From positions 1 to 56,426 of the IMG/VR virus record IMGVR_UViG_3300025087_000082: a DNA stretch of 56,426 nt. One strand, 5' to 3'. Within the stretch, counting starts at the first letter, position 1, and each line of letters begins with the position of its first letter. Positions 1 to 56,426 of this stretch are shown in pieces. The position numbers and the translations under genes are program-made. Origin of the DNA: a virus. The notes under the pieces were generated by a model. It searched no databases. It saw only the letters and a list, made by a program, of their open reading frames with translations, and was not told the DNA's origin.

Positions 1-115
1 GCCTATGATGCGGAGTGCGAGTTACCGCTTGACATGGCAGAAAGCGTGCTGGTCAAGAATATCGCCTATGCCGTAAAGGAACAGGAGCAGACGCAGAAGC
101 CGGTTGATGCTGGCG
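1..115. repeat. Terminal direct repeat (assembly overlap), identical to 56312..56426
   Basis: The first 115 nt (gcctatgatgcggagtgcgag...ccggttgatgctggcg) recur exactly as the last 115 nt. Confidence 0.95.
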
Positions 116-237
116 ACGCCAAATGGCTACTGTCCAAGCGCGGCAAAAAGCGCGGGTATGGGGATAATGTTGAAATCGGCGGGCCACTTGGCGCGCCGCT
201 GACAATTACTGTCACAGTCAAAGGTATTGATGAATAA
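1..237 (+). CDS. terS: Terminase small subunit, 3' part
   Basis: Same frame as 56162.. through the 115-bp overlap. The ORF track shows the tail as 34..237. Confidence 0.6.
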   Translation, partial: AYDAECELPLDMAESVLVKNIAYAVKEQEQTQKPVDAGDAKWLLSKRGKKRGYGDNVEIGGPLGAPLTITVTVKGIDE

Positions 238-325
238 CGTCACGTGCTATAATAGAACAAATATTCAGGAAATGCCCCCGCGATGGTTGGACATCCGAGG
301 GCGTGACCAGCATAGGAGTGCTGAT

Positions 326-946
326 ATGAACATTTTAACACACAAGACAAGTGGGGTTTATGCCATTGTAAACAAAGCAGACGGCAAAAGATACGTAGGC
401 TCGTCGTGGAATATTGAAAGCCGATGGAAAAAACACATCTCATTACTTAACGCGGGGAAACATCACAGCATACATCTGCAACGCGCTTGGAATAAATACG
501 GGGCTAAAAACTTCGATTTTGTAATACTTGTTGCCTGTTTACGCACCGACCTTTTGATTTACGAACAGGATTATCTAGATTCCTGTAATCCTGAATACAA
601 CGTCTGTGTGACGGCTGGCAGCAAGGCTGGAACGCCGCGCTCATTGGCGACTAGGCTGAAACTTGCTATTGCCAACCTTGGTGAGAGGCACACAATTGAA
701 ACTCGGCAGAAAATGTCCATGTCTCACAAGGCAAATGGATGGCGACCATCCGAAGAAACTAAGCGGAAAATCTCTGTATCTCATACTGGTGTTTCTAAAG
801 GAGCGCACACAGCGAAGGCGAAACAAAAGATTTCAGCCGCACTAAAAGGCAAGCCGCTTTCAGACAAGAATAAACAAGGCATAGCTAATGCAATGAAAGG
901 CAATACAAATACATTAGGTAAACATTGGACGTGGAAAAAGAAATAG
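326..946 (+). CDS. GIY-YIG homing endonuclease with NUMOD3-like repeats
   Basis: Motifs GVYAIVN...RYVGSS...ESRWKKH...NFDF, followed by repeated H/S-x-E-T/K-R/K-x-K-I/M-S units. AGGAG lies 7 nt before the ATG at 326. The track ORF starts earlier, at 227. Confidence 0.85.
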   Translation: MNILTHKTSGVYAIVNKADGKRYVGSSWNIESRWKKHISLLNAGKHHSIHLQRAWNKYGAKNFDFVILVACLRTDLLIYEQDYLDSCNPEYNVCVTAGSKAGTPRSLATRLKLAIANLGERHTIETRQKMSMSHKANGWRPSEETKRKISVSHTGVSKGAHTAKAKQKISAALKGKPLSDKNKQGIANAMKGNTNTLGKHWTWKKK

Positions 947-947
947 A

Positions 948-2192
948 ATGACAATGATTAATGTAGATATAGACCCCGCCGTGTTTAATGATGCCTATAT
1001 TCCGTGTTTAAACGAAATGGCGCGAATACAAATTTACTATGGCGGTGCGTCGTCTGGAAAGTCTGTTTTTTTGGCGCAACGTGACATCAGGGACATTATG
1101 AAGGGCGGACGTAATTTCCTTGTTTGCAGGCAGGTGGCGCGTACGCTTCGCGGCTCAGTTGTGCAAGAGATAACAAAAGTTATTAGGGATTGGGGTTTGT
1201 CTGATTTGTTCTCTATAAATAAAACAGACGGGACAGTGACTTGTGTAAACGGATACCAGATAATATTTGCAGGTTTAGATGATGTTGAGAAGCTAAAAAG
1301 CCTGACCCCGGCTAAAGGTGTATTCACTGATGTTCGCATTGAAGAGGCAACAGAAATAGAACGTTCGTCAATCATCAAACAACTTTTGAAGCGTCAGCGC
1401 GGGGGGAGCGAGAAAACACCTAAGAGGCTGATGCTGTCATTTAATCCAATTCTACAATCACATTTTATCTATGCGGATTACTTCTCAATGATTGGGTGGA
1501 CTGACGACCAGAAAGAATATAAGTCGCCCGATTTATACATTCTAAAAACTACATACCGAGACAATAGGTTTCTTACCAGGGAAGATGTTAGGGGCTTGGA
1601 AAACGAGAAGGATAAGTATTATTTTGACGTATATTCAGAAGGCAACTGGGGCATTCTCGGCTATGTCATCTTCACCAACTGGCGGGTAGAGGATTTGTCC
1701 GGGATGCAGGCGCAATTCACCAACCACCGCAACGGCCTGGATTTCGGCTTCTCAGCAGACCCCGCCGCCCTGTGGGTGTCTCACTATGACGCGAAGCACA
1801 AACGCATTTATATCTTCGATGAGTTGTACGAGCGCGGGCTTACAAATGACCTGCTGGCCGTGGAAGTAAAGAACAGGATCGGCTCGGATTACGTAGTCTG
1901 TGATAGCGCCGAGCCGAAATCCATCGCCGAATTACAGCAGTATGGCGTTTCGGCGCTTGCGGCGGTCAAGGGCAAGGATAGCGTATTATTCGGTATCCAA
2001 TGGCTGCAACAGCAAGAGATCATCATTGATGCGAAATGCGTCAACGCAAAGAACGAGATTTCTACTTTTCACTGGCAGGAAGATGCTAACGGCAACGCAA
2101 TACGTAAGCCGGTCGAGAAGAACGACCATCTGATAGCCGCTGGCAGGTACGCGCACGAGGGCGACATGATCGATACATGGCTGGTTAGCTAA
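948..2192 (+). CDS. terL: Terminase large subunit (PBSX/Terminase_3-like)
   Basis: Walker A-like YYGGASSGKS, 414 aa, with a C-terminal nuclease-type acidic region. Position is between terS and portal. Confidence 0.9.
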   Translation: MTMINVDIDPAVFNDAYIPCLNEMARIQIYYGGASSGKSVFLAQRDIRDIMKGGRNFLVCRQVARTLRGSVVQEITKVIRDWGLSDLFSINKTDGTVTCVNGYQIIFAGLDDVEKLKSLTPAKGVFTDVRIEEATEIERSSIIKQLLKRQRGGSEKTPKRLMLSFNPILQSHFIYADYFSMIGWTDDQKEYKSPDLYILKTTYRDNRFLTREDVRGLENEKDKYYFDVYSEGNWGILGYVIFTNWRVEDLSGMQAQFTNHRNGLDFGFSADPAALWVSHYDAKHKRIYIFDELYERGLTNDLLAVEVKNRIGSDYVVCDSAEPKSIAELQQYGVSALAAVKGKDSVLFGIQWLQQQEIIIDAKCVNAKNEISTFHWQEDANGNAIRKPVEKNDHLIAAGRYAHEGDMIDTWLVS

Positions 2193-2201
2193 AGAGGACA
2201 A

Positions 2202-4178
2202 ATGACGAATTCACCATTCATTTTTGCAAGTCCAAACCCCTATAAATCTGGATTTGATTTTTCTCCCTGGGGAGGCATTGAGGGGTTCCTTGAGGCGTCC
2301 AGGACTGGGCAGACGGGTAACGTCACGTCGCTAAAAAAGTTTGTCCCTGACCTGGCACACGCGGTAGATATGACCGCCGTGGCGATCTCGTCCCTGCCGT
2401 TCGACATACTCGATAAGAACGACGATATTTTCGATACGTCGGCGAACTGGAAAAACAACCTGGGCGGGCTGCCGAACCCGCAGAAGATCATCTACCTGAT
2501 CGCCTCATCACTATGCGGCGGCGCGGCGTATCTCATTCCATGGCGCACCACCAAAATGATCGTTAACTTGCAATACTGTGCGCCGGGAACGATCCAGCCC
2601 TATATCGACATAAACGGCTTGCAGTGGTTCGAGCGTACGGCGCAACGGGGCAAGGCGGAGAAGGTATATCCGAACAAGATCATTTATTTCTGGCTGCCAG
2701 ATAGCGATGTGGAGATTGGTCCCGCCGAAAATCACCCGCTCGGCAATGCAACGTTGGACGCGCAGGTCATCTGGAACATGAAAAACACCATGCGGATGTA
2801 TGGCGAGCGTGGTTTCGTTCCGATAACCCTGCTCGGCGCGAAAGGGATGGTGAACCAGGGGGAGCGGGAAAAGGCGGAGGGCTTCTTCGACCGCTTGTTG
2901 CGCGGTGGCTTCAACGTGCTGGCAAAGATCGTCAACGCGGATGCGCTATCTCTTATCCGCGTCGGCGCTGGGATGGATGAACTCAAGCAATCATATATCG
3001 AACTGCGCCGGGACGCAAAGGAATCTGTCTCGGATAGTTTCGGCATCCCGACCGCCCTGTTCATGTCCGACAACGCCTTCGCCAGCGAATTCGACGCGCT
3101 GCGTAAACAGTGGTACACCGCCTCCCGCTTTGTCGGCATCAAGCAGACAATTGAGGAAACATTCACCGACCAGTTATTCAAGCCCTACGGCTACAAGATG
3201 CGCTTCAACCTGGAGGCGCTTGAGATATTCCAGGAGGATGAAAGTAAACGGGCAGAGTCGCTCGGCTCTCTTGTATCTTCCATTGCAGATAACCCGGAGG
3301 TGGCGCAGTTGGGGATGTCAATACTCGGCTACGATCTTGACAAGGCACAACAGGAGCAATTGGAGAAACTTATCTCGGCGAAAGAGGAAGCGCGGCAAAA
3401 CGTGGCGGAGCAGACGAAGCCGCCGGTCGCGGAGCAAGGCGAGCCGGTCGTGGCGGAGTCGGAAGAGGAGCAGGAGCCGAAGAAGTCTTTTGACCTTACC
3501 GCCGATGAAATCAAGGATTTGGCGTTATGGTACGACCGGGCGCGGCAGTGGCACGCGAAAGGCAAAGGCACGGCGGTGGATTGGGAGTGCAAACACTTGC
3601 GCGAGACCATTGCCGCTCCGATCCGCCTCAGACTGGCGGACGCAAAGAATGAGGGAGATATTGCGGCGGCATTTGTAATCGGCGAGACGACCACGCCCGC
3701 GCCGGTGTATCAGCCTGTACCCGATAATACCGAAGCGATCAAGGCGCTGGCGCTGACCATCGAGCGGGCGATTGTCGCCGCGAATGTGGAGCCGACAGTC
3801 GCACATGGGAGAGATGAAATGATTATCAACATTACAAATCCTGCTAACGTGGATATGACCAGCAAAGAAACGATTGCAGCGGTCAAGGCAATGACGGAAA
3901 ATCTGGCGGCAATGAAGCAGGCGGTTGCGAATCCCCTACCCCCGCCGAACGTGACATTCGCGCCAATCATCCATCCGTCGGAGGTAGCATTTGCGCCCGT
4001 CATCCATCCGTCGGAGGTGGCAGTAAGTGTGACTAACACGGTCCAGCCAACTCCGGTAGAGAATAATATCACGGTCCAGCCGTCCGATGTTGTTATCCAG
4101 AAAGAGGAGCGGAAGCCGCGAAAGGCGACCATCAAGCGCGGTGCGGACGGCAAGATCACAGAGATAGAGAGTAAGTAA
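2202..4178 (+). CDS. Portal protein
   Basis: 658-aa ORF directly after terL with an acidic coiled C-terminal extension. The call rests on position and size. Confidence 0.75.
   Translation: MTNSPFIFASPNPYKSGFDFSPWGGIEGFLEASRTGQTGNVTSLKKFVPDLAHAVDMTAVAISSLPFDILDKNDDIFDTSANWKNNLGGLPNPQKIIYLIASSLCGGAAYLIPWRTTKMIVNLQYCAPGTIQPYIDINGLQWFERTAQRGKAEKVYPNKIIYFWLPDSDVEIGPAENHPLGNATLDAQVIWNMKNTMRMYGERGFVPITLLGAKGMVNQGEREKAEGFFDRLLRGGFNVLAKIVNADALSLIRVGAGMDELKQSYIELRRDAKESVSDSFGIPTALFMSDNAFASEFDALRKQWYTASRFVGIKQTIEETFTDQLFKPYGYKMRFNLEALEIFQEDESKRAESLGSLVSSIADNPEVAQLGMSILGYDLDKAQQEQLEKLISAKEEARQNVAEQTKPPVAEQGEPVVAESEEEQEPKKSFDLTADEIKDLALWYDRARQWHAKGKGTAVDWECKHLRETIAAPIRLRLADAKNEGDIAAAFVIGETTTPAPVYQPVPDNTEAIKALALTIERAIVAANVEPTVAHGRDEMIINITNPANVDMTSKETIAAVKAMTENLAAMKQAVANPLPPPNVTFAPIIHPSEVAFAPVIHPSEVAVSVTNTVQPTPVENNITVQPSDVVIQKEERKPRKATIKRGADGKITEIESK
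3957..4022 (+). repeat. Tandem 33-bp repeat x2 inside the portal C-terminus
   Basis: ttcgcgccaatcatccatccgtcggaggtagca followed by tttgcgcccgtcatccatccgtcggaggtggca. These encode FAPIIHPSEVA and FAPVIHPSEVA. Confidence 0.9.
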
Positions 4179-5828
4179 ATGCCGACCACATTCCCAACAA
4201 CACTCGATGACTTTACCAACCCGACCCCGGCGGACAATCTCTCTACGCCCGCCGTCCTACACTCGACCCAGCACGCCAGCATCAACGACGCGGTGGAGGC
4301 GCTTGAAGCGAAGGTCGGGGTAGATAGCTCGGCGGTCACGGCGTCGTTGGATTACAAGGTCGCCAACAGACAGCCGCTTGACGCAACCCTGACCAGCATC
4401 GCCCTGCTCGGCACAGCCGCCGACAAGATGCTTTATACAACGGCGCTGGATACGTGGGCAGAAACGGGGCTGTCTGCCTTCGCACGCACGATCTTGGACG
4501 ATGCAAACGGGACGGCGGTTCTGGCTACGATTGGCGGACAGGCCGCGCTTACCCTGCCCCTCTCGGCAGCCAACGGCGGGACTGGTGTCGCGAACACAGG
4601 CACGATAACCAACGCATCGAATACAACCATCACAGGCGGGGGAACGGTTGCGCTGGGAGGCTTCACGCTGACTGTTCCGGCGACAGGGACGGCGGCGCTG
4701 CTGGCGACGGCGAATGTGTTTACCGCCATTCAAAAAATAAATGTTAATTCTACTTTGGCCTTGCTAGCGGAGCAGGATGGGGTAAAAGATAATGTCTTTA
4801 TTGTGGACACTACAAACGCAAGAGTTGGTATCAATGGCGTACCAACAACCAGTCTTACGCTCACACAAAAAGCAACGACGGACGGATTTATTTTCACAGG
4901 TATGTCTATTGGGGGTGTGGACACCGGGACTGGTTGTGTTGTGGCATTGGGATATAACGCCCTAGCTAATAAGCAGTTATGGTTTGGAGATGTTGATTAT
5001 TTGGGATTGTCCACTGGATATTTTAACAGATTAGTAATCTCAACTGGAGCGCCATTATGGGACGTTGTGAGGGGCGACAACTTAGCGTATGGAGCTTTGA
5101 ATCTTGGCAAAACTGGCGGCTCAAAAGTTGTTATTGGCGACTCAAGCATTTCTGCAACTCAGCCAGGTTCGCAGTTATATATTGGTGGAGGGGTATCCAT
5201 AGGTTCGGATGCATCTTATCGATCTGCTGCTGCTCCAGCAAGCGGTATGATAATTGCCGGGAGCGTTGGGATTGGTAGTACTTCTGCTTCTGCAAAATTG
5301 CATATTATCGATTCGACCACAACGACAAACGCGGTACTAGAAGTTGAACGAATACAGGCAATTGTTTCAACGGCATCAACAGGTGGTTCGGCAGGGTTTG
5401 GTGTTGGGCTGTCATGGTATGCAGAGACAGCCACCAACAACACTTCCCAGCCTCAAGGAATTATCTCAACCTCATGGATTGATGCAACCAACGCCACACG
5501 CAAAGCCAAACTGTCTCTCTCAGCCTACGACACGGCGGCGCGCTTGGGGATGGAGATAGAAGCCAGCGGGACGGCGGCGCGGCTGGCATTTTACGGCGGG
5601 ACCACGGTTGTGCGCGGTGCGGCACTCACTACACAACTGACGACCATCACGTTCACAGCCCCGACGCCGGATTACGCAATCCAGAACTTGACCAATGTTG
5701 CGCCTTATGGGTTCGTTACCCAGGATGAGGGCAACACGGTTCTATCAGTTATCGCCAACTTGCAAACACGAGTAGCGGAATTGGAAGCAAGACTCGGTTC
5801 TGCAACGGGCGTAAATCTATTTGCATAA
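4179..5828 (+). CDS. Fibre-like structural protein (tail-fibre-type N-terminus, C-terminal coiled coil)
   Basis: The N-terminus FPTTLDDFTNPTPADNLSTPAVLHSTQHASINDAVEALEAKVG resembles the conserved phage minor-tail/fibre N-terminal motif. The body is Gly/Thr/Ala-rich and the end is LQTRVAELEARLG. Confidence 0.5.
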   Translation: MPTTFPTTLDDFTNPTPADNLSTPAVLHSTQHASINDAVEALEAKVGVDSSAVTASLDYKVANRQPLDATLTSIALLGTAADKMLYTTALDTWAETGLSAFARTILDDANGTAVLATIGGQAALTLPLSAANGGTGVANTGTITNASNTTITGGGTVALGGFTLTVPATGTAALLATANVFTAIQKINVNSTLALLAEQDGVKDNVFIVDTTNARVGINGVPTTSLTLTQKATTDGFIFTGMSIGGVDTGTGCVVALGYNALANKQLWFGDVDYLGLSTGYFNRLVISTGAPLWDVVRGDNLAYGALNLGKTGGSKVVIGDSSISATQPGSQLYIGGGVSIGSDASYRSAAAPASGMIIAGSVGIGSTSASAKLHIIDSTTTTNAVLEVERIQAIVSTASTGGSAGFGVGLSWYAETATNNTSQPQGIISTSWIDATNATRKAKLSLSAYDTAARLGMEIEASGTAARLAFYGGTTVVRGAALTTQLTTITFTAPTPDYAIQNLTNVAPYGFVTQDEGNTVLSVIANLQTRVAELEARLGSATGVNLFA

Positions 5829-5839
5829 GGAGTTTTGAC

Positions 5840-6148
5840 ATGGCAGATTCAGCACAAAAATATACGTTTCTTCAGCGGGCACAGAACATCGCGAACATGA
5901 TGGCGATCCTTGACGCGGCAATCAAAGATGCGGGGTCGGTCCTGGTCAATCAGGGCTGGAACGCAGGTGGAGCAGACCCAATTGTTTCTGCTGACATTCC
6001 CGCAGAAGCAGGGTTCACAGTGGCGGAGGCACTCGCATTTTTCACGACCGCCGCGAAATACAACAATCTGATGAATGGCAGCGCAATCGCAGCAGACGCA
6101 AATACACGCGCAAACATTGACCGGATGCGCTCCAGTTTTAGTTTGTAG
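5840..6148 (+). CDS. Hypothetical protein
   Basis: 102-aa ORF in the co-directional head module. Confidence 0.5.
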   Translation: MADSAQKYTFLQRAQNIANMMAILDAAIKDAGSVLVNQGWNAGGADPIVSADIPAEAGFTVAEALAFFTTAAKYNNLMNGSAIAADANTRANIDRMRSSFSL

Positions 6149-6159
6149 AAAGGTAGATA

Positions 6160-6366
6160 ATGGCAAAAGGAAACACCACCCCCGCCCCGGCGGTGACGCC
6201 GCACAAGTACACGGCTGAGGAGTTCGCGAAAGAATATCGCGAACTCTGTCAGCGTACCGGCTTCAACATCGCATTTGAGCCGCGCTGGAAGCAGAGCCAG
6301 GATACAGGCGACTACCGGCTGGTCATCGCCTCCGGCGTCGTGCCGCTGCCGAAGCCTGAGGGATAA
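6160..6366 (+). CDS. Hypothetical protein
   Basis: 68-aa ORF, tightly packed. Confidence 0.45.
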   Translation: MAKGNTTPAPAVTPHKYTAEEFAKEYRELCQRTGFNIAFEPRWKQSQDTGDYRLVIASGVVPLPKPEG

Positions 6367-6551
6367 TGGCGATCACCGACTACGATGACGCTATCAACTA
6401 CGACGCGGCAATCCCCTACAACGGGGCGGAAGCAGCGGCGGATAATGCTGGCTGGCTTCTCATGCACGCGCCTGTGCGCCGCCGTCCGCCGGAGATAGAC
6501 GATGAGGACGAATTACTCGCCTGGTACGTCCTTGAGGTGATGGATGAATAA
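6366..6551 (+). CDS. Hypothetical acidic protein
   Basis: 61-aa ORF whose start overlaps the upstream stop. Confidence 0.4.
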   Translation: MAITDYDDAINYDAAIPYNGAEAAADNAGWLLMHAPVRRRPPEIDDEDELLAWYVLEVMDE

Positions 6552-7239
6552 AACCATCCTACTCGCCTCCCTGCGTGCGGCTGTGCGGCTAGTGCCGGAA
6601 GTCCTCCCGCACCTCTCCGTAGCCACACTCGCGGCGCTGAAAGCATCCGGCGATTACACCTCTATCCGCGCCGAGATGAGCGGCGAGATCCACGATGCGA
6701 TATACGATTATCTAACCGGCTCAGGCTACATCACGATATACAAGGCGTTGATGGCTGCGGCTATCTCGAAGGCATATGTCGAGACGGCGGACGTGGGCTA
6801 TACAGACGCTGGTGCGGAATTGCCGCTTGACGCGGAGACGGCTGCTTGGGCGCGGGCGGAACTGGACGCGCAGCTTAGTTTCGTGGATCAACTCTTTGAG
6901 AATCTGCGGGAGCTACGGAAAGGCGACCTGTCTGCACAGGCAGGCGTAAACGCCACAGCGGAGGCGCTGGGGAGAGCGAATGGATGGGCAAGTGGTCTTG
7001 ATGGTTTCTATAATGAGGCGGTGTTGCGCGGGTCAAGAAACCAGTTGGTAACATGGCATTTGGGCGCAACCGAGAAGCATTGCGCCACGTGCATCAGCCT
7101 GGACGGTAAGAGGCATCGAATAAGCTGGCTCATTGACAATAATTACATCCCACGCAAGCCGGGGGCAGGTATGGATTGCAACGGATATAACTGCGATTGC
7201 TCGATAACAGACAAAGATGGAAACGAGTTTACGATTTGA
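6544..7239 (+). CDS. Minor head / head-morphogenesis protein (Mu F / SPP1 gp7-like C-terminus)
   Basis: Cys-rich C-terminus HLGATEKHCATCISLDGKRH...PGAGMDCNGYNCDC resembles the Phage_Mu_F domain. Its position near the portal fits. Confidence 0.5.
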   Translation: MNKTILLASLRAAVRLVPEVLPHLSVATLAALKASGDYTSIRAEMSGEIHDAIYDYLTGSGYITIYKALMAAAISKAYVETADVGYTDAGAELPLDAETAAWARAELDAQLSFVDQLFENLRELRKGDLSAQAGVNATAEALGRANGWASGLDGFYNEAVLRGSRNQLVTWHLGATEKHCATCISLDGKRHRISWLIDNNYIPRKPGAGMDCNGYNCDCSITDKDGNEFTI

Positions 7240-7242
7240 GAC

Positions 7243-7271
7243 TTTTAAAATTCGAACATGCGGACTATAAT
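7243..7271 (+). promoter_or_regulatory. Possible sigma70-type promoter ahead of the sugar island
   Basis: TTTTAA, 17 nt spacer, TATAAT (7266..7271). The -35 is weak. Confidence 0.3.
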
Positions 7272-7294
7272 TGAATCGAGTAGAAAGGAAAAAG

Positions 7295-7531
7295 ATGATA
7301 GCCCGAAATGATATAGCCCGAAATGATATTGACCTGAATATGAACCTGGTTTTCAAATGTCGTCACTGTGGAAACACTATGGATAAAATCTTTGCTTCTG
7401 TTTACTGGTGTTCAAGATGTGGAACACTCAGAACGGGGCGTAAAGGAATAGTAAGCGTATATGTTCCAAGTTTCTATGACATCGAACTACCCGCCGAGCG
7501 GCTGGAACTGCTAGAAAGCACGGACGAGTGA
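7295..7531 (+). CDS. Small zinc-ribbon protein
   Basis: CRHCGN...CSRCG motifs. GAAAGGAAAAAG lies before the ATG at 7295. A 15-bp tandem repeat encodes ARNDIARNDI. Confidence 0.55.
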   Translation: MIARNDIARNDIDLNMNLVFKCRHCGNTMDKIFASVYWCSRCGTLRTGRKGIVSVYVPSFYDIELPAERLELLESTDE

Positions 7532-8217
7532 TTGCCCTTGTCACCGGCGGCTCACGCGGCATCGGCGCGGCGTGTGTCTGTGCGCTGAAGGACGCGGGGC
7601 ATACCGTCGCGGTTGTGGCAAGGACAAGGGCGGATTGTGACATGTTCATCAAAGCGGACTTATCGAATGAACAAGATCGGGAACACATCGTTGATAAGGT
7701 CGAGAGAGAACTAGGCGGGCTGGATATTCTCGTCAATAACGCGGGCTATCAACATCATGCACCTGTGACGGCTTACTGGCTGTCTGAGTGGCAATATCAA
7801 CTCGATCTGATTCTCACCGCCCCATTTGACCTATCCCAGCAGGCCGCCCGGCACATGCTTACCCACGGCGGCGGACACATCATCAATATCCTGTCCACGT
7901 CCGCCTTCCAGGGAGCGCGCAACATATCCGGCTATGTCGCCGCGAAACATGGTCTGCTCGGCCTCACGCGGGCGATGGCAATAGAGCTTGCACCGCTGAT
8001 AAGAGTTAATGCAATCGCGCCCGGTCTCATGGATACGCAGATGACGGCGGAGTACATTGATTTGCAGAGGCGGGAACTGCTGGAAAGCATAACGCCCGCG
8101 GGCAGATTCGGAAGGCCGGAGGAGATCGCTGGGGCGCTGATGTACTTAATTCAAAGTGAGTTTGTGTACGGTCAAACCATCGTGATTGATGGGGGATGGC
8201 TGGCGAAGAATGGCTAA
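7528..8217 (+). CDS. Short-chain dehydrogenase/reductase (FabG/ketoreductase-like)
   Basis: Motifs TGGSRGIG, NNAG and YVAAKHG (Y-x3-K). GTG start overlaps the upstream stop. Confidence 0.85.
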   Translation: MIALVTGGSRGIGAACVCALKDAGHTVAVVARTRADCDMFIKADLSNEQDREHIVDKVERELGGLDILVNNAGYQHHAPVTAYWLSEWQYQLDLILTAPFDLSQQAARHMLTHGGGHIINILSTSAFQGARNISGYVAAKHGLLGLTRAMAIELAPLIRVNAIAPGLMDTQMTAEYIDLQRRELLESITPAGRFGRPEEIAGALMYLIQSEFVYGQTIVIDGGWLAKNG

Positions 8218-8458
8218 AACGGTTTCACTTATTGGCGGCCCCGCTGACGGCGCAAAGGTGGATGTTTCAGAAGGCGTTGCCTATGTGATAGTGCCTTTCG
8301 CACAAGACATAAATTTATTGATAGACGAGAGCGACGTACTCCCCATTATTGGGTGGGATGATTGGGGGCCAATATTGAAGAGGGGTGATGTTCTACAGGC
8401 TCGTTATAACATCAATGGCAACATTGCCACCTATGAAGAAAGCGGGAGTGATGGCTAA
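8210..8458 (+). CDS. Hypothetical protein
   Basis: ATG at 8210 overlaps the SDR stop. 82 aa. Confidence 0.4.
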   Translation: MAKTVSLIGGPADGAKVDVSEGVAYVIVPFAQDINLLIDESDVLPIIGWDDWGPILKRGDVLQARYNINGNIATYEESGSDG

Positions 8459-9467
8459 GATAATCCAGGCTAAGGATTTGCGTGGGAAAAGAACTGACCG
8501 TCTTATAGACGTTGTGCCATTATCAACACCCTGGACGCTCTTTTTGGAGCCGACAAATTTATGCCAATATCGCTGCCGATATTGTCCTACGGGTGACACT
8601 GACCTACTCCGCAAGATAGGCAGAAAGAACACGCTGATGGATTGGGGTTTATGGGTCAAAGTCGTGGATGATCTGCGGGCGTTCCCTAATCGCATCCGGC
8701 AGTGCAATGTTTACAAAGATGGTGAGAGTTTGCTTCATCCCCGTTTCTGTGAGATGGTGCGATACCTTCGCGACGCTGATACAGTTGAACGCATCTGGTT
8801 GAAAACTAATGGATCAAAACTCTCCCCCTCCTACAACGCCCGCCTCGTTACCTGCGGCCTGGACATGATTGGCGTATCAGTCCAACACGTCCACGCGCAA
8901 GGCTTCTACGACATCGCCCGCGTGCGGATCGATTATGAGGAGTATCGTGCCAACGTGCTTGATCTGTACCAGCGGAGCCGGGATACCGGCGTACAGATTA
9001 GCACGAAGATAGCTGATGTTGGATTTAGCGACGCCGACAAGCAGAAATTCATAGACGACTTTAGTGATCGCTGCGACTTCATCGCAATAGAAGGTTTACA
9101 CGGCTGGTCTACGTCTGATTTGAAAGACTGGCGGCTGGGTACGGATAACAGCTTCGATGGCTCGCCGCGAACGCACAAGATTGCCTGCCCGTTGACGATG
9201 TACATGCTCACGGTAAACAGCAATGGCGATATATCCGTGTGTAATGATGACTTTGCCCATTATCACCAGCTTGGAAACGTAAACACAGAATCCCTTATTG
9301 ACATTTGGAACGGGAAACGTTTACGGGATTTTCGCCTGATGCACCTTGAGGGTAAACGAAGCGAGAACCGCGCATGTGGTACGTGTGATTATGTTTTAGC
9401 TTTGCCAGCCGTTGACAATATTGACGAATACCGCGAAGAATTTGCAGAAAGGTTGCGTGTTGTATGA
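8451..9467 (+). CDS. Radical SAM enzyme with C-terminal SPASM/twitch-type Cys cluster
   Basis: CQYRCRYC (CxxxCxxC) near the N-terminus. C-terminal cysteines in CPLTMY...SVCNDD...CGTCDY. GGGAG lies before the ATG at 8451. Confidence 0.85.
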   Translation: MAKIIQAKDLRGKRTDRLIDVVPLSTPWTLFLEPTNLCQYRCRYCPTGDTDLLRKIGRKNTLMDWGLWVKVVDDLRAFPNRIRQCNVYKDGESLLHPRFCEMVRYLRDADTVERIWLKTNGSKLSPSYNARLVTCGLDMIGVSVQHVHAQGFYDIARVRIDYEEYRANVLDLYQRSRDTGVQISTKIADVGFSDADKQKFIDDFSDRCDFIAIEGLHGWSTSDLKDWRLGTDNSFDGSPRTHKIACPLTMYMLTVNSNGDISVCNDDFAHYHQLGNVNTESLIDIWNGKRLRDFRLMHLEGKRSENRACGTCDYVLALPAVDNIDEYREEFAERLRVV

Positions 9468-10492
9468 GGCCTTGCCCCGTCTGTGAACATCTCTCCCGCA
9501 CCGAAGTATTTCGTATGCCCTACCGCATCCCCGACTCTTGGCCTCTGCCGTCTGAGATTATCTGGTACACCTGTGACGCCTGTTCGATGTTTTACGGAGA
9601 TGGTAATTTTGATCAAGCGATGCTCAACGAATACTACACCAAATACTACGGCTACGGCGTCAACAACCCCTCCAATATCGAGCGCCTGAAAATGGACGCG
9701 GTACGGATAGCGGAACTGGAACGCAACCGGGAGGCCGTCATCGTGGACTTCGGCGGAGCGGGCGATGATGGCAAAAGTATCATCGTTGGCATGTTGCAGG
9801 ACAGGGGATATACGAACGCCGTCTGCGTGGGTGCAGGCGATCCCCTGCCCCAGCAATGTGACCTTATCTATGCCTCCCACGTCATCGAGCATGTCTACGA
9901 TTTGCCTAAGACGATGGAACGGATAGACGATGCGCTCGCGCCTGATGGCTTGCTCATCATGGACGGACCAGACGCGACGGGCCTGCTTCAAAAGTGGAAG
10001 ATGCCGATATTGGACTTCAATACCAAGCACCTAAATCATTTCACGTTGCGGGATTATCTCAATTTGGGATACCATCACGGCTTCGAATTGGTTGACCTGC
10101 CTACGCAGGCAGGCGTGCGGAAGTACGAACTTGAGAACGCGCCCGCGTATCAATTGCAATTCAGGCGGCTGGACGTGGCGCGGGAGTCAGCGAAACACAT
10201 CACGGATAACATATCCGCCCGCGTGGATAGGCTCAAAACGCTTGCGGGCTTGCCGCTCAACGTCTGGGGCATGGGAGATATTACATGGCATCTGCTAGCA
10301 CAGGTGGAACTCAATATACTTGACTATATTGATAACGATCCCGCGTACCGCGGGCAGACCTACAACGGCAAGCCGGTACAGGAACGACCTACCAACGCCG
10401 CGCCGATCCTGATAATGGCGCAGGGACAGCGGCAACGGCTGATCGAAAATATCAGGAAGGCGGGTATAGAAAACCCGATCATTGAAACATGA
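9464..10492 (+). CDS. SAM-dependent methyltransferase with N-terminal Zn-ribbon (NDP-hexose C-methyltransferase-like architecture)
   Basis: CPVCEH...CDACSMF zinc ribbon, motif I VDFGGAGDDG, and an extra C-terminal domain. The architecture matches TylC3-type sugar C-methyltransferases. Confidence 0.7.
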   Translation: MRPCPVCEHLSRTEVFRMPYRIPDSWPLPSEIIWYTCDACSMFYGDGNFDQAMLNEYYTKYYGYGVNNPSNIERLKMDAVRIAELERNREAVIVDFGGAGDDGKSIIVGMLQDRGYTNAVCVGAGDPLPQQCDLIYASHVIEHVYDLPKTMERIDDALAPDGLLIMDGPDATGLLQKWKMPILDFNTKHLNHFTLRDYLNLGYHHGFELVDLPTQAGVRKYELENAPAYQLQFRRLDVARESAKHITDNISARVDRLKTLAGLPLNVWGMGDITWHLLAQVELNILDYIDNDPAYRGQTYNGKPVQERPTNAAPILIMAQGQRQRLIENIRKAGIENPIIET

Positions 10493-10998
10493 ACGTATCA
10501 CAAATAATTTGGGAAAGGCTGAAACAAGAAACTGAAGTTGTATTCTACCTTCCTGGCGGCGGCTCCGGGCCGCTGGTGGATGCGCTTGGCGCGTCGGGAT
10601 TGCGCGCCGTGTGCTGCCTACATGAGCAGGGCTGCGGCTACGCGGCGGTCGGGTATGCACAGTATCACGGATTCGGCGTGGCGTTGGTCACGTCGGGTCC
10701 TGGGGTCACTAATATTCTCACGCCTGTACTTGCTGCATGGGTAGACAGTATCGCCCTGTTGGTGATAAGCGGCCAAGTCATGCGGAAGTGGCTAGCGCTT
10801 GATGATATGCGATCACGCGGGACACAGGAGGGGCCGACAATAGAAATGGTGAGGCCGATAGTCAAGATAGCGCATCAGCCGAGCGTGAGTGCGGGAATAT
10901 TAGAAGTACTGGACGGGATGATTGAGATAGCAAAAGAAGGGCGTCCCGGCCCCGTGTGGCTCGACATCCCGCAAGACATACAGGCCGCCGATGTATAA
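10489..10998 (+). CDS. ThDP-dependent enzyme, N-terminal PYR domain (ALS/YerE-like), split gene part 1
   Basis: HEQGCGYAAVGYA...VTSGPGVTN...GPVWLDIPQD is typical of TPP_enzyme_N. It ends 8 nt inside the next ORF. Confidence 0.8.
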   Translation: MNVSQIIWERLKQETEVVFYLPGGGSGPLVDALGASGLRAVCCLHEQGCGYAAVGYAQYHGFGVALVTSGPGVTNILTPVLAAWVDSIALLVISGQVMRKWLALDDMRSRGTQEGPTIEMVRPIVKIAHQPSVSAGILEVLDGMIEIAKEGRPGPVWLDIPQDIQAADV

Positions 10999-12127
10999 GC
11001 CAGTCATCCTCATCGGCAACGGCATCCGCAATAACCCGGCGCTTATAAATCACCTTACTTCTTTACAAGTGCCGTGCATTACAACTTGGATGGCGGCTGA
11101 TCTACTGTCAGAAGATTCCCCCGTCTATTGCGGCAGACCTGGAATCTTCGGCCAGCGCGCATCTTGCATAATTCAGCAAAAAGCCACCCATCTCTATTGC
11201 TTCGGCGCACGGCTGGACGGTGAACAAGTCGCCTATGATTATGACCGCTTCGCGCCGAATGCGGAGATATATATTTATGATATAGACCCCGCAGAGGCAC
11301 AGAAGTTCCCGAAGCGTTACCACGTTACGCAGACCCTTGATTGTAGAGATGACATTGATTTTCTTCCGGCCTTTGAACCGCCTCATCGCGACTGGCTCAA
11401 CTGGTGCAAGGCGCTCTACACCCGCTTCCGGCCTGAACTGGACGGGAGACAGGAGACGGGAGACGGAGGCGGCGATCATTTCGTAGACCCGTTCACGTTC
11501 ACGCGACTCCTGCATGACCACAGCCAGTCGGATGACGTGTTCGCTATCGGCTCATCGGGCAACGCCCCGACTGTGTTCTTCCAGGCGTATAAAGTCCGAG
11601 CGGGGCAGCGTATCTCCAACGTCTGCACAATCGGCGCAATGGGCGCTGATATTCCGATGGCTCTCGGCTCTGCGCTGGCATCCGGGCGGCGCACTATCTG
11701 CGTGACGGGCGACGGCGGCTTTGCGATGAACGCGCAGGAACTGGAGACGATACGCAGGCTGCGCCTGCCGATTATCTTTTTCGTGATGAATAACGGCGGC
11801 TATAACTCCATCCGCGTGGGACAGCTTGCGCGCTTCGGGCGCGTGACGGGTGCCAACCCTGCCACAGGGCTGACGCTCCCCAGCATAGAAGCAATTGCGG
11901 AGGCATATCGCCTCTGTTACATGCCCTTGCATGGGCGGGATTTGCCGAACTTCGCCCGATGCTTCGGGATTGCGCCGATGGTCGTGGAAGTGTTTGTTGA
12001 CCCCGAATGGCAGCAGTTGCCGCGCGTGATGGCAAGTGGTAATCCGATCAGGACAGATGACATGGAGAATATGTATCCATATCTACCTGAGAATGAATTG
12101 AGAGAGATTATGGAGTGGGACGGGTAA
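10991..12127 (+). CDS. ThDP-dependent enzyme, central and PP domains (ALS/YerE-like), split gene part 2
   Basis: Central domain KPVILIGNG...PCITTW. ThDP motif GDGGFAMNAQELETIRRLRLPIIFFVMNNGGY. Confidence 0.85.
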   Translation: MYKPVILIGNGIRNNPALINHLTSLQVPCITTWMAADLLSEDSPVYCGRPGIFGQRASCIIQQKATHLYCFGARLDGEQVAYDYDRFAPNAEIYIYDIDPAEAQKFPKRYHVTQTLDCRDDIDFLPAFEPPHRDWLNWCKALYTRFRPELDGRQETGDGGGDHFVDPFTFTRLLHDHSQSDDVFAIGSSGNAPTVFFQAYKVRAGQRISNVCTIGAMGADIPMALGSALASGRRTICVTGDGGFAMNAQELETIRRLRLPIIFFVMNNGGYNSIRVGQLARFGRVTGANPATGLTLPSIEAIAEAYRLCYMPLHGRDLPNFARCFGIAPMVVEVFVDPEWQQLPRVMASGNPIRTDDMENMYPYLPENELREIMEWDG

Positions 12128-12155
12128 CCGCCACACTTCGGAAAGGTTTGAAAAA

Positions 12156-12377
12156 ATGAAAAAGACTATCTTCCTGATTTTAGTGCTGGTATTATTACTG
12201 ACTGCTTGTGGAGGCAGTAAACATACCTACGAAATGACGCTGACGTCTGGAGAGACAATTACGGTGGAGTACGCTGTCTGTAAACCGGGATACGGTGTTA
12301 TCGAATGTTGGAGTAATGTGATGCAACGCTTTCCAGACGCCTCCTATAGTGCAGTAACATTCAAGAAGATTAAATAA
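12156..12377 (+). CDS. Small lipoprotein
   Basis: Signal peptide with lipobox: MKKTIFLILVLVLLLTAC. Confidence 0.6.
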   Translation: MKKTIFLILVLVLLLTACGGSKHTYEMTLTSGETITVEYAVCKPGYGVIECWSNVMQRFPDASYSAVTFKKIK

Positions 12378-12393
12378 TAAGTATATTCAATTG

Positions 12394-12415
12394 TCGCCTT
12401 GCGCGCTGTCGCTGG
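12394..12415 (+). repeat. 22-bp direct repeat, copy 1 (TCGCCTTGCGCGCTGTCGCTGG)
   Basis: Recurs at 12621..12642 with one mismatch. Each copy lies roughly 13-17 nt after the stop of a small ORF. Confidence 0.85.
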
Positions 12416-12434
12416 AGACAAGAAAGGTTTTGAA

Positions 12435-12608
12435 ATGGCACTAACAATAGTTTTGATTTTGATGATTTTCCTGCCCCTGGTTGTTGGCAGTTACATGCAC
12501 TATACTTTGGGCATTACATCAGGAATGGATATTGCCGCGACGGTTTTACTGTATATCGTGGAAATGGCAGTGTTTTATTCCGTGATGATAAAGCGCCCTC
12601 AAAAGTAA
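12435..12608 (+). CDS. Small two-TM membrane protein
   Basis: MALTIVLILMIFLPLVVGSY... GAAAGG lies before the ATG at 12435. Confidence 0.5.
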   Translation: MALTIVLILMIFLPLVVGSYMHYTLGITSGMDIAATVLLYIVEMAVFYSVMIKRPQK

Positions 12609-12620
12609 CCTGTTGTATTT

Positions 12621-12642
12621 TCGCCTAGCGCGCTGTCGCTGG
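12621..12642 (+). repeat. 22-bp direct repeat, copy 2 (TCGCCTAGCGCGCTGTCGCTGG)
   Basis: See 12394..12415. Confidence 0.85.
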
Positions 12643-12713
12643 TAACAAAACTAATATGTATCAATCTCAGTGTATCGTTGTATACCTGTTACTTGATAAA
12701 GGTAACGGTATAT

Positions 12714-13844
12714 ATGAAAGTCCCTATTTCGGGGCAAGTGACTGGAAAGGAAGAAGCGGATAACGTGATAGAAGTCGCGAACTCGCAGAGTTACGGCGGA
12801 TTCATTTGGACGAACCGCTTCGAGCGCGGCTTCGCTCGATTCATGGGTGCGCGTGAGGCGATCCTGTGTAATAGCGGTTCGAGTGCAAATTTACTGGCAT
12901 TATCTGCTCTAGAGCTTCCGAAAGGCTCGGAGGTCATCACCACGGCGGTGAACTTCCCCACGACGGTCAATTGCATCATTCAGCTTGGCTTAGTGCCGGT
13001 GTTTGTGGACAGTGACCCAAAGACGCTGAACTGCGCGGACGGCTGGGAATATTCTCCCGACAATGTAAAAGCCATTATTATGGCGCATGCGCTTGGAAAC
13101 CCCGTAGACCTGACTTATTTGTCGAGCTATGGAATACCTATCATCGAAGATTGCTGCGACGCGGTAGGGAGCACGATCAACGGGCAGATGGTTGGTCGTC
13201 GCGGCATAATGTCTACCGTCTCATTTTACCCGGCGCATCACATCACCACCGGCGAAGGTGGCATGGTACTGACTGATAGCCCGCGGCTGAGGAAGATTAT
13301 CGAGAGTTACCGGGATTGGGGGCGGGACTGCTTCTGTGAGCCAGGAAAGGATAATACCTGCGGGAAACGATTTGACTATGAAATAGATCATAAATATATG
13401 TACTCGCGTATCGGGTGGAATCTCAAGGCAAGCGATTTCCAAGCCGCCGTAGGTGTGGCGCAACTGGATAGGCTTGAAGGGTTTATCGAAAAGCGGCGCG
13501 AGAACTGGACATATTTGTATAATAACTTGAAGGATTTACCGATTGAGATCGTCCAGGCTTCGCCGGGGAGCAACCCTTCATGGTTCGGCTTTGCTTTTGT
13601 TACAGAACACCGTAACAAATTGGCGCGGTATCTGGATGAGCGTGGAGTCGGGAATAGGCCCGCAATGGGCGGCAATCTGCTGAGACAATCCGCGTATAAG
13701 AACATAGAGCATCGCGTCATTGGTAATTTAGATGGCGCCAATATCATTCATGAAAAAGCGATTTGGGTCGGCGTCTTTCCAGGGATCAATGAGGAAATGA
13801 GAGAGTACCAAGCGGAAACCATTCGGAGTTTTTACAATGGCTAA
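12714..13844 (+). CDS. rfbH: CDP-6-deoxy-D-xylo-4-hexulose-3-dehydrase (E1 / RfbH / DdhC family, PMP- and [2Fe-2S]-dependent)
   Basis: NSGSSANLLAL. SFYPAHHITTGEGG has His in place of the PLP lysine. RDWGRDCFCEPGKDNTCGKRF, DHKYMYSRIGWNLK and PSWFGF are also present. C-X57-C-X1-C-X7-C spacing is intact. Confidence 0.9.
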   Translation: MKVPISGQVTGKEEADNVIEVANSQSYGGFIWTNRFERGFARFMGAREAILCNSGSSANLLALSALELPKGSEVITTAVNFPTTVNCIIQLGLVPVFVDSDPKTLNCADGWEYSPDNVKAIIMAHALGNPVDLTYLSSYGIPIIEDCCDAVGSTINGQMVGRRGIMSTVSFYPAHHITTGEGGMVLTDSPRLRKIIESYRDWGRDCFCEPGKDNTCGKRFDYEIDHKYMYSRIGWNLKASDFQAAVGVAQLDRLEGFIEKRRENWTYLYNNLKDLPIEIVQASPGSNPSWFGFAFVTEHRNKLARYLDERGVGNRPAMGGNLLRQSAYKNIEHRVIGNLDGANIIHEKAIWVGVFPGINEEMREYQAETIRSFYNG

Positions 13845-14085
13845 AACAAACAAGATCACGAAATTTGAGATTCGATCATCTGACGAATTGACAGACCTGA
13901 CATCGTTCGTAAAAGGCATGGAAGTAAAGCCGTACCATCCATCGCTTTTGCGTCGTTTGTTCAATTGGCTTTGGTGGCAATGGTTCAGGCATAAAATCAA
14001 CAGGTCATGGAGGAAAATATCAAGAGGTGCAACGATTGAGATTGAATTTGTAAAACGAATACGTGAGCCGTGGAGATGGAACTGA
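13837..14085 (+). CDS. Hypothetical basic Trp-rich protein
   Basis: 82-aa ORF that overlaps both neighbours. Confidence 0.4.
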   Translation: MAKTNKITKFEIRSSDELTDLTSFVKGMEVKPYHPSLLRRLFNWLWWQWFRHKINRSWRKISRGATIEIEFVKRIREPWRWN

Positions 14086-14087
14086 TA

Positions 14088-14765
14088 ATGGATAAAGTTT
14101 TAGTCGTAGGCGGTACAGGCTTCTGTGGCTTTTGGATGCGGCAAACCGCCCCGCCTGATTTACGTATCAGTTACATCGGCAAAAGCGACTACGAACTCCG
14201 GCACTGGAAATGGATGACCTGGGATTACATCGTGCATCTGGCGAATATCTCGCCGTATGAGGTTCTGGAATATGCACAGCCATTCGGTATCCGCGTGCTG
14301 TATGCTTCGAGCGGTATTGTCTATCACGATGAGAATGATACCGAGTACAGGCAGAATAAACTCGATTGGGAAAAAGAGTGCCTGGATAGCGGCGTCGATG
14401 TGGTCGTTTGTCGGTTGTTTGCATTTCATGGGGAAAGGCTATCAGCAGATCACGCGATAGTAGCATTTGAAAATGCGGCAAGAAAAGGCGAGCCACTGAG
14501 AATATTTGGGGATGGAAATACTATTAGAACATATATGAGCGGCGAAGATATGGCGCGGCGAATGTGGGCTGTGTTACTGCATGGCGAGCGCGGCGAATGC
14601 TACGACATCGGAGGCATTACGCCGATCACGATGCTTGAATTGGCAAAAAAGATTATCAAGGATAATAACTCAAAGTCAGAAATAGTTGTCGAGAATGGCA
14701 AAGACCCAATGCCTTGTTACGTGCCAGTAGATGCAGAAAAAACAGAGAGATTGCTAGATAAGTAA
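14088..14765 (+). CDS. NAD(P)-dependent epimerase/reductase (extended SDR, short form)
   Basis: Rossmann motif VLVVGGTGFCG and a later Y-x3-K-like region. The track ORF begins at 14070. Confidence 0.6.
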   Translation: MDKVLVVGGTGFCGFWMRQTAPPDLRISYIGKSDYELRHWKWMTWDYIVHLANISPYEVLEYAQPFGIRVLYASSGIVYHDENDTEYRQNKLDWEKECLDSGVDVVVCRLFAFHGERLSADHAIVAFENAARKGEPLRIFGDGNTIRTYMSGEDMARRMWAVLLHGERGECYDIGGITPITMLELAKKIIKDNNSKSEIVVENGKDPMPCYVPVDAEKTERLLDK

Positions 14766-14857
14766 TCTCTCTGCTCCCTACCGTACCTCACCCCGCCTAA
14801 CCAAGCCGTGCCAAACCAGAACCTACCGCACCATACCACGCCACGCCCAGCCGGGCC
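14766..14857 (+). terminator. C-rich, G-poor convergent intergenic tract (possible rut / Rho-dependent termination site)
   Basis: About 92 nt with C greatly exceeding G on the plus strand (ccctaccgtacctcaccccgcc...acctaccgcaccataccacgccacgcc). No hairpin is present. It lies between convergent genes. Confidence 0.25.
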
Positions 14858-15439
14858 TTACTTGTGACCATTCACGCGTTCGGAAGTAAAGCGTCCATAC
14901 TGCGGACGCCAGTCACCTAAACCAACCTGAGAGCCAGAGGCATTAAGCCATCTGTCAACCTGTGCGGGATTGACTAGTGTATCTTCCACATTAAGAGTAA
15001 CTATGGCAGACCATTCTCGAAAGATGGGACGCATCCGTGAAACACGGGAAGTCTGTACGCGAACAATAGAACTAAAACGGAATTGCTCATCATCCCATAA
15101 TTCATTAGCTGTACGCGGTCCAGCATATTCAAGCGGCGCATGTTCCAGACAAAAATAACCAGACTTTGAAGTCTGCCCCTCTTTGGATTTCTTAGCGCCT
15201 CCCAAGATTGTTGCTTCGATCATGTACGCGGGCAGGACGGGGCCAGACTCATCAAGATACAAGCCCGCCATAAATTCAAGGCGCGCCATTTCCTCATGAT
15301 CCGCGTCTGTCTTTGCGCGTTTGGATGAAATCTGTTTGATTAACTTCGACCACTTGTTTGTTGGGTCTGCCGTCTGCCCGTTGTGCATTATCAGCGGGGC
15401 GGATGAGTTCAGTTTGTATGTTAGTGTTTTCCAAGCCAT
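14858..15439 (-). CDS. Hypothetical protein (193 aa)
   Basis: AGGAG lies 7 nt before the ATG at 15439. Confidence 0.6.
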   Translation of the reverse strand: MAWKTLTYKLNSSAPLIMHNGQTADPTNKWSKLIKQISSKRAKTDADHEEMARLEFMAGLYLDESGPVLPAYMIEATILGGAKKSKEGQTSKSGYFCLEHAPLEYAGPRTANELWDDEQFRFSSIVRVQTSRVSRMRPIFREWSAIVTLNVEDTLVNPAQVDRWLNASGSQVGLGDWRPQYGRFTSERVNGHK

Positions 15440-15743
15440 GATATATCTCCTGTCTTATTTGAATGTTGGTCGTTATCGTTGTGGGTTCGTGTTCCAGTCG
15501 TCCATATCTATCTTCACGGATTACGTCCGTAATGAGGTTATGGCAACGGGAGCAAACCGTTATTAGATCATCTTCGATTGATTCGTTTGGAATTTTTGCA
15601 TAAGCAGATGGACGATGGTGTACCTCCAATTGATAGTGTGTCCCGTCCTCATCACACAGGCGGCAACGATACCCGTCTAGTTTCTTCCTGGCTTTACGTT
15701 TTTCGTCCCACTCTTTAGACGCAATATATTTGTTGTAATCCAT
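15294..15743 (-). CDS. HNH endonuclease
   Basis: CRLCDEDG...LEVHHRP...CSRCHNLI. Its 3' end overlaps the next gene by 146 nt. Confidence 0.8.
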   Translation of the reverse strand: MDYNKYIASKEWDEKRKARKKLDGYRCRLCDEDGTHYQLEVHHRPSAYAKIPNESIEDDLITVCSRCHNLITDVIREDRYGRLEHEPTTITTNIQIRQEIYHGLENTNIQTELIRPADNAQRADGRPNKQVVEVNQTDFIQTRKDRRGS

Positions 15744-15862
15744 AGGACACCTTCACAAAGAGCCGCCTCCTTCCTGTTTTTTCGCTTGTTGTCACACGCG
15801 CGAGTTTGGGAAAGAGACGGCTCTTTGTGGCGAAAAAATAACCCGCCGCGTGTGACGTAGAT

Positions 15863-15871
15863 ATTATAACA
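15863..15871 (-). promoter_or_regulatory. Extended -10 promoter (TGtTATAAT) for the HNH operon
   Basis: The minus strand reads catgTTATAAT. It is followed by a leader carrying 10-11 bp inverted repeats. Confidence 0.35.
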
Positions 15872-16005
15872 TGAAACAGAATAATTGTGCTAACATTGTG
15901 ACACTTATCCACCTTTGCGCCGTCGCTTGGGGCTTGTACGACCGTCACCGTTGGCGGGCGCTGGACAGGCACCGCCGCGAATGCAAAGAGTGTTGGAGTA
16001 AGACC

Positions 16006-16034
16006 TTGCATAAATAGAACAAATCGTCTATAAT
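16006..16034 (+). promoter_or_regulatory. Sigma70-type promoter for the capsid operon
   Basis: TTGCAT, 17 nt spacer, TATAAT. About 150 nt of leader precede the ATG at 16184. Confidence 0.6.
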
Positions 16035-16183
16035 GTTTGCAGGCAGGAATGCCCAGGCGACGCGCCCTACTGTGTAACAGAAGCGCACAGCCAATAACTA
16101 ACCGTTAGACTTTGAGCCGGTTGTTCTTTTCTCGAAAGAGAAGGAGAGCAGCCGGTTTTTGCGTTTAATACGCAGAGGGATAA

Positions 16184-18268
16184 ATGCCGAACGTATCGGA
16201 ATACGACGATAAAGATAAGTGGATGGGGGCTTGTATGCCTGCCATGCTGGAAGAGGGGAAAGAACAGGACGAAGCCGCCGCCGCTTGCATGAGCATATGG
16301 GGGGAGAAGAAGTCGTTCTATGGGATGTCTGTGGAAGATGCGGTCAAGCACTTCCTGAAAATCGGCGCGCGGCACACGCGCAAAGAAACAGAGGCGTTCC
16401 AGACCGTGCATGACATCATGGTGGAAAACGGCGCTGAGTGTGAAAAGCCAGGGGGTGAAATTCCTATGATGGAGGGTAAATCGCTGGATGAGGAATATAT
16501 CTACCCCGGCGATGCGGTCAAAGCCACGTCATTGGACGGCGGCGCGGTCAAATTAGGGGGTTATCTGATCCGCTTCGGGGATTCAAAAAATCCAGACCTG
16601 GAAGGCGATTACTTCACGAAAAATACCGACTTCGGCGACGCCAAACAATCCGATACATGGTTTAACCACCGTTTACCGATCCGCGTCAAGAAACATAACA
16701 ACATTGAAGTGAAATACACAGAGCCGCTATCCAATAAAGCGACACTCGCCATTGATGACGTTGGAGTGTTTGCCGAGGTGGTGATCGAAGCGCGTAATGA
16801 GTACGAAAAGACAATCGCGGAGCTGGGGCTTGCGGGGAAATTAGCCTGGTCGTCTGGAACTGCATCGCATCTTGTAGACCGCAAAGCAATCAAGAACGGC
16901 GTGTGGGAAGTCACGCGCTGGCGCTTAGGTCTGGACGCGTCGCTTACCCCGCATCCGGCAGAGTTCCGCAAGACCAATCAGATACTGCCAATTAAATCGT
17001 TACTAACTTCTCATGCGGCGTTGCCCGTTGAGGAGGATAACCAACCAAACCAAAACAAACAAACCAATCAACCTGTTACCAAACAAAGGGAGAACATCAT
17101 GGAAGAGTTAGAAATCAAATCCGCCGTAGATAAGGCGGTCGCTGACGCGCTTGCAGAGCGCGAAGCGAAATCCCAGGCGGAAGCGCAGAGGGCGGCAGAA
17201 CTGAAGGCCGCAGAGGACGCCGGGTACAAAAAGGCCGTTGAGGAGTTGAAAGAGCACGGGCCGCAGACTTTCTACCACCCCACTGAGCCGACCGATGATG
17301 ACAACGATGGCATCGGCGCATTCAAGTCCTGGCTCAAGACCGGGCAGGAAAATCAAGGGCTGCTCCGACCTGATTCGTCTTTCGACAACATCAAGGCAGG
17401 CAAGGCCGCCTGGAACATCACGACCGGAGCAAGCGGTGGGTTCCTGGTTCCCGATCCCTTGTACAACCAGATCATCGCCAAGCGCGATATCATGTCATGG
17501 GCGCGGCAAGTCCCTTGCACGTTCCTGACGACCCCTTCCGATCATCTGTTGGTCCCGCGTGAGAATACCAGCCTGACCGATTTTATTTTGACGGCTGAGG
17601 CTGGCACGTACGATGAGAATGAGGGAACCGTATCACAGAAAGACCTCATCCTGTACAAGTACACCAAATTGACCAAGATGAACGAAGAATTCTTGATGTA
17701 CAACGGCACGAACTGGGAAGCCTGGTTTACCAATGCTCTTGGGCGCGCAGTTGCCAACACCGAGAACACCATCTTCACCACAGGTACAGGCACGGCACAG
17801 CCTGAGGGTATCGTGACCGGCGCGACGGTTGCAAATACGACCGCCACGACCGACATCATTCTGCCTTCGGAACTCTCCGCGCTCATCGGCTATCTCGGCG
17901 GCGGGTACAACGTCCCAAGCGAGTCCGCCATGCTCATGGCGAATGTGACCAAGTGGTATCTCAAGGGCAGCGGTGGAACGTCCGCGGTCCCGTTTGCTTA
18001 CGTGCAGACCCCGCAGGATGGCGACTTTTTCGGCTACAAGGCCGTCATCGACGACGACCTTGAACCATATACCACAGCATCGGCAAAGTGTATTGTGTTC
18101 GGCAACTTCTCCTACTACGCGGTAGTCGAGAAGCCGGGCATGGTCGTACAGCGCAATCCGTACCTGTACATGGCGACCGGGCAGATCGGCATCTTTGCGT
18201 CGATCTTCCGCGGTGGCGGAGTGCTTCAAAGCGAAGCATTCTATTACCTGACCAACAAGGCCAGCTAA
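16184..18268 (+). CDS. Fused prohead protease - scaffold (coiled coil) - HK97-fold major capsid protein
   Basis: N-terminal GGYLIRFGDSKNPDLEGDYFTKNTDFG is prohead protease-like. A central Ala/Glu/Lys coiled coil spans about 305-350 aa. The C-terminal ~330 aa are HK97-MCP-like (GGFLVPDPLYNQII...). Confidence 0.75.
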   Translation: MPNVSEYDDKDKWMGACMPAMLEEGKEQDEAAAACMSIWGEKKSFYGMSVEDAVKHFLKIGARHTRKETEAFQTVHDIMVENGAECEKPGGEIPMMEGKSLDEEYIYPGDAVKATSLDGGAVKLGGYLIRFGDSKNPDLEGDYFTKNTDFGDAKQSDTWFNHRLPIRVKKHNNIEVKYTEPLSNKATLAIDDVGVFAEVVIEARNEYEKTIAELGLAGKLAWSSGTASHLVDRKAIKNGVWEVTRWRLGLDASLTPHPAEFRKTNQILPIKSLLTSHAALPVEEDNQPNQNKQTNQPVTKQRENIMEELEIKSAVDKAVADALAEREAKSQAEAQRAAELKAAEDAGYKKAVEELKEHGPQTFYHPTEPTDDDNDGIGAFKSWLKTGQENQGLLRPDSSFDNIKAGKAAWNITTGASGGFLVPDPLYNQIIAKRDIMSWARQVPCTFLTTPSDHLLVPRENTSLTDFILTAEAGTYDENEGTVSQKDLILYKYTKLTKMNEEFLMYNGTNWEAWFTNALGRAVANTENTIFTTGTGTAQPEGIVTGATVANTTATTDIILPSELSALIGYLGGGYNVPSESAMLMANVTKWYLKGSGGTSAVPFAYVQTPQDGDFFGYKAVIDDDLEPYTTASAKCIVFGNFSYYAVVEKPGMVVQRNPYLYMATGQIGIFASIFRGGGVLQSEAFYYLTNKAS

Positions 18269-18279
18269 GAGGTGATAAC

Positions 18280-18717
18280 ATGTCACGCAATAAAAACCCT
18301 GATATTCAGAAGTCGATGGTTGCAGTAGCAGCCAGCGGCGGACAAGTTGGTGCGCTGGTCGGAACAAAGGTCGACGCGACCGGATACTCCCGCGCGCACT
18401 TCATCTTCAATTTCGGCAATGGCGCTGCCACAACCGCCGCACTTTCGGCGGGTATTGGCCCCTGGCAGGCGTCCACATCCGGCGCAACTTACGCCGCTAT
18501 TGCCAGTGCATCCCTGGCCGCTGTGACCTCCGGCGTGCTATCGAGCACCTCGGTCACGCTAGAAGTGGATGTGCCTATTTCGGCGGGCACGCCCTGGTTG
18601 CTTGTCTCCGGTGGATCACTGCTCTCGACAGCCGTCCCGCATTCATGCGTGGTGGAACTGTACAACGGCATCAATCGTCCGCCAACAGCATCCAGCGTCG
18701 AAGTCGTAACCGTCTAA
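18280..18717 (+). CDS. Hypothetical virion protein (Ala/Ser/Thr/Gly-rich; possible decoration protein)
   Basis: AGAGGTG lies before the ATG at 18280. 145 aa, directly after the capsid gene. Confidence 0.5.
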   Translation: MSRNKNPDIQKSMVAVAASGGQVGALVGTKVDATGYSRAHFIFNFGNGAATTAALSAGIGPWQASTSGATYAAIASASLAAVTSGVLSSTSVTLEVDVPISAGTPWLLVSGGSLLSTAVPHSCVVELYNGINRPPTASSVEVVTV

Positions 18718-18727
18718 CAACTGATAA

Positions 18728-18770
18728 GGGGGAGGCGAGCAATTGCCTCCCCCGGAAAGCGTTTTGTTTT
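18728..18770 (+). terminator. Rho-independent terminator
   Basis: GGGGGAGGC-8 nt-GCCTCCCCC stem followed by a T-rich tract (gttttgtttt). Confidence 0.7.
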
Positions 18771-19515
18771 GCACATATTCCACTGGGTTCCCTCATCTGG
18801 CGCGCCGCCTCCGTGGTCGTGCGTCCACTCGTGGGTAAACCTGCTGTTGCCCGAGGGCGCAAAGCGGACATTTAGACAGAGCGGCGCGGGATCGGTTCGC
18901 GTCATCTGGAACGATATTGTGCGGGAGTTTCTCGCAACCGACGCCGAATGGATGTTCAGCACTCACCACGATGTTGTATTTGTCCCTGAAACACTTACGC
19001 GCCTTTTGTCCTGGGATAAGCCTCTCATATCGGCGCTAGTGTTCATGAGACATAACCCGGTCGTCCCGCAGATTTGGAAGTCCTACGACGGCGATGAGGG
19101 CCATTATGTGATGCGGATCAATGATACGCGTGATTGGTTCTACGACCACAAAGAGTGGATCAAGTTCGGGCCGTTCCTAATAGACCCCTGCCCGGACGAT
19201 GCGCTTGTCTCTGTCGGCTTCACCGCAACCGCCTGCACGCTAATACACCGGACTGTGCTTGAGGACATCCGCGCAAAAGTTCCCGACCAGGGAGACGGCC
19301 TGTGGTTCGCCTGCGACAACGAGACTTCGGGCGGCGGGGAAGATCGTCGCTTCTACGAGTACGCGCGGCAAGCCGGGTATGAAGCGTTTGTAGACCGCTC
19401 CTGTATAGCAGGTCATGTAGCTGGCGATATTCCCACATCCAGCGCAGATTTTATCGCCTGGGATAGCGTGAGCGATTTTCATAACACAGGAGAGCCGGAG
19501 GCGGTGGCGGAATGA
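18769..19515 (+). CDS. Glycosyltransferase (GT-A / family 2-like)
   Basis: WMFSTHHDVVFVPETLTRLL, CTLIHRTVLEDI and GGGEDRRFYEYARQAGYEAFVD. TTG start. Confidence 0.65.
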   Translation: MHIFHWVPSSGAPPPWSCVHSWVNLLLPEGAKRTFRQSGAGSVRVIWNDIVREFLATDAEWMFSTHHDVVFVPETLTRLLSWDKPLISALVFMRHNPVVPQIWKSYDGDEGHYVMRINDTRDWFYDHKEWIKFGPFLIDPCPDDALVSVGFTATACTLIHRTVLEDIRAKVPDQGDGLWFACDNETSGGGEDRRFYEYARQAGYEAFVDRSCIAGHVAGDIPTSSADFIAWDSVSDFHNTGEPEAVAE

Positions 19516-20138
19516 CGATTGACTTACGACTGGGCGACTGCCTTGAGATATTGCCAACGCTGGCTGATAAGAGCGTGGATGCTGTGATTACTGACCCGCC
19601 GTATGGAATCAACTACATAAACGGCGGGGGGCGCAATCCTAAGAACGGCTGGCGCGATTTCCGTCCCGATGGTGATTGGGATAAGTGGCGACCAACAAGA
19701 GAGCATTTTGACCAGTTGCTGAGAATTGGAAAGGTTGTAATTATTTGGGGCGGTAATTACTTTTCGGATTGTTTGCCGCCGTCGCAACAGTGGCTGATGT
19801 GGGATAAGGGGCAGCGGGATTTTAGTCTTGCGGATGGCGAGCTCGCTTGGAGCAGCCAAGATAAGGCGGTGAGGATTTTTACTTATTCCAGAGCCGCCAT
19901 GATGAAAGAGAATGGCTTACATCCAACACAGAAACCGATTTCGCTTATGAAGTGGTGTATTGAGATTGCGAAGGCCAAAACTATCCTTGACCCGTTTATG
20001 GGGTCTGGTAGCACGGGCGTAGCTGCGGCGCAATTAGGTTGTGATTTTACAGGCATTGAGATTTCGCCTAAGTATTTCGCTATTGCAGAGAAGCGCATTG
20101 CAGAGGCACAACAGCAGATGATTATGGAGCTTGCATGA
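19512..20138 (+). CDS. DNA N6-adenine/N4-cytosine methyltransferase (beta class)
   Basis: VITDPPYG near the N-terminus. ILDPFMGSGSTGVAAAQLG near the C-terminus. Confidence 0.9.
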   Translation: MTIDLRLGDCLEILPTLADKSVDAVITDPPYGINYINGGGRNPKNGWRDFRPDGDWDKWRPTREHFDQLLRIGKVVIIWGGNYFSDCLPPSQQWLMWDKGQRDFSLADGELAWSSQDKAVRIFTYSRAAMMKENGLHPTQKPISLMKWCIEIAKAKTILDPFMGSGSTGVAAAQLGCDFTGIEISPKYFAIAEKRIAEAQQQMIMELA

Positions 20139-21079
20139 CCATCAAGCAAGTGGAAACTTCAACCGTCGTCGGAACAGTCACCGGGACGGGGAACGCTACC
20201 GTCACTATAACCGCGCTCGGCATGGCAAACACGCCGAAGGCCGTTTCTGTCGCCGTCACGTCAGCAGATACCGCCTCCATCGTTGGTGGGTTGATACGCA
20301 CGGCGCTTGCCTTCGATGTAGATGTGGCGGCGTTGTTTTTGGTCTCAGGCTCTGGCGCAAATGTAGTCCTGACGAAGCATGTCGCGGTCGCCAATGATGA
20401 CACGCTGAATATCGCCATTGCCAACGGCACGTGTACCGGCCTGACCGCCGCGCCAACATCCACGAACACGACCGCAGGAACGGGGCTGACAAACGGCTAC
20501 TGTACGCTCGCGCAGGTGAAATCGTCTGACGTGCTGAACTTCTCGAACACAACCCATGATGAGATTTTGGAAACCATCATCGAAGCCGTCTCGCGCTTGA
20601 TAGACAACAAATGCGCCCGGCGCTTTTTCTCAGCATCCGAAACAAGATATTACACCGCGGACGAAGGCGATCTTGTCTTTGTAGATGACATCTCGACCTC
20701 AAGCGGGCTGACGCTCGTAACGGATGAGGACGGCGACCGAACATATGAAACCACCTGGGCAACGACAGACTACGACTTGACATCGTTCAACGCGACACTG
20801 GATGGCTGGCCTTACCAGATGATAGAGACCACGCCCGAAGGCGATTACTCATTCCCCGGCACAAAAAAGGGCGTGAAAGTCACTGCTTCGTTCGGCTGGG
20901 CGGCAGTCCCGAAAACCGTTGTACTGGCCTGTATCCTGCAAAGCAATCGCGAATACAAACGCTTCAACACGGCGCTTGGACAGGCCGGGGCGTCCAGCGT
21001 TGGCACGATCACTCTAACCATTCCAGCGCTTGATCCTGATGTAGAAAAACTCCTGTGTCCTTATGTGAGGATTACGTGA
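20135..21079 (+). CDS. Head-tail connector (gp6-like) with ~120-aa Thr/Ala/Val-rich N-terminal extension
   Basis: C-terminal part CTLAQVKSSDVLNFSNTTHDEILETIIEAVSRLIDNKCARRFF resembles the phage gp6-like connector. Confidence 0.6.
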   Translation: MTIKQVETSTVVGTVTGTGNATVTITALGMANTPKAVSVAVTSADTASIVGGLIRTALAFDVDVAALFLVSGSGANVVLTKHVAVANDDTLNIAIANGTCTGLTAAPTSTNTTAGTGLTNGYCTLAQVKSSDVLNFSNTTHDEILETIIEAVSRLIDNKCARRFFSASETRYYTADEGDLVFVDDISTSSGLTLVTDEDGDRTYETTWATTDYDLTSFNATLDGWPYQMIETTPEGDYSFPGTKKGVKVTASFGWAAVPKTVVLACILQSNREYKRFNTALGQAGASSVGTITLTIPALDPDVEKLLCPYVRIT

Positions 21080-21083
21080 AAAA

Positions 21084-21108
21084 AGAGACACCCGAAGGCG
21101 TCTCTTTT
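21084..21108 (+). terminator. Rho-independent terminator (possibly bidirectional)
   Basis: AGAGACACC-CGAA-GGCGTCTCT, then TTTT. An A-run lies upstream. Confidence 0.6.
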
Positions 21109-21188
21109 GGTGGGCAGGATTTTTACCTGCATCTTCTTACGCGTCGCTATGCTGTCTCTTACACCACCACCAATAGGATTTTATCACA

Positions 21189-21620
21189 ATGACGCAGGAC
21201 TACACCACAGCGGTAACGGAAGTCGCGGAGGTAGTGGCGGCGGTGGCGGGCATCGGAGCCGCGCCCGCGACGCCGCAGGAAAACATCAACGAACGGATTT
21301 TCGCATTGACATACCTTATGACATCAATGACTGAGATCAGCGAAACCGGGACGATGCAGCACCTTGCTACGATTGCTGTTGACATCCTGACGCCGCACAC
21401 CAATCTCGCATTGAACATCGCCGCGCTTTTGCCGATTGTAGACCTGGTTGACGCGGCGCTTCTGACCGAGATCACGACTACCAGTCGCTTCTTCGATGCG
21501 TCTATTGACACCTTTGGAATTTTGCGCTGGGAATTCCTGCCCGTATATATTTATTCAAGCGTGGATTGCGTAGGTTACCGGGCAATGCTTGAGAACGTGA
21601 AGCAGAAGATAAATCTATGA
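21189..21620 (+). CDS. Hypothetical neck/head-closure protein
   Basis: 143-aa ORF. The call is positional only. Confidence 0.45.
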   Translation: MTQDYTTAVTEVAEVVAAVAGIGAAPATPQENINERIFALTYLMTSMTEISETGTMQHLATIAVDILTPHTNLALNIAALLPIVDLVDAALLTEITTTSRFFDASIDTFGILRWEFLPVYIYSSVDCVGYRAMLENVKQKINL

Positions 21621-22024
21621 CGCAGTTATCCATCCAGATCAACAACGCCGATATTGTGCGGCGCGGTTTGCAAGATTTGTCGGCGGAGATCCCAAAAGTC
21701 GGGCGCTTGCAAATCTACCAGACATCACAGGCAATTGTCCGCCGGATGAAGATTTACCCGCCTGAGCGACCGGCGCAGACATATATCCGCACAGGCAGGC
21801 TCGGCGGTGGTTGGATGATTATACCGAACACGAACGGCTATACCACGCGCAACGACACGCCATACACAAAATATGTCGTGGGCAACGCCTACGGCCTGGA
21901 ACAAGCCTGGATGCACGAAGGGCGCTGGAATCTGCTGCGCGACGTGCAGGAGGAAGAAGTAGCAAAACTTCCGAAGGCAATCGAAGATGAGATCACGATG
22001 GTGGCGCGGAGAGTAGGATTATGA
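21617..22024 (+). CDS. Hypothetical neck/tail-completion protein
   Basis: 135-aa ORF with overlapping start. Positional call. Confidence 0.45.
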   Translation: MTQLSIQINNADIVRRGLQDLSAEIPKVGRLQIYQTSQAIVRRMKIYPPERPAQTYIRTGRLGGGWMIIPNTNGYTTRNDTPYTKYVVGNAYGLEQAWMHEGRWNLLRDVQEEEVAKLPKAIEDEITMVARRVGL

Positions 22025-22224
22025 CAATCCCTGATTTGGCTAAGATGTATGAAGAATATCTGAAAGGCGCTTTGAAATTTCATCGTGTTGTAGCTTCGCC
22101 GCCGATAGAAAACACCGAAGAAATTCAAAGACTATATGAAGCAGGTGACACTGTAGGCGCTCAGAAATTAATACTGGTAGAACTGGAAAAAGAAAACCAA
22201 GAGGCAGGTGAACATGGCAATTAA
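22021..22224 (+). CDS. Hypothetical protein
   Basis: 67-aa ORF, translationally coupled. Confidence 0.4.
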   Translation: MTIPDLAKMYEEYLKGALKFHRVVASPPIENTEEIQRLYEAGDTVGAQKLILVELEKENQEAGEHGN

Positions 22225-22417
22225 ATTACATTACATAGGCCAGGGAGACGCGATCATACACGTACCCGCCCGCGACCTGACGGACGAAGATTTCGCCGAG
22301 CGTGCGGAACTCTGGAAGGAAATTGGAATAGATGAGGCCGGGATACTTGCGAGCGGCCTCTACAAGAAACCAACAGCCGAACAAAAAAAGGTAATAGCGG
22401 CAAAGGAAGGTAAATAA
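22208..22417 (+). CDS. Hypothetical protein
   Basis: 69-aa ORF. Confidence 0.4.
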   Translation: MNMAIKLHYIGQGDAIIHVPARDLTDEDFAERAELWKEIGIDEAGILASGLYKKPTAEQKKVIAAKEGK

Positions 22418-23418
22418 TGGCTGGTCGTAGAAGTTTGAGAAAGTTACAATTTTACAGGGAGGCAACAGCCGGGACAACCTCATCCGCGACGTTTGTTTTT
22501 CGCGGCATCGGGACGATCCTGGACAATATCCAGGTGCAACGTGTCAGTGAGGACATCGGAATCATCAGCGGCACGACCCGCACGAATGTTCCGATGAAGG
22601 GCGGAACGCTGGCAATCAGTCAAACCCCCGCGACATTTGAAAGTCTCCTGCATATCCTGGAAATGAGTGTAAAAACCGTTGCCGGTTCTCAGGATGGCGC
22701 AGGGACGGATTATATCTATACCTATGCGTTCCCCACTACCGCAGGCAACGCGATCAAGACTTATTCCATCGAGAGCGGAGATGATAACGAAGTCGAACGC
22801 ATGGCGTATTGTTTCGTCAAGGACTGGACGCTATCCGGCAATGGGCGCACCGCATATCAGCTACAGGCAAACATCCAGGGGCGCGCCCCTGCCCTGGGCG
22901 CATTTTCGGCTGGGCTGTCCTTGTTAGCCGTCAATAACATGAATTTCGGGTTGACGAAAATCTACCAGGATGCAATCGGCGGCACAATTGGAACAACGAT
23001 CAAGTCCAACACGGTGCGCGGCGTCAATTTCAAGTTCGCATCGGGGATCGAAGCGAAGGATACGGCGGACGGGCGTCTTGACTTTTCGTTCACGCAAGGC
23101 ACGGATTATGTAGTTACCTGTGACCTGGAATTCGAGCATGATGCAATCGCCGCCGCGCAGAAAGTCTTGTGGCGCGCCCAAACCCCCGTCCTACTGCAAG
23201 TCAAAGTCGAAGGTTTAACGGCGTTCGCCACTCCCGGCACGACATACAGCGTTCCCACCCTGAAGATCAATCTCCCCGGCTATTGGGAGAGTTTCTCGAA
23301 GATCGGGGAAGCCAATGGCAATGATATTGTGACGGGTAAATTTGTGTCAGCCTATGACACTACTGCCGCCGCCGCCGGGTCCGTAGTGGTCGCGGTGGAG
23401 CTTAGTACGGTGCCTTGA
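22417..23418 (+). CDS. Major tail (tube) protein
   Basis: 333 aa, upstream of chaperone and tape measure. No sheath gene is present. Confidence 0.55.
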   Translation: MAGRRSLRKLQFYREATAGTTSSATFVFRGIGTILDNIQVQRVSEDIGIISGTTRTNVPMKGGTLAISQTPATFESLLHILEMSVKTVAGSQDGAGTDYIYTYAFPTTAGNAIKTYSIESGDDNEVERMAYCFVKDWTLSGNGRTAYQLQANIQGRAPALGAFSAGLSLLAVNNMNFGLTKIYQDAIGGTIGTTIKSNTVRGVNFKFASGIEAKDTADGRLDFSFTQGTDYVVTCDLEFEHDAIAAAQKVLWRAQTPVLLQVKVEGLTAFATPGTTYSVPTLKINLPGYWESFSKIGEANGNDIVTGKFVSAYDTTAAAAGSVVVAVELSTVP

Positions 23419-23683
23419 GTTCTGGGTGTTCTTTGACCCATACAACAGCCATGTGGTGATGAAGCCAACGGTGATAACTATTTGTGCAAATCAAAAGATT
23501 ACAGTTTCGATTATCAGATTTGTTTAGGTTTATGTGATGAACTATCTTGTTGGTGATTTTTACGCCGCAATACATACACGTTTTGCCTTTGGAAAAATCG
23601 TACTTCTTGGATCGGCAATTGGCGCAAAGTCCATAGTATTTAGGCTTCGGCGCTGGATTAATGCCGCAGATTTTACAAATCAT
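23402..23683 (-). CDS. Small HNH endonuclease
   Basis: CKICG...CANC...CMYCG...HHINLNKSDNRNCNLLICTNSYHRWLHH. Opposite strand, inserted between the tube and chaperone genes. Confidence 0.8.
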   Translation of the reverse strand: MICKICGINPAPKPKYYGLCANCRSKKYDFSKGKTCMYCGVKITNKIVHHINLNKSDNRNCNLLICTNSYHRWLHHHMAVVWVKEHPELKAPY

Positions 23684-23837
23684 TTTGTCCTCTTAAAGGA
23701 GCCAGCCCTTCGCAAATCCGCTTCACTGTCTAGGTGCGCGGGCAAAGGGCTGACATGAGAAACAAAAAGAAGCAGAACCGCAAGCACCTAGACAAGAACG
23801 ATTATACCACACGCCTACGGGCAGAAAGTAGTTTGTA

Positions 23838-24218
23838 ATGTCTGAGGATATACACATTAAGTTTTTGTTCGACGCAAAAACAATAGGGAAGCGCCTGAAG
23901 TGGAAAGATGTAAAAAAGGTGCAAAAATTCAGGCGCTTGAAAGAACAAGGCGAAGGTATTACCGACGAGTTTCTGGAACAAATCCAGATTCTATCCTGCC
24001 GCTTCATGGCTGACGAAAATAATCAGTACATTCCGCAAGACGAAGCGTATGAAATATTTGATGAATTGAGTCGGGATGAAGCGACGGATGCTATCAACAA
24101 ATTTAGCGAAGCACTTGTGGAATCTACCATCCCAAACGCGAAAGGGGGTCAATTGAACTCTACTTCAGAAGTCAATTCCCTGACCCCGCAGACCTCCCCG
24201 GATGGTTCGACGTTGTAG
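23838..24218 (+). CDS. Tail assembly chaperone (G-like, zero-frame product)
   Basis: 126-aa acidic ORF directly before the tape measure gene. Confidence 0.6.
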   Translation: MSEDIHIKFLFDAKTIGKRLKWKDVKKVQKFRRLKEQGEGITDEFLEQIQILSCRFMADENNQYIPQDEAYEIFDELSRDEATDAINKFSEALVESTIPNAKGGQLNSTSEVNSLTPQTSPDGSTL

Positions 24219-24381
24219 CGTTAGCGTTCGCTTTGCATCAATTACCCTGGAAAATCACAGGCGAAAAACCGTCGCGCTGGCGGCGGTATGTATGGCAATT
24301 AAGGCTCACTTTATATATCAATGAATTGAATGCGAAGATAGAACGGGAACGAACGCAGGTAAACCAGCATTTTCAGGAGTG
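23838..24381 (+). CDS. Tail assembly chaperone, -1 frameshift fusion (G-T-like)
   Basis: The -1 frame encodes ...GWFDVVALAFALHQLPWKITGEKPSRWRRYVWQLRLTLYINELNAKIERERTQVNQHFQE and ends 4 nt before the TMP start. Confidence 0.45.
24131..24137 (+). promoter_or_regulatory. Candidate -1 programmed frameshift heptamer C_CCA_AAC
   Basis: X_XXY_YYZ in the zero frame (atC CCA AAC). The -1 frame stays open to the TGA at 24379..24381, just before the TMP start. Confidence 0.45.
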
Positions 24382-24385
24382 ATAC

Positions 24386-26383
24386 GTGGCGATTGTTGAA
24401 ATCGTTATACAAGGCAAAGATGAAACGTCGGGGATGTTTGGGAACATCGGCGGCGCTCTTTCCAATCTTGGTAATATCGTCACTGGTATCAAGGCCGGTT
24501 TCGATTTGCTTGCCGGTGCATTTAATAATATCGTTGAGTTCGGCAATCAATTTGTGGTATCAGCCAGCGAGAGCGAGCAGGCTATCGCACGACTGGAAGG
24601 TATCTTGAGAGCGACAGAGGGAGCGGCTGGATTGACATCCGAGCAATTACAAAGTATGGCGGGTTCGCTCCAGGGGATAACGCGTTTCTCCGATGAGACT
24701 ATCCTAGCTGGAGCGTCCCTGCTTTTGACGTTTCGCAATATCAGCGGGGAAACTTTTGAGCGAACCGTCCCGGCGATGCTCGACATGGCGGAGATATTCG
24801 GGAGCGTCGATTCCGCCGCCATGCAATTAGGCAAGGCCTTGAATGATCCCTTGAATATGCTCGGCTCACTGACGCGTGCGGGCGTCACCTTCACTGACGC
24901 TCAAAAGGAAATGATAAAGAATTTCGTGGAAACGGGTAACGTGGCCGCCGCGCAAAATATCATCCTGACAGAAGTGGAACAGCAGGTCGGCGGATTGGCT
25001 GAGGCAATGGGACAGACATTCGCGGGCCAAGTGGAGATTGCCAAAAATAAACTGGATGAAATGAAGGAAATAATAGGAGGGCCTGTCCTGGCTGTGCTTG
25101 GTGATTTGCTTACGAAGTTAATGGAATTTGCCGATACCAACCCTGTTATTCAAGGAGTAATTGGCTTCTTTGAAAGATTCAATGATCTATTGAGATCAGA
25201 GGGCGATATACCTTTTTTGTCCGCACTCGGCGCGGCGATGCTTGATCTTGAGAATTTATCGCCTATATTGCATGACATTGGATATGCCCTGATTGTCATG
25301 CAGGGCGGATTGAATTTAGGACTTGAACCGCTGGAGGCGTTCAAGAAAGGGCTGGCTGACCTGGCTATCGTATGGGAAGGTACTCCACTTGAGGATGTTA
25401 TTACAGCCATTCAGAGTTTTATAGAGACAGGAGAGACGGAAGGCTGGGGAACGGCAATTCACAATCTATTTTCTGAGATTTGGACTAATCTTGATGTGCC
25501 TACCAAGATACAAGAATTAGTTGACACGCTCACTACTGCTATTGCAGGGGCGAATTGGGCGGGAGTTATTGATACTCTTGCTGATGTGGTCGCTGAGGTA
25601 ATACGACTTACTTTTGCGGGATTGGATATTATTGTCAATCAGGTCGACTGGGGGCCAATGGGTATTGCTTTGAAAAACGCAATCAGCGAAGCATGGCAGG
25701 GCGCGATGGAGGGAGTGGATGTTGGGTATACATTACAAACATATTTGGTTGACCCAATCATGGATAAACTTGTTGAGGCCTGGGTTGGCATTGTAGATTT
25801 CATAGTCGGCAAAGATGCCTGGATACAAATCGGGCAGGCCATCAAAGATGGCTGGCAAAAAGTAGTGGATTTCGACTGGTCATGGGATGCCAACGCGTGG
25901 GTACATGAGAAAATCATTGACCCTATAAAGAAATGGCTCGGCATTTCCAGTCGATCGACTGTGTTCATGGAGATCGGCAAAGATATCGTCCAGGGTCTAT
26001 GGGATGGAATGGCCTTTATGTGGAATGGTTTCGTGGATTGGGTGGGGGAGAAGATAGGCGCACTGCTCAGTGCTCTTACACTCCAAAATATATGGCAAGT
26101 CATCACGACTGATTTGACGCTGGCCGAATTACTCCAGGGCGCATATACCGGCACTTCTACAGGTTCCGGTAGTCCAGGTGGTTGGGGAGGGTATGTAGGC
26201 GGCATGACGGGCAGCGGGACTGGCAGTACCGGCGGTGGTACAGGCGGCGGAACGGGAACGGTTGTCAATCAATACTTCGCGGGCGCGACGATCAATGTCG
26301 GTTCGTGGAGTGAAATCGCCTATGACTGCATTTATCCCAACCCGTTCATCGCAGCGACCAGCGGGCAGTTAGGCGGAGTATGA
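24386..26383 (+). CDS. Tape measure protein
   Basis: 665 aa, helical and Ala/Leu/Gly-rich, with a Gly-rich C-terminus (GSGSPGGWGGYVGGMTGSGTGSTGGGTGGGTG). GTG start. Confidence 0.85.
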   Translation: MAIVEIVIQGKDETSGMFGNIGGALSNLGNIVTGIKAGFDLLAGAFNNIVEFGNQFVVSASESEQAIARLEGILRATEGAAGLTSEQLQSMAGSLQGITRFSDETILAGASLLLTFRNISGETFERTVPAMLDMAEIFGSVDSAAMQLGKALNDPLNMLGSLTRAGVTFTDAQKEMIKNFVETGNVAAAQNIILTEVEQQVGGLAEAMGQTFAGQVEIAKNKLDEMKEIIGGPVLAVLGDLLTKLMEFADTNPVIQGVIGFFERFNDLLRSEGDIPFLSALGAAMLDLENLSPILHDIGYALIVMQGGLNLGLEPLEAFKKGLADLAIVWEGTPLEDVITAIQSFIETGETEGWGTAIHNLFSEIWTNLDVPTKIQELVDTLTTAIAGANWAGVIDTLADVVAEVIRLTFAGLDIIVNQVDWGPMGIALKNAISEAWQGAMEGVDVGYTLQTYLVDPIMDKLVEAWVGIVDFIVGKDAWIQIGQAIKDGWQKVVDFDWSWDANAWVHEKIIDPIKKWLGISSRSTVFMEIGKDIVQGLWDGMAFMWNGFVDWVGEKIGALLSALTLQNIWQVITTDLTLAELLQGAYTGTSTGSGSPGGWGGYVGGMTGSGTGSTGGGTGGGTGTVVNQYFAGATINVGSWSEIAYDCIYPNPFIAATSGQLGGV

Positions 26384-28296
26384 ATCTTCTTTTGCTGACA
26401 TGGAACGGGATTAGCATCAATAACGGCTCGCCGTTCTATTCCGATTTCCCGCCCGGCTCGAAAGTGAATATACATGGTAATGTTGTTACCGTTCCGCGTG
26501 CGGATAACTACCCGTATGTTGCGGGAATAGTGGCAGACCCACAATCTCTTATAATCCGAGTGCGGATTGCGGCGGGGCAGGACATTGACACAAACCGGGA
26601 ATTACTCAAGCAGTATTTCAACTTTGAGGATAACACCCGCCACAACCTAATTGCGGAAAATGGAGCAAGCGGAACGCAGTGGTACGTGACCGGCTTTGTG
26701 CGCGATGTGCGGAATGAGGGGACAAATAAAAACTCATTCATGGTCTTATTCCAGATCGAGTATCCATACTGGAAACTCGTCACGGCGACGGACACAACCT
26801 GGAATGTAACAGCAACCGGGCAGACGCAGGCGATCACCAACGCAGGCAACCGCAAGATTGGGCCGAAGCTGACCCTGACCCCCACTAGCGCGAAAACGGG
26901 CGGATTATCTTACCGGCGCTGGATACCGATCTATAACAATATGGATATATCCTACATTGCCCCGCTGGATATTACATCCGGCGGGCTGGATACGGCAACG
27001 CTCACAACCGCCAAGATGCAGGCAGACGGGGATGATTTCCTGGTGCTCGTGGATGGGATATTTGTAGATAGATGGCTTCAGGACATGGACACGGCAAATA
27101 CAAAATGTTGGGTCAACCTGAACCTGGGGCCGCGCCGGGAAGGGACGACCAACACATCTATCGCAGGCTCCGGGGCGATCACCACCATTACGTTTGCAAA
27201 GACAAAGGCCAACCTGGAATTCCTGCACGCGATGGCGGCGGCGGTTAATAAGGTTGTGCTGATTGATTCGGAGGCGTTTACCTTCACGGGCGTCAATCTG
27301 GTAACCTATCAACTGACAGGCGTAACACGTACCAAAAAAGATACAACCATCGCGGCGCACACGCAACCGAAAACGGTACGCTGGATCGAGCATGACATCT
27401 GGATTTTATACGGGGATAGTACATTGACTGCTCCAGACGTGGACAATGATAACAAGCCGATATTCTCGCTCGCCTCCACAAACGGGGCCTGGGTGTTCAC
27501 AAACTTTTACGATGCGGACAGCGCCCGGACGGGCATGTGGAAGGGGGAGGTCTTATCATCCCGCACCGGGTTATCTTATGTCTACACCGCGCCGGATAAT
27601 ACCTTTGCTGACCCATCCACGTCGCTTGGGCTGGCGCTGATTGGCTCGGCAGACTTTCAGGTCCAGAACGAGACAGGAACGCTTGATTGGATATTTTCAC
27701 ACCCCGCCACGATCACGACTGTTTTGTTTTCTGGTGATAAGTACGCGTCTGGAAGCTGGCCCGCGATTGCCGGGCTGCAATATCTGCAAACAAATGCCGT
27801 ATGGTTTACCGCCGACAACCAGGCTGTTCCAACTGTGACTTATACGTGGCAGAGTTTTGGTCCTACGACCACATCACTAGCCACCCCCTACCCCTCCGCG
27901 ATCCGCTTCGTGATTGACGGCCTGCTGTCATCTGCAATCAGCGAAATGGCGCTTGTCCAAATCGACACAGTGACTATAACCTTTTCGAGTTCCAACCTAC
28001 CCACAATTGCGGTCGGGGCTGAAGCCGCCGCATATTACTTTGATGCTACTCTCACCAACAATACAAGCGGCGAGTATATCAAGTGCGCTGTGCCGTGCAT
28101 TTTGAACGATGTGGTGACGATCGATTGCGAGACGAAGGACGCGTATCTCTCGGACGGGAGCAGGGTCAATGTTACTTTGTCAACCGACCGTAGCGAGTGG
28201 CTCGACCTTTCCGTAGGTGCGAATACGCTGCAATGGGATGATGTGGGCAGCAACGCAATAACGATTCATGTAATCCATCGCGACAGGGTGCTCTAA
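26380..28296 (+). CDS. Distal tail protein (large Dit-like)
   Basis: 638-aa ORF overlapping the TMP stop. Confidence 0.5.
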   Translation: MNLLLLTWNGISINNGSPFYSDFPPGSKVNIHGNVVTVPRADNYPYVAGIVADPQSLIIRVRIAAGQDIDTNRELLKQYFNFEDNTRHNLIAENGASGTQWYVTGFVRDVRNEGTNKNSFMVLFQIEYPYWKLVTATDTTWNVTATGQTQAITNAGNRKIGPKLTLTPTSAKTGGLSYRRWIPIYNNMDISYIAPLDITSGGLDTATLTTAKMQADGDDFLVLVDGIFVDRWLQDMDTANTKCWVNLNLGPRREGTTNTSIAGSGAITTITFAKTKANLEFLHAMAAAVNKVVLIDSEAFTFTGVNLVTYQLTGVTRTKKDTTIAAHTQPKTVRWIEHDIWILYGDSTLTAPDVDNDNKPIFSLASTNGAWVFTNFYDADSARTGMWKGEVLSSRTGLSYVYTAPDNTFADPSTSLGLALIGSADFQVQNETGTLDWIFSHPATITTVLFSGDKYASGSWPAIAGLQYLQTNAVWFTADNQAVPTVTYTWQSFGPTTTSLATPYPSAIRFVIDGLLSSAISEMALVQIDTVTITFSSSNLPTIAVGAEAAAYYFDATLTNNTSGEYIKCAVPCILNDVVTIDCETKDAYLSDGSRVNVTLSTDRSEWLDLSVGANTLQWDDVGSNAITIHVIHRDRVL

Positions 28297-28298
28297 TG

Positions 28299-28565
28299 TT
28301 ACCAAGCACCTTTTTCGGCAAATACAGATTCATCTTTGCTGTCAATGCGCTCTCTGATTTCCTTGATACGGCGGACAATCTCATCAACTCTTGGCTTCAT
28401 TTCTTGATGATACGTTTCGCCTTGCCAGATGTGCCAGTTATTCCATCCGCGAATAGTTGCAGTAAAGCGGCGAAAGCCAAGATCAGGGTCAATCAACATA
28501 CTCTCTGTAATGGTTGCGCCTGCTACCCATTTATGTCTTGCGAGTATTTTCCATTTCTTAGTCAT
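28299..28565 (-). CDS. Hypothetical protein co-oriented with HNH
   Basis: 88-aa ORF overlapping the HNH gene stop. Confidence 0.45.
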   Translation of the reverse strand: MTKKWKILARHKWVAGATITESMLIDPDLGFRRFTATIRGWNNWHIWQGETYHQEMKPRVDEIVRRIKEIRERIDSKDESVFAEKGAW

Positions 28566-29085
28566 GTGATTCTCTCCAAGTTTTACCGTTTACTATGTAC
28601 CAAATCGTCGTCTTTACGACGCCATATCTATCTGCCAAACCTTGAAGGCTACAGCCTCTCACGTTGTTGGGATTGTATAGTTTACGGATTTCTTCAACTT
28701 GTTTTCCTGTTAGTTTGTGGCTTGGGGCTTGTTCTCCAATGTAATATTTCTCCCTACCTTTTCTCACCATATCATCCATATTGTCTTGTTGTGTTCCTAA
28801 AAACAAATGGTCTGGATTTACACATTTTCGATTATCGCAATGATGACAGACAAATAAATCAGAAGGGTCGCCTTTGGTTAGTTTATATGATACGCGGTGT
28901 GCTTTTTCCGCCCTATCGTAAAAACAAATTTCACCATAGCCCTTTTTGCCAACCGTCCCTGCCCATTCCCAGCATCTTGTGCCATTGTAAAAAGTTGTGG
29001 AATTTTCTTTGTCTACCCGCCCCCAGAATCTATCAATATATTTGTGCGGTATACTATTCATATCAAGCCTCCTGTGCTTGGTCAT
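28558..29085 (-). CDS. HNH homing endonuclease (HNH_3 type with C-terminal HTH)
   Basis: CWEWAGTVGKKGYG...AHRVSY...CHHCDNRKCVNPDHLFLGT..DN. Confidence 0.85.
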   Translation of the reverse strand: MTKHRRLDMNSIPHKYIDRFWGRVDKENSTTFYNGTRCWEWAGTVGKKGYGEICFYDRAEKAHRVSYKLTKGDPSDLFVCHHCDNRKCVNPDHLFLGTQQDNMDDMVRKGREKYYIGEQAPSHKLTGKQVEEIRKLYNPNNVRGCSLQGLADRYGVVKTTIWYIVNGKTWRESHD

Positions 29086-29140
29086 TCCCCCGGATGTTCA
29101 AGCATCGCGGGGGTTCATTGATGGGGGTAATTATAACATA

Positions 29141-30202
29141 ATGCCTAGTAATCTGCGTGTTTTTGACCACTTCTGCAAGCCCCTCGCCTACCTAGAATCA
29201 CCCACCACGCCCAGATCGTGGCTCCTGAACGGCTTCGGCAAAGCGGAATTCTCGGTCGGCTTGCAATATCTCAAGGACAAGTTCACGCCGAAAGAAGAAA
29301 CGGTCATGCAATACGGTAATCTTGTGTTCGTGGAACATATCCCCTCAAAAGACGCGGCGGGAACGGCAAACGGGAAATTACCGGACTGGGTCGGTATCAT
29401 CCTGCCTGACCGGAATTGGCCGGATAAGATTTTGAACGCAACAGCATACAGCGCGGAGGCAATCCTTACCTTTCGCCCCATGCCCCTGACCAAGATAAGC
29501 GGCACGCCCGCATCGATGTTTAAGCAGATGTTGGACATGGCGCACATGATCACTAATGATATTGTCATTCAGCCGGGAGTTATTGAGGACATTCCCGAAA
29601 CGTTCGGGGATAGTCTCGCCACCTCCGCCTATGACCACATCAAGAAACTATGCGCGAATTCGGGCATGGATTGGGACGTGACCGGGCAGATCGACGGGCG
29701 CGGTAATCTGCAACTATACGCCAACCTGTACAGGAGCAAGGGCGCGGTCACCCGGCTGGAATTGACGAGAGACAATGTTGAAGGCAGCGGGCCTCTCCTG
29801 ACCGAGCAGGGAACGCCTTATAACGTCATTTACGGATATTCCCAGGCAAGCACGAAGGAAAGTAGATATTTCGCGAAGGGGATTAATCAGGCGTCAGTGG
29901 ATAAGTACGGGGTACTGGCAACCAATATCGTTTTTTCCGGCATCACAGACCAGACATCCCTTGCCAACGCCGCGCAAACAATGGCGGATAACTCGCCGCC
30001 ACGAATAAAACTTCACCGCGTGGCGCTGGATATTGGTAAGACATTTGACAGCCTAGCGGCGGGGAACACAGTCACCGTGAGAGATAATGCAGTTGGTTTC
30101 AAGCCCGGCGGGGGCTTCGGCTTCGCGGCGAGTGCGCGGATATTGTCATTGGATTACAACGACCTGACAAATAACGCGCCGCTCAATTTGGAGATCATCT
30201 AA
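29141..30202 (+). CDS. Tail tip / baseplate-hub-like protein
   Basis: ATG at 29141, 353 aa. The upstream part of the track ORF is antisense to the HNH gene. Positional call. Confidence 0.45.
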   Translation: MPSNLRVFDHFCKPLAYLESPTTPRSWLLNGFGKAEFSVGLQYLKDKFTPKEETVMQYGNLVFVEHIPSKDAAGTANGKLPDWVGIILPDRNWPDKILNATAYSAEAILTFRPMPLTKISGTPASMFKQMLDMAHMITNDIVIQPGVIEDIPETFGDSLATSAYDHIKKLCANSGMDWDVTGQIDGRGNLQLYANLYRSKGAVTRLELTRDNVEGSGPLLTEQGTPYNVIYGYSQASTKESRYFAKGINQASVDKYGVLATNIVFSGITDQTSLANAAQTMADNSPPRIKLHRVALDIGKTFDSLAAGNTVTVRDNAVGFKPGGGFGFAASARILSLDYNDLTNNAPLNLEII

Positions 30203-31008
30203 TGGCAATTGTGAATGAGGGCGGCGGAGGCGGCGGTTCTTCCACGGATACAGGCGTCTGCGCCATCTCACCATCTGATTTGGTCAGTTACACAGGAAAC
30301 GGGCTAAACCGCATCAAGAGTTTGGAACAGAGAGTAGCGGAATTGGAAGCGGCAATAGTCCAGGTGAACCAACTCTCGGATTTGTCCCAGCAGGTCGGCT
30401 GGGTGGGCAATGTCATCTATATGGGAGTAGAGGGCTGGACACAAACAGAGTACGGGACGCTGATACCGCCTCCCGGCGTGAGTTTCTCGTCGCTCGGCTT
30501 CACCCTCTCGGATGGCAATACCTACCCGTTCGTCGTCATGGACGAAAACGGCGTGTTGCAATATGGGTTTACCAATACCGGCGGAGTGGGCGGGGCATTA
30601 TCTGGCAGTGTTTCTGATTACATTGTATTGGACGATTCATCTGCTGCGCGCCCCCCGGCGTTCACCACAGTCGCATCTCTTGGCACTGCCCTGTCATGCA
30701 TTGGGGATAATGTGATTTCAATCTCCGCGGCTGGGCTTTACATGATAACGTTTCACTGTTCCTTCAAAATGCCAACAGCGGCAACAGATCAGGATACAGC
30801 AGTAGACATTTACAACGGCACGACGCATTATTATGTCACGAACTACTATAACAAGAATACCGCAGACGGAACGCAGCAAAACCAGACGATTACAACCACC
30901 TTTGCATGGTATTTAGCATCCGGTTATACCCTCACTTTTACCTATGGCACGGCTGGAACGTCTGGTGCCCACATGGTTGCTACAGTAGTAAGACTTACGC
31001 GGAGTTAA
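30202..31008 (+). CDS. Tail fibre-like protein
   Basis: Gly-rich N-terminus and coiled coil LEQRVAELEAAIVQVNQL. Confidence 0.45.
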   Translation: MAIVNEGGGGGGSSTDTGVCAISPSDLVSYTGNGLNRIKSLEQRVAELEAAIVQVNQLSDLSQQVGWVGNVIYMGVEGWTQTEYGTLIPPPGVSFSSLGFTLSDGNTYPFVVMDENGVLQYGFTNTGGVGGALSGSVSDYIVLDDSSAARPPAFTTVASLGTALSCIGDNVISISAAGLYMITFHCSFKMPTAATDQDTAVDIYNGTTHYYVTNYYNKNTADGTQQNQTITTTFAWYLASGYTLTFTYGTAGTSGAHMVATVVRLTRS

Positions 31009-31042
31009 TAACCCACCCGTTTAGAAAGCTCATGGAGAACTT

Positions 31043-31765
31043 ATGCCATATAGAAATCTAGCACGCGAATACTCAACCACCCCAGGTACATCCGATTGTG
31101 TCCTTACCGGCGCTGTTCCCGGCTGCAATACTTGGGATTTGGCGGGCGTAGTGACCGGGGAAGTAGTGCGCTATGGGATCATCACCTATTCAACGACCAC
31201 GAACCGCCCGACGCATTCGGAGATCGGGGTTGGGACGTATACCACCAGCACAAAGACACTCGCGCGAACAACAGTTGAAAGTAGCACAGCGGCGGGCGCA
31301 AAGATCACCCTGACAGGATTATCCGAAGTCTATATCTGCCCTACTCGCAAGGACTTGCCGGTCTTTGCGGCTTATTACGGATCGACATTGGTGGTCAATG
31401 ACACGGTGGATAATGCGTTGCTGGATGTTTCTACCGAGTGGACAGACGAACACGGTCTGGCAACGCTGGCAAGCGACGTAATCACAATAAATTATCCATG
31501 CTGGGCGAGTATCTCCATGCAGGTCACATTCGACGCGGCGTCGGCTTTCAACGGTTACGTTCATGTCGAGTGCAACCAATACGGGCAGGGAACCCGCAAG
31601 GGATACACAACCGCGATGGGCATCCTGTCAGACACAATCTTTCTTGGCCCGTTCCTGTTCAATGTTACGACTACGCAGGCGGTTAGCTTTCAATTCGATA
31701 ACCACCTGGGCGCGAACGCGAACACGATTATCAATGATGTGCAGATAGAGGCGTGGCTAAAATGA
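31043..31765 (+). CDS. Hypothetical tail protein
   Basis: 240-aa ORF in the distal tail module. Confidence 0.45.
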   Translation: MPYRNLAREYSTTPGTSDCVLTGAVPGCNTWDLAGVVTGEVVRYGIITYSTTTNRPTHSEIGVGTYTTSTKTLARTTVESSTAAGAKITLTGLSEVYICPTRKDLPVFAAYYGSTLVVNDTVDNALLDVSTEWTDEHGLATLASDVITINYPCWASISMQVTFDAASAFNGYVHVECNQYGQGTRKGYTTAMGILSDTIFLGPFLFNVTTTQAVSFQFDNHLGANANTIINDVQIEAWLK

Positions 31766-31983
31766 TAGGATTTGACGGCATCGGCTTCCACGCCATAGGC
31801 GAGATGATAACGAATCTTTCCGCGCCGCTAACCTTCGATCCGGTCTCGCGCATCGTGGCCGGGGGCTGGTCTAACAATAGACCGGCTGAGGTGGCAGAAC
31901 TGGGTCTGGATTTAATTTGGGATAACGGTGATTATATAGTTTGGGATAACGGCGACAGGATTAATTGGATGCAATCCCCCTAG
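31753..31983 (+). CDS. Hypothetical protein
   Basis: 76-aa ORF. Confidence 0.4.
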   Translation: MAKMIGFDGIGFHAIGEMITNLSAPLTFDPVSRIVAGGWSNNRPAEVAELGLDLIWDNGDYIVWDNGDRINWMQSP

Positions 31984-31995
31984 TAGGAGATTATT

Positions 31996-32475
31996 ATGGC
32001 AGGCAGAAGATACATAGATGATGATACAGGCACAGGCGCGTCAGCAGGCGAAAAGACAACGCTGACAGGAGCGGAGTTCATTCCTATTTCCGGGAATTAT
32101 GTCGCTGCGGTTTCCACTGTCTTGAAATATACGCTTCAGAAATTGTCCACTACCACCGGCGTTGACATGAAAACGGCGGGGGCTACAACCCTTTATACCG
32201 TCCCTGCTGGAAAGACAGCCTATATTATGGTGGTTGTGATTCGGGATAACTCCGCAAGTTTGGCGGGCGGGACAGATTATGATTTTACAGGCTGGCGGCA
32301 AAGCGTGGATTTATCGGGGATGACCACCGCTAACACAACCTATCGAGTTTTGTATGCTACTGATAACACAAGTTACACGGAGGCGGCTGCGGCGTCTACA
32401 TTCCAGATCACAGTATCCACCGGCGCGACGGCTGCGGGTACAGCGACGATTGATGTATTTGGGTTCCTGGTGTAA
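31996..32475 (+). CDS. Hypothetical tail protein
   Basis: 159-aa ORF, the last plus-strand structural gene. Confidence 0.45.
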   Translation: MAGRRYIDDDTGTGASAGEKTTLTGAEFIPISGNYVAAVSTVLKYTLQKLSTTTGVDMKTAGATTLYTVPAGKTAYIMVVVIRDNSASLAGGTDYDFTGWRQSVDLSGMTTANTTYRVLYATDNTSYTEAAAASTFQITVSTGATAAGTATIDVFGFLV

Positions 32476-32493
32476 AGCACTTCCCCACAAAGC

Positions 32494-32528
32494 AATCAGA
32501 CCTGCTTGGCTCTAACTCAGGTCTGATT
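32494..32528. other. 11-bp stem hairpin between convergent operons
   Basis: AATCAGACCTG-13 nt-CAGGTCTGATT. No clear T-run on either side. Confidence 0.4.
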
Positions 32529-32696
32529 ACGGGAACGGAAACGCGCTTCCTGTCGCCTGCCTGCGCGGGCAGGGGCGGCTTGGCTCTGGTTGTGTAGTAG
32601 GGGGAAAAGACGGGCTGAAGGGAGAGGATCGCCGCCTCTCCAATTGTACACTTATGCGAAATAAGTGTCAAGTAGGCTAAATTCAGATTTAGGCTG

Positions 32697-32838
32697 TCCT
32701 AACGGCTGGCGTGAACTACTATATTAACTTGTCGTAGCTTACCGAATGCGTGTTTTTTGATGACGGGGGGCCAATTTCTTCAACACCCGTAGTTGGGCGT
32801 TGTTCAAGTGCGCGGATCGCCTGCATGCCTTGTTGGGC
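32697..32838 (-). repeat. attC-like site 1 (last, degenerate)
   Basis: Minus strand: R'' GCCCAAC (32838..32832), then AAGGCATGCAGGCG ..., then L' CACGCCAGCC and R' GTTAGGA (32703..32697). Arm pairing is weaker than at the other sites. Confidence 0.55.
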
Positions 32839-32961
32839 TGCCTCTAACTCCTGCAACCTTATTTGCAGGCGGGATATCTCGATACTTAACGCCTTCAAGC
32901 AATCGGCATCGTTTCTATGACTCATTATAATAAGACAACCACAACTCAAACAAATTTTCAT
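32719..32961 (-). CDS. Cassette I ORF 2 (80 aa)
   Basis: GGGAG lies before the ATG at 32961, 2 nt after the upstream stop. Confidence 0.55.
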   Translation of the reverse strand: MKICLSCGCLIIMSHRNDADCLKALSIEISRLQIRLQELEAAQQGMQAIRALEQRPTTGVEEIGPPSSKNTHSVSYDKLI

Positions 32962-32963
32962 GT

Positions 32964-33152
32964 CTACGACACTCCCATGTATGGCGAACTATTTTTCGCA
33001 ATTGCCTTTGTATTCTTTGATTTGCAGTATATACAAGGTTTCTTGTTGCGTGGGTAATTCAAACACCACGCACGACCACGACCACAACCAAAGCAATACA
33101 TATTAGGCTTTTTACGCAAATCCTTTCCGAGCAACATAGAAATTAGAGACAT
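32964..33152 (-). CDS. Cassette I ORF 1 (62 aa, zinc-ribbon-like)
   Basis: AAGGAG lies before the ATG at 33152. CFGCG...CIYC. Confidence 0.55.
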   Translation of the reverse strand: MSLISMLLGKDLRKKPNMYCFGCGRGRAWCLNYPRNKKPCIYCKSKNTKAIAKNSSPYMGVS

Positions 33153-33175
33153 ACAACTCCTTGTACCGCGAAGCG

Positions 33176-33298
33176 GGCTAACGGCTGGCGTTACTGGCGG
33201 GCGTATTGATGCTCAACACATTCGCCAGATTCAACATCGCTTTCGCGCAACACTATTCCGCACTCACGGCAAAGCCTGTCCAGTGCACGCTGTTGGTG
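33176..33298 (-). repeat. attC-like site 2
   Basis: R'' CACCAAC-AGCGTGCACTGG ... CCAG-TAACGCCAGCC-R' GTTAGCC. The ORF stop is the TAA inside the L' box. Confidence 0.7.
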
Positions 33299-33412
33299 GT
33301 GGGCATACCAATCATCACCAAATATGCGTAAATCTTCAATCCATTTCGCTTTATTGACAGCTTGTTCTTTTGTGCCATATTTTTCGATATAACAATCAAT
33401 TAGTAATTTCAT
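33191..33412 (-). CDS. Cassette H ORF (73 aa)
   Basis: AGGAGAAAGG lies before the ATG at 33412. MKLLIDCYIEKYGTKEQAVNKAKW... Confidence 0.55.
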   Translation of the reverse strand: MKLLIDCYIEKYGTKEQAVNKAKWIEDLRIFGDDWYAHHQQRALDRLCRECGIVLRESDVESGECVEHQYARQ

Positions 33413-33438
33413 AATATTGCCTTTCTCCTGGGCAGTCC

Positions 33439-33567
33439 GCCCAACGGCTGGCGTTACCCGCTGGTGGTGGGGATAGGAACACAAGCATGGGTTACATTCT
33501 TCCCGCTTGGGAAACCACAATCCGGGCAGGCGTGCCCACCACCAGTCGGGTGCACGCTGTGTTGGGC
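33439..33567 (-). repeat. attC-like site 3
   Basis: Plus strand: TCCGCCCAAC-GGCTGGCGTTA-CCCG-CTGGTGGTGGG pairs with CCCACCACCAG-T-CGGG-TGCACGCTGT-GTTGGGCGGA. There is a 10-bp R stem, an unpaired spacer, a 15-bp L stem and one unpaired T. Confidence 0.85.
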
Positions 33568-33876
33568 GGACAACCATAAACAATCTTTACTGTGGATAAC
33601 TTCACCTTCTTTGTCTTTTTCGTATTCTTTACAAAAGAAACAGTACAAACCGCCTTGAAATTCATACATTGGATCAAGCTGTGTTAGGATGCCCCTAAGC
33701 CTTCGGATTTCGGCGATTAGAAAAGGGACATCGTTTTGGATAACCTCTTTGCCATACTCGGATGCGTAGAGGAAACCACCATCGAAATGACACCCGCGAG
33801 TTGCGCGCCAATGTATCATTTCAAGTTCATCTTCTGTGAGTTCTTTATACTTCTGCACAGGTTTACTTTTTGGCAT
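33454..33876 (-). CDS. Cassette G ORF 2 (140 aa)
   Basis: ORF from the track. Its 3' end is encoded by attC 3. Confidence 0.6.
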   Translation of the reverse strand: MPKSKPVQKYKELTEDELEMIHWRATRGCHFDGGFLYASEYGKEVIQNDVPFLIAEIRRLRGILTQLDPMYEFQGGLYCFFCKEYEKDKEGEVIHSKDCLWLSAQHSVHPTGGGHACPDCGFPSGKNVTHACVPIPTTSG

Positions 33877-34018
33877 TTTTTTCCTTTCTCATTTTTGCGG
33901 CAATCTCTTTACACTTGGCAACGCCAGCACGGACGGCACGAAGATCAACGCGAACCATCATTTGATGATAGTGCAACTCTTGCCGAAGTTCTTTGATAAT
34001 GGTTTTACTTGTTTTCAT
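33863..34018 (-). CDS. Cassette G ORF 1 (51 aa, basic helical)
   Basis: Translated by hand as MKTSKTIIKELRQELHYHQMMVRVDLRAVRAGVAKCKEIAAKMRKEKNAKK. It overlaps the next start. Below the 60-aa cutoff of the ORF track. Confidence 0.4.
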   Translation of the reverse strand: MKTSKTIIKELRQELHYHQMMVRVDLRAVRAGVAKCKEIAAKMRKEKNAKK

Positions 34019-34043
34019 GGAGTACTTTTTTGTGCACGAGGCA

Positions 34044-34165
34044 GCCTAACTTTTGCGTTAGCGGCGGCGGATTGTGCCACGCATTACCGAATGCAGTTCA
34101 CCTTTTTCGGAAATACCAACATTTTCGCGCACGTCATCAGCCGTCCGCTGCACGCTTTGTTGGGC
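34044..34165 (-). repeat. attC-like site 4
   Basis: Minus strand: GCCCAAC-AAAGC-GTGCAGCGG-A-CGGC ... GCCGCCGC-TAACGCAAAA-GTTAGGC. L stem GCGGCGGC/GCCG-T-CCGC with an unpaired base. Confidence 0.85.
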
Positions 34166-34354
34166 GGCTTCCATGATTATTTGAATGGCAGAGATTGACA
34201 GATTTATACAATGAAAATCTGCAACGCCAATTACAGGACTCATGTGTCTGATAATACTAACTGTGCCATTACTCCTAATTTCGGCATAATGTACGTTATC
34301 AATCTCAACCGTCTTTAGGGTTGTTACTCCAATTGTAGGATCATCGTTTTGCAT
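34058..34354 (-). CDS. Cassette F ORF (98 aa)
   Basis: AGAAAGG lies before the ATG at 34354. Confidence 0.55.
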   Translation of the reverse strand: MQNDDPTIGVTTLKTVEIDNVHYAEIRSNGTVSIIRHMSPVIGVADFHCINLSISAIQIIMEAAQQSVQRTADDVRENVGISEKGELHSVMRGTIRRR

Positions 34355-34378
34355 AATTACCTTTCTGTGGGCGAGTCC

Positions 34379-34489
34379 GCCCAACGGCTTGCGTTAGCCG
34401 CCCTTTACAGGCTGTTTACCTTTGCTGGAGATCACGACTGCGGGCATTTTGCCAATGCTTTCAATAGTCGGCTGCACGCTTTGTTGGGC
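34379..34489 (-). repeat. attC-like site 5
   Basis: GCCCAAC-AAAGC-GTGCAGCCGACT ... CGGC-TAACGCAAGCC-GTTGGGC. Confidence 0.8.
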
Positions 34490-34594
34490 GGCTTCTTGGA
34501 CTGCGGGATGCCAATGATCGCTAACAACATCAACATGCCGCCATTCAGAACCGCTTAGATATATTTCTCGAAAACAAACTTTACACTTTTCCAT
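34394..34594 (-). CDS. Cassette E ORF (66 aa, CxxC...HxxH)
   Basis: GGAAGAAGGAAAC lies before the ATG at 34594. MEKCKVCFREIY... Confidence 0.55.
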   Translation of the reverse strand: MEKCKVCFREIYLSGSEWRHVDVVSDHWHPAVQEAAQQSVQPTIESIGKMPAVVISSKGKQPVKGG

Positions 34595-34618
34595 GTTTCC
34601 TTCTTCCTGGGCGAGTCC

Positions 34619-34730
34619 GCCCAACGGCTCGCTTTAGCGGCTGACCGCTGGCAGAGCCTTTTTGGATTTCGTAACCTTTGCGGGCTTTTCGGCGTGCTCG
34701 TCAATTAGTCCGCTGCACGCTTTGTTAGAC
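34619..34730 (-). repeat. attC-like site 6
   Basis: GTCTAAC-AAAGC-GTGCAGCGG-A-CTAA ... CCGC-TAAAGCGAGCC-GTTGGGC. Confidence 0.8.
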
Positions 34731-34852
34731 GCCCACACGACATATTGTGAAAGCTGCGAGCCGCGCCCGCGCTGGACTCGGAAGCCACAGGCACGGGCAG
34801 CGGCGACGATTTGCTCATAACGATCATCTGTGAAGTAGATGGACTTAGGCAT
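34634..34852 (-). CDS. Cassette D ORF 2 (72 aa, possible ribbon-helix-helix DNA-binding protein)
   Basis: The N-terminus MPKSIYFTDDRYEQIVAAARACGF has the beta-strand-then-helix pattern of CopG/Arc-type proteins. The basic tail is encoded through attC 6. Confidence 0.5.
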   Translation of the reverse strand: MPKSIYFTDDRYEQIVAAARACGFRVQRGRGSQLSQYVVWASNKACSGLIDEHAEKPAKVTKSKKALPAVSR

Positions 34853-34879
34853 TATTTAGGTTTCTGAGGGACAACGCCA

Positions 34880-35113
34880 TTATCTGTTTGCTTTCCAGTG
34901 ATTGATCGGCGCAATTTCCTTCATAGCCTTTTCAAATTCTTCCAGTGTTTTGAAGGTATCGTGACCGATCTCTCCTGTTTCGTCTTGACCGAAGTATGTC
35001 AGGCGATAACCACCCATCAATTCTTCGGTGGCGACTGTGGAAGAACTATCTTCCATTTCAAAAACTAAGCCGCCGTTGTATTCTCGCAGTTGATATTGTT
35101 TCTTGTCGTTCAT
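34880..35113 (-). CDS. Cassette D ORF 1 (77 aa, acidic)
   Basis: GGAG lies before the ATG at 35113. Confidence 0.6.
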   Translation of the reverse strand: MNDKKQYQLREYNGGLVFEMEDSSSTVATEELMGGYRLTYFGQDETGEIGHDTFKTLEEFEKAMKEIAPINHWKANR

Positions 35114-35130
35114 TTCGATCTCCTTTTTGT

Positions 35131-35142
35131 AATCTATAGATT
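35131..35142. promoter_or_regulatory. Perfect 12-bp palindrome AATCTATAGATT (operator-like), copy 1
   Basis: Lies between the -10 and the RBS of the 34880..35113 gene. Confidence 0.6.
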
Positions 35143-35143
35143 T

Positions 35144-35171
35144 ATTTTACTACTAATCTATAGATTGTCAA
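35144..35171 (-). promoter_or_regulatory. Cassette-internal sigma70-type promoter
   Basis: Minus strand: TTGACA (35171..35166), 16 nt spacer, TAAAAT (35149..35144). It overlaps two operator-like palindromes. Confidence 0.55.
35155..35166. promoter_or_regulatory. Perfect 12-bp palindrome AATCTATAGATT (operator-like), copy 2
   Basis: Abuts the -35 hexamer. Centres of the two copies are 24 bp apart. Confidence 0.6.
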
Positions 35172-35196
35172 GGGTGAGTTTTTACGCTTTCTGGGC

Positions 35197-35323
35197 GTCT
35201 AACGGCTGGTTTTAGCTGCGGGGCGGTTCCTGGGTGACATTACTCCAATCAAAATCACCCATGCTGCCATCGTCCATTTTGCGCCAACCCGTAGCCCCGT
35301 CAGACTGCAAACCTTTGTTAGGC
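35197..35323 (-). repeat. attC-like site 7
   Basis: GCCTAAC-AAAGG-TTTGCAGTCTG-A-CGGGGC ... GCCCCGCAGC-TAAAACCAGCC-GTTAGAC. The cassette ORF stops at the TAA inside R''. Confidence 0.8.
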
Positions 35324-35443
35324 GGCTATTTCACCTTGCAGAAAACCTATAACCTGCTCGGCTGTTGTAAAACCATACTTCCATGAGTTGCCATCCTCTT
35401 TTACGAAAATCAATTCAATGACAAAAAGGTTATCTAAATTCAT
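35318..35443 (-). CDS. Cassette C ORF (41 aa)
   Basis: GAAAGGAAG lies before the ATG at 35443. MNLDNLFVIELIFVKEDGNSWKYGFTTAEQVIGFLQGEIAA. The stop lies in R'' of attC 7. Confidence 0.45.
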   Translation of the reverse strand: MNLDNLFVIELIFVKEDGNSWKYGFTTAEQVIGFLQGEIAA

Positions 35444-35466
35444 AACTTCCTTTCGGCGGAGCGTCC

Positions 35467-35592
35467 GCCCAACGGCTCGCTTTAGCGGCGGCGTATTACG
35501 CCTCATGCTCCCGCTTGATAATCGCTTCCATTTCGCCACGCTTCACAGCCTCGGCAGACCGTTCAGCCGTCCGCTGCAAGCGTTTGTTAGCC
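35467..35592 (-). repeat. attC-like site 8
   Basis: GGCTAAC-AAACG-CTTGCAGCGG-A-CGGC ... GCCGCCGC-TAAAGCGAGCC-GTTGGGC. Confidence 0.85.
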
Positions 35593-35777
35593 CGCCCCCG
35601 TGCATTACAGAGCGCCCATTGTGCCTGAGCCAAAGACGGCGCAAGATCATCGCAGTTGAAGCCATCAACTTCGAATAAGCCCCACGCATCATCCATTTCC
35701 AAAATTTCAGGATGTGACGGAATTAGCGCAAGGATTCTATCTGCCAATTCATTACCAGTTGATTCATAATTCAACAT
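35496..35777 (-). CDS. Cassette B ORF (93 aa)
   Basis: AGAAAGGAA lies before the ATG at 35777. The ORF ends inside attC 8. Confidence 0.6.
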   Translation of the reverse strand: MLNYESTGNELADRILALIPSHPEILEMDDAWGLFEVDGFNCDDLAPSLAQAQWALCNARGRANKRLQRTAERSAEAVKRGEMEAIIKREHEA

Positions 35778-35805
35778 TTCAAATTCCTTTCTTTTGCCCG
35801 TAGCG

Positions 35806-35934
35806 GGCTAACGGCTTGCGTTAGCGGTTTGCCGAGCCGTGAACGGGACAATTAGGATCAATACTCAACGTCGTTGGAGTCGGTCGCGTGGAGCAGGTGC
35901 ATACCGGCAAATCCGCTGCACGCATTTGTTGGGC
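35806..35934 (-). repeat. attC-like site 9 (first complete site)
   Basis: GCCCAAC-AAATG-CGTGCAGCGG-A-TTTGCCGG ... CGGCAAACCGC-TAACGCAAGCC-GTTAGCC. Confidence 0.85.
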
Positions 35935-36048
35935 GGCTTTACAATCCAGGCACGTACATTCGGCGATAACGTAGGTTGTTTGGGATATAAACTTTGCACC
36001 GCACAACGCCATTGACCCATCACCACCGTTTGAAATTAGATGAACCAT
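35821..36048 (-). CDS. Cassette A ORF (75 aa, Cys-rich)
   Basis: AGAAAGGTG lies before the ATG at 36048. MVHLISNGGDGSMALCGAKF...CTCLDC... The 3' end runs through attC 9. Confidence 0.55.
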   Translation of the reverse strand: MVHLISNGGDGSMALCGAKFISQTTYVIAECTCLDCKAAQQMRAADLPVCTCSTRPTPTTLSIDPNCPVHGSANR

Positions 36049-36073
36049 AAGACACCTTTCTGCGGAACAAGTC

Positions 36074-36080
36074 CGCCCAA
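36074..36080 (-). repeat. Orphan R' box (GTTGGGC) at the head of the array (attI-like junction?)
   Basis: GTTGGGCGGAC is identical to the internal R' boxes, but the upstream flank (ggaataactccgtagataccata) lacks the L' consensus and no R'' partner lies upstream. Confidence 0.55.
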
Positions 36081-36097
36081 CTATGGTATCTACGGAG

Positions 36098-36271
36098 TTA
36101 TTCCGTATAACATCCCGCATGGGGATGTTTTTCCGGCTCCTCATCCAGCGCGTCATGATCATATGTACACTCCCAGCCCACGAGCGTCAGTTCCATCTCG
36201 TGATCGCAGATGCGGCAGACAGGATCGCCGTCCGGGGGTTCTGAGGGGGGGTCGAAGGTGAGGCGGGTCAT
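36098..36271 (-). CDS. Small Cys-containing protein (57 aa), third gene of the pre-array operon
   Basis: Hand translation: MTRLTFDPPSEPPDGDPVCRICDHEMELTLVGWECTYDHDALDEEPEKHPHAGCYTE. ATGA overlap with the upstream stop. Confidence 0.5.
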   Translation of the reverse strand: MTRLTFDPPSEPPDGDPVCRICDHEMELTLVGWECTYDHDALDEEPEKHPHAGCYTE

Positions 36272-36495
36272 GCTGGCTCCTGGGCGGTCTTAGCTGATGC
36301 GTGAAATTTTCCGGCAGGAACCGTTTCGGATGTGCCATCGGCATACCGCAGGCATAATATATTGTGATAACCCCACGTAGTACCCGCGCGGCGTGTGCGA
36401 AATCGGTTTATGATAGCGCATTGTTTCCCGTTATAAATAAATGTGAGTTTATTTGTTACCTGATTACCAATGCTGTATTTCATTTGTGTGTTCAT
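36268..36495 (-). CDS. Hypothetical protein (75 aa)
   Basis: The ATG at 36495 forms an ATGA overlap with the upstream stop. Confidence 0.55.
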   Translation of the reverse strand: MNTQMKYSIGNQVTNKLTFIYNGKQCAIINRFRTRRAGTTWGYHNILCLRYADGTSETVPAGKFHASAKTAQEPA

Positions 36496-36740
36496 GCCGG
36501 CACATCCCATACAATAGGCTTAGCACCCTTCGGGGCATGTTCAGCGCAATACCAGTGTCCAACATTGCACCATGATGGATTCTTTGATGGATCACAAACT
36601 GTGGCAAGGGTAGCAGGTCTCCCGCACCACACCGCGCTGGACATTGCCCATGATAACTTGCTGTCATCGTGTCCAACAATAGCAGCACAAGTAATCAGTG
36701 TATCCCCTTCATGTAATTTTCCATCTGCGTGTGTATTCAT
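36492..36740 (-). CDS. Hypothetical Cys/Trp-rich protein (82 aa), first gene of the leftward operon
   Basis: AAAAGGAAAAC lies before the ATG at 36740. Confidence 0.6.
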   Translation of the reverse strand: MNTHADGKLHEGDTLITCAAIVGHDDSKLSWAMSSAVWCGRPATLATVCDPSKNPSWCNVGHWYCAEHAPKGAKPIVWDVPA

Positions 36741-36765
36741 GTTCGTTTTCCTTTTCTATGCCTGG

Positions 36766-36794
36766 ATTATAAAGCAGGAATATGAATTTGTCAA
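36766..36794 (-). promoter_or_regulatory. Consensus sigma70 promoter driving the leftward operon and cassette array
   Basis: Minus strand: TTGACA (36794..36789), 17 nt spacer, TATAAT (36771..36766). Confidence 0.75.
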
Positions 36795-36804
36795 GCCTTA
36801 TGAC
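36790..36804. promoter_or_regulatory. 15-bp inverted repeat, left arm (GTCAAGCCTTATGAC)
   Basis: Perfect reverse complement of 36852..36866. It overlaps the leftward -35. Confidence 0.85.
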
Positions 36805-36825
36805 ATGCCAATTATTGCCAGAATG

Positions 36826-36839
36826 TTACAAACTTGTAA
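36826..36839. promoter_or_regulatory. Central palindrome TTACAA-ac-TTGTAA
   Basis: 6-bp arms, near the midpoint between the two 15-bp arms. Confidence 0.5.
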
Positions 36840-36851
36840 TGGAGGAATATC

Positions 36852-36866
36852 GTCATAAGGCTTGAC
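36852..36866. promoter_or_regulatory. 15-bp inverted repeat, right arm (GTCATAAGGCTTGAC)
   Basis: Overlaps the rightward -35. Confidence 0.85.
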
Positions 36867-36890
36867 ACGGCAGAGTTTATCGGTTATGCT
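36862..36890 (+). promoter_or_regulatory. Sigma70 promoter for the rightward operon (near-leaderless HTH gene)
   Basis: TTGACA, 17 nt spacer, TATGCT. The ATG at 36897 lies only 6 nt after the -10. Confidence 0.7.
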
Positions 36891-36896
36891 TGGGGC

Positions 36897-37136
36897 ATGA
36901 AAAAGAATTACATCACTCCCCCGTCCCGCCGTGCGCTGGAAATCGAAGTCGAGCAGACCCGCCGCGAATATGCAAAGCGGGCTAGAAAGCTGTTGCAAAA
37001 TGGCAAGTCACTGAGACAGACTGGAGATATTATCGGCGTGAGTTACGAGACGATCAGGGCGTGGATGAAAAAATACTATCCATCAGATAAGGAGGCCGAA
37101 GGGGAAGTGTACCCTTTTGATGAGTTACAAGTCTAG
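36897..37136 (+). CDS. HTH DNA-binding regulator (79 aa)
   Basis: SLRQTGDIIGVSYETIRAWMKK helix-turn-helix. First gene at the switch region. Confidence 0.65.
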   Translation: MKKNYITPPSRRALEIEVEQTRREYAKRARKLLQNGKSLRQTGDIIGVSYETIRAWMKKYYPSDKEAEGEVYPFDELQV

Positions 37137-37146
37137 TGATAGAATA

Positions 37147-37229
37147 AGAAAAAGCCCGTCACGTGAATGACGGGCAGGCAACTGAGCATCTCAACTTCTC
37201 CGGTTAAGCAGCTCTTCCCCATAATACCA
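37147..37229 (-). ncRNA. Candidate ~70-nt leftward small RNA (extended -10 promoter plus intrinsic terminator)
   Basis: Minus strand has TGgTATTAT (37229..37221). Hairpin GCCCGTCA-6 nt-TGACGGGC (37175..37154) is followed by TTTTTCTTATT. No plus-strand T-run. Confidence 0.25.
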
Positions 37230-37266
37230 CAACGGTAGAAAATGGGGTAGGGCGGAAAGGTCAAGA

Positions 37267-37626
37267 ATGTACAACCCACTAAAAGCAGAAACAATCAAAC
37301 GTATCTCCCAGGCGCAGGTAGCCGTCCGCGCCGCCACGTTGCAGGAGCAGCTTGAAATCCTGGACGAGCAGATCGCGAAGATCAAAGGCTGGATCACCGT
37401 GTACACAAAGGCGAGACAGACAAAAGGAGTAGTCGTCCATCAGGCGACACTCGCCCGCATCGAGATGGAACGCGAGCAGATCAAGGCAGAAATTTATGCT
37501 GCTGATATGAAGCCGCAACTTGATGAGTTTCTGGAGCGTGTCGGGACTGCATTGAACCTGACACCTGCAACCGTAGCCGAGAACCCTGACGACTGGGCGC
37601 GCCTGCTGAAAGCGGTGCGATCATGA
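37267..37626 (+). CDS. Hypothetical coiled-coil protein
   Basis: GGAAAGG lies before the ATG. 119 aa. Confidence 0.6.
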   Translation: MYNPLKAETIKRISQAQVAVRAATLQEQLEILDEQIAKIKGWITVYTKARQTKGVVVHQATLARIEMEREQIKAEIYAADMKPQLDEFLERVGTALNLTPATVAENPDDWARLLKAVRS

Positions 37627-37913
37627 GCGAACGCTATTCGAACAAACGTGCCTTACATCGCCAGGGCGGGCGCTTCTATAAGCCGACCGCTGCGGACTTC
37701 GGGATTGGCGGATTTTGCAAAATCCATCACCGCATGTTGCTGAGAGTTTATGACGGCGACCCGACAATCGGCACGCCTGACCCGCGCTTATTCCGTTATC
37801 GCTGCTTCGCGTGTGAACCTGAAACAGACGCAGAGAAGCAGGAAAGGGAAGCAAAGGAAGCCGCTGAGCCGAAATTCTCGTTGGCTACATTTATGGAAAG
37901 GGGAATGAAATGA
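37623..37913 (+). CDS. Hypothetical protein
   Basis: ATGA overlap. 96 aa. Confidence 0.5.
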   Translation: MSERYSNKRALHRQGGRFYKPTAADFGIGGFCKIHHRMLLRVYDGDPTIGTPDPRLFRYRCFACEPETDAEKQEREAKEAAEPKFSLATFMERGMK

Positions 37914-38149
37914 CCGACAACGAGTATGTCGATTTGATCTTTGAGGAACTCTACGCACATGCCGCATTCGAAGCGGATGACTGCGACGAGAACCTGAGCG
38001 AATGGGCGCACCTATCCCGCACATTGAGTCGGGAGCGAGCCGAGCGCGCCGCAAGCCGAGCGCCGCAATTGCCCCCCGCTGAGGCCTCCTCAGACACCTG
38101 GGAAGCGCAGGCGCTGGACAGCGGGTACGGATCGGGAGGTGTGATGTGA
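37910..38149 (+). CDS. Hypothetical acidic protein
   Basis: ATGA overlap. 79 aa. Confidence 0.5.
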   Translation: MTDNEYVDLIFEELYAHAAFEADDCDENLSEWAHLSRTLSRERAERAASRAPQLPPAEASSDTWEAQALDSGYGSGGVM

Positions 38150-38403
38150 AGCGCACAAAACAATGGTGGTCTGCATTGTCCAAAGCAGAACGGTCGTATC
38201 TTGTGTACGCAGAGCGTTTCCAAAACAGTTATTCGGGCATGGGCGGATACCTGCCTGACGATTGTTCGGAATGTCGGGTTTGTGGCGATCCTATGCTGGG
38301 AAGCGGTACATGTACATATTGCATAAACAAAATATCCAAACTAATTACAAAAGCAAACTCCGCGCCGCGTGGCGGTGCGAGTAAACAAACAGAAAAGGAG
38401 TAA
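38146..38403 (+). CDS. Zinc-ribbon protein
   Basis: CSECRVCG...CTYC. Confidence 0.5.
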   Translation: MKRTKQWWSALSKAERSYLVYAERFQNSYSGMGGYLPDDCSECRVCGDPMLGSGTCTYCINKISKLITKANSAPRGGASKQTEKE

Positions 38404-38405
38404 CA

Positions 38406-38966
38406 ATGTTAGATCAAGCAATTACACCCTTGCAGGAAATTGCCCAGCCCGCCGAAGCGGGATTCTCAACCAATATGTTTCTCAATCATCCGATGATGGG
38501 CCGCGTCCAGTTCACGTTCCGCGGCGCAACCGCCCGCGATTGGGGAACTGTGATGGAGGACGTAGGGCGCTTCCTGCACTACATGAAAGACAAGGGCTGG
38601 AACTTTGACGGCTATGCCGCCGCGAAGCCAGCCGAAGCCCCGCAAACACCCCAACCCCCCGATCCTAATGAGCCGCAATATACAAACGTTGATGACAGTG
38701 GCAGCGAACTGCCGCCCGTCAAATCGTTCGTGGCTGAAAGGCTATCCGTCAAGATGGAAGATGGTAAATACTTCTACAAGGTCATGGGCGGGCAGTTCAA
38801 CCAGTGGGGCATTAGCGTATGGCCTGAGGTGCTTGAGGCTTGCAGGATCAACGTCACTGACCCCGCCAGCCCTCCAAGCATCAACGGCTGGACGGCTGAG
38901 TACACCGAGATACAGAAGGACGGCAAGACCCGCCGCAAGGTGACGCGGTTACTGCCACCTAAATAA
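38406..38966 (+). CDS. Hypothetical protein (186 aa)
   Basis: AAAAGGAG lies before the ATG. Pro-rich linker in the centre. Confidence 0.6.
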   Translation: MLDQAITPLQEIAQPAEAGFSTNMFLNHPMMGRVQFTFRGATARDWGTVMEDVGRFLHYMKDKGWNFDGYAAAKPAEAPQTPQPPDPNEPQYTNVDDSGSELPPVKSFVAERLSVKMEDGKYFYKVMGGQFNQWGISVWPEVLEACRINVTDPASPPSINGWTAEYTEIQKDGKTRRKVTRLLPPK

Positions 38967-38978
38967 CCCCTGCCTCCC

Positions 38979-39010
38979 CCCAGCGCGGCATCTTGGCTCG
39001 CCGCGCTGGG
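38979..39010 (+). other. 11-bp stem hairpin
   Basis: CCCAGCGCGGC-10 nt-GCCGCGCTGGG. No T-run. Confidence 0.5.
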
Positions 39011-39032
39011 AGGAAGAAACAGAAAGAAGGAC

Positions 39033-39122
39033 ATGATAAAGCAGTGTAGCAAGTGCAAGCATTGGAAGTTGTTTACGGAGTTCAAAAAAGACAAGAGGCG
39101 CAAAAGTGGGTTAAGTGGATAA
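39033..39122 (+). pseudogene. 29-aa remnant resembling the Zn-ribbon N-terminus of phage HNH/homing endonucleases
   Basis: MIKQCSKCKHWKLFTEFKKDKRRKSGLSG, then a stop. Confidence 0.35.
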
Positions 39123-39221
39123 GGATTGTTCTCTGCTGTCTGCCCACCTGATAGCGCACCCTACCCTGGGACAGGCGACGAGTCACGGACGCTAGACGTG
39201 ACGGGCAGACAGGAGCGAACA

Positions 39222-39434
39222 ATGAAAACAACCATCAAAAGCGAAAGTCTTTTACAGATCGGCTTGAATGAGTTACAGGCGGCTGAGGCGGCTGAATGCG
39301 CAGCCAGCGAAGCGTTCCACGCCTCTAACCTATGGCAAGATCGTGGCGCATGGCTGGCCGCGTGGAACAAGCTAGATAGCTTACGGAAGCTATATGAGCA
39401 GGGCGAGTCTCTGCTACTCTCGAAAGGATTTTGA
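39222..39434 (+). CDS. Hypothetical protein (70 aa)
   Basis: CAGGAG lies before the ATG at 39222. Confidence 0.5.
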   Translation: MKTTIKSESLLQIGLNELQAAEAAECAASEAFHASNLWQDRGAWLAAWNKLDSLRKLYEQGESLLLSKGF

Positions 39435-39435
39435 T

Positions 39436-39795
39436 ATGACCGCATTGGATGAAATGGTGAACCCCCGTTCCGGGGCAAGCGTTGGTGACACATTTATTTA
39501 CAGCGTTCCGGCTGAGGTTGCGCGAGCAGCACCCGCCGAACTCGCCCGCCTGCAAGCAATTGAAGAACATGTAAACGAAGCGGTCGAGAAGATCACCGAC
39601 TGGAAAGACAAAGCATACCCGCTTGGCATCTTTCCAGAACCGGACTTTGAACGGGCGCATGAACTCCTGACAGCAGGCGGAATGTCTCTTGACGCTGTAA
39701 GCGCCTCCGCCATCCGATTTGCGCTAAGCCGCGTGTGCGAGATACTCGCCGCCTGTCTGCCCAGACAGGCGGCGCTGAAAGGACAAACGGAATGA
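39436..39795 (+). CDS. Hypothetical protein (119 aa), paralog of the next gene
   Basis: Begins MTALDEM and contains ELARLQAIEEH. Confidence 0.5.
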   Translation: MTALDEMVNPRSGASVGDTFIYSVPAEVARAAPAELARLQAIEEHVNEAVEKITDWKDKAYPLGIFPEPDFERAHELLTAGGMSLDAVSASAIRFALSRVCEILAACLPRQAALKGQTE

Positions 39796-39983
39796 GCGCA
39801 TTGGATGAACTTATTAGGATTTGTAAAGACGATGAGATTTTGAGGCAATGGGCAAGCGACGCTGAACAGGAACTCGCCCGCCTGCAAGCCATCGAGAAGG
39901 CGGCGCGGAAATACATGGAGCATGACGACAACATGAACCATTCGCGCTATGACGCACTCGCCGCCGCGCTGGGCAAGGAGTAG
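39792..39983 (+). CDS. Hypothetical protein (63 aa), paralog of the previous gene
   Basis: Begins MSALDEL and contains ELARLQAIEKA. Confidence 0.5.
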   Translation: MSALDELIRICKDDEILRQWASDAEQELARLQAIEKAARKYMEHDDNMNHSRYDALAAALGKE

Positions 39984-39985
39984 GG

Positions 39986-40123
39986 ATGAGTACCATCCTG
40001 CTAGAGGGTGATTGCCTGAAAATGTTGCCAGGCCTGGCCACGGAGAGCATTGACTTAGTTTTCACTTCCCCGCCTTACCCTGGTGTAAATAAGAAGAACA
40101 CAAAGCATATTGACTATAGATAG
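39986..40123 (+). pseudogene. Truncated DNA methyltransferase (N-terminal 45 aa only)
   Basis: MSTILLEGDCLKMLPGLATESIDLVFTSPPYPGV..., then a stop. No SAM-binding half lies downstream in any frame. Confidence 0.6.
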
Positions 40124-40346
40124 TTCCTTCAACGATGCTCTAAGACGCTCCGATATGAGCATCCACATACAACAAAACAAACAGTAAGCCAAAGCGTATT
40201 CAACGCAAAGCCCTGAGGTGTATTTCGGAGCAAACTGTTACAGGTTTGAAGACCACGACGCGCCGTTTCCTGAGTTGGGCGAAAGCCCTATCCTGTGTCA
40301 AAGCCGAGAACAGGCAGGACATTGATGAAACCCTAATCGGGTAGAG

Positions 40347-40481
40347 ATGAAAAGTGAAACGGACAACCCTTTTGAACTAACCGTTCGATTTGTCCTTGAA
40401 AAAGGAAGGGAGGCCATGCCGCAGGGAATTAACGCGTCAATTTTTAAATACAACTTAAACCCTAACCGGAGGCAACAATGA
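40347..40481 (+). CDS. Possible small ORF (44 aa) coupled to the next gene
   Basis: Its stop forms an ATGA overlap with the ATG at 40478. Confidence 0.3.
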   Translation: MKSETDNPFELTVRFVLEKGREAMPQGINASIFKYNLNPNRRQQ

Positions 40482-40951
40482 CTCAGACAACCGACTCAAG
40501 GCAGATCGGAATGATAGTAAGAGGAATATTGAGTAAACATAATTTGGATAATCTCCAATTGGAGATCGACCTAACTGAATCATTCAAGCGGTATATGGAT
40601 GGCAAAAAACAGGGCCGGGATATTGCCAAAATCCGCGAGGAAATATTGCTCTCGCTTGAAATAGGAGCACTCAAGGAAAATGCAAAGATAAACATGGAGG
40701 CGCGGGTCAAGCTGTCGCTTGGGATAGAAGTTTCAGGGAGAAGCCGCTACGATGACATGATTCGCTTCCTTCTCAAAAAGGATGCGGAGGGGCAGTCAGT
40801 GGAACTGTTCGCGGAGTGGTGCAGAAATAACCCATTCAATGCTCCGAAGTTTTTCAAGATTGCGGAAATGCCTGATTTGCTTATGGTCAACTGGCCTGCC
40901 GCATTCGCTGAATATGCAGTGAAAGTTTCTGAATATGTGACGCTGACATGA
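40478..40951 (+). CDS. Hypothetical replication-associated protein (possible helicase loader/initiator)
   Basis: 157 aa, with a start/stop overlap into dnaB. Positional call only. Confidence 0.4.
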   Translation: MTQTTDSRQIGMIVRGILSKHNLDNLQLEIDLTESFKRYMDGKKQGRDIAKIREEILLSLEIGALKENAKINMEARVKLSLGIEVSGRSRYDDMIRFLLKKDAEGQSVELFAEWCRNNPFNAPKFFKIAEMPDLLMVNWPAAFAEYAVKVSEYVTLT

Positions 40952-42273
40952 CGCTTACTATCCCCCACTCACGCGAAGCGGAAGAAGCCGCGCTCGGCTG
41001 CGTCATGATAGATCATAACGCGCTTTATGATCTTGCGCCTTTCCTGCGCTCCCATCATTTCTACATCGAAAGACATAAATGGATTTGGGATGCCTTCCTT
41101 GCGCTGGACGGGCGGCGCTCCTCCATTGACCTTGTTATGGTTGCTGACGAATTGGAACGGCATGGGAAGTTGGCGGAGGCTGGCGGGCCCGCCTATCTTA
41201 CCAAACTGGTTAGCAATGTTCCGTCATCCCTCAACGCCGAAAGCTATGGGCGGATCGTGACAGGTACGGCGGCGCGGCGGGCCATGATCCAGGCCGCAAA
41301 CAAGATTGCCACACTCGCCTACGATGAATCGAAGCCGATTGAGTTATGTGTATCAGACGCGATGGCTGAGACATCCGGCTTGGAGATTCTCAACAACAGC
41401 GCGAACTTTGTACAACTTGGCGACTTGTTGAGTCGAGTTATTGATGACATCGAAGTCCGCGCCAAAGATCCTAAGGAAGTTTGGGGGCTGGCGACCGGAC
41501 TTCCGAAGTTTGATAAAAAGACGGGCGGCCTGCAACTTGGTGAACTTACCTATCTTGTGGGTGGGCCTGGGATTGGCAAGACATGGCTTGAACTTAGCTG
41601 GGCAATCGAACTCGGCAAACAGGAGCCGGGCGCGGTCATCTCGCTTGAGATGCACCGGAACGCAATCGGGCGGCGTGTCCTGTCTGGTGTAACAGGCGTA
41701 TCCACGCGGGCTATGAAATCAGGCTTTATGGCGGATGGAGATTGGCCTGTGCTGGTACGCGCGCTGGGGGAACATGAAAAGACACCAATCTGGATAGATG
41801 ACTCAAGTTATGACACCTCCCGCCTGCGCGCTACCCTGGCATGGCTGAAACGCGAGCATGGTATCAGATGGTTTATTCTGGACTACGCCCTGCTAATGAT
41901 GGACAGCGGCAAGGATGAAACTGAACAGACGAAGATCATCAGCGCGAACATGAAGCGCATTGTGCATGACATGAATATATGCGGCGTTGTCTTGCACTCT
42001 GTTACAAAGGTCGGCATGGAGGGGGAGGAGCCGAAACAGAGCGACCAGCGGGGCAGCGGGCAGGCGATCCACGACGCCGATGTGCAATTGTTTCTTACCA
42101 AACTCTACGAAAAGGATACCAATGTATCCGGTCTAACTCCCGAACAAAAGGCGAAGATGGCGACGCTATGGTGCAGTAAGGGCCGGGAGCTGGAAGAATC
42201 GAAATTCAAACTCCACCTGATACGGCGCGGCAATAGTCCGTTTTGGGCCGAGTATGATCCATACCATGAATAG
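40948..42273 (+). CDS. dnaB: Replicative DNA helicase DnaB
   Basis: N-terminal PHSREAEEAALGCVM...GGPAYL and Walker A GGPGIGKT. 441 aa. Confidence 0.9.
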   Translation: MTLTIPHSREAEEAALGCVMIDHNALYDLAPFLRSHHFYIERHKWIWDAFLALDGRRSSIDLVMVADELERHGKLAEAGGPAYLTKLVSNVPSSLNAESYGRIVTGTAARRAMIQAANKIATLAYDESKPIELCVSDAMAETSGLEILNNSANFVQLGDLLSRVIDDIEVRAKDPKEVWGLATGLPKFDKKTGGLQLGELTYLVGGPGIGKTWLELSWAIELGKQEPGAVISLEMHRNAIGRRVLSGVTGVSTRAMKSGFMADGDWPVLVRALGEHEKTPIWIDDSSYDTSRLRATLAWLKREHGIRWFILDYALLMMDSGKDETEQTKIISANMKRIVHDMNICGVVLHSVTKVGMEGEEPKQSDQRGSGQAIHDADVQLFLTKLYEKDTNVSGLTPEQKAKMATLWCSKGRELEESKFKLHLIRRGNSPFWAEYDPYHE

Positions 42274-42284
42274 AAAGGATTGAC

Positions 42285-42584
42285 ATGACTAACAGACCAC
42301 GATATTACAAGATGCTCCGCACAGACAAAGAGGATCAGGAACGCGCCGCGCTCTTCGACGGCTGGCTCTCGAAGCAGACCAGAGATAACCAGAACAGGTG
42401 TATCTATTATCTGTATATGCTGACAGAGGAAAAAGGTCTGCCAGAGACGGGTGCTAAGGCGCTGCTTGCAGAACTATTCTGCTTTGCGTCTTTGTTGCCT
42501 GACCAGCGCGACCACATGCAGACGCATGGTACGGCGGTACAGCGCGCCTATGAGTGGAGCCGAATTGACGGGAGGGAGGTGTGA
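42285..42584 (+). CDS. Hypothetical protein
   Basis: 99-aa ORF. Confidence 0.5.
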   Translation: MTNRPRYYKMLRTDKEDQERAALFDGWLSKQTRDNQNRCIYYLYMLTEEKGLPETGAKALLAELFCFASLLPDQRDHMQTHGTAVQRAYEWSRIDGREV

Positions 42585-42585
42585 T

Positions 42586-42801
42586 ATGCCCGCAATGTAT
42601 GAATGTGCAAACCATGATTATTGTGGGGGTTATGTGATCGGCATCAGTAAGACGCATCTGTGCGACAAGTGCCGCGAGACGGCGCGCCAGCTTGATCGCA
42701 AGATCGAGCAGGATGCGCTAATCGAGCAGGAATACAAGCGCCTGAACGCCAAGCATCCGAACCGTCCGACGTTCAAGGAGATCGAGCGGGAGGTCAAATG
42801 A
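42586..42801 (+). CDS. Hypothetical Cys-containing protein (71 aa)
   Basis: GGAGG lies before the ATG at 42586. Confidence 0.5.
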   Translation: MPAMYECANHDYCGGYVIGISKTHLCDKCRETARQLDRKIEQDALIEQEYKRLNAKHPNRPTFKEIEREVK

Positions 42802-43253
42802 AACGTAAAAGTCCTGTGGGCAGCAACTATCCCGATAACTGGCCTGAGATAGCGAAGGCGGTAAAAGACGCCGCGAATTGGCGTTGTGTGCGTTGCGGAA
42901 AGCTGCATGATCCTGAGAATGGGTACACTCTGACGGTACATCATCTGGACATCAACCCTGAAAACTGCGCTTGGTGGAATATCCCGGCACTTTGCCAGCG
43001 TTGCCATTTGTCGATACAAAGCAAGGTCGTGATGGAACAGCCATATATGTTTCCTCATTCAGAATGGTTCAGACCCTATGTCGCAGCTTACTACGCGGTA
43101 GTCGAGGGTGAATTGCAACCGACATTCGATTATTACGAAAGCCTGAAACTTGCGCCGCGCGAAATAGTGATGGAACATATTGACGAGTACCTTGCATTAG
43201 GGCAGGCAATGACACTAATCCCAGGTACAGACCATTTTGAGGAGGCGTGGTGA
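42798..43253 (+). CDS. HNH endonuclease-domain protein
   Basis: CVRCG...LTVHHLDINPENC...LCQRCH. Confidence 0.75.
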   Translation: MKRKSPVGSNYPDNWPEIAKAVKDAANWRCVRCGKLHDPENGYTLTVHHLDINPENCAWWNIPALCQRCHLSIQSKVVMEQPYMFPHSEWFRPYVAAYYAVVEGELQPTFDYYESLKLAPREIVMEHIDEYLALGQAMTLIPGTDHFEEAW

Positions 43254-43489
43254 CCACCCCTGCGAATGATACGCGCCGAACCACAGACCTGCTCATCGGC
43301 TTGTGGAACCTGGCTGCGGAAGCCACGCTGAAAACATGCAATGCCGAACAGCAGCAGATTATCCGGCTGTTTCTGAGTTCGCCGGAATGGGGCGCGGTAC
43401 GGTTTGCAAAGTGCAAGGAGTTCGCGCAGAAACTGACAGGCAGAGTGCCTGCTCGTAAACTAAAAAAAGAAAGGACTATGACAAAATGA
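43247..43489 (+). CDS. Hypothetical protein
   Basis: 80-aa ORF. Confidence 0.45.
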   Translation: MVTTPANDTRRTTDLLIGLWNLAAEATLKTCNAEQQQIIRLFLSSPEWGAVRFAKCKEFAQKLTGRVPARKLKKERTMTK

Positions 43490-43599
43490 TTTACATTGCC
43501 GCGATTGTTTTAGGTATCCTGTTCGTCTGGTTCCTGCTGCTTGCGGCTGGGCTGGGCGCGATGGTTGATGACCGCGAAGAGCGGGAGTGTGAGAAATGA
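43486..43599 (+). CDS. Small single-TM protein (37 aa)
   Basis: MIYIAAIVLGILFVWFLLLAAGLGAMV... ATGA overlap with the next gene. Confidence 0.4.
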   Translation: MIYIAAIVLGILFVWFLLLAAGLGAMVDDREERECEK

Positions 43600-43832
43600 A
43601 ATGCTGGCTTTGCGAACGTGAGACCGCCCTGGACAAAGGCGGCCTGAACCCGTCCGAGATCAAGCTGAATATGTTCAATGACGCCGAGTGCATCAACTGT
43701 ACCGACCGCCTGAACTTCACGGCGCTGCTGCTGGCGAAGCCTGAACTCATCCCGCTTGTGGTAGGTGTGCAAAAGTTGCCCAGCGTGGAAGGCGTAACGG
43801 TTGGTATCAGGTTTGATGAGGAGGACGAATAA
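43596..43832 (+). CDS. Hypothetical Cys-containing protein
   Basis: 78-aa ORF. Confidence 0.5.
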   Translation: MKCWLCERETALDKGGLNPSEIKLNMFNDAECINCTDRLNFTALLLAKPELIPLVVGVQKLPSVEGVTVGIRFDEEDE

Positions 43833-43921
43833 TGCCCATTATTCTCGCTGCATGTTCTTTTGCCGCTGCCGCTGTTGTTTGGGCGGCTTATTGTGTAAGT
43901 CAATTTAAGAAAGGAAAATGA
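43832..43921 (+). CDS. Small single-TM protein (29 aa)
   Basis: MPIILAACSFAAAAVVWAAYCVSQFKKGK. Confidence 0.35.
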   Translation: MPIILAACSFAAAAVVWAAYCVSQFKKGK

Positions 43922-43922
43922 A

Positions 43923-44120
43923 ATGTCAGGACCTACTCGTGGAGTTGGCGATTTTGATACAAGCGATCTGCCGGGCGGCAGCCGTCCGTCAAATGACGCT
44001 TATCGTCGTGATTATCCCAAATCGAAACATTGCAGGTTGACACAATCAATGGATATAGTGTTGTTGTTAATAGATACAATGGCAACAGTGAGAAGTTGCA
44101 GGTTATCATTGATAATGTGA
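43923..44120 (+). CDS. Uncertain ORF (65 aa)
   Basis: The N-terminal half looks plausible and the C-terminal half does not. It competes with the 44030..44194 frame. Confidence 0.3.
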   Translation: MSGPTRGVGDFDTSDLPGGSRPSNDAYRRDYPKSKHCRLTQSMDIVLLLIDTMATVRSCRLSLIM

Positions 44121-44194
44121 AACTCGATACGTCCACTGTGGAATATGTAAGCATTGACAAACTGGATGGCTATATCAGGAGCCATACAAGATGA
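44030..44194 (+). CDS. Uncertain ORF (54 aa, TTG start)
   Basis: The frame reads ..INGYSVVVNRYNGNSEKLQVIIDNVKLDTSTVEYVSIDKLDGYIRSHTR. Its 3' end is the duplicated 73-bp segment. Confidence 0.3.
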   Translation: MQVDTINGYSVVVNRYNGNSEKLQVIIDNVKLDTSTVEYVSIDKLDGYIRSHTR

Positions 44195-44195
44195 G
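44123..44195 (+). repeat. 73-bp imperfect direct repeat, copy 1
   Basis: Matches 44396..44468. The last 34 nt are identical: ctggatggctatatcaggagccatacaagatgag. Confidence 0.85.
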
Positions 44196-44226
44196 TACTC
44201 CCACCATCGCAGAAAAGGAATAATCC

Positions 44227-44400
44227 ATGAAAACACCAACAGGATACACAACATCCAAAAGATATAACCGCCCTGGCTTGATGATACTTACTTGCTATAA
44301 ATGTGGAAAACAAATTGACTCTAAGAACGCATATAAGGATAAGCAGGATCGGGACATTTGCGAAGCATGCTCAAGAAAAATGGTTGAGGATAAGACTTGA
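44227..44400 (+). CDS. Zinc-ribbon protein (57 aa) flanked by the 73-bp repeats
   Basis: MKTPTGYTTSKRYNRPGLMILTCYKCGKQIDSKNAYKDKQDRDICEACSRKMVEDKT. Confidence 0.5.
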   Translation: MKTPTGYTTSKRYNRPGLMILTCYKCGKQIDSKNAYKDKQDRDICEACSRKMVEDKT

Positions 44401-44468
44401 TACTTCCATTGTGGGGTATGTCAGTATGAGCAAGCTGGATGGCTATATCAGGAGCCATACAAGATGAG
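44396..44468 (+). repeat. 73-bp imperfect direct repeat, copy 2
   Basis: See 44123..44195. Confidence 0.85.
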
Positions 44469-44661
44469 CGTACTAAGTGATTTGAAATGGAATCTGGTTC
44501 ACGAACGTCCAGATAAGAACGGGAGATGTGTCACCTACATCGTGGACGCGAAAGGCAATAGAATTGCCGTATCCAAAAAGCGCCAAACCGGAGAGGATGC
44601 TTACGCTCAAGCCGAAAAATACGCGGAGAAATACTTGTCTGAGCATCCGGGCGGGGATTGA
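44464..44661 (+). CDS. Hypothetical protein (65 aa)
   Basis: Its start lies within repeat copy 2. Confidence 0.5.
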   Translation: MSVLSDLKWNLVHERPDKNGRCVTYIVDAKGNRIAVSKKRQTGEDAYAQAEKYAEKYLSEHPGGD

Positions 44662-44662
44662 T

Positions 44663-44833
44663 ATGACCACCCCCACCGTCACAACCATAGCCGAGCAGAT
44701 GGGACTCATCCGGGTCATTATCGTCTGCGCCGGATGCAAACAGCAGGTCGCTATCTGGGTCAAGCCGGGGGAAAGTCCGCGAAAAGCCTGCCCCCGCTGC
44801 GGTGGGCTGATGAAGCAGTCAGGCAGGGATTGA
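44663..44833 (+). CDS. Zinc-ribbon protein, tandem paralog 1 (56 aa)
   Basis: MTTPTVTTIAEQMGLIRVIIVCAGCKQQVAIWVKPGESPRKACPRCGG. Confidence 0.5.
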   Translation: MTTPTVTTIAEQMGLIRVIIVCAGCKQQVAIWVKPGESPRKACPRCGGLMKQSGRD

Positions 44834-44835
44834 CA

Positions 44836-44994
44836 TTGACCACTCCTACCATCATCGCAGAGAAGGTCCTTGTCGTGATCGTTTGCAGATGCGGGATAGA
44901 GTATGCGGTGTGGCAAAAGCCAGGAGATGTCGTGTGCCTCACCTGCCCCAAATGCGGGCAGACGCTGACGGCGATAGCGCCCATGCGGGGATGA
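44836..44994 (+). CDS. Zinc-ribbon protein, tandem paralog 2 (52 aa, TTG start)
   Basis: (L)TTPTIIAEKVLVVIVCRCGIEYAVWQKPGDVVCLTCPKCGQ. The start was aligned to the ATG of paralog 1. Confidence 0.45.
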   Translation: MTTPTIIAEKVLVVIVCRCGIEYAVWQKPGDVVCLTCPKCGQTLTAIAPMRG

Positions 44995-45005
44995 AGTAGC
45001 AGGGA

Positions 45006-45034
45006 TTGACATCTGGAATGAGGGGGAGTAAAAT
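45006..45034 (+). promoter_or_regulatory. Sigma70-type promoter
   Basis: TTGACA, 17 nt spacer, TAAAAT. It sits inside the recurrent GGGATTGACAT motif. Confidence 0.55.
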
Positions 45035-45064
45035 CACACACATACATACATTGAAAGGTGTACT

Positions 45065-45277
45065 ATGATTATGACAGATGAACAAATCACCGCTTATACG
45101 CCCCTCAAAAGGTCTGAGGCAACTTGGGTTGCATCGTGGCTGAAAGCCGATAAAAGAAAGACGGTAAGAAGTGGGTGGCTGGGAGTATATCGTATGACGC
45201 CCGCCGAAATCTCGAAAAGATACCACGTACCCGTTGACGAAGTACTCTCCGCGGCGCGCGGCGAACAGAGACGATAA
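45065..45277 (+). CDS. Hypothetical protein (70 aa)
   Basis: GAAAGGTG lies before the ATG. Confidence 0.5.
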   Translation: MIMTDEQITAYTPLKRSEATWVASWLKADKRKTVRSGWLGVYRMTPAEISKRYHVPVDEVLSAARGEQRR

Positions 45278-45294
45278 GAAAGGAAAGTGAGATC

Positions 45295-45456
45295 ATGACA
45301 AAGTGCGATTTAGTTGTTGTTGTAATGACCTGGTTTGGCATTATTTCAGGTGGGATTTTGATTTATAACTATCTCCCTAGAATTTGGATGTTCATAGCAT
45401 TGGCGGCGTGGACATTGGCCTGCGCTGAAATTGGAATGCGATTACAGAAAGGATAA
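45295..45456 (+). CDS. Small two-TM membrane protein (53 aa)
   Basis: MTKCDLVVVVMTWFGIISGGILIYNYLPRIWMFIALAAWTLACAEIG... Confidence 0.4.
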   Translation: MTKCDLVVVVMTWFGIISGGILIYNYLPRIWMFIALAAWTLACAEIGMRLQKG

Positions 45457-45461
45457 TTGAC

Positions 45462-46541
45462 ATGGCTGATAAAAATAGGAACGAGTTCTTTGACATGGGA
45501 GCACTCGACGAACTGGACAAGCAGATCACGGAGCGCATGGCTCGCCCCACCCTTGTAAAGAAACTCAAAGAAAAAAAGAAAGCCGCAAGCAAGGTCGAAG
45601 GCTTGAACTGGAAGAAGGAGATGGAGGAATATTGGTACGTGTATCTGTTCCTTGCCATCTCTGCTATGTTCACAGGCACGCTCGGCATCTATATGGGACT
45701 ATCCCCAAAACTACTCCCTGAACAGAACGTAATATTCTACAATACCGACATTCCCCACATCATTCTTGCGTTGGTGTATTTTATCGCGTTCATTGGTGTC
45801 ACTGAATTGGCTTTTGCGATTATGAAGTGGAAATTCCACACGCGTGAAGAAAACAACGGTACGCAGCAATGGACAATGATAACAGGAATGGGTGTCAGTG
45901 GTCTGAGCATCCTGGCAACCGGAATTGCAGGCGGAACGGTGATTGCAAGCAACATTACTTTTCTTACGGACTTCGCCAGTGTTCCCGATGCCGCGCAGAA
46001 GTGGGTCGTGATCGCCATTCCTGTCTTAATTACTACCTATACGTTTTTACTCTCCGCCTATGCCCTATCATCCGAGAGCGCACAGTCTGAGCGGTTGACC
46101 CGCGAGCAGGAACGGGAAAACGAGTTGGATCACCGTACCCGCCTTAAGAGTATTGAGCAAATCGGCGCGCAACAATTACAGGTTGCTGAAATCCGGCGTT
46201 ATCAGCAATTGGTACTAGCTGGCAAGATTAGCGCCGCGGAAGCAGCCGCAGCCATTCGTGCGGGCAGGACACTCAATCAAGAAGAGACGCGTCAGAGTCG
46301 TGATATTGACGGCGATAATATTGTTGGCGGTTCACGTACTCAGTTTTATGACATGGATGCATTTCTTGCCGCGGTCGGCATGACCCGCGAGCAGGCCGTC
46401 GCAAAGTGGAAGGGCAAAGAGTATAAAGACTTTGCGGGAGAGATCAGTCAAAAGCTGGACATTCGCGGGGAGAACATGAGGCAATTGTTCGGTGAACTTT
46501 TCCCTCAAGCCCAGGGGGTGAGCAACAACGGGCGGCGGTAG
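45462..46541 (+). CDS. Multi-pass membrane protein with C-terminal coiled-coil/soluble domain
   Basis: About 5 hydrophobic segments between roughly aa 55 and 205, then a charged helical region. Confidence 0.6.
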   Translation: MADKNRNEFFDMGALDELDKQITERMARPTLVKKLKEKKKAASKVEGLNWKKEMEEYWYVYLFLAISAMFTGTLGIYMGLSPKLLPEQNVIFYNTDIPHIILALVYFIAFIGVTELAFAIMKWKFHTREENNGTQQWTMITGMGVSGLSILATGIAGGTVIASNITFLTDFASVPDAAQKWVVIAIPVLITTYTFLLSAYALSSESAQSERLTREQERENELDHRTRLKSIEQIGAQQLQVAEIRRYQQLVLAGKISAAEAAAAIRAGRTLNQEETRQSRDIDGDNIVGGSRTQFYDMDAFLAAVGMTREQAVAKWKGKEYKDFAGEISQKLDIRGENMRQLFGELFPQAQGVSNNGRR

Positions 46542-46549
46542 GGGAGGCG

Positions 46550-47011
46550 GTGGGGCAGGGGGGGCTAGTGGCTGACGATATACCACTACCTGCCACTAGC
46601 CTAGTGGCTGACGATACAGATCAAGATATTATTTCGGCGGCGCTAAGTAAACCTGGTGGCAATCAGGAGAAGTTCAAGAAACAACCCTGGATTGAGTTCG
46701 ATTGTCAGAAAGGCGTGCATCATGGCAAATGGTCAACCTATCAAGACGGGAAGCGTGTCAGAGTTGAAGGAGGCTACATTGGACGATTCGATAAAGTCCG
46801 CAAACTTGGGAACTATGCCACTAGGCGAGTCACCGAGTTCATCACCATCAACCACAACTGCCACTACCCTGAGAGGTTCCAGGAAGATTTGGAAGAATGC
46901 GGCATTAGTGGAATTGCGGTCGAAAGCTGGCCTAGTGGCAGGGGCGCTGGCAGACTTTCAGGCAGCAAACGGCCTAGTGGTAGTGAAGGAAACGACCTAC
47001 ACATCACCTAG
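46550..47011 (+). CDS. Hypothetical protein overlapping the repeat field (frame 1)
   Basis: The N-terminal ~125 aa look protein-like (HHGKWSTYQDGKRVRVEGGYIGRFDK). The tail looks like read-through of the repeats (PSG x3). Confidence 0.4.
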   Translation: MGQGGLVADDIPLPATSLVADDTDQDIISAALSKPGGNQEKFKKQPWIEFDCQKGVHHGKWSTYQDGKRVRVEGGYIGRFDKVRKLGNYATRRVTEFITINHNCHYPERFQEDLEECGISGIAVESWPSGRGAGRLSGSKRPSGSEGNDLHIT

Positions 47012-47112
47012 TGGCAGGGTTTGCAAAGCCTTGAAACTATTCCTGATCGTGGAAGATATTGACCTAGTGGCAGTAAAGACGGCTGATGGTCTTGACTTTG
47101 ACCTAGTGGCAG
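46564..47112. repeat. Iteron-like field of CCTAGTGGCAG motifs (candidate origin or protein-binding array)
   Basis: Direct copies start at 46931, 46973, 47007, 47063 and 47102. The 17-mer (G/C)CTAGTGGCTGACGATA occurs at 46564 and 46600. Inverted copies lie at 46592 and 46817. A palindrome GCCACTAG-c-CTAGTGGC spans 46592..46608. Confidence 0.7.
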
Positions 47113-47120
47113 GAGAATAA
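46656..47120 (+). CDS. Hypothetical protein overlapping the repeat field (frame 2)
   Basis: The C-terminal ~65 aa look protein-like (GLVAGALADFQAANGLVVVKETTY...LIVEDIDLVAVKTADGLDFDLVAGE). The N-terminal part is low-complexity. Confidence 0.35.
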   Translation: MAIRRSSRNNPGLSSIVRKACIMANGQPIKTGSVSELKEATLDDSIKSANLGTMPLGESPSSSPSTTTATTLRGSRKIWKNAALVELRSKAGLVAGALADFQAANGLVVVKETTYTSPSGRVCKALKLFLIVEDIDLVAVKTADGLDFDLVAGE

Positions 47121-47121
47121 C

Positions 47122-47247
47122 ATGCACGTCGTAGATTGGTTGATTGTATTTTCGTTTGTTGTGTGCTGGCCGATTGCCGGATATCTTTTCTGGAAATGGG
47201 ATATCGGCGGTTATCGCTCCGAGCGCGAGAACAAGGCGAAGAAATGA
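47122..47247 (+). CDS. Small single-TM protein (41 aa)
   Basis: MHVVDWLIVFSFVVCWPIAGYLFWKW... Confidence 0.4.
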   Translation: MHVVDWLIVFSFVVCWPIAGYLFWKWDIGGYRSERENKAKK

Positions 47248-47272
47248 CCCGCCTATATCGGATGAATGAAAA

Positions 47273-47377
47273 GTGAAAATAAAATACGATCAAAGTTATT
47301 GGGATACCAAGAAGTGTTCGCGTTGCAATAAAACAAAAAATCGCCATGAATTTTACAACAATGTAATCTCGCTTTAG
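47273..47377 (+). pseudogene. 34-aa remnant resembling a homing-endonuclease Zn-ribbon N-terminus
   Basis: (V)KIKYDQSYWDTKKCSRCNKTKNRHEFYNNVISL, then a stop. Compare 39033..39122. Confidence 0.3.
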
Positions 47378-47438
47378 GAAACGCGAGAGAAGATATGAAT
47401 ATATTGCTCAGCTTAGTTGAGTATGTACGGAATTTCTG

Positions 47439-47654
47439 ATGATCCGCTATGCAAGAACGCAGATTCTATTTATGTTGATAATCCTGTTGTTTATATTGAC
47501 AATGGCAAGCCTTGCCTGCCGCGTCCCGGTCCTTCCGGTGGTGACCGTCACGCCAACCCCGACCGCGTATGAGTACAGGTACACTCCGCTGCCGCCAACT
47601 CCCGGAATACAGGAAAGTGTCCTGCCTACAACGGAAAGAAAATGGATGCCGTGA
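47439..47654 (+). CDS. Secreted/membrane-anchored Pro/Thr-rich protein
   Basis: N-terminal hydrophobic signal ending in ...LTMASLAC. Confidence 0.5.
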   Translation: MIRYARTQILFMLIILLFILTMASLACRVPVLPVVTVTPTPTAYEYRYTPLPPTPGIQESVLPTTERKWMP

Positions 47655-47836
47655 AAATAACAACGTTTCATCAAGAATATTTTTGTAAGAAATGTGGTTC
47701 ACCGCTTGGCGATCCTACTTCCGCGGAGTTTCTTCAAGACGAGATATATCTTTATTATGTGTGCTTGAAGTGCCTGATATATCATTGCGTATATTTTACT
47801 GTTGCTAATTTTGTATCGTTTCCAAAAGATGAATAG
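47642..47836 (+). CDS. Zinc-ribbon protein
   Basis: CKKCGS...CLKCLIYHC. Confidence 0.45.
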   Translation: MDAVKITTFHQEYFCKKCGSPLGDPTSAEFLQDEIYLYYVCLKCLIYHCVYFTVANFVSFPKDE

Positions 47837-47950
47837 ATCATAACCCGAACAAATGTTCAGTAATGAATTTGCAACGTTTGGAAATGTTACCTTGCGTGAC
47901 AATCCACGTCTAGATTAGCGGGGCGGGACCAGGCTCCAGCCAGTCCGCCA

Positions 47951-48220
47951 TTGGAGCACGATATGGGCGAAGCACAACTGACACAGAGCCAGGAGGACTG
48001 GCTGCGACAAATCGACACGACATATCGGCGTGATTTTTTCCGAAGGGTAATGCTAAATGCCCGTCCTGAAAATCAGGCTATGGTTATTCCAGAGGGGGTG
48101 GAGTGGTACAGGAACTTGAATTTTATCGAGCAGAAAGTAGCCGAGCATGATACGCGGCTGAATAAACTCTTTGGCGCTCTGAAAAGAAGCGCCGGTCAAC
48201 TGTCAAAACTACTCGACTGA
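47951..48220 (+). CDS. Hypothetical protein
   Basis: 89-aa ORF. An alternative ATG lies at 47963. Confidence 0.5.
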   Translation: MEHDMGEAQLTQSQEDWLRQIDTTYRRDFFRRVMLNARPENQAMVIPEGVEWYRNLNFIEQKVAEHDTRLNKLFGALKRSAGQLSKLLD

Positions 48221-48307
48221 TGGTATAATATTTTGTAATTGAATATCGTCATTCACACGGCGCAAGCCCTCTGAATGATGCAAAGCGACCTCTCACGTAA
48301 GTGACAC

Positions 48308-48347
48308 GCCGCAAAGACTCAACCGAGTCTTTGCGGCGCTTTTTTTG
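48308..48347 (+). terminator. Strong Rho-independent terminator
   Basis: GCCGCAAAGACTC-aacc-GAGTCTTTGCGGC (13-bp stem), then gcTTTTTTT. Confidence 0.85.
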
Positions 48348-48383
48348 TCAACATAATAAGCCTGTTTGTAAACATAAGGAGAT

Positions 48384-48590
48384 TTGAAAATGAAACTTAG
48401 TCTGACTCTGATTGCCCTTGCGGTCGGTTTGGCATACGGGATCATCGTGCAATATTTCCCGGACTTTCCTGTCTCGCAAGAGGTCTTACTTGCCTTCGTG
48501 GTCTACGTCCTGGCGAAGCTGGGCATCGAGATCGTCGAGCCTTTCGTCCGCGCTGGGCTTGTTAAGGCTGGCTTACGCGGCTTCAAATAA
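48384..48590 (+). CDS. Holin-like small two-TM protein
   Basis: Two hydrophobic helices and a basic C-terminus. It is the first gene after the terminator. Confidence 0.4.
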   Translation: MKMKLSLTLIALAVGLAYGIIVQYFPDFPVSQEVLLAFVVYVLAKLGIEIVEPFVRAGLVKAGLRGFK

Positions 48591-48695
48591 TCCCCGTCCC
48601 ATGCTTGCGCCGCTGGCTCGATCTATTCTCCGGGGCGGCGCGGCGGGACAATTACACTTGCGCCGCACGCCAGTGCAGGTGTTACCCTATATGCC

Positions 48696-48941
48696 ATGAC
48701 AGAAACCGAAGGTTATAAACTGATGCGTAGCGGGATCATGAACCGAGTGGGCAGCTTCCACTGGCTTGTATTGTGGGGCGGCCGTCGTGCCGCCCGCGCT
48801 GGAGGCGGGTTGATCGCCGTCGAAGGTTGGAGGAATAACGCGACCTCCTGGCATATATGTAGTGTCAACGTCCCGGCCAACACTCACTCCATGCCTGATA
48901 CAGGTGATGGCCGGGGCTTGACCAAATTGAACTATGGATAA
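48696..48941 (+). CDS. Uncertain ORF (81 aa)
   Basis: Its stop overlaps the next ATG, but it has no clear RBS and its composition is unconvincing. Confidence 0.25.
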   Translation: MTETEGYKLMRSGIMNRVGSFHWLVLWGGRRAARAGGGLIAVEGWRNNATSWHICSVNVPANTHSMPDTGDGRGLTKLNYG

Positions 48942-49185
48942 AAACAAGAAAACAGAATTCGATGGGAGCACGGAATACACTGACATAGTTCGTTTTCCGC
49001 TCAAGCTATTTGTGGACGCAATAGTATTCGAGCCGTCTGCGTCGATAGACGTGGTCAGGTCATCGTACGAATTGCATTTGACTCCGTATGACATGAAAAA
49101 ATTCCATGACTGGCTGGGGGAAAAACTGGAGAAGGAACCGTATACCGACCAGACGGTAACGGTTATCGGGAGGCTTGTGAGTTGA
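48934..49185 (+). CDS. Hypothetical protein
   Basis: 83-aa ORF. Confidence 0.5.
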   Translation: MDKNKKTEFDGSTEYTDIVRFPLKLFVDAIVFEPSASIDVVRSSYELHLTPYDMKKFHDWLGEKLEKEPYTDQTVTVIGRLVS

Positions 49186-49532
49186 CGATGGAACAAAACG
49201 ATCATGACATTCTGGTAACACTCAAAACCCTCATGGATGTGATGATAAAAAACCAGGCCGATTTTTACAAGCGATATGAGGAAAGGCATACCGAATTAGT
49301 GAGCCGCGTCTCTGTGCTGGAAAAAAGTGACAGCCGGGATAGCGAGCGTTTCCGCGGCATCATGGAACAGATACAGCGAAGTTTGGATAACTCCAAACGA
49401 ATAGAGAAGTTGATCGCCGACATGGATAACCTGGGTGGAAACTTTCGGGAGATGCAGAAGAAATCAAATCTGTTCGATATTGTAAATGGTCTCGGTGTTG
49501 CTATTGCCGCGGCGGTGGGGTGGAACCGATGA
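49182..49532 (+). CDS. Coiled-coil protein with C-terminal TM (XhlA-like architecture)
   Basis: Long helical region, then LFDIVNGLGVAIAAAVGW. Confidence 0.4.
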   Translation: MTMEQNDHDILVTLKTLMDVMIKNQADFYKRYEERHTELVSRVSVLEKSDSRDSERFRGIMEQIQRSLDNSKRIEKLIADMDNLGGNFREMQKKSNLFDIVNGLGVAIAAAVGWNR

Positions 49533-49693
49533 GACACTACCGCCACTTGTCCCGCTTTGAAAGATGGATGCAGGATGCACACGATTACATCCGGGCCTTG
49601 TGTGAGGCGCTGGTGATGAACCCGCTATTTTTCTTCGCGCTGTTATTGGATTGTTTGGCGCTCGTGGTGTTGTGGTTCGTGGGGCTGCAATGA
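49529..49693 (+). CDS. Small TM protein (54 aa)
   Basis: ATGA overlaps on both sides. ...NPLFFFALLLDCLALVVLWFVGLQ. Confidence 0.4.
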   Translation: MRHYRHLSRFERWMQDAHDYIRALCEALVMNPLFFFALLLDCLALVVLWFVGLQ

Positions 49694-50775
49694 TTGAATT
49701 AGTAGAAAAGTTGAATGTGATCGAAGATACCGCATTAGTTCAAATAAGCGAAGGCAGGCAGAGACTAGCCCGCGCCAATGACATACCAACTATGCTCACG
49801 CTTAGGGACATGGCGGCGGCGGCGCAACTGTTCGCCAACGCGCAGGGCTTCAAGGAAGCCGCGCAGGAAGCCAAGATATTCCAGTTGCAAGCCGAGCGGA
49901 AAGCAGGCGGGTGGCTGGAGGAGAATGTCGCTCATAACGGCGGCGATGCTCGCACGCTGTCGCAAGATGCGACTGCGTTACCCGAAGGCATAGACAAATA
50001 CGAATCATCCCGCTGGCAATTGGAGGCGGCGCTGCCGGAAGAACAATTCAATGAGTGGGTGGATAAATGCCTCGCCTACGACAAGGAAATCAGCGCGTCG
50101 GCTTTGCGGGGTATAGCTAAAAATTACGTAAGGCAGGAAGCACGTGCTGAAGTTGCCAGCAGTGCTGAGAATGTCAAGCCGTCCGATAAGTGGCACATTT
50201 ACCATGCGGACATGGCAACATGGAAAGCGCCGCGACAATACGATTTTATTATCACCGACCCGCCGTATCCAAAAGAATATTTGCCGCTTTATGAAACACT
50301 GGCAGAGCGTGCTAAGGAATGGCTGAAACCTGGCGGGCTGTTAATTGCCATGTGCGGTCAATCTTACCTTGATGAGATTTACTGCATGATGAGCAAGCAT
50401 ATCGAATACTACTGGACGGCGGCATATCTTACACCCGGACAGCCTACGCCGATGAGACAGAGGAACGTCAATTCGACATGGAAACCGCTGTTGGTATTCT
50501 CCAACGGCGATTACAAAGGCAAGATTTTTGGTGATGTATTCAAGAGTGACGGGAACGATAAAGACCTTCACAAATGGGGTCAGTCCGAGAGTGGCATGTA
50601 CTCGATTGTCAGTGGCATATGCCTGCCTGGTCAGTCTATCTTGGACCCGTTCTGCGGGGCAGGCACAACCGGAAAAGCCGCGCTAAAACACAAATGCTTT
50701 TTTGATGGTGTTGACTGTGATGAGCAGAATGTCAATATCTCAATTGGAAGGTTGGGAAGTGACAGCGCAGCGTAG
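49690..50775 (+). CDS. DNA methyltransferase (N6-A/N4-C, beta class) with ~170-aa N-terminal domain
   Basis: FIITDPPYPKEY and ILDPFCGAGTTGKAAL. The ATG at 49690 overlaps the upstream stop. Confidence 0.85.
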   Translation: MIELVEKLNVIEDTALVQISEGRQRLARANDIPTMLTLRDMAAAAQLFANAQGFKEAAQEAKIFQLQAERKAGGWLEENVAHNGGDARTLSQDATALPEGIDKYESSRWQLEAALPEEQFNEWVDKCLAYDKEISASALRGIAKNYVRQEARAEVASSAENVKPSDKWHIYHADMATWKAPRQYDFIITDPPYPKEYLPLYETLAERAKEWLKPGGLLIAMCGQSYLDEIYCMMSKHIEYYWTAAYLTPGQPTPMRQRNVNSTWKPLLVFSNGDYKGKIFGDVFKSDGNDKDLHKWGQSESGMYSIVSGICLPGQSILDPFCGAGTTGKAALKHKCFFDGVDCDEQNVNISIGRLGSDSAA

Positions 50776-51190
50776 AGACAACAACTCAACCGAGTTTGGT
50801 TTGTGGCTGAGAAACAAGGCTCCAGATAATGAGACGGTTCTGAGAATAGATGACCCGCTTGATAGTTATTTGGGGTATAGAGTCACAAATATAGATTATG
50901 TGTGGCTCAACGAGGAAACAGGCAATTGGATGATTATCGAGGAGAAACGGAATCGGGGGTATGTCAAACCCTGGCAAAAAAATATATTCAGGAAGATTCA
51001 TAAAGCCTGTAACGGAATGAAAGGTTACAAAGGTTTTCATCTGTTGGTTTTTGAGAAAACAAATCCAGAAGATGGAAAGATTTGGCTTGACCGCAAAGAG
51101 ATCAGCAAAGATGACTTAATTGGCTTCCTGAAATTCGAGAAGCAAGTAAAAGAGATAGCGCAAGTGAAACTGGAGTTAGTGTCAGCATGA
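50759..51190 (+). CDS. Possible PD-(D/E)xK-type nuclease
   Basis: NIDYVW...WMIIEEKRNRG resembles the D...ExK motif. GTG start was inferred. Confidence 0.3.
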   Translation: MTAQRRDNNSTEFGLWLRNKAPDNETVLRIDDPLDSYLGYRVTNIDYVWLNEETGNWMIIEEKRNRGYVKPWQKNIFRKIHKACNGMKGYKGFHLLVFEKTNPEDGKIWLDRKEISKDDLIGFLKFEKQVKEIAQVKLELVSA

Positions 51191-51224
51191 ACTTATTCAA
51201 CCGCCAATACTGGAAGGAATAAAA

Positions 51225-51581
51225 ATGACTTACAACTTCGTCCCAGGTACATATCGTCTAAAAGCATTTCGTCTCAACGTAAGAGGCACACCCGATTCGA
51301 CTCAAGACGGGAATCTCGTAGGGATACAACTCACGCAGGGGAAGGAATTTCCTGTTTATGCCATAGAATTCGACAAGAAAGGTTTCCCCTGGGGCATCAT
51401 CACCCCAAAAGGTGCGCCTCAGGCGCATTATGTATGTCTTTGGAACGGGAACACCGTATTTGCCGATTTAGTTTCACCGTTTGAAGGAACCCCGGACACC
51501 GTTGTCGTATCCCTGGCCTGGGCGCTCTCGATTGACGCATGGGCAAGAGACAATGGATACACAGGAGGGATGCCGCTTTGA
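51225..51581 (+). CDS. SH3-like (bacterial SH3_3) domain protein
   Basis: RLNVRGTPDSTQDGNLVGIQLTQGKEFPVYAI...WGIITPKG...YVCLW. Confidence 0.45.
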   Translation: MTYNFVPGTYRLKAFRLNVRGTPDSTQDGNLVGIQLTQGKEFPVYAIEFDKKGFPWGIITPKGAPQAHYVCLWNGNTVFADLVSPFEGTPDTVVVSLAWALSIDAWARDNGYTGGMPL

Positions 51582-51742
51582 TGTACGTATATTCCAGCGG
51601 TTATGTCCTTGTTTACGAGTGCTGCAAATGCGGCGCAAGACACAAGACGTTGATCTGGCGCAAAGACGGCTGGTACTGCCTGTTGTGTTTGCCGTCCGTG
51701 GAGGCCATGCCGGTAGGGAATGGACGGCAGACAGAACTTTGA
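51581..51742 (+). CDS. Zinc-ribbon protein (53 aa)
   Basis: CCKCG...CLLC. TGATG overlap with the upstream gene. Confidence 0.45.
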   Translation: MYVYSSGYVLVYECCKCGARHKTLIWRKDGWYCLLCLPSVEAMPVGNGRQTEL

Positions 51743-52608
51743 AAATCGAAAAGAATAGCAGGAACGTCCTGACGGTGCGCTTCGATGATGTTGGCGAAAA
51801 TTGGGAACACTGGTTTTTGTTATCTGCTGACCGTCATCACGATAGCCGGGACTGCAACCGGGAACTGGAAATCGAACATCTGGACATGGTGAAGGAGCGC
51901 GGCGGGCACATATTTGACTTTGGCGACATATTCGACGCCATGCAAGGCAAGTACGACCCGCGCAGGAGTTACCCGGAGATGCGTCCAGAGTACATGGATA
52001 TGATGCAGGACGGGCGTGGTTATCTGGATGTAATCACGGAGGACGCATCCGAGTTTTACAAAAAATACGCAGATCGCTTTTTACTCATAGCGAGAGGCAA
52101 CCACGAAGCGGCGATACAAAGCCATAACGACACAGACCTTATCAACCGCCTGGTTGGAAAGCTAAACACAAAAGCCAGGACGCAGATCAATACCGGCGAA
52201 TATGGTGGATGGGTGCGCTTCCTGTTCAAGATCGGAAAGACACAATCCGAGAGTGTCAACCTGAAATACTTCCACGGTTCGGGTGGCGGAGGGCCTGTCA
52301 CGAAGGGCGTTATCCAGTCCAACAGGCAGGCCGTGTATTTGCCGGACGCGCAGATCGTCGTGAATGGGCATATCCATGAAAGCTGGCTCCTGGCTTTGAA
52401 GCGTGAGCGTATCAGTGAAAGAGGCGTTATCAGTCAGGACGTGCAGTATCACGTCAGGACTGCCACGTACAAGGACGATTATCTTGACGGCGCGAACGGC
52501 TGGCATGTGCAGAGGGGATCACCGCCGAAGCCGATGGGCGCAACGTGGCTGAGGTTTTACCATGACCGGAAGCACGTCCGAATTCAGTTATTGCAGGATA
52601 TAAGGTAG
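51739..52608 (+). CDS. Calcineurin-like metallophosphoesterase
   Basis: SADRHHD, FGDIFD and RGNHE motifs, plus a later GH..H. TTG start was inferred. The track ORF begins at 51481. Confidence 0.7.
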   Translation: MKIEKNSRNVLTVRFDDVGENWEHWFLLSADRHHDSRDCNRELEIEHLDMVKERGGHIFDFGDIFDAMQGKYDPRRSYPEMRPEYMDMMQDGRGYLDVITEDASEFYKKYADRFLLIARGNHEAAIQSHNDTDLINRLVGKLNTKARTQINTGEYGGWVRFLFKIGKTQSESVNLKYFHGSGGGGPVTKGVIQSNRQAVYLPDAQIVVNGHIHESWLLALKRERISERGVISQDVQYHVRTATYKDDYLDGANGWHVQRGSPPKPMGATWLRFYHDRKHVRIQLLQDIR

Positions 52609-52622
52609 AGAAAGGCGCATGA

Positions 52623-52811
52623 ATGAACATACGAAAGATCGAACTCAAAACGGATGACCGTGAATACGGGACGATGTATGAGGTACATGTTTACCTGAAA
52701 TTCCAGAAGGAACCTGAAATCCTGTATTTATCAACATGGGCTGATGGATATGCAGTCATTACAGCCATACTTGATTTCCTGAAACTGCTGATTGCGAAGA
52801 AAGACAGATGA
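52623..52811 (+). CDS. Hypothetical protein
   Basis: 62-aa ORF. Confidence 0.45.
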   Translation: MNIRKIELKTDDREYGTMYEVHVYLKFQKEPEILYLSTWADGYAVITAILDFLKLLIAKKDR

Positions 52812-52906
52812 AAGACGAAGATCATAAGGACAATTACTGGCTCTGGTACGTGTTCCTGGCGCTGCTGTTCGTGGCAATTCTGATTAGCGGCCTGCCTGTC
52901 CGGTAG
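52808..52906 (+). CDS. Small single-TM protein (32 aa)
   Basis: MKDEDHKDNYWLWYVFLALLFVAILISGLPVR. Confidence 0.35.
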   Translation: MKDEDHKDNYWLWYVFLALLFVAILISGLPVR

Positions 52907-52917
52907 GCAGGAGTGAT

Positions 52918-53118
52918 GTGGAGATGACACAAGCCAAATCAGGCGGCGCGAAAAAGATCGGGCGCAGCAAGGAAAAATGCGCTCATTACCGGGCTATGCA
53001 CGCGCGCGAGATGAATAAGGTACGGCGCGTGCTGAGGTCCAACGGATGGGACGCGGCGCAAGCGTACGCGGCGAAAAACAACGTGGTTGGATACTTGTCA
53101 AAGCTGGTGGCGGCATGA
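52918..53118 (+). CDS. Hypothetical basic protein
   Basis: 66-aa ORF. Confidence 0.45.
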   Translation: MEMTQAKSGGAKKIGRSKEKCAHYRAMHAREMNKVRRVLRSNGWDAAQAYAAKNNVVGYLSKLVAA

Positions 53119-53123
53119 CGAGA

Positions 53124-53149
53124 AACAAAAAGTGGCGCCGAAGCGCCAC
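53124..53149 (-). terminator. Rho-independent terminator of the leftward HNH operon
   Basis: GTGGCGC-cgaa-GCGCCAC, followed on the minus strand by TTTTTGTTT. Confidence 0.65.
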
Positions 53150-53167
53150 AGAGGAGTAAGAGACGTG

Positions 53168-53578
53168 CTACCACCTATCTTTCTTTTGCGAGTTACAGGA
53201 TTTACATAATGGCTGAATATTTTCAATGCAATGCAGACCACCTTTTGAAAGCGGCTGAATATGATCCATTGTCAAAGGTTTTTGTTTATGACAATTAGCG
53301 CATTTATTCCCGTATCTTTCATAAACGGCAACCCATTCATCGCGGGTGATTTTTCCATCAAGCCCAAGTTTGTGAGCCCTGTTGTTTTCGACAGACGCTA
53401 TTCCCATTCCGGGCAATTTTCGGTAATAAGACCCACCGCCTTGAACAACGCTTATGTCGTTCATAACAGCAGGGAAGGAACTGCTGAACATCTTGGCTAC
53501 TTCCCTTACTTCAAAAGCCTCCCCGTTGTCAAGGAGACTCTTGATATATGCTCTGCGTTCGTTGATGTTATCGCGCAT
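53168..53578 (-). CDS. HNH endonuclease
   Basis: CANCHKQKPLTMDHIQPLSKGGLHCIENIQPLCKSCNSQK. Confidence 0.85.
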   Translation of the reverse strand: MRDNINERRAYIKSLLDNGEAFEVREVAKMFSSSFPAVMNDISVVQGGGSYYRKLPGMGIASVENNRAHKLGLDGKITRDEWVAVYERYGNKCANCHKQKPLTMDHIQPLSKGGLHCIENIQPLCKSCNSQKKDRW

Positions 53579-53884
53579 TTAATTTTTCAGGTATGTTTGC
53601 AAGGCATCCAGGATAAGCTCTCGGAGCGATGTGCCGTCATCAACCGCCTTGTGCTTGGCTGCATCCCAGAGTTCGGCGGGGATGTCTCGCAGGATGTAAT
53701 CGCCAGTCGAGAATTGCTCGCGGAACATGCGCCGCGCAATTCCTGCCACGTTGACCTGCTTACCTTCGGCGCGGATCGTTTCGACTTCGGCCAGGATGTC
53801 GGCAAAGTGCTCCTTACACAGGAGCACCCCGCCAAGACTGCCGTTGATGTTTTTCGTGGTTCCGCACGCTTCGCATTTTTTCAT
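53579..53884 (-). CDS. Zn-ribbon plus ribbon-helix-helix-like protein (101 aa)
   Basis: MKKCEACG...LLCKEH, with C-terminus DDGTSLRELILDALQTYLKN. The upstream part of the 202-aa track ORF is rejected. Confidence 0.5.
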   Translation of the reverse strand: MKKCEACGTTKNINGSLGGVLLCKEHFADILAEVETIRAEGKQVNVAGIARRMFREQFSTGDYILRDIPAELWDAAKHKAVDDGTSLRELILDALQTYLKN

Positions 53885-53894
53885 GGCGTCCGTC

Positions 53895-54137
53895 CTAGTC
53901 CTGATTCCGAGGGTCGTGAGAGTCAAGCGGATCATTCGCATCTTTGCCGTAACCGTAGCCTTCGGTCTGGAGCATTTCGATTGCATGATTGCGAGCGGCT
54001 TCTTCGGCTTTGCTTTCAATCTGCCAGACTTCGACTTTTTTGCCATTGATGATCTTGCTCTTCTGTTTGCGTGCTCCGCATGAGCATACATACAGTGTGA
54101 GTCCGTTGCTGAGGATTTGTGGTGAGTGAGTGTGCAT
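53895..54137 (-). CDS. Hypothetical protein (80 aa)
   Basis: AAAGGAG lies before the ATG at 54137. Confidence 0.55.
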   Translation of the reverse strand: MHTHSPQILSNGLTLYVCSCGARKQKSKIINGKKVEVWQIESKAEEAARNHAIEMLQTEGYGYGKDANDPLDSHDPRNQD

Positions 54138-54175
54138 TTTGCCATCTCCTTTCTTGAGATGATATTAGTATACAT

Positions 54176-54188
54176 CTTGATTATCAAG
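54176..54188. promoter_or_regulatory. Palindrome CTTGAT-t-ATCAAG in a divergent intergenic region
   Basis: AT-rich 100-bp region between the divergent starts at 54137 and 54240. TAGTACT repeats lie nearby. Confidence 0.45.
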
Positions 54189-54239
54189 TAGTATGTAGTA
54201 CTTTAGTACTATGACATTTGTTCTAATTTTGGAGCCTGA

Positions 54240-54455
54240 ATGACCGAGACCGAGAAGATCCAAAACATGCACCAGGACGCACGCAAGGCGGCGGAAAACT
54301 ACCGGGCAAATTTCTGGCCGGTGGCCTACTCCGTACCGCATTATGTTGGAGGGGAATGGGTGAGAGTGACGATCGAGCCGGACAGCCAGCGCATGAGGCC
54401 AATCCAACCGGGGCGGATACTGGAGGGCGAGAAGGACATGGGCGCGTATGAGTGA
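54240..54455 (+). CDS. Hypothetical protein
   Basis: GGAG lies before the ATG. 71 aa. Confidence 0.55.
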   Translation: MTETEKIQNMHQDARKAAENYRANFWPVAYSVPHYVGGEWVRVTIEPDSQRMRPIQPGRILEGEKDMGAYE

Positions 54456-54514
54456 CTGGAGATACATAAGCGCGACTGACATGAGCCGGGCAATATGTAA
54501 CAAGATGAGGCGAA

Positions 54515-54712
54515 ATGCGACGTGGTGAATGGATGCAATGTGATTGTTGCGGAGAGGAAACGATTATCGTGTGGCGCGATCCATGTGATTTCGTCTGCTC
54601 GTCATGCGGAGGCGGTGCTGTGATGTTCAGTTATACGACTAATTTTTTACCGCTTGTTGGCTGTTTTACCCTTCTGGGTATCACTCCATCTATTTGGAAT
54701 TATATCGAATGA
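54515..54712 (+). CDS. Zinc-ribbon protein with C-terminal TM
   Basis: CDCCG...CSSCG, then a hydrophobic tail. Confidence 0.45.
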   Translation: MRRGEWMQCDCCGEETIIVWRDPCDFVCSSCGGGAVMFSYTTNFLPLVGCFTLLGITPSIWNYIE

Positions 54713-54722
54713 TAAGGAAACC

Positions 54723-54917
54723 ATGAAAAAACTACTCCCCTTCCTGCTCGGCTTCGCCCTCTCCGCCTACGTCCTGCCCTGGCTAATGATGCGTAGGCAG
54801 TACGATCCCTGGAAGCCTGCGACTAGCTGCGACATTGAAGACGTGCCGCCCTACAATTTCGTAATGACCAGGACTGATACCGGACACACGGTAACGTGGA
54901 CATGGAATACAGAATAA
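54723..54917 (+). CDS. Small membrane/secreted protein (64 aa)
   Basis: MKKLLPFLLGFALSAYVLPWLMM... Confidence 0.45.
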   Translation: MKKLLPFLLGFALSAYVLPWLMMRRQYDPWKPATSCDIEDVPPYNFVMTRTDTGHTVTWTWNTE

Positions 54918-54921
54918 ACCA

Positions 54922-56139
54922 ATGAAGCCTTTCGAAGATAACCCCAGGACGCTTTCGAAGTCGCAGGCAAAGCGGCTGAAGGAAACCATGCAGGAGTTTG
55001 GCGATCTATCTGGAATCGTCCACGATCTTGAGACTGATGAGGTCATCGGCGGGAACCAGCGTTCCAACGTTGCGGCGCTGATGCAGACAGAGCCGGTCAT
55101 CACCGAACGCTTTGACCCTGCCCTACCGGACGGAACCGCGTTACTCGGACACTTCGAGTACCAGGGCAGGCGCTTCGCATACCGGGCGGTAACGGGCTGG
55201 GACGCGGATAAGCGGACGCGGGCGAATCTGGTAGCAAATGCTGGAGGCGGTGCATGGGATATTGACCTGCTTAGTGGAATTGACACATCTGTTCTAACAT
55301 CGGTCGGCTTCGATACCGAGATGCTCCTGAACACGCGCGGGTTCGCTAGTGCGCTGGATGCGATGCTGAAAAGTGAGACGCCAACAAATGACGCAGAGCC
55401 GGAGATTGATAGAGCCGCCGAACTGCTGGAGAAGTGGAAAGTTCGCACAGGTGATATGTTCGCTATCGGTGGACATAAACTTATTTGCGGCGATTGCACC
55501 GACGCGGCGGTAGTGGCGAGGGTGATGCAGGGAGAGAAGGCGGGCGCGTGTGTAACCGATAGCCCTTACGGGATAAACCGCGAGGGAATAGAGAACGATG
55601 ATCCCGAGGGCTTGCGTAAGTTGTTTGATGGTTGCCTTGCTGTAATGCCGATAGAGAATGGTGTGATTATAAATTTTCAATCGCCGCGATTGTTTTCTGT
55701 GTGGCTGGACGCGGTAAGGGACGCGGGGCATAAGTTTGAGCGGGCTTTGTGGATGTACAAGCAGAATGACGTTACTTTTACTTGGCATGGATGGCTTACA
55801 AAATCAGAAGCAATTATTGTTTCCAGTATTGGAAAGCCGAAATGGAATATCCCCGCTGAATATATGCACGACTGTTATTTAGTGAATTGGGACAAGGAAA
55901 GCATGGTTGAGATTGACGGCTGGCACGCTTCAATAAAACCGCCGCAAGTTGTCATAAGCCTTATAGATAATACAACGGGCGATTTATACGAGCCGTTTTG
56001 TGGAAGTGGAACGGGATTAGTCGCCTGTCAGAACTTAGGGCGCAAGTGTAGAGCCGTGGAAATATCTGCGGCATATTGTAGCGTGGCGTTAGAGCGCATG
56101 TCGCAGGCGTTCCCCCACCTATCCATAGAGAGAATCTAG
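54922..56139 (+). CDS. ParB-like nuclease domain fused to a DNA methyltransferase
   Basis: N-terminus ...QEFGDLSGIVHDLETDEVIGGNQR is ParBc-like. CVTDSPYGINREG and LYEPFCGSGTGLVACQNLG are methyltransferase motifs. Confidence 0.8.
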   Translation: MKPFEDNPRTLSKSQAKRLKETMQEFGDLSGIVHDLETDEVIGGNQRSNVAALMQTEPVITERFDPALPDGTALLGHFEYQGRRFAYRAVTGWDADKRTRANLVANAGGGAWDIDLLSGIDTSVLTSVGFDTEMLLNTRGFASALDAMLKSETPTNDAEPEIDRAAELLEKWKVRTGDMFAIGGHKLICGDCTDAAVVARVMQGEKAGACVTDSPYGINREGIENDDPEGLRKLFDGCLAVMPIENGVIINFQSPRLFSVWLDAVRDAGHKFERALWMYKQNDVTFTWHGWLTKSEAIIVSSIGKPKWNIPAEYMHDCYLVNWDKESMVEIDGWHASIKPPQVVISLIDNTTGDLYEPFCGSGTGLVACQNLGRKCRAVEISAAYCSVALERMSQAFPHLSIERI

Positions 56140-56161
56140 AGTAATTCCGAGAATAACGCGA

Positions 56162-56426
56162 ATGGCAAAGCATCCGACCAAGATACGCAAGGCGCAACTA
56201 CTCAAGGCAATCGCAGGCAGCGGCGGCATTGTCTCGACTATCGCGGCGCGGCTGGATGTCTCATGGTCTACAGCTAAGGGTGCTATTCCTGTATACCCTG
56301 AAGCACAGGCCGCCTATGATGCGGAGTGCGAGTTACCGCTTGACATGGCAGAAAGCGTGCTGGTCAAGAATATCGCCTATGCCGTAAAGGAACAGGAGCA
56401 GACGCAGAAGCCGGTTGATGCTGGCG
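56162..56426 (+). CDS. terS: Terminase small subunit, 5' part (ORF continues through the overlap into 1..237)
   Basis: ATG at 56162. Translation MAKHPTKIRKAQLLKAIAGSGGIVSTIAARLDVSWSTAKGAI has an HTH-like N-terminus. It is in frame with the 34..237 ORF across the repeat, giving 128 aa in the circular genome. It lies immediately upstream of terL. Confidence 0.6.
   Translation, partial: MAKHPTKIRKAQLLKAIAGSGGIVSTIAARLDVSWSTAKGAIPVYPEAQAAYDAECELPLDMAESVLVKNIAYAVKEQEQTQKPVDAG
56312..56426. repeat. Second copy of the 115-bp terminal direct repeat
   Basis: Exact match to 1..115. Confidence 0.95.

Follow-up and report, generated by a model that had tools for sequence, protein, structure and literature searches.

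Sites and cassettes of the array

Repeats that resemble integron recombination sites, lying within a phage genome, raise the questions of whether they are genuine and of where the exchanges recorded in them took place. We analysed the IMG/VR record IMGVR_UViG_3300025087_000082 over its full 56,426 nt (the window). The window is a phage genome, with terminase, portal, major head, tape measure, Dit and DnaB genes; the phage is uncultivated and comes from groundwater. Repeats of the attC type are restricted to 32.7-36.1 kb, where the minus strand carries, at 32697-36094, an attI-like junction followed by nine cassettes (A-I), each terminating in an attC of 111-142 nt of the Anaerolineales/Chloroflexota type. 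The nine sites are packed into 3.3 kb of the early leftward operon of the phage. Overall, the repeats are best explained as very probably genuine, once-active recombination sites of the integron type, which delimit nine mobile gene cassettes of small size.

All nine sites have ..AAC ... GTT.. ends (inverted R''/R' core boxes) at a spacing of 111-142 nt, and their top-strand consensus is GCCGCCCAAC-AAA-GCGTGCAGCGGAC ... CCGCTAACGC-AAACC-GTTRGNCGGC. A few boxes depart from the strict consensus (CACCAAC for R'' of S2, GTTAGGA for R' of S1). On the R''-L'' arm of the top (minus) strand, the window and the aligned loci alike conserve a GC-versus-A internal loop and a bulged A. Unpaired bases are thus confined to one arm, the asymmetry that gives attC sites their strand polarity, and the class 1 sites of L207 (described below) are equally asymmetric. 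When bottom strands were folded as arrayed, 5/9 formed hairpins from end to end, with z-scores from +1.05 to -4.18; only S3 and S4 were more stable than all 200 shuffles, and the degenerate S1 and S2 folded no better than shuffles.

Tblastn with two IntI queries detected no intI in the 56-kb window, even at E ≤ 10, and there was no tyrosine recombinase among the window's large ORFs. A complete integron has an intI adjoining its array, and none adjoins this one. Without an integrase in the window, the array counts as a CALIN, the term for attC clusters that have no integrase, and any recombination within the present phage is putative.

The leftward operon starts with a promoter-like site on the minus strand (TTGACA-17-TATAAT, 12/12; 36766..36794), followed by three non-cassette ORFs and then the array; from its sequence, this site may act in the role of Pc. 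The array-proximal junction, CGTAGATACCATA|GTTGGGCGGAC (36071..36094, minus strand), consists of a single R' box that no attC arm precedes, and its sequence would place the crossover between 36081 and 36080. It resembles attI1 (CCCTAAAACAAA|GTT) and the junctions adjoining intI in two Chloroflexota genomes, L148 (CGCTTAATCACTA|GTT) and L108, and comparable junctions occur in the related phages L150 (CGCTCATACCCTA|GTT) and L149 (GGTCATACACTA|GTT). A metagenome search for the window's own junction gave 0 matches.

All cassettes lie on the minus strand. Cassette A (35812..36080; attC S9, 35806-35934) has a 75-aa ORF (36048..35821), cassette B (35473..35811; S8, 35467-35592) a 93-aa ORF (35777..35496), and cassette C (35203..35472; S7, 35197-35323) a 41-aa ORF (35443..35318) whose stop codon lies within R''. 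Cassette D (34625..35202; S6, 34619-34730) encodes proteins of 77 and 72 aa and has a predicted internal promoter at 35171-35144 with two ATCTATAGAT palindromes. Cassettes E (34385..34624; S5, 34379-34489) and F (34050..34384; S4, 34044-34165) have single ORFs of 66 and 98 aa; S4 is 91% identical to one attC of L150. Cassette G (33445..34049; S3, 33439-33567), with ORFs of 51 and 140 aa, ends in the best hairpin of the array (-36.6 kcal/mol, z = -4.2), breaks the R-box rule described below and may be two fused cassettes. Cassette H (33182..33444; 73-aa ORF) ends in S2 (33176-33298), which is degenerate at R'', and cassette I (32703..33181; ORFs of 62 and 80 aa) in the degenerate terminal site S1 (32697-32838). 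In another array, L208, the first ORF of cassette I stands as a separate cassette, and the R'' of its attC, GCGGGCTAAC, complements the 5' TTAGCCCGC of window cassette I. On this sequence comparison, cassette I is evidently two cassettes, fused once the attC between them was lost. With at least one attC lost, the array may be decaying.

The cassettes hold approximately 13 small ORFs, none of which belongs to a Pfam or PHROG family; searches of the cassette proteins against both collections gave no usable match, and megablast of the array against GenBank phages gave none.

R-box pairing across cassette boundaries

An integron integrase cuts and rejoins DNA at the R' box, at G|TT, the crossover point reportedly established by Hall, Stokes and colleagues in the 1990s. 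With the cut at G|TT, every cassette bears a 5' TTRRRY(+3), the partner of its own R'' when circular, and an arrayed site is a chimera to which the upstream cassette contributes R''-L''-L'-G and the downstream cassette TTRRRY. This cross-boundary rule is already known, indeed textbook, so its confirmation mainly certifies that the repeats are real integron sites that were once active, as opposed to generic palindromes.

A sequence-only reading of this locus had claimed that the variant R boxes follow the rule, and its individual observations were reproduced on recounting. The box preceding cassette B, gcgggctaac (plus strand, 35803-35812), is an exact complement of gttagcccgc in the cassette's own attC (35586-35595), and that preceding cassette D, gggcgtctaac (35193-35203), of gttagacgccc (34724-34734), although the complementarity of cassette D actually spans 12 nt, not 11. 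Read on the cassette strand, cassette B has TTAGCCCGC at its 5' end and GCGGGCTAAC as its own R''; the 5' end of cassette D, TTAGACGCCCA, fits its own R'', TGGGCGTCTAA. The two R boxes within a single site mismatch at 2 positions in each of sites 9, 8 and 6. Cassettes A, E and F are uninformative, as their boxes match the consensus, and cassettes C, G, H and I have 1-2 mismatches (in cassette C, one G/A mismatch). The rule is perfect in only 5/9 window cassettes, below the family average.

From a table of all R boxes in the window (10 R' and 9 R'' arms) we ran 500,000 permutations, a check proposed in the same reading. RRRY positions matched at 30/36 in preceding-site pairings versus 23/36 in same-site pairings (permutation P = 0.026 for RRRY, 0.033 for positions 4-11 and 0.022 for positions 4-12). 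The window-only signal is thus real, and modestly significant on nine cassettes. A P-value of about 0.02-0.03 leaves some room for chance or artefact, in the form of generic palindromes (REP-like elements or terminators), assembly or sequencing errors, or two coincidental complementarities of 10-12 nt, and a search of the whole window against Rfam at gathering thresholds gave no match.

The wider site family, together with repeated assemblies of the phage, effectively refutes this account, to which we attach a negligible probability. Arrays of the family were found in 26 viral contigs of IMG/VR and in at least 120 stretches of genomes, most of them from Anaerolineales/Chloroflexota. Among non-redundant cassettes, the RRRY of R''(k) was identical to that of the preceding R'(k-1) in 56/83 cases in viral arrays and 154/185 in bacterial arrays, compared with 14/93 viral and 65/218 bacterial cases within the same site, the latter being the level of all other offsets (Fisher P = 8.6e-13 for viral and 3.3e-28 for bacterial arrays). 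The claim that R'' fits the preceding R' and not the R' of its own site is therefore upheld in ~270 related cassettes, and family-wide P-values of 1e-12 to 1e-28 are hard to reconcile with coincidence. Also against artefact are the link of the family to TIGR02249 integrases and the identical sequence of the array in independent assemblies: it was 100% identical in 8/8 independently assembled contigs of the same phage, so the variant R boxes are not sequencing errors, and those of cassette B were found again in other arrays, assembled at JGI and ENA. A REP, terminator or shufflon-like nature of the repeats was ruled out by the intI link and by cassette-level covariation, and an assembly chimera by the eight identical contigs together with related phages that are syntenic on both flanks.

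Preceding-site complementarity reaches position 9-10 and is at background beyond. In the inner (L-box) stem, by contrast, both arms of one site pair with each other (8.05/9, versus 4.7 with neighbouring sites, in viral arrays), so the change of pairing partner falls between L' and RRRY, at G|TT or close to it. These data place the crossover within roughly -10..+3 of G|TT (~13 nt), short of the exact bond. All tests run agree with a crossover at G|TT and with each cassette carrying its own TTRRRY at its 5' end.

Hairpin stability followed the same pattern. Reconstituted attCs of circular cassettes were more stable than the arrayed chimeras in 51/60 viral and 134/157 bacterial cases, and restoring a cassette's own 5' TTRRRY gave a mean folding gain of 4.6-4.7 kcal/mol in the family, against almost 0 in a control. 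Within the window, the mean gain was 1.8 kcal/mol (9.4 for cassette B and 4.7 for cassette D).

Cassettes as discrete mobile units

A mosaic of R boxes could also arise if general or phage recombinases acted by homologous recombination on the ~25-nt conserved attC arms. In favour of this, the arms are long and differ little from site to site, and short homologies suffice for recombination in phages. Exchange of this kind would blur the partner switch, however, and the observed switch is sharp, with L' belonging to its own site and RRRY to the next cassette.

Shared cassettes argue the same way. Cassette B is ~99% identical in other arrays (L208-L213), where it retains the same 5' TTAGCCCGC and is flanked by different neighbours; the second check proposed in the sequence-only reading, a search for the same cassettes with the same 5' TTRRRY in other arrays, thus succeeds. 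Identity begins at G|TTAGCCCGC (...ACGCAAGCCG|TTAGCCCGC) and ends right after the 3' GTT. Two cassettes are common to the window and L208, in reversed order; the homologue of cassette D in the viral contig L002 has compensatory changes in both R boxes; and three bacterial cassette pairs have the same breakpoints. In each of four independent comparisons of shared cassettes, the R' box is where both breakpoints lie, and the site interior always moves with the upstream ORF, as expected from a G|TT crossover. Neither observation favours homologous recombination, which we consider very improbable as the source of the mosaic. A search of metagenome contigs for the circular junction of cassette B (...GCTAAAGCGAGCCG|TTAGCCCGCTACGG) gave 0 matches.

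Integrases in the site family

Genes for integron integrases (TIGR02249, cut-off 265 bits) adjoin arrays of this family in L148 (461 bits) and L108 (453 bits), where they are divergent, as in canonical integrons, and in the viral contig L002 (376 bits), where intI is co-directional with the array. Genuine integron integrases thus lie beside this site family in two genomes of Chloroflexota and in a single viral contig. A tyrosine recombinase pattern search of the loci yielded two genes, to which tblastn added those of L002 and L018. The IntI pattern search of viral contigs used two peptide patterns only and missed L002, so that it is no proof of absence.

Where the exchanges took place

The chimerism is supported as a footprint of real exchanges, whether on phage DNA or within the integron of a bacterium. 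One account is that the phage acquired the whole array in a single step from the chromosomal integron of a bacterium, by illegitimate or homologous recombination, and now carries it in an inert state, its chimerism being inherited from the bacterium with no exchange on phage DNA. The lack of intI in the window fits such a capture, as do the degenerate S1 and S2, the fused cassette I, the lower concordance with the R-box rule (5/9) than in the family on average, and the invariance of the array; being invariant in all 8 contigs examined, it gives no sign of ongoing exchange at the population scale.

Related phages point the other way. Three of them (L149, L150 and L151) are syntenic with the window on both flanks (73-97% nucleotide identity) and carry arrays at exactly the same genomic position, with zero cassette ORFs in common. 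Each of their arrays starts from a comparable TA|GTT junction, and the R' of this junction fits the R'' of the first cassette. In addition, one ~99% identical copy of cassette B lies in a different, phage-like array headed by an IntI-like gene, and intI is encoded by other viral contigs of the same site family. Given these observations, we regard inert capture as improbable.

In the favoured explanation of the array, the recombinase would act in trans and come from the chromosomal integron of a Chloroflexota host or from a co-infecting, integrase-encoding phage; cassettes would enter at the attI-like junction and be transcribed from the phage early promoter (36794-36766), and the small proteins that they encode would have accessory functions. 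A bolder reading, somewhat less likely than not, is that a lineage of Chloroflexota (Anaerolineales) phages keeps an integrase-less integron platform in its early operon, comprising promoter, attI-like site and cassette array, and relies on integrases from these sources.

Since the R-box rule is established, the main interest lies in its context: a groundwater phage with a large cassette array whose locus is fixed and whose attC sites belong to a family used by chromosomal integrons of Chloroflexota. The evidence points to a phage lineage that uses integron cassettes as a routine currency of gene exchange. If the platform reading is true, phages, and phages and their hosts, trade small accessory genes (possibly for counter-defence) as cassettes, and the array turns over completely between close relatives. 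The ~13 cassette ORFs are candidates for phage accessory or counter-defence functions.

Comparison with known arrays

The sites of the Vibrio cholerae superintegron (VCR) are, like those of the window, long (about 120-130 nt) and highly homogeneous, with an AAC-AAA-stem layout; they differ in sequence family, host phylum and replicon. The class 1 array aadB-cmlA1-blaOXA-10-aadA1 (plasmid LT904892; L207) has the same R''(..YAAC)-L''...L'-R'(GTT....) architecture, with extra bases on the R''-L'' arm of the top strand as in the window. It obeys the identical rule, the 5' TTAGGCCGC of aadB pairing with R'' GCGGCCTAAC and the 5' TTAGCCACC of OXA-10 with R'' GGTGGCTAAC. The cmlA1 attC arm, TCGCCCAACAAATCGCTGCAGCCGAC, is near the window consensus, GCCGCCCAACAAAGCGTGCAGCCGAC, and was the top match of a window-derived 5'-arm HMM on the class 1 locus, a weak one (E = 0.06). 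Unlike the class 1 array, that of the window lies in a phage and lacks intI. In the window the sites are also longer (111-142 nt), they make up one homogeneous family, a trait of sedentary chromosomal integrons, and the R helix has 9-10 bp versus 7.

CALINs and integrons in phage genomes have been surveyed before (Qi, Rajabal, Ghaly, Tetu and Gillings 2023, Front Microbiol, PMC9892861): 10,705 NCBI phage genomes held 17 CALINs (≥2 attC sites), and IntI1 recombined 5/6 of the phage attCs tested. Those CALINs and the present array are alike in being attC clusters without an integrase within phage genomes, with cassettes in one orientation. The window differs in its uncultivated phage, its 9 sites with an attI-like junction, its Chloroflexota-type attCs, the full cassette turnover at one locus within a lineage and the 99%-identical cassette in another array. 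The shared ~99% cassette and the wholly different cassettes of sister phages extend that report of rare phage CALINs.

The closest counterparts are the chromosomal integrons of Chloroflexota/Anaerolineales (L148, on a 1.4-Mb contig, and L108), which share with the window the attC sequence family, the TA|GTT array-proximal junction and the cross-boundary rule. Unlike the window array, they are chromosomal and have a divergently transcribed intI. Most window ORFs cross the attC and stop at the TAA of L', unlike those of the class 1 array. Cassette ORFs end at this TAA less often in chromosomal integrons (42/219) than in viral arrays (44/93) or the window (6/9).

Architecture of the array

The window is a phage genome, with genes for terminase, portal, major head protein, tape measure, Dit, tail fibres, DnaB helicase and DNA methyltransferases on the plus strand. 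The tail-fibre genes end at 32475; from there to the early/replication genes lies a leftward operon, headed by a perfect sigma-70-like promoter-like site (36794-36766, minus strand). Three small ORFs are followed by nine imperfect palindromes of 111-142 nt with small minus-strand ORFs between them; within the 56-kb window, the repeat motifs are confined to this array. On the minus strand the sites read 5' GCCGCCCAAC-AAA-GCGTGCAGCGGAC ... CCGCTAACGC-AAGCC-GTTGGGCGGAC 3', an R''-L'' ... L'-R' layout. Five of the nine sites folded end to end as arrayed, and the sites of cassettes I and H (S1 and S2) were degenerate.

Cassette ORFs usually traverse the whole attC, their stop codon being the TAA of the L' box (GCTAACGC; window 32697-36080 and loci L001-L148). 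This was so at 6/9 window sites and in viral arrays at 44/93, versus 42/219 in bacterial arrays; by a rough estimate, chance would give about 10%. ORFs reading through attC encode a recurrent ..AAQQSVQ.. motif in the R''-L'' arm.

R-box pairing across cassette boundaries

Integron cassettes classically show R-box pairing across their boundaries. The sequence-only reading had claimed it here, with each R'' matching the R' that precedes its cassette, and had attributed it to crossover at G|TT. The four R-box strings it quoted were found exactly where it placed them. Against the preceding R', the R'' of cassette B was a perfect complement over 10 nt and that of cassette D over 12 nt (one more than originally counted); cassettes A, E and F had consensus boxes, and C, G, H and I showed one or two mismatches. 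The two R boxes of sites 9, 8 and 6 had two mismatches each within their own site. When the ten R' and nine R'' arms of the window were tabulated, the variable RRRY bases of R' (GTTRRRY) matched at 30/36 positions in the preceding-site pairing versus 23/36 in the same-site pairing (P = 0.026, permutation test; P = 0.022-0.033 for two longer stretches). Within the window, the pairing is thus suggestive but not compelling.

The wider site family was more informative. An exact 18-mer of the conserved arm occurred in 28 stretches of 26 IMG/VR viral contigs and in at least 120 bacterial genome stretches; among the first 80 bacterial matches listed, 66 were Chloroflexota, mostly Anaerolineales. Arm HMMs derived from the window gave ordered 5'-arm/3'-arm arrays in most loci, with 363 complete sites in total. 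Among non-redundant cassettes, 56/83 from viral and 154/185 from bacterial arrays had an R'' fully complementary to the upstream R' at RRRY. Same-site identity was seen in 14/93 and 65/218, respectively, indistinguishable from offsets of -3, -2, +1, +2 and +3 (preceding-site versus same-site, P = 8.6e-13 viral and 3.3e-28 bacterial, Fisher's test). Per-position identity held at about 0.9 as far as position 9, was 0.7-0.8 at the next position and had reached background by about positions 11-12, giving an R helix of 9-10 bp. The L box and the stem past the conserved bulged A, together the inner stem, paired within their own site, at 8.05/9 versus about 4.7 for neighbours in viral arrays. Thus, the pairing partner changes between L' and RRRY, as G|TT crossover predicts.

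Substituting the cassette's own 5' TTRRRY for the arrayed one made the folded bottom strand more stable by 4.6-4.7 kcal/mol, with a gain for 51/60 viral and 134/157 bacterial cassettes; substituting the next site's R' produced no change. In the window, cassettes B and D gained 9.4 and 4.7 kcal/mol. The cross-boundary observation was thus confirmed in its strings, its counts and a family-wide test, and its interpretation as integron cassettes exchanged at G|TT is supported.

Cassettes as discrete mobile units

Eleven other contigs encoded a homologue of the cassette B protein, at 98% identity. In a check that the sequence-only reading had proposed, cassette B recurred in other arrays (L208-L213), at about 99% DNA identity to window 35825/35804-35468 and with different neighbours. 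On the 5' side, identity begins at ...ACGCAAGCCG|TTAGCCCGC, with differing attC interiors upstream, and on the 3' side it ends directly after GTT (GTT|GGGCGGAC in the window, GTT|AGGTTGCC in L208). The variant boxes TTAGCCCGC and GCGGGCTAAC were also present in several JGI and ENA assemblies of cassette B arrays, and three bacterial cassette pairs had the same breakpoints. In L211 and L213, the attC upstream of cassette B is cleanly deleted at GCTA(A)C microhomology (L211 890-1010).

In L208, the first ORF of cassette I has an 84% identical counterpart that lies upstream of cassette B, in the opposite order. There it is a separate cassette, its attC R'' GCGGGCTAAC being the complement of the window cassette I 5' end TTAGCCCGC. 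Loss of an attC has therefore fused two cassettes into cassette I (32703-33181; L208 760-1120), which explains one of the exceptions to pairing. Cassette G, also with two ORFs, may be another. A cassette D homologue in the viral contig L002 has TTAGCCGCC/GGCGGCTAA in place of TTAGACGCC/GGCGTCTAA, a compensatory change.

Within cassette D (34625-35202), a promoter-like site of its own, TTGACA-16-TAAAAT, with a copy of the palindrome ATCTATAGAT on either side (35128-35175), precedes two small ORFs of 77 and 72 aa, neither with a family match; this suggests an autoregulated, toxin-antitoxin-like module. The cassette A 5' leader GAAAGGTGTCTTATG (36033-36048) recurs verbatim before an unrelated cassette ORF at the start of viral locus L006, and the first 33 nt of cassette C (R' box and ribosome-binding site) are 94-97% identical to cassette starts in L002, L019 and L058.

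Turnover and stability of the locus

On both flanks, three related phages (L149, L150 and L151) match the window at 73-97% nucleotide identity; they carry arrays at the same position, with no cassette ORF in common with the window or each other. Beyond backbone segments, the only common element was one attC: that of cassette F (34044-34165), which matches the most distal L150 attC (12318-12433) at 91% identity over 116 nt, with unrelated adjoining ORFs. Window 30098-42271 was 100% identical in eight examined contigs of the same phage (L215-L222; one mismatch, in L215), which come from several assemblies of groundwater metagenomes, PRJNA268031 and JGI 3300002097, 3300009285, 3300025009 and 3300025117 among them; a look-up protein for the phage was on at least 24 contigs. 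The array is therefore fixed in that population, and an assembly artefact was rejected as its source.

Array start, integrases and known systems

Ahead of the first cassette stands a single R' box without an attC arm, CGTAGATACCATA|GTTGGGCGGAC (36071-36094). Equivalent junctions in related phages read CGCTCATACCCTA|GTT and GGTCATACACTA|GTT, and that beside intI in the Chloroflexia integron L148 reads CGCTTAATCACTA|GTT (array-proximal junctions: L150 ~16690-16715, L149 ~15330-15360, L148 ~5695-5720). About 20 other arrays, phage and bacterial, have ..TAWA..MATA|GTT. The junction resembles attI1, CCCTAAAACAAA|GTT, whose sequence was confirmed in at least 5,000 plasmids. We infer that it is attI-like; it could equally contain a -10 promoter element.

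Arrays of the same family adjoin divergently oriented TIGR02249 integron integrase genes in L148 (461 bits; a 1.4-Mb contig) and in L108 (Anaerolineales; 453 bits; cut-off, 265 bits). Their R''-to-R' direction is away from intI, in agreement with the ORF-based polarity in the window. L002 (61 kb) has an integron integrase directly upstream of its cassettes (1069-2064, minus strand; 376 bits), and IntI-like genes occur in viral contig L018 (5832-7205, plus strand; divergent in sequence; 203 bits, below the cut-off) and in L208 (2-385, plus strand; divergent in sequence, partial). All three are co-directional with the cassettes rather than divergently oriented. No integron integrase was found in the window by tblastn, even at E <= 10, and the array is a CALIN (a cluster of attC sites lacking an integrase) by the usual definition. 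Its integrase would then come from elsewhere, and exchange may take place on phage DNA.

A class 1 array (aadB, cmlA1, OXA-10) reproduced the same R-box rule, and its cmlA1 attC arm was strikingly similar to the window family. Among 10,705 phage genomes, Qi et al. 2023 (PMC9892861) counted 3 integrons, 1 In0 and 17 CALINs, and IntI1 recombined 5/6 phage attCs. Literature searches found no published description of this Chloroflexota phage lineage. The phenomenon is already known; the window array is an unusually large, well-contextualised phage CALIN and is itself new.

Other features of the phage

In a divergent promoter region (36766-36890), a perfect 16-nt inverted repeat (36789-36804 / 36852-36867) spans both TTGACA boxes. 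The rightward gene beside it (36897-37136) encodes a small HTH-like DNA-binding protein, and together they look like a phage regulatory switch. The portal and major head genes are separated by a gene cluster (8385-13844, plus strand) with radical SAM/SPASM, SAM methyltransferase, TPP-dependent enzyme and DegT-family aminotransferase members, possibly involved in modification of sugars or in modifications of another kind.
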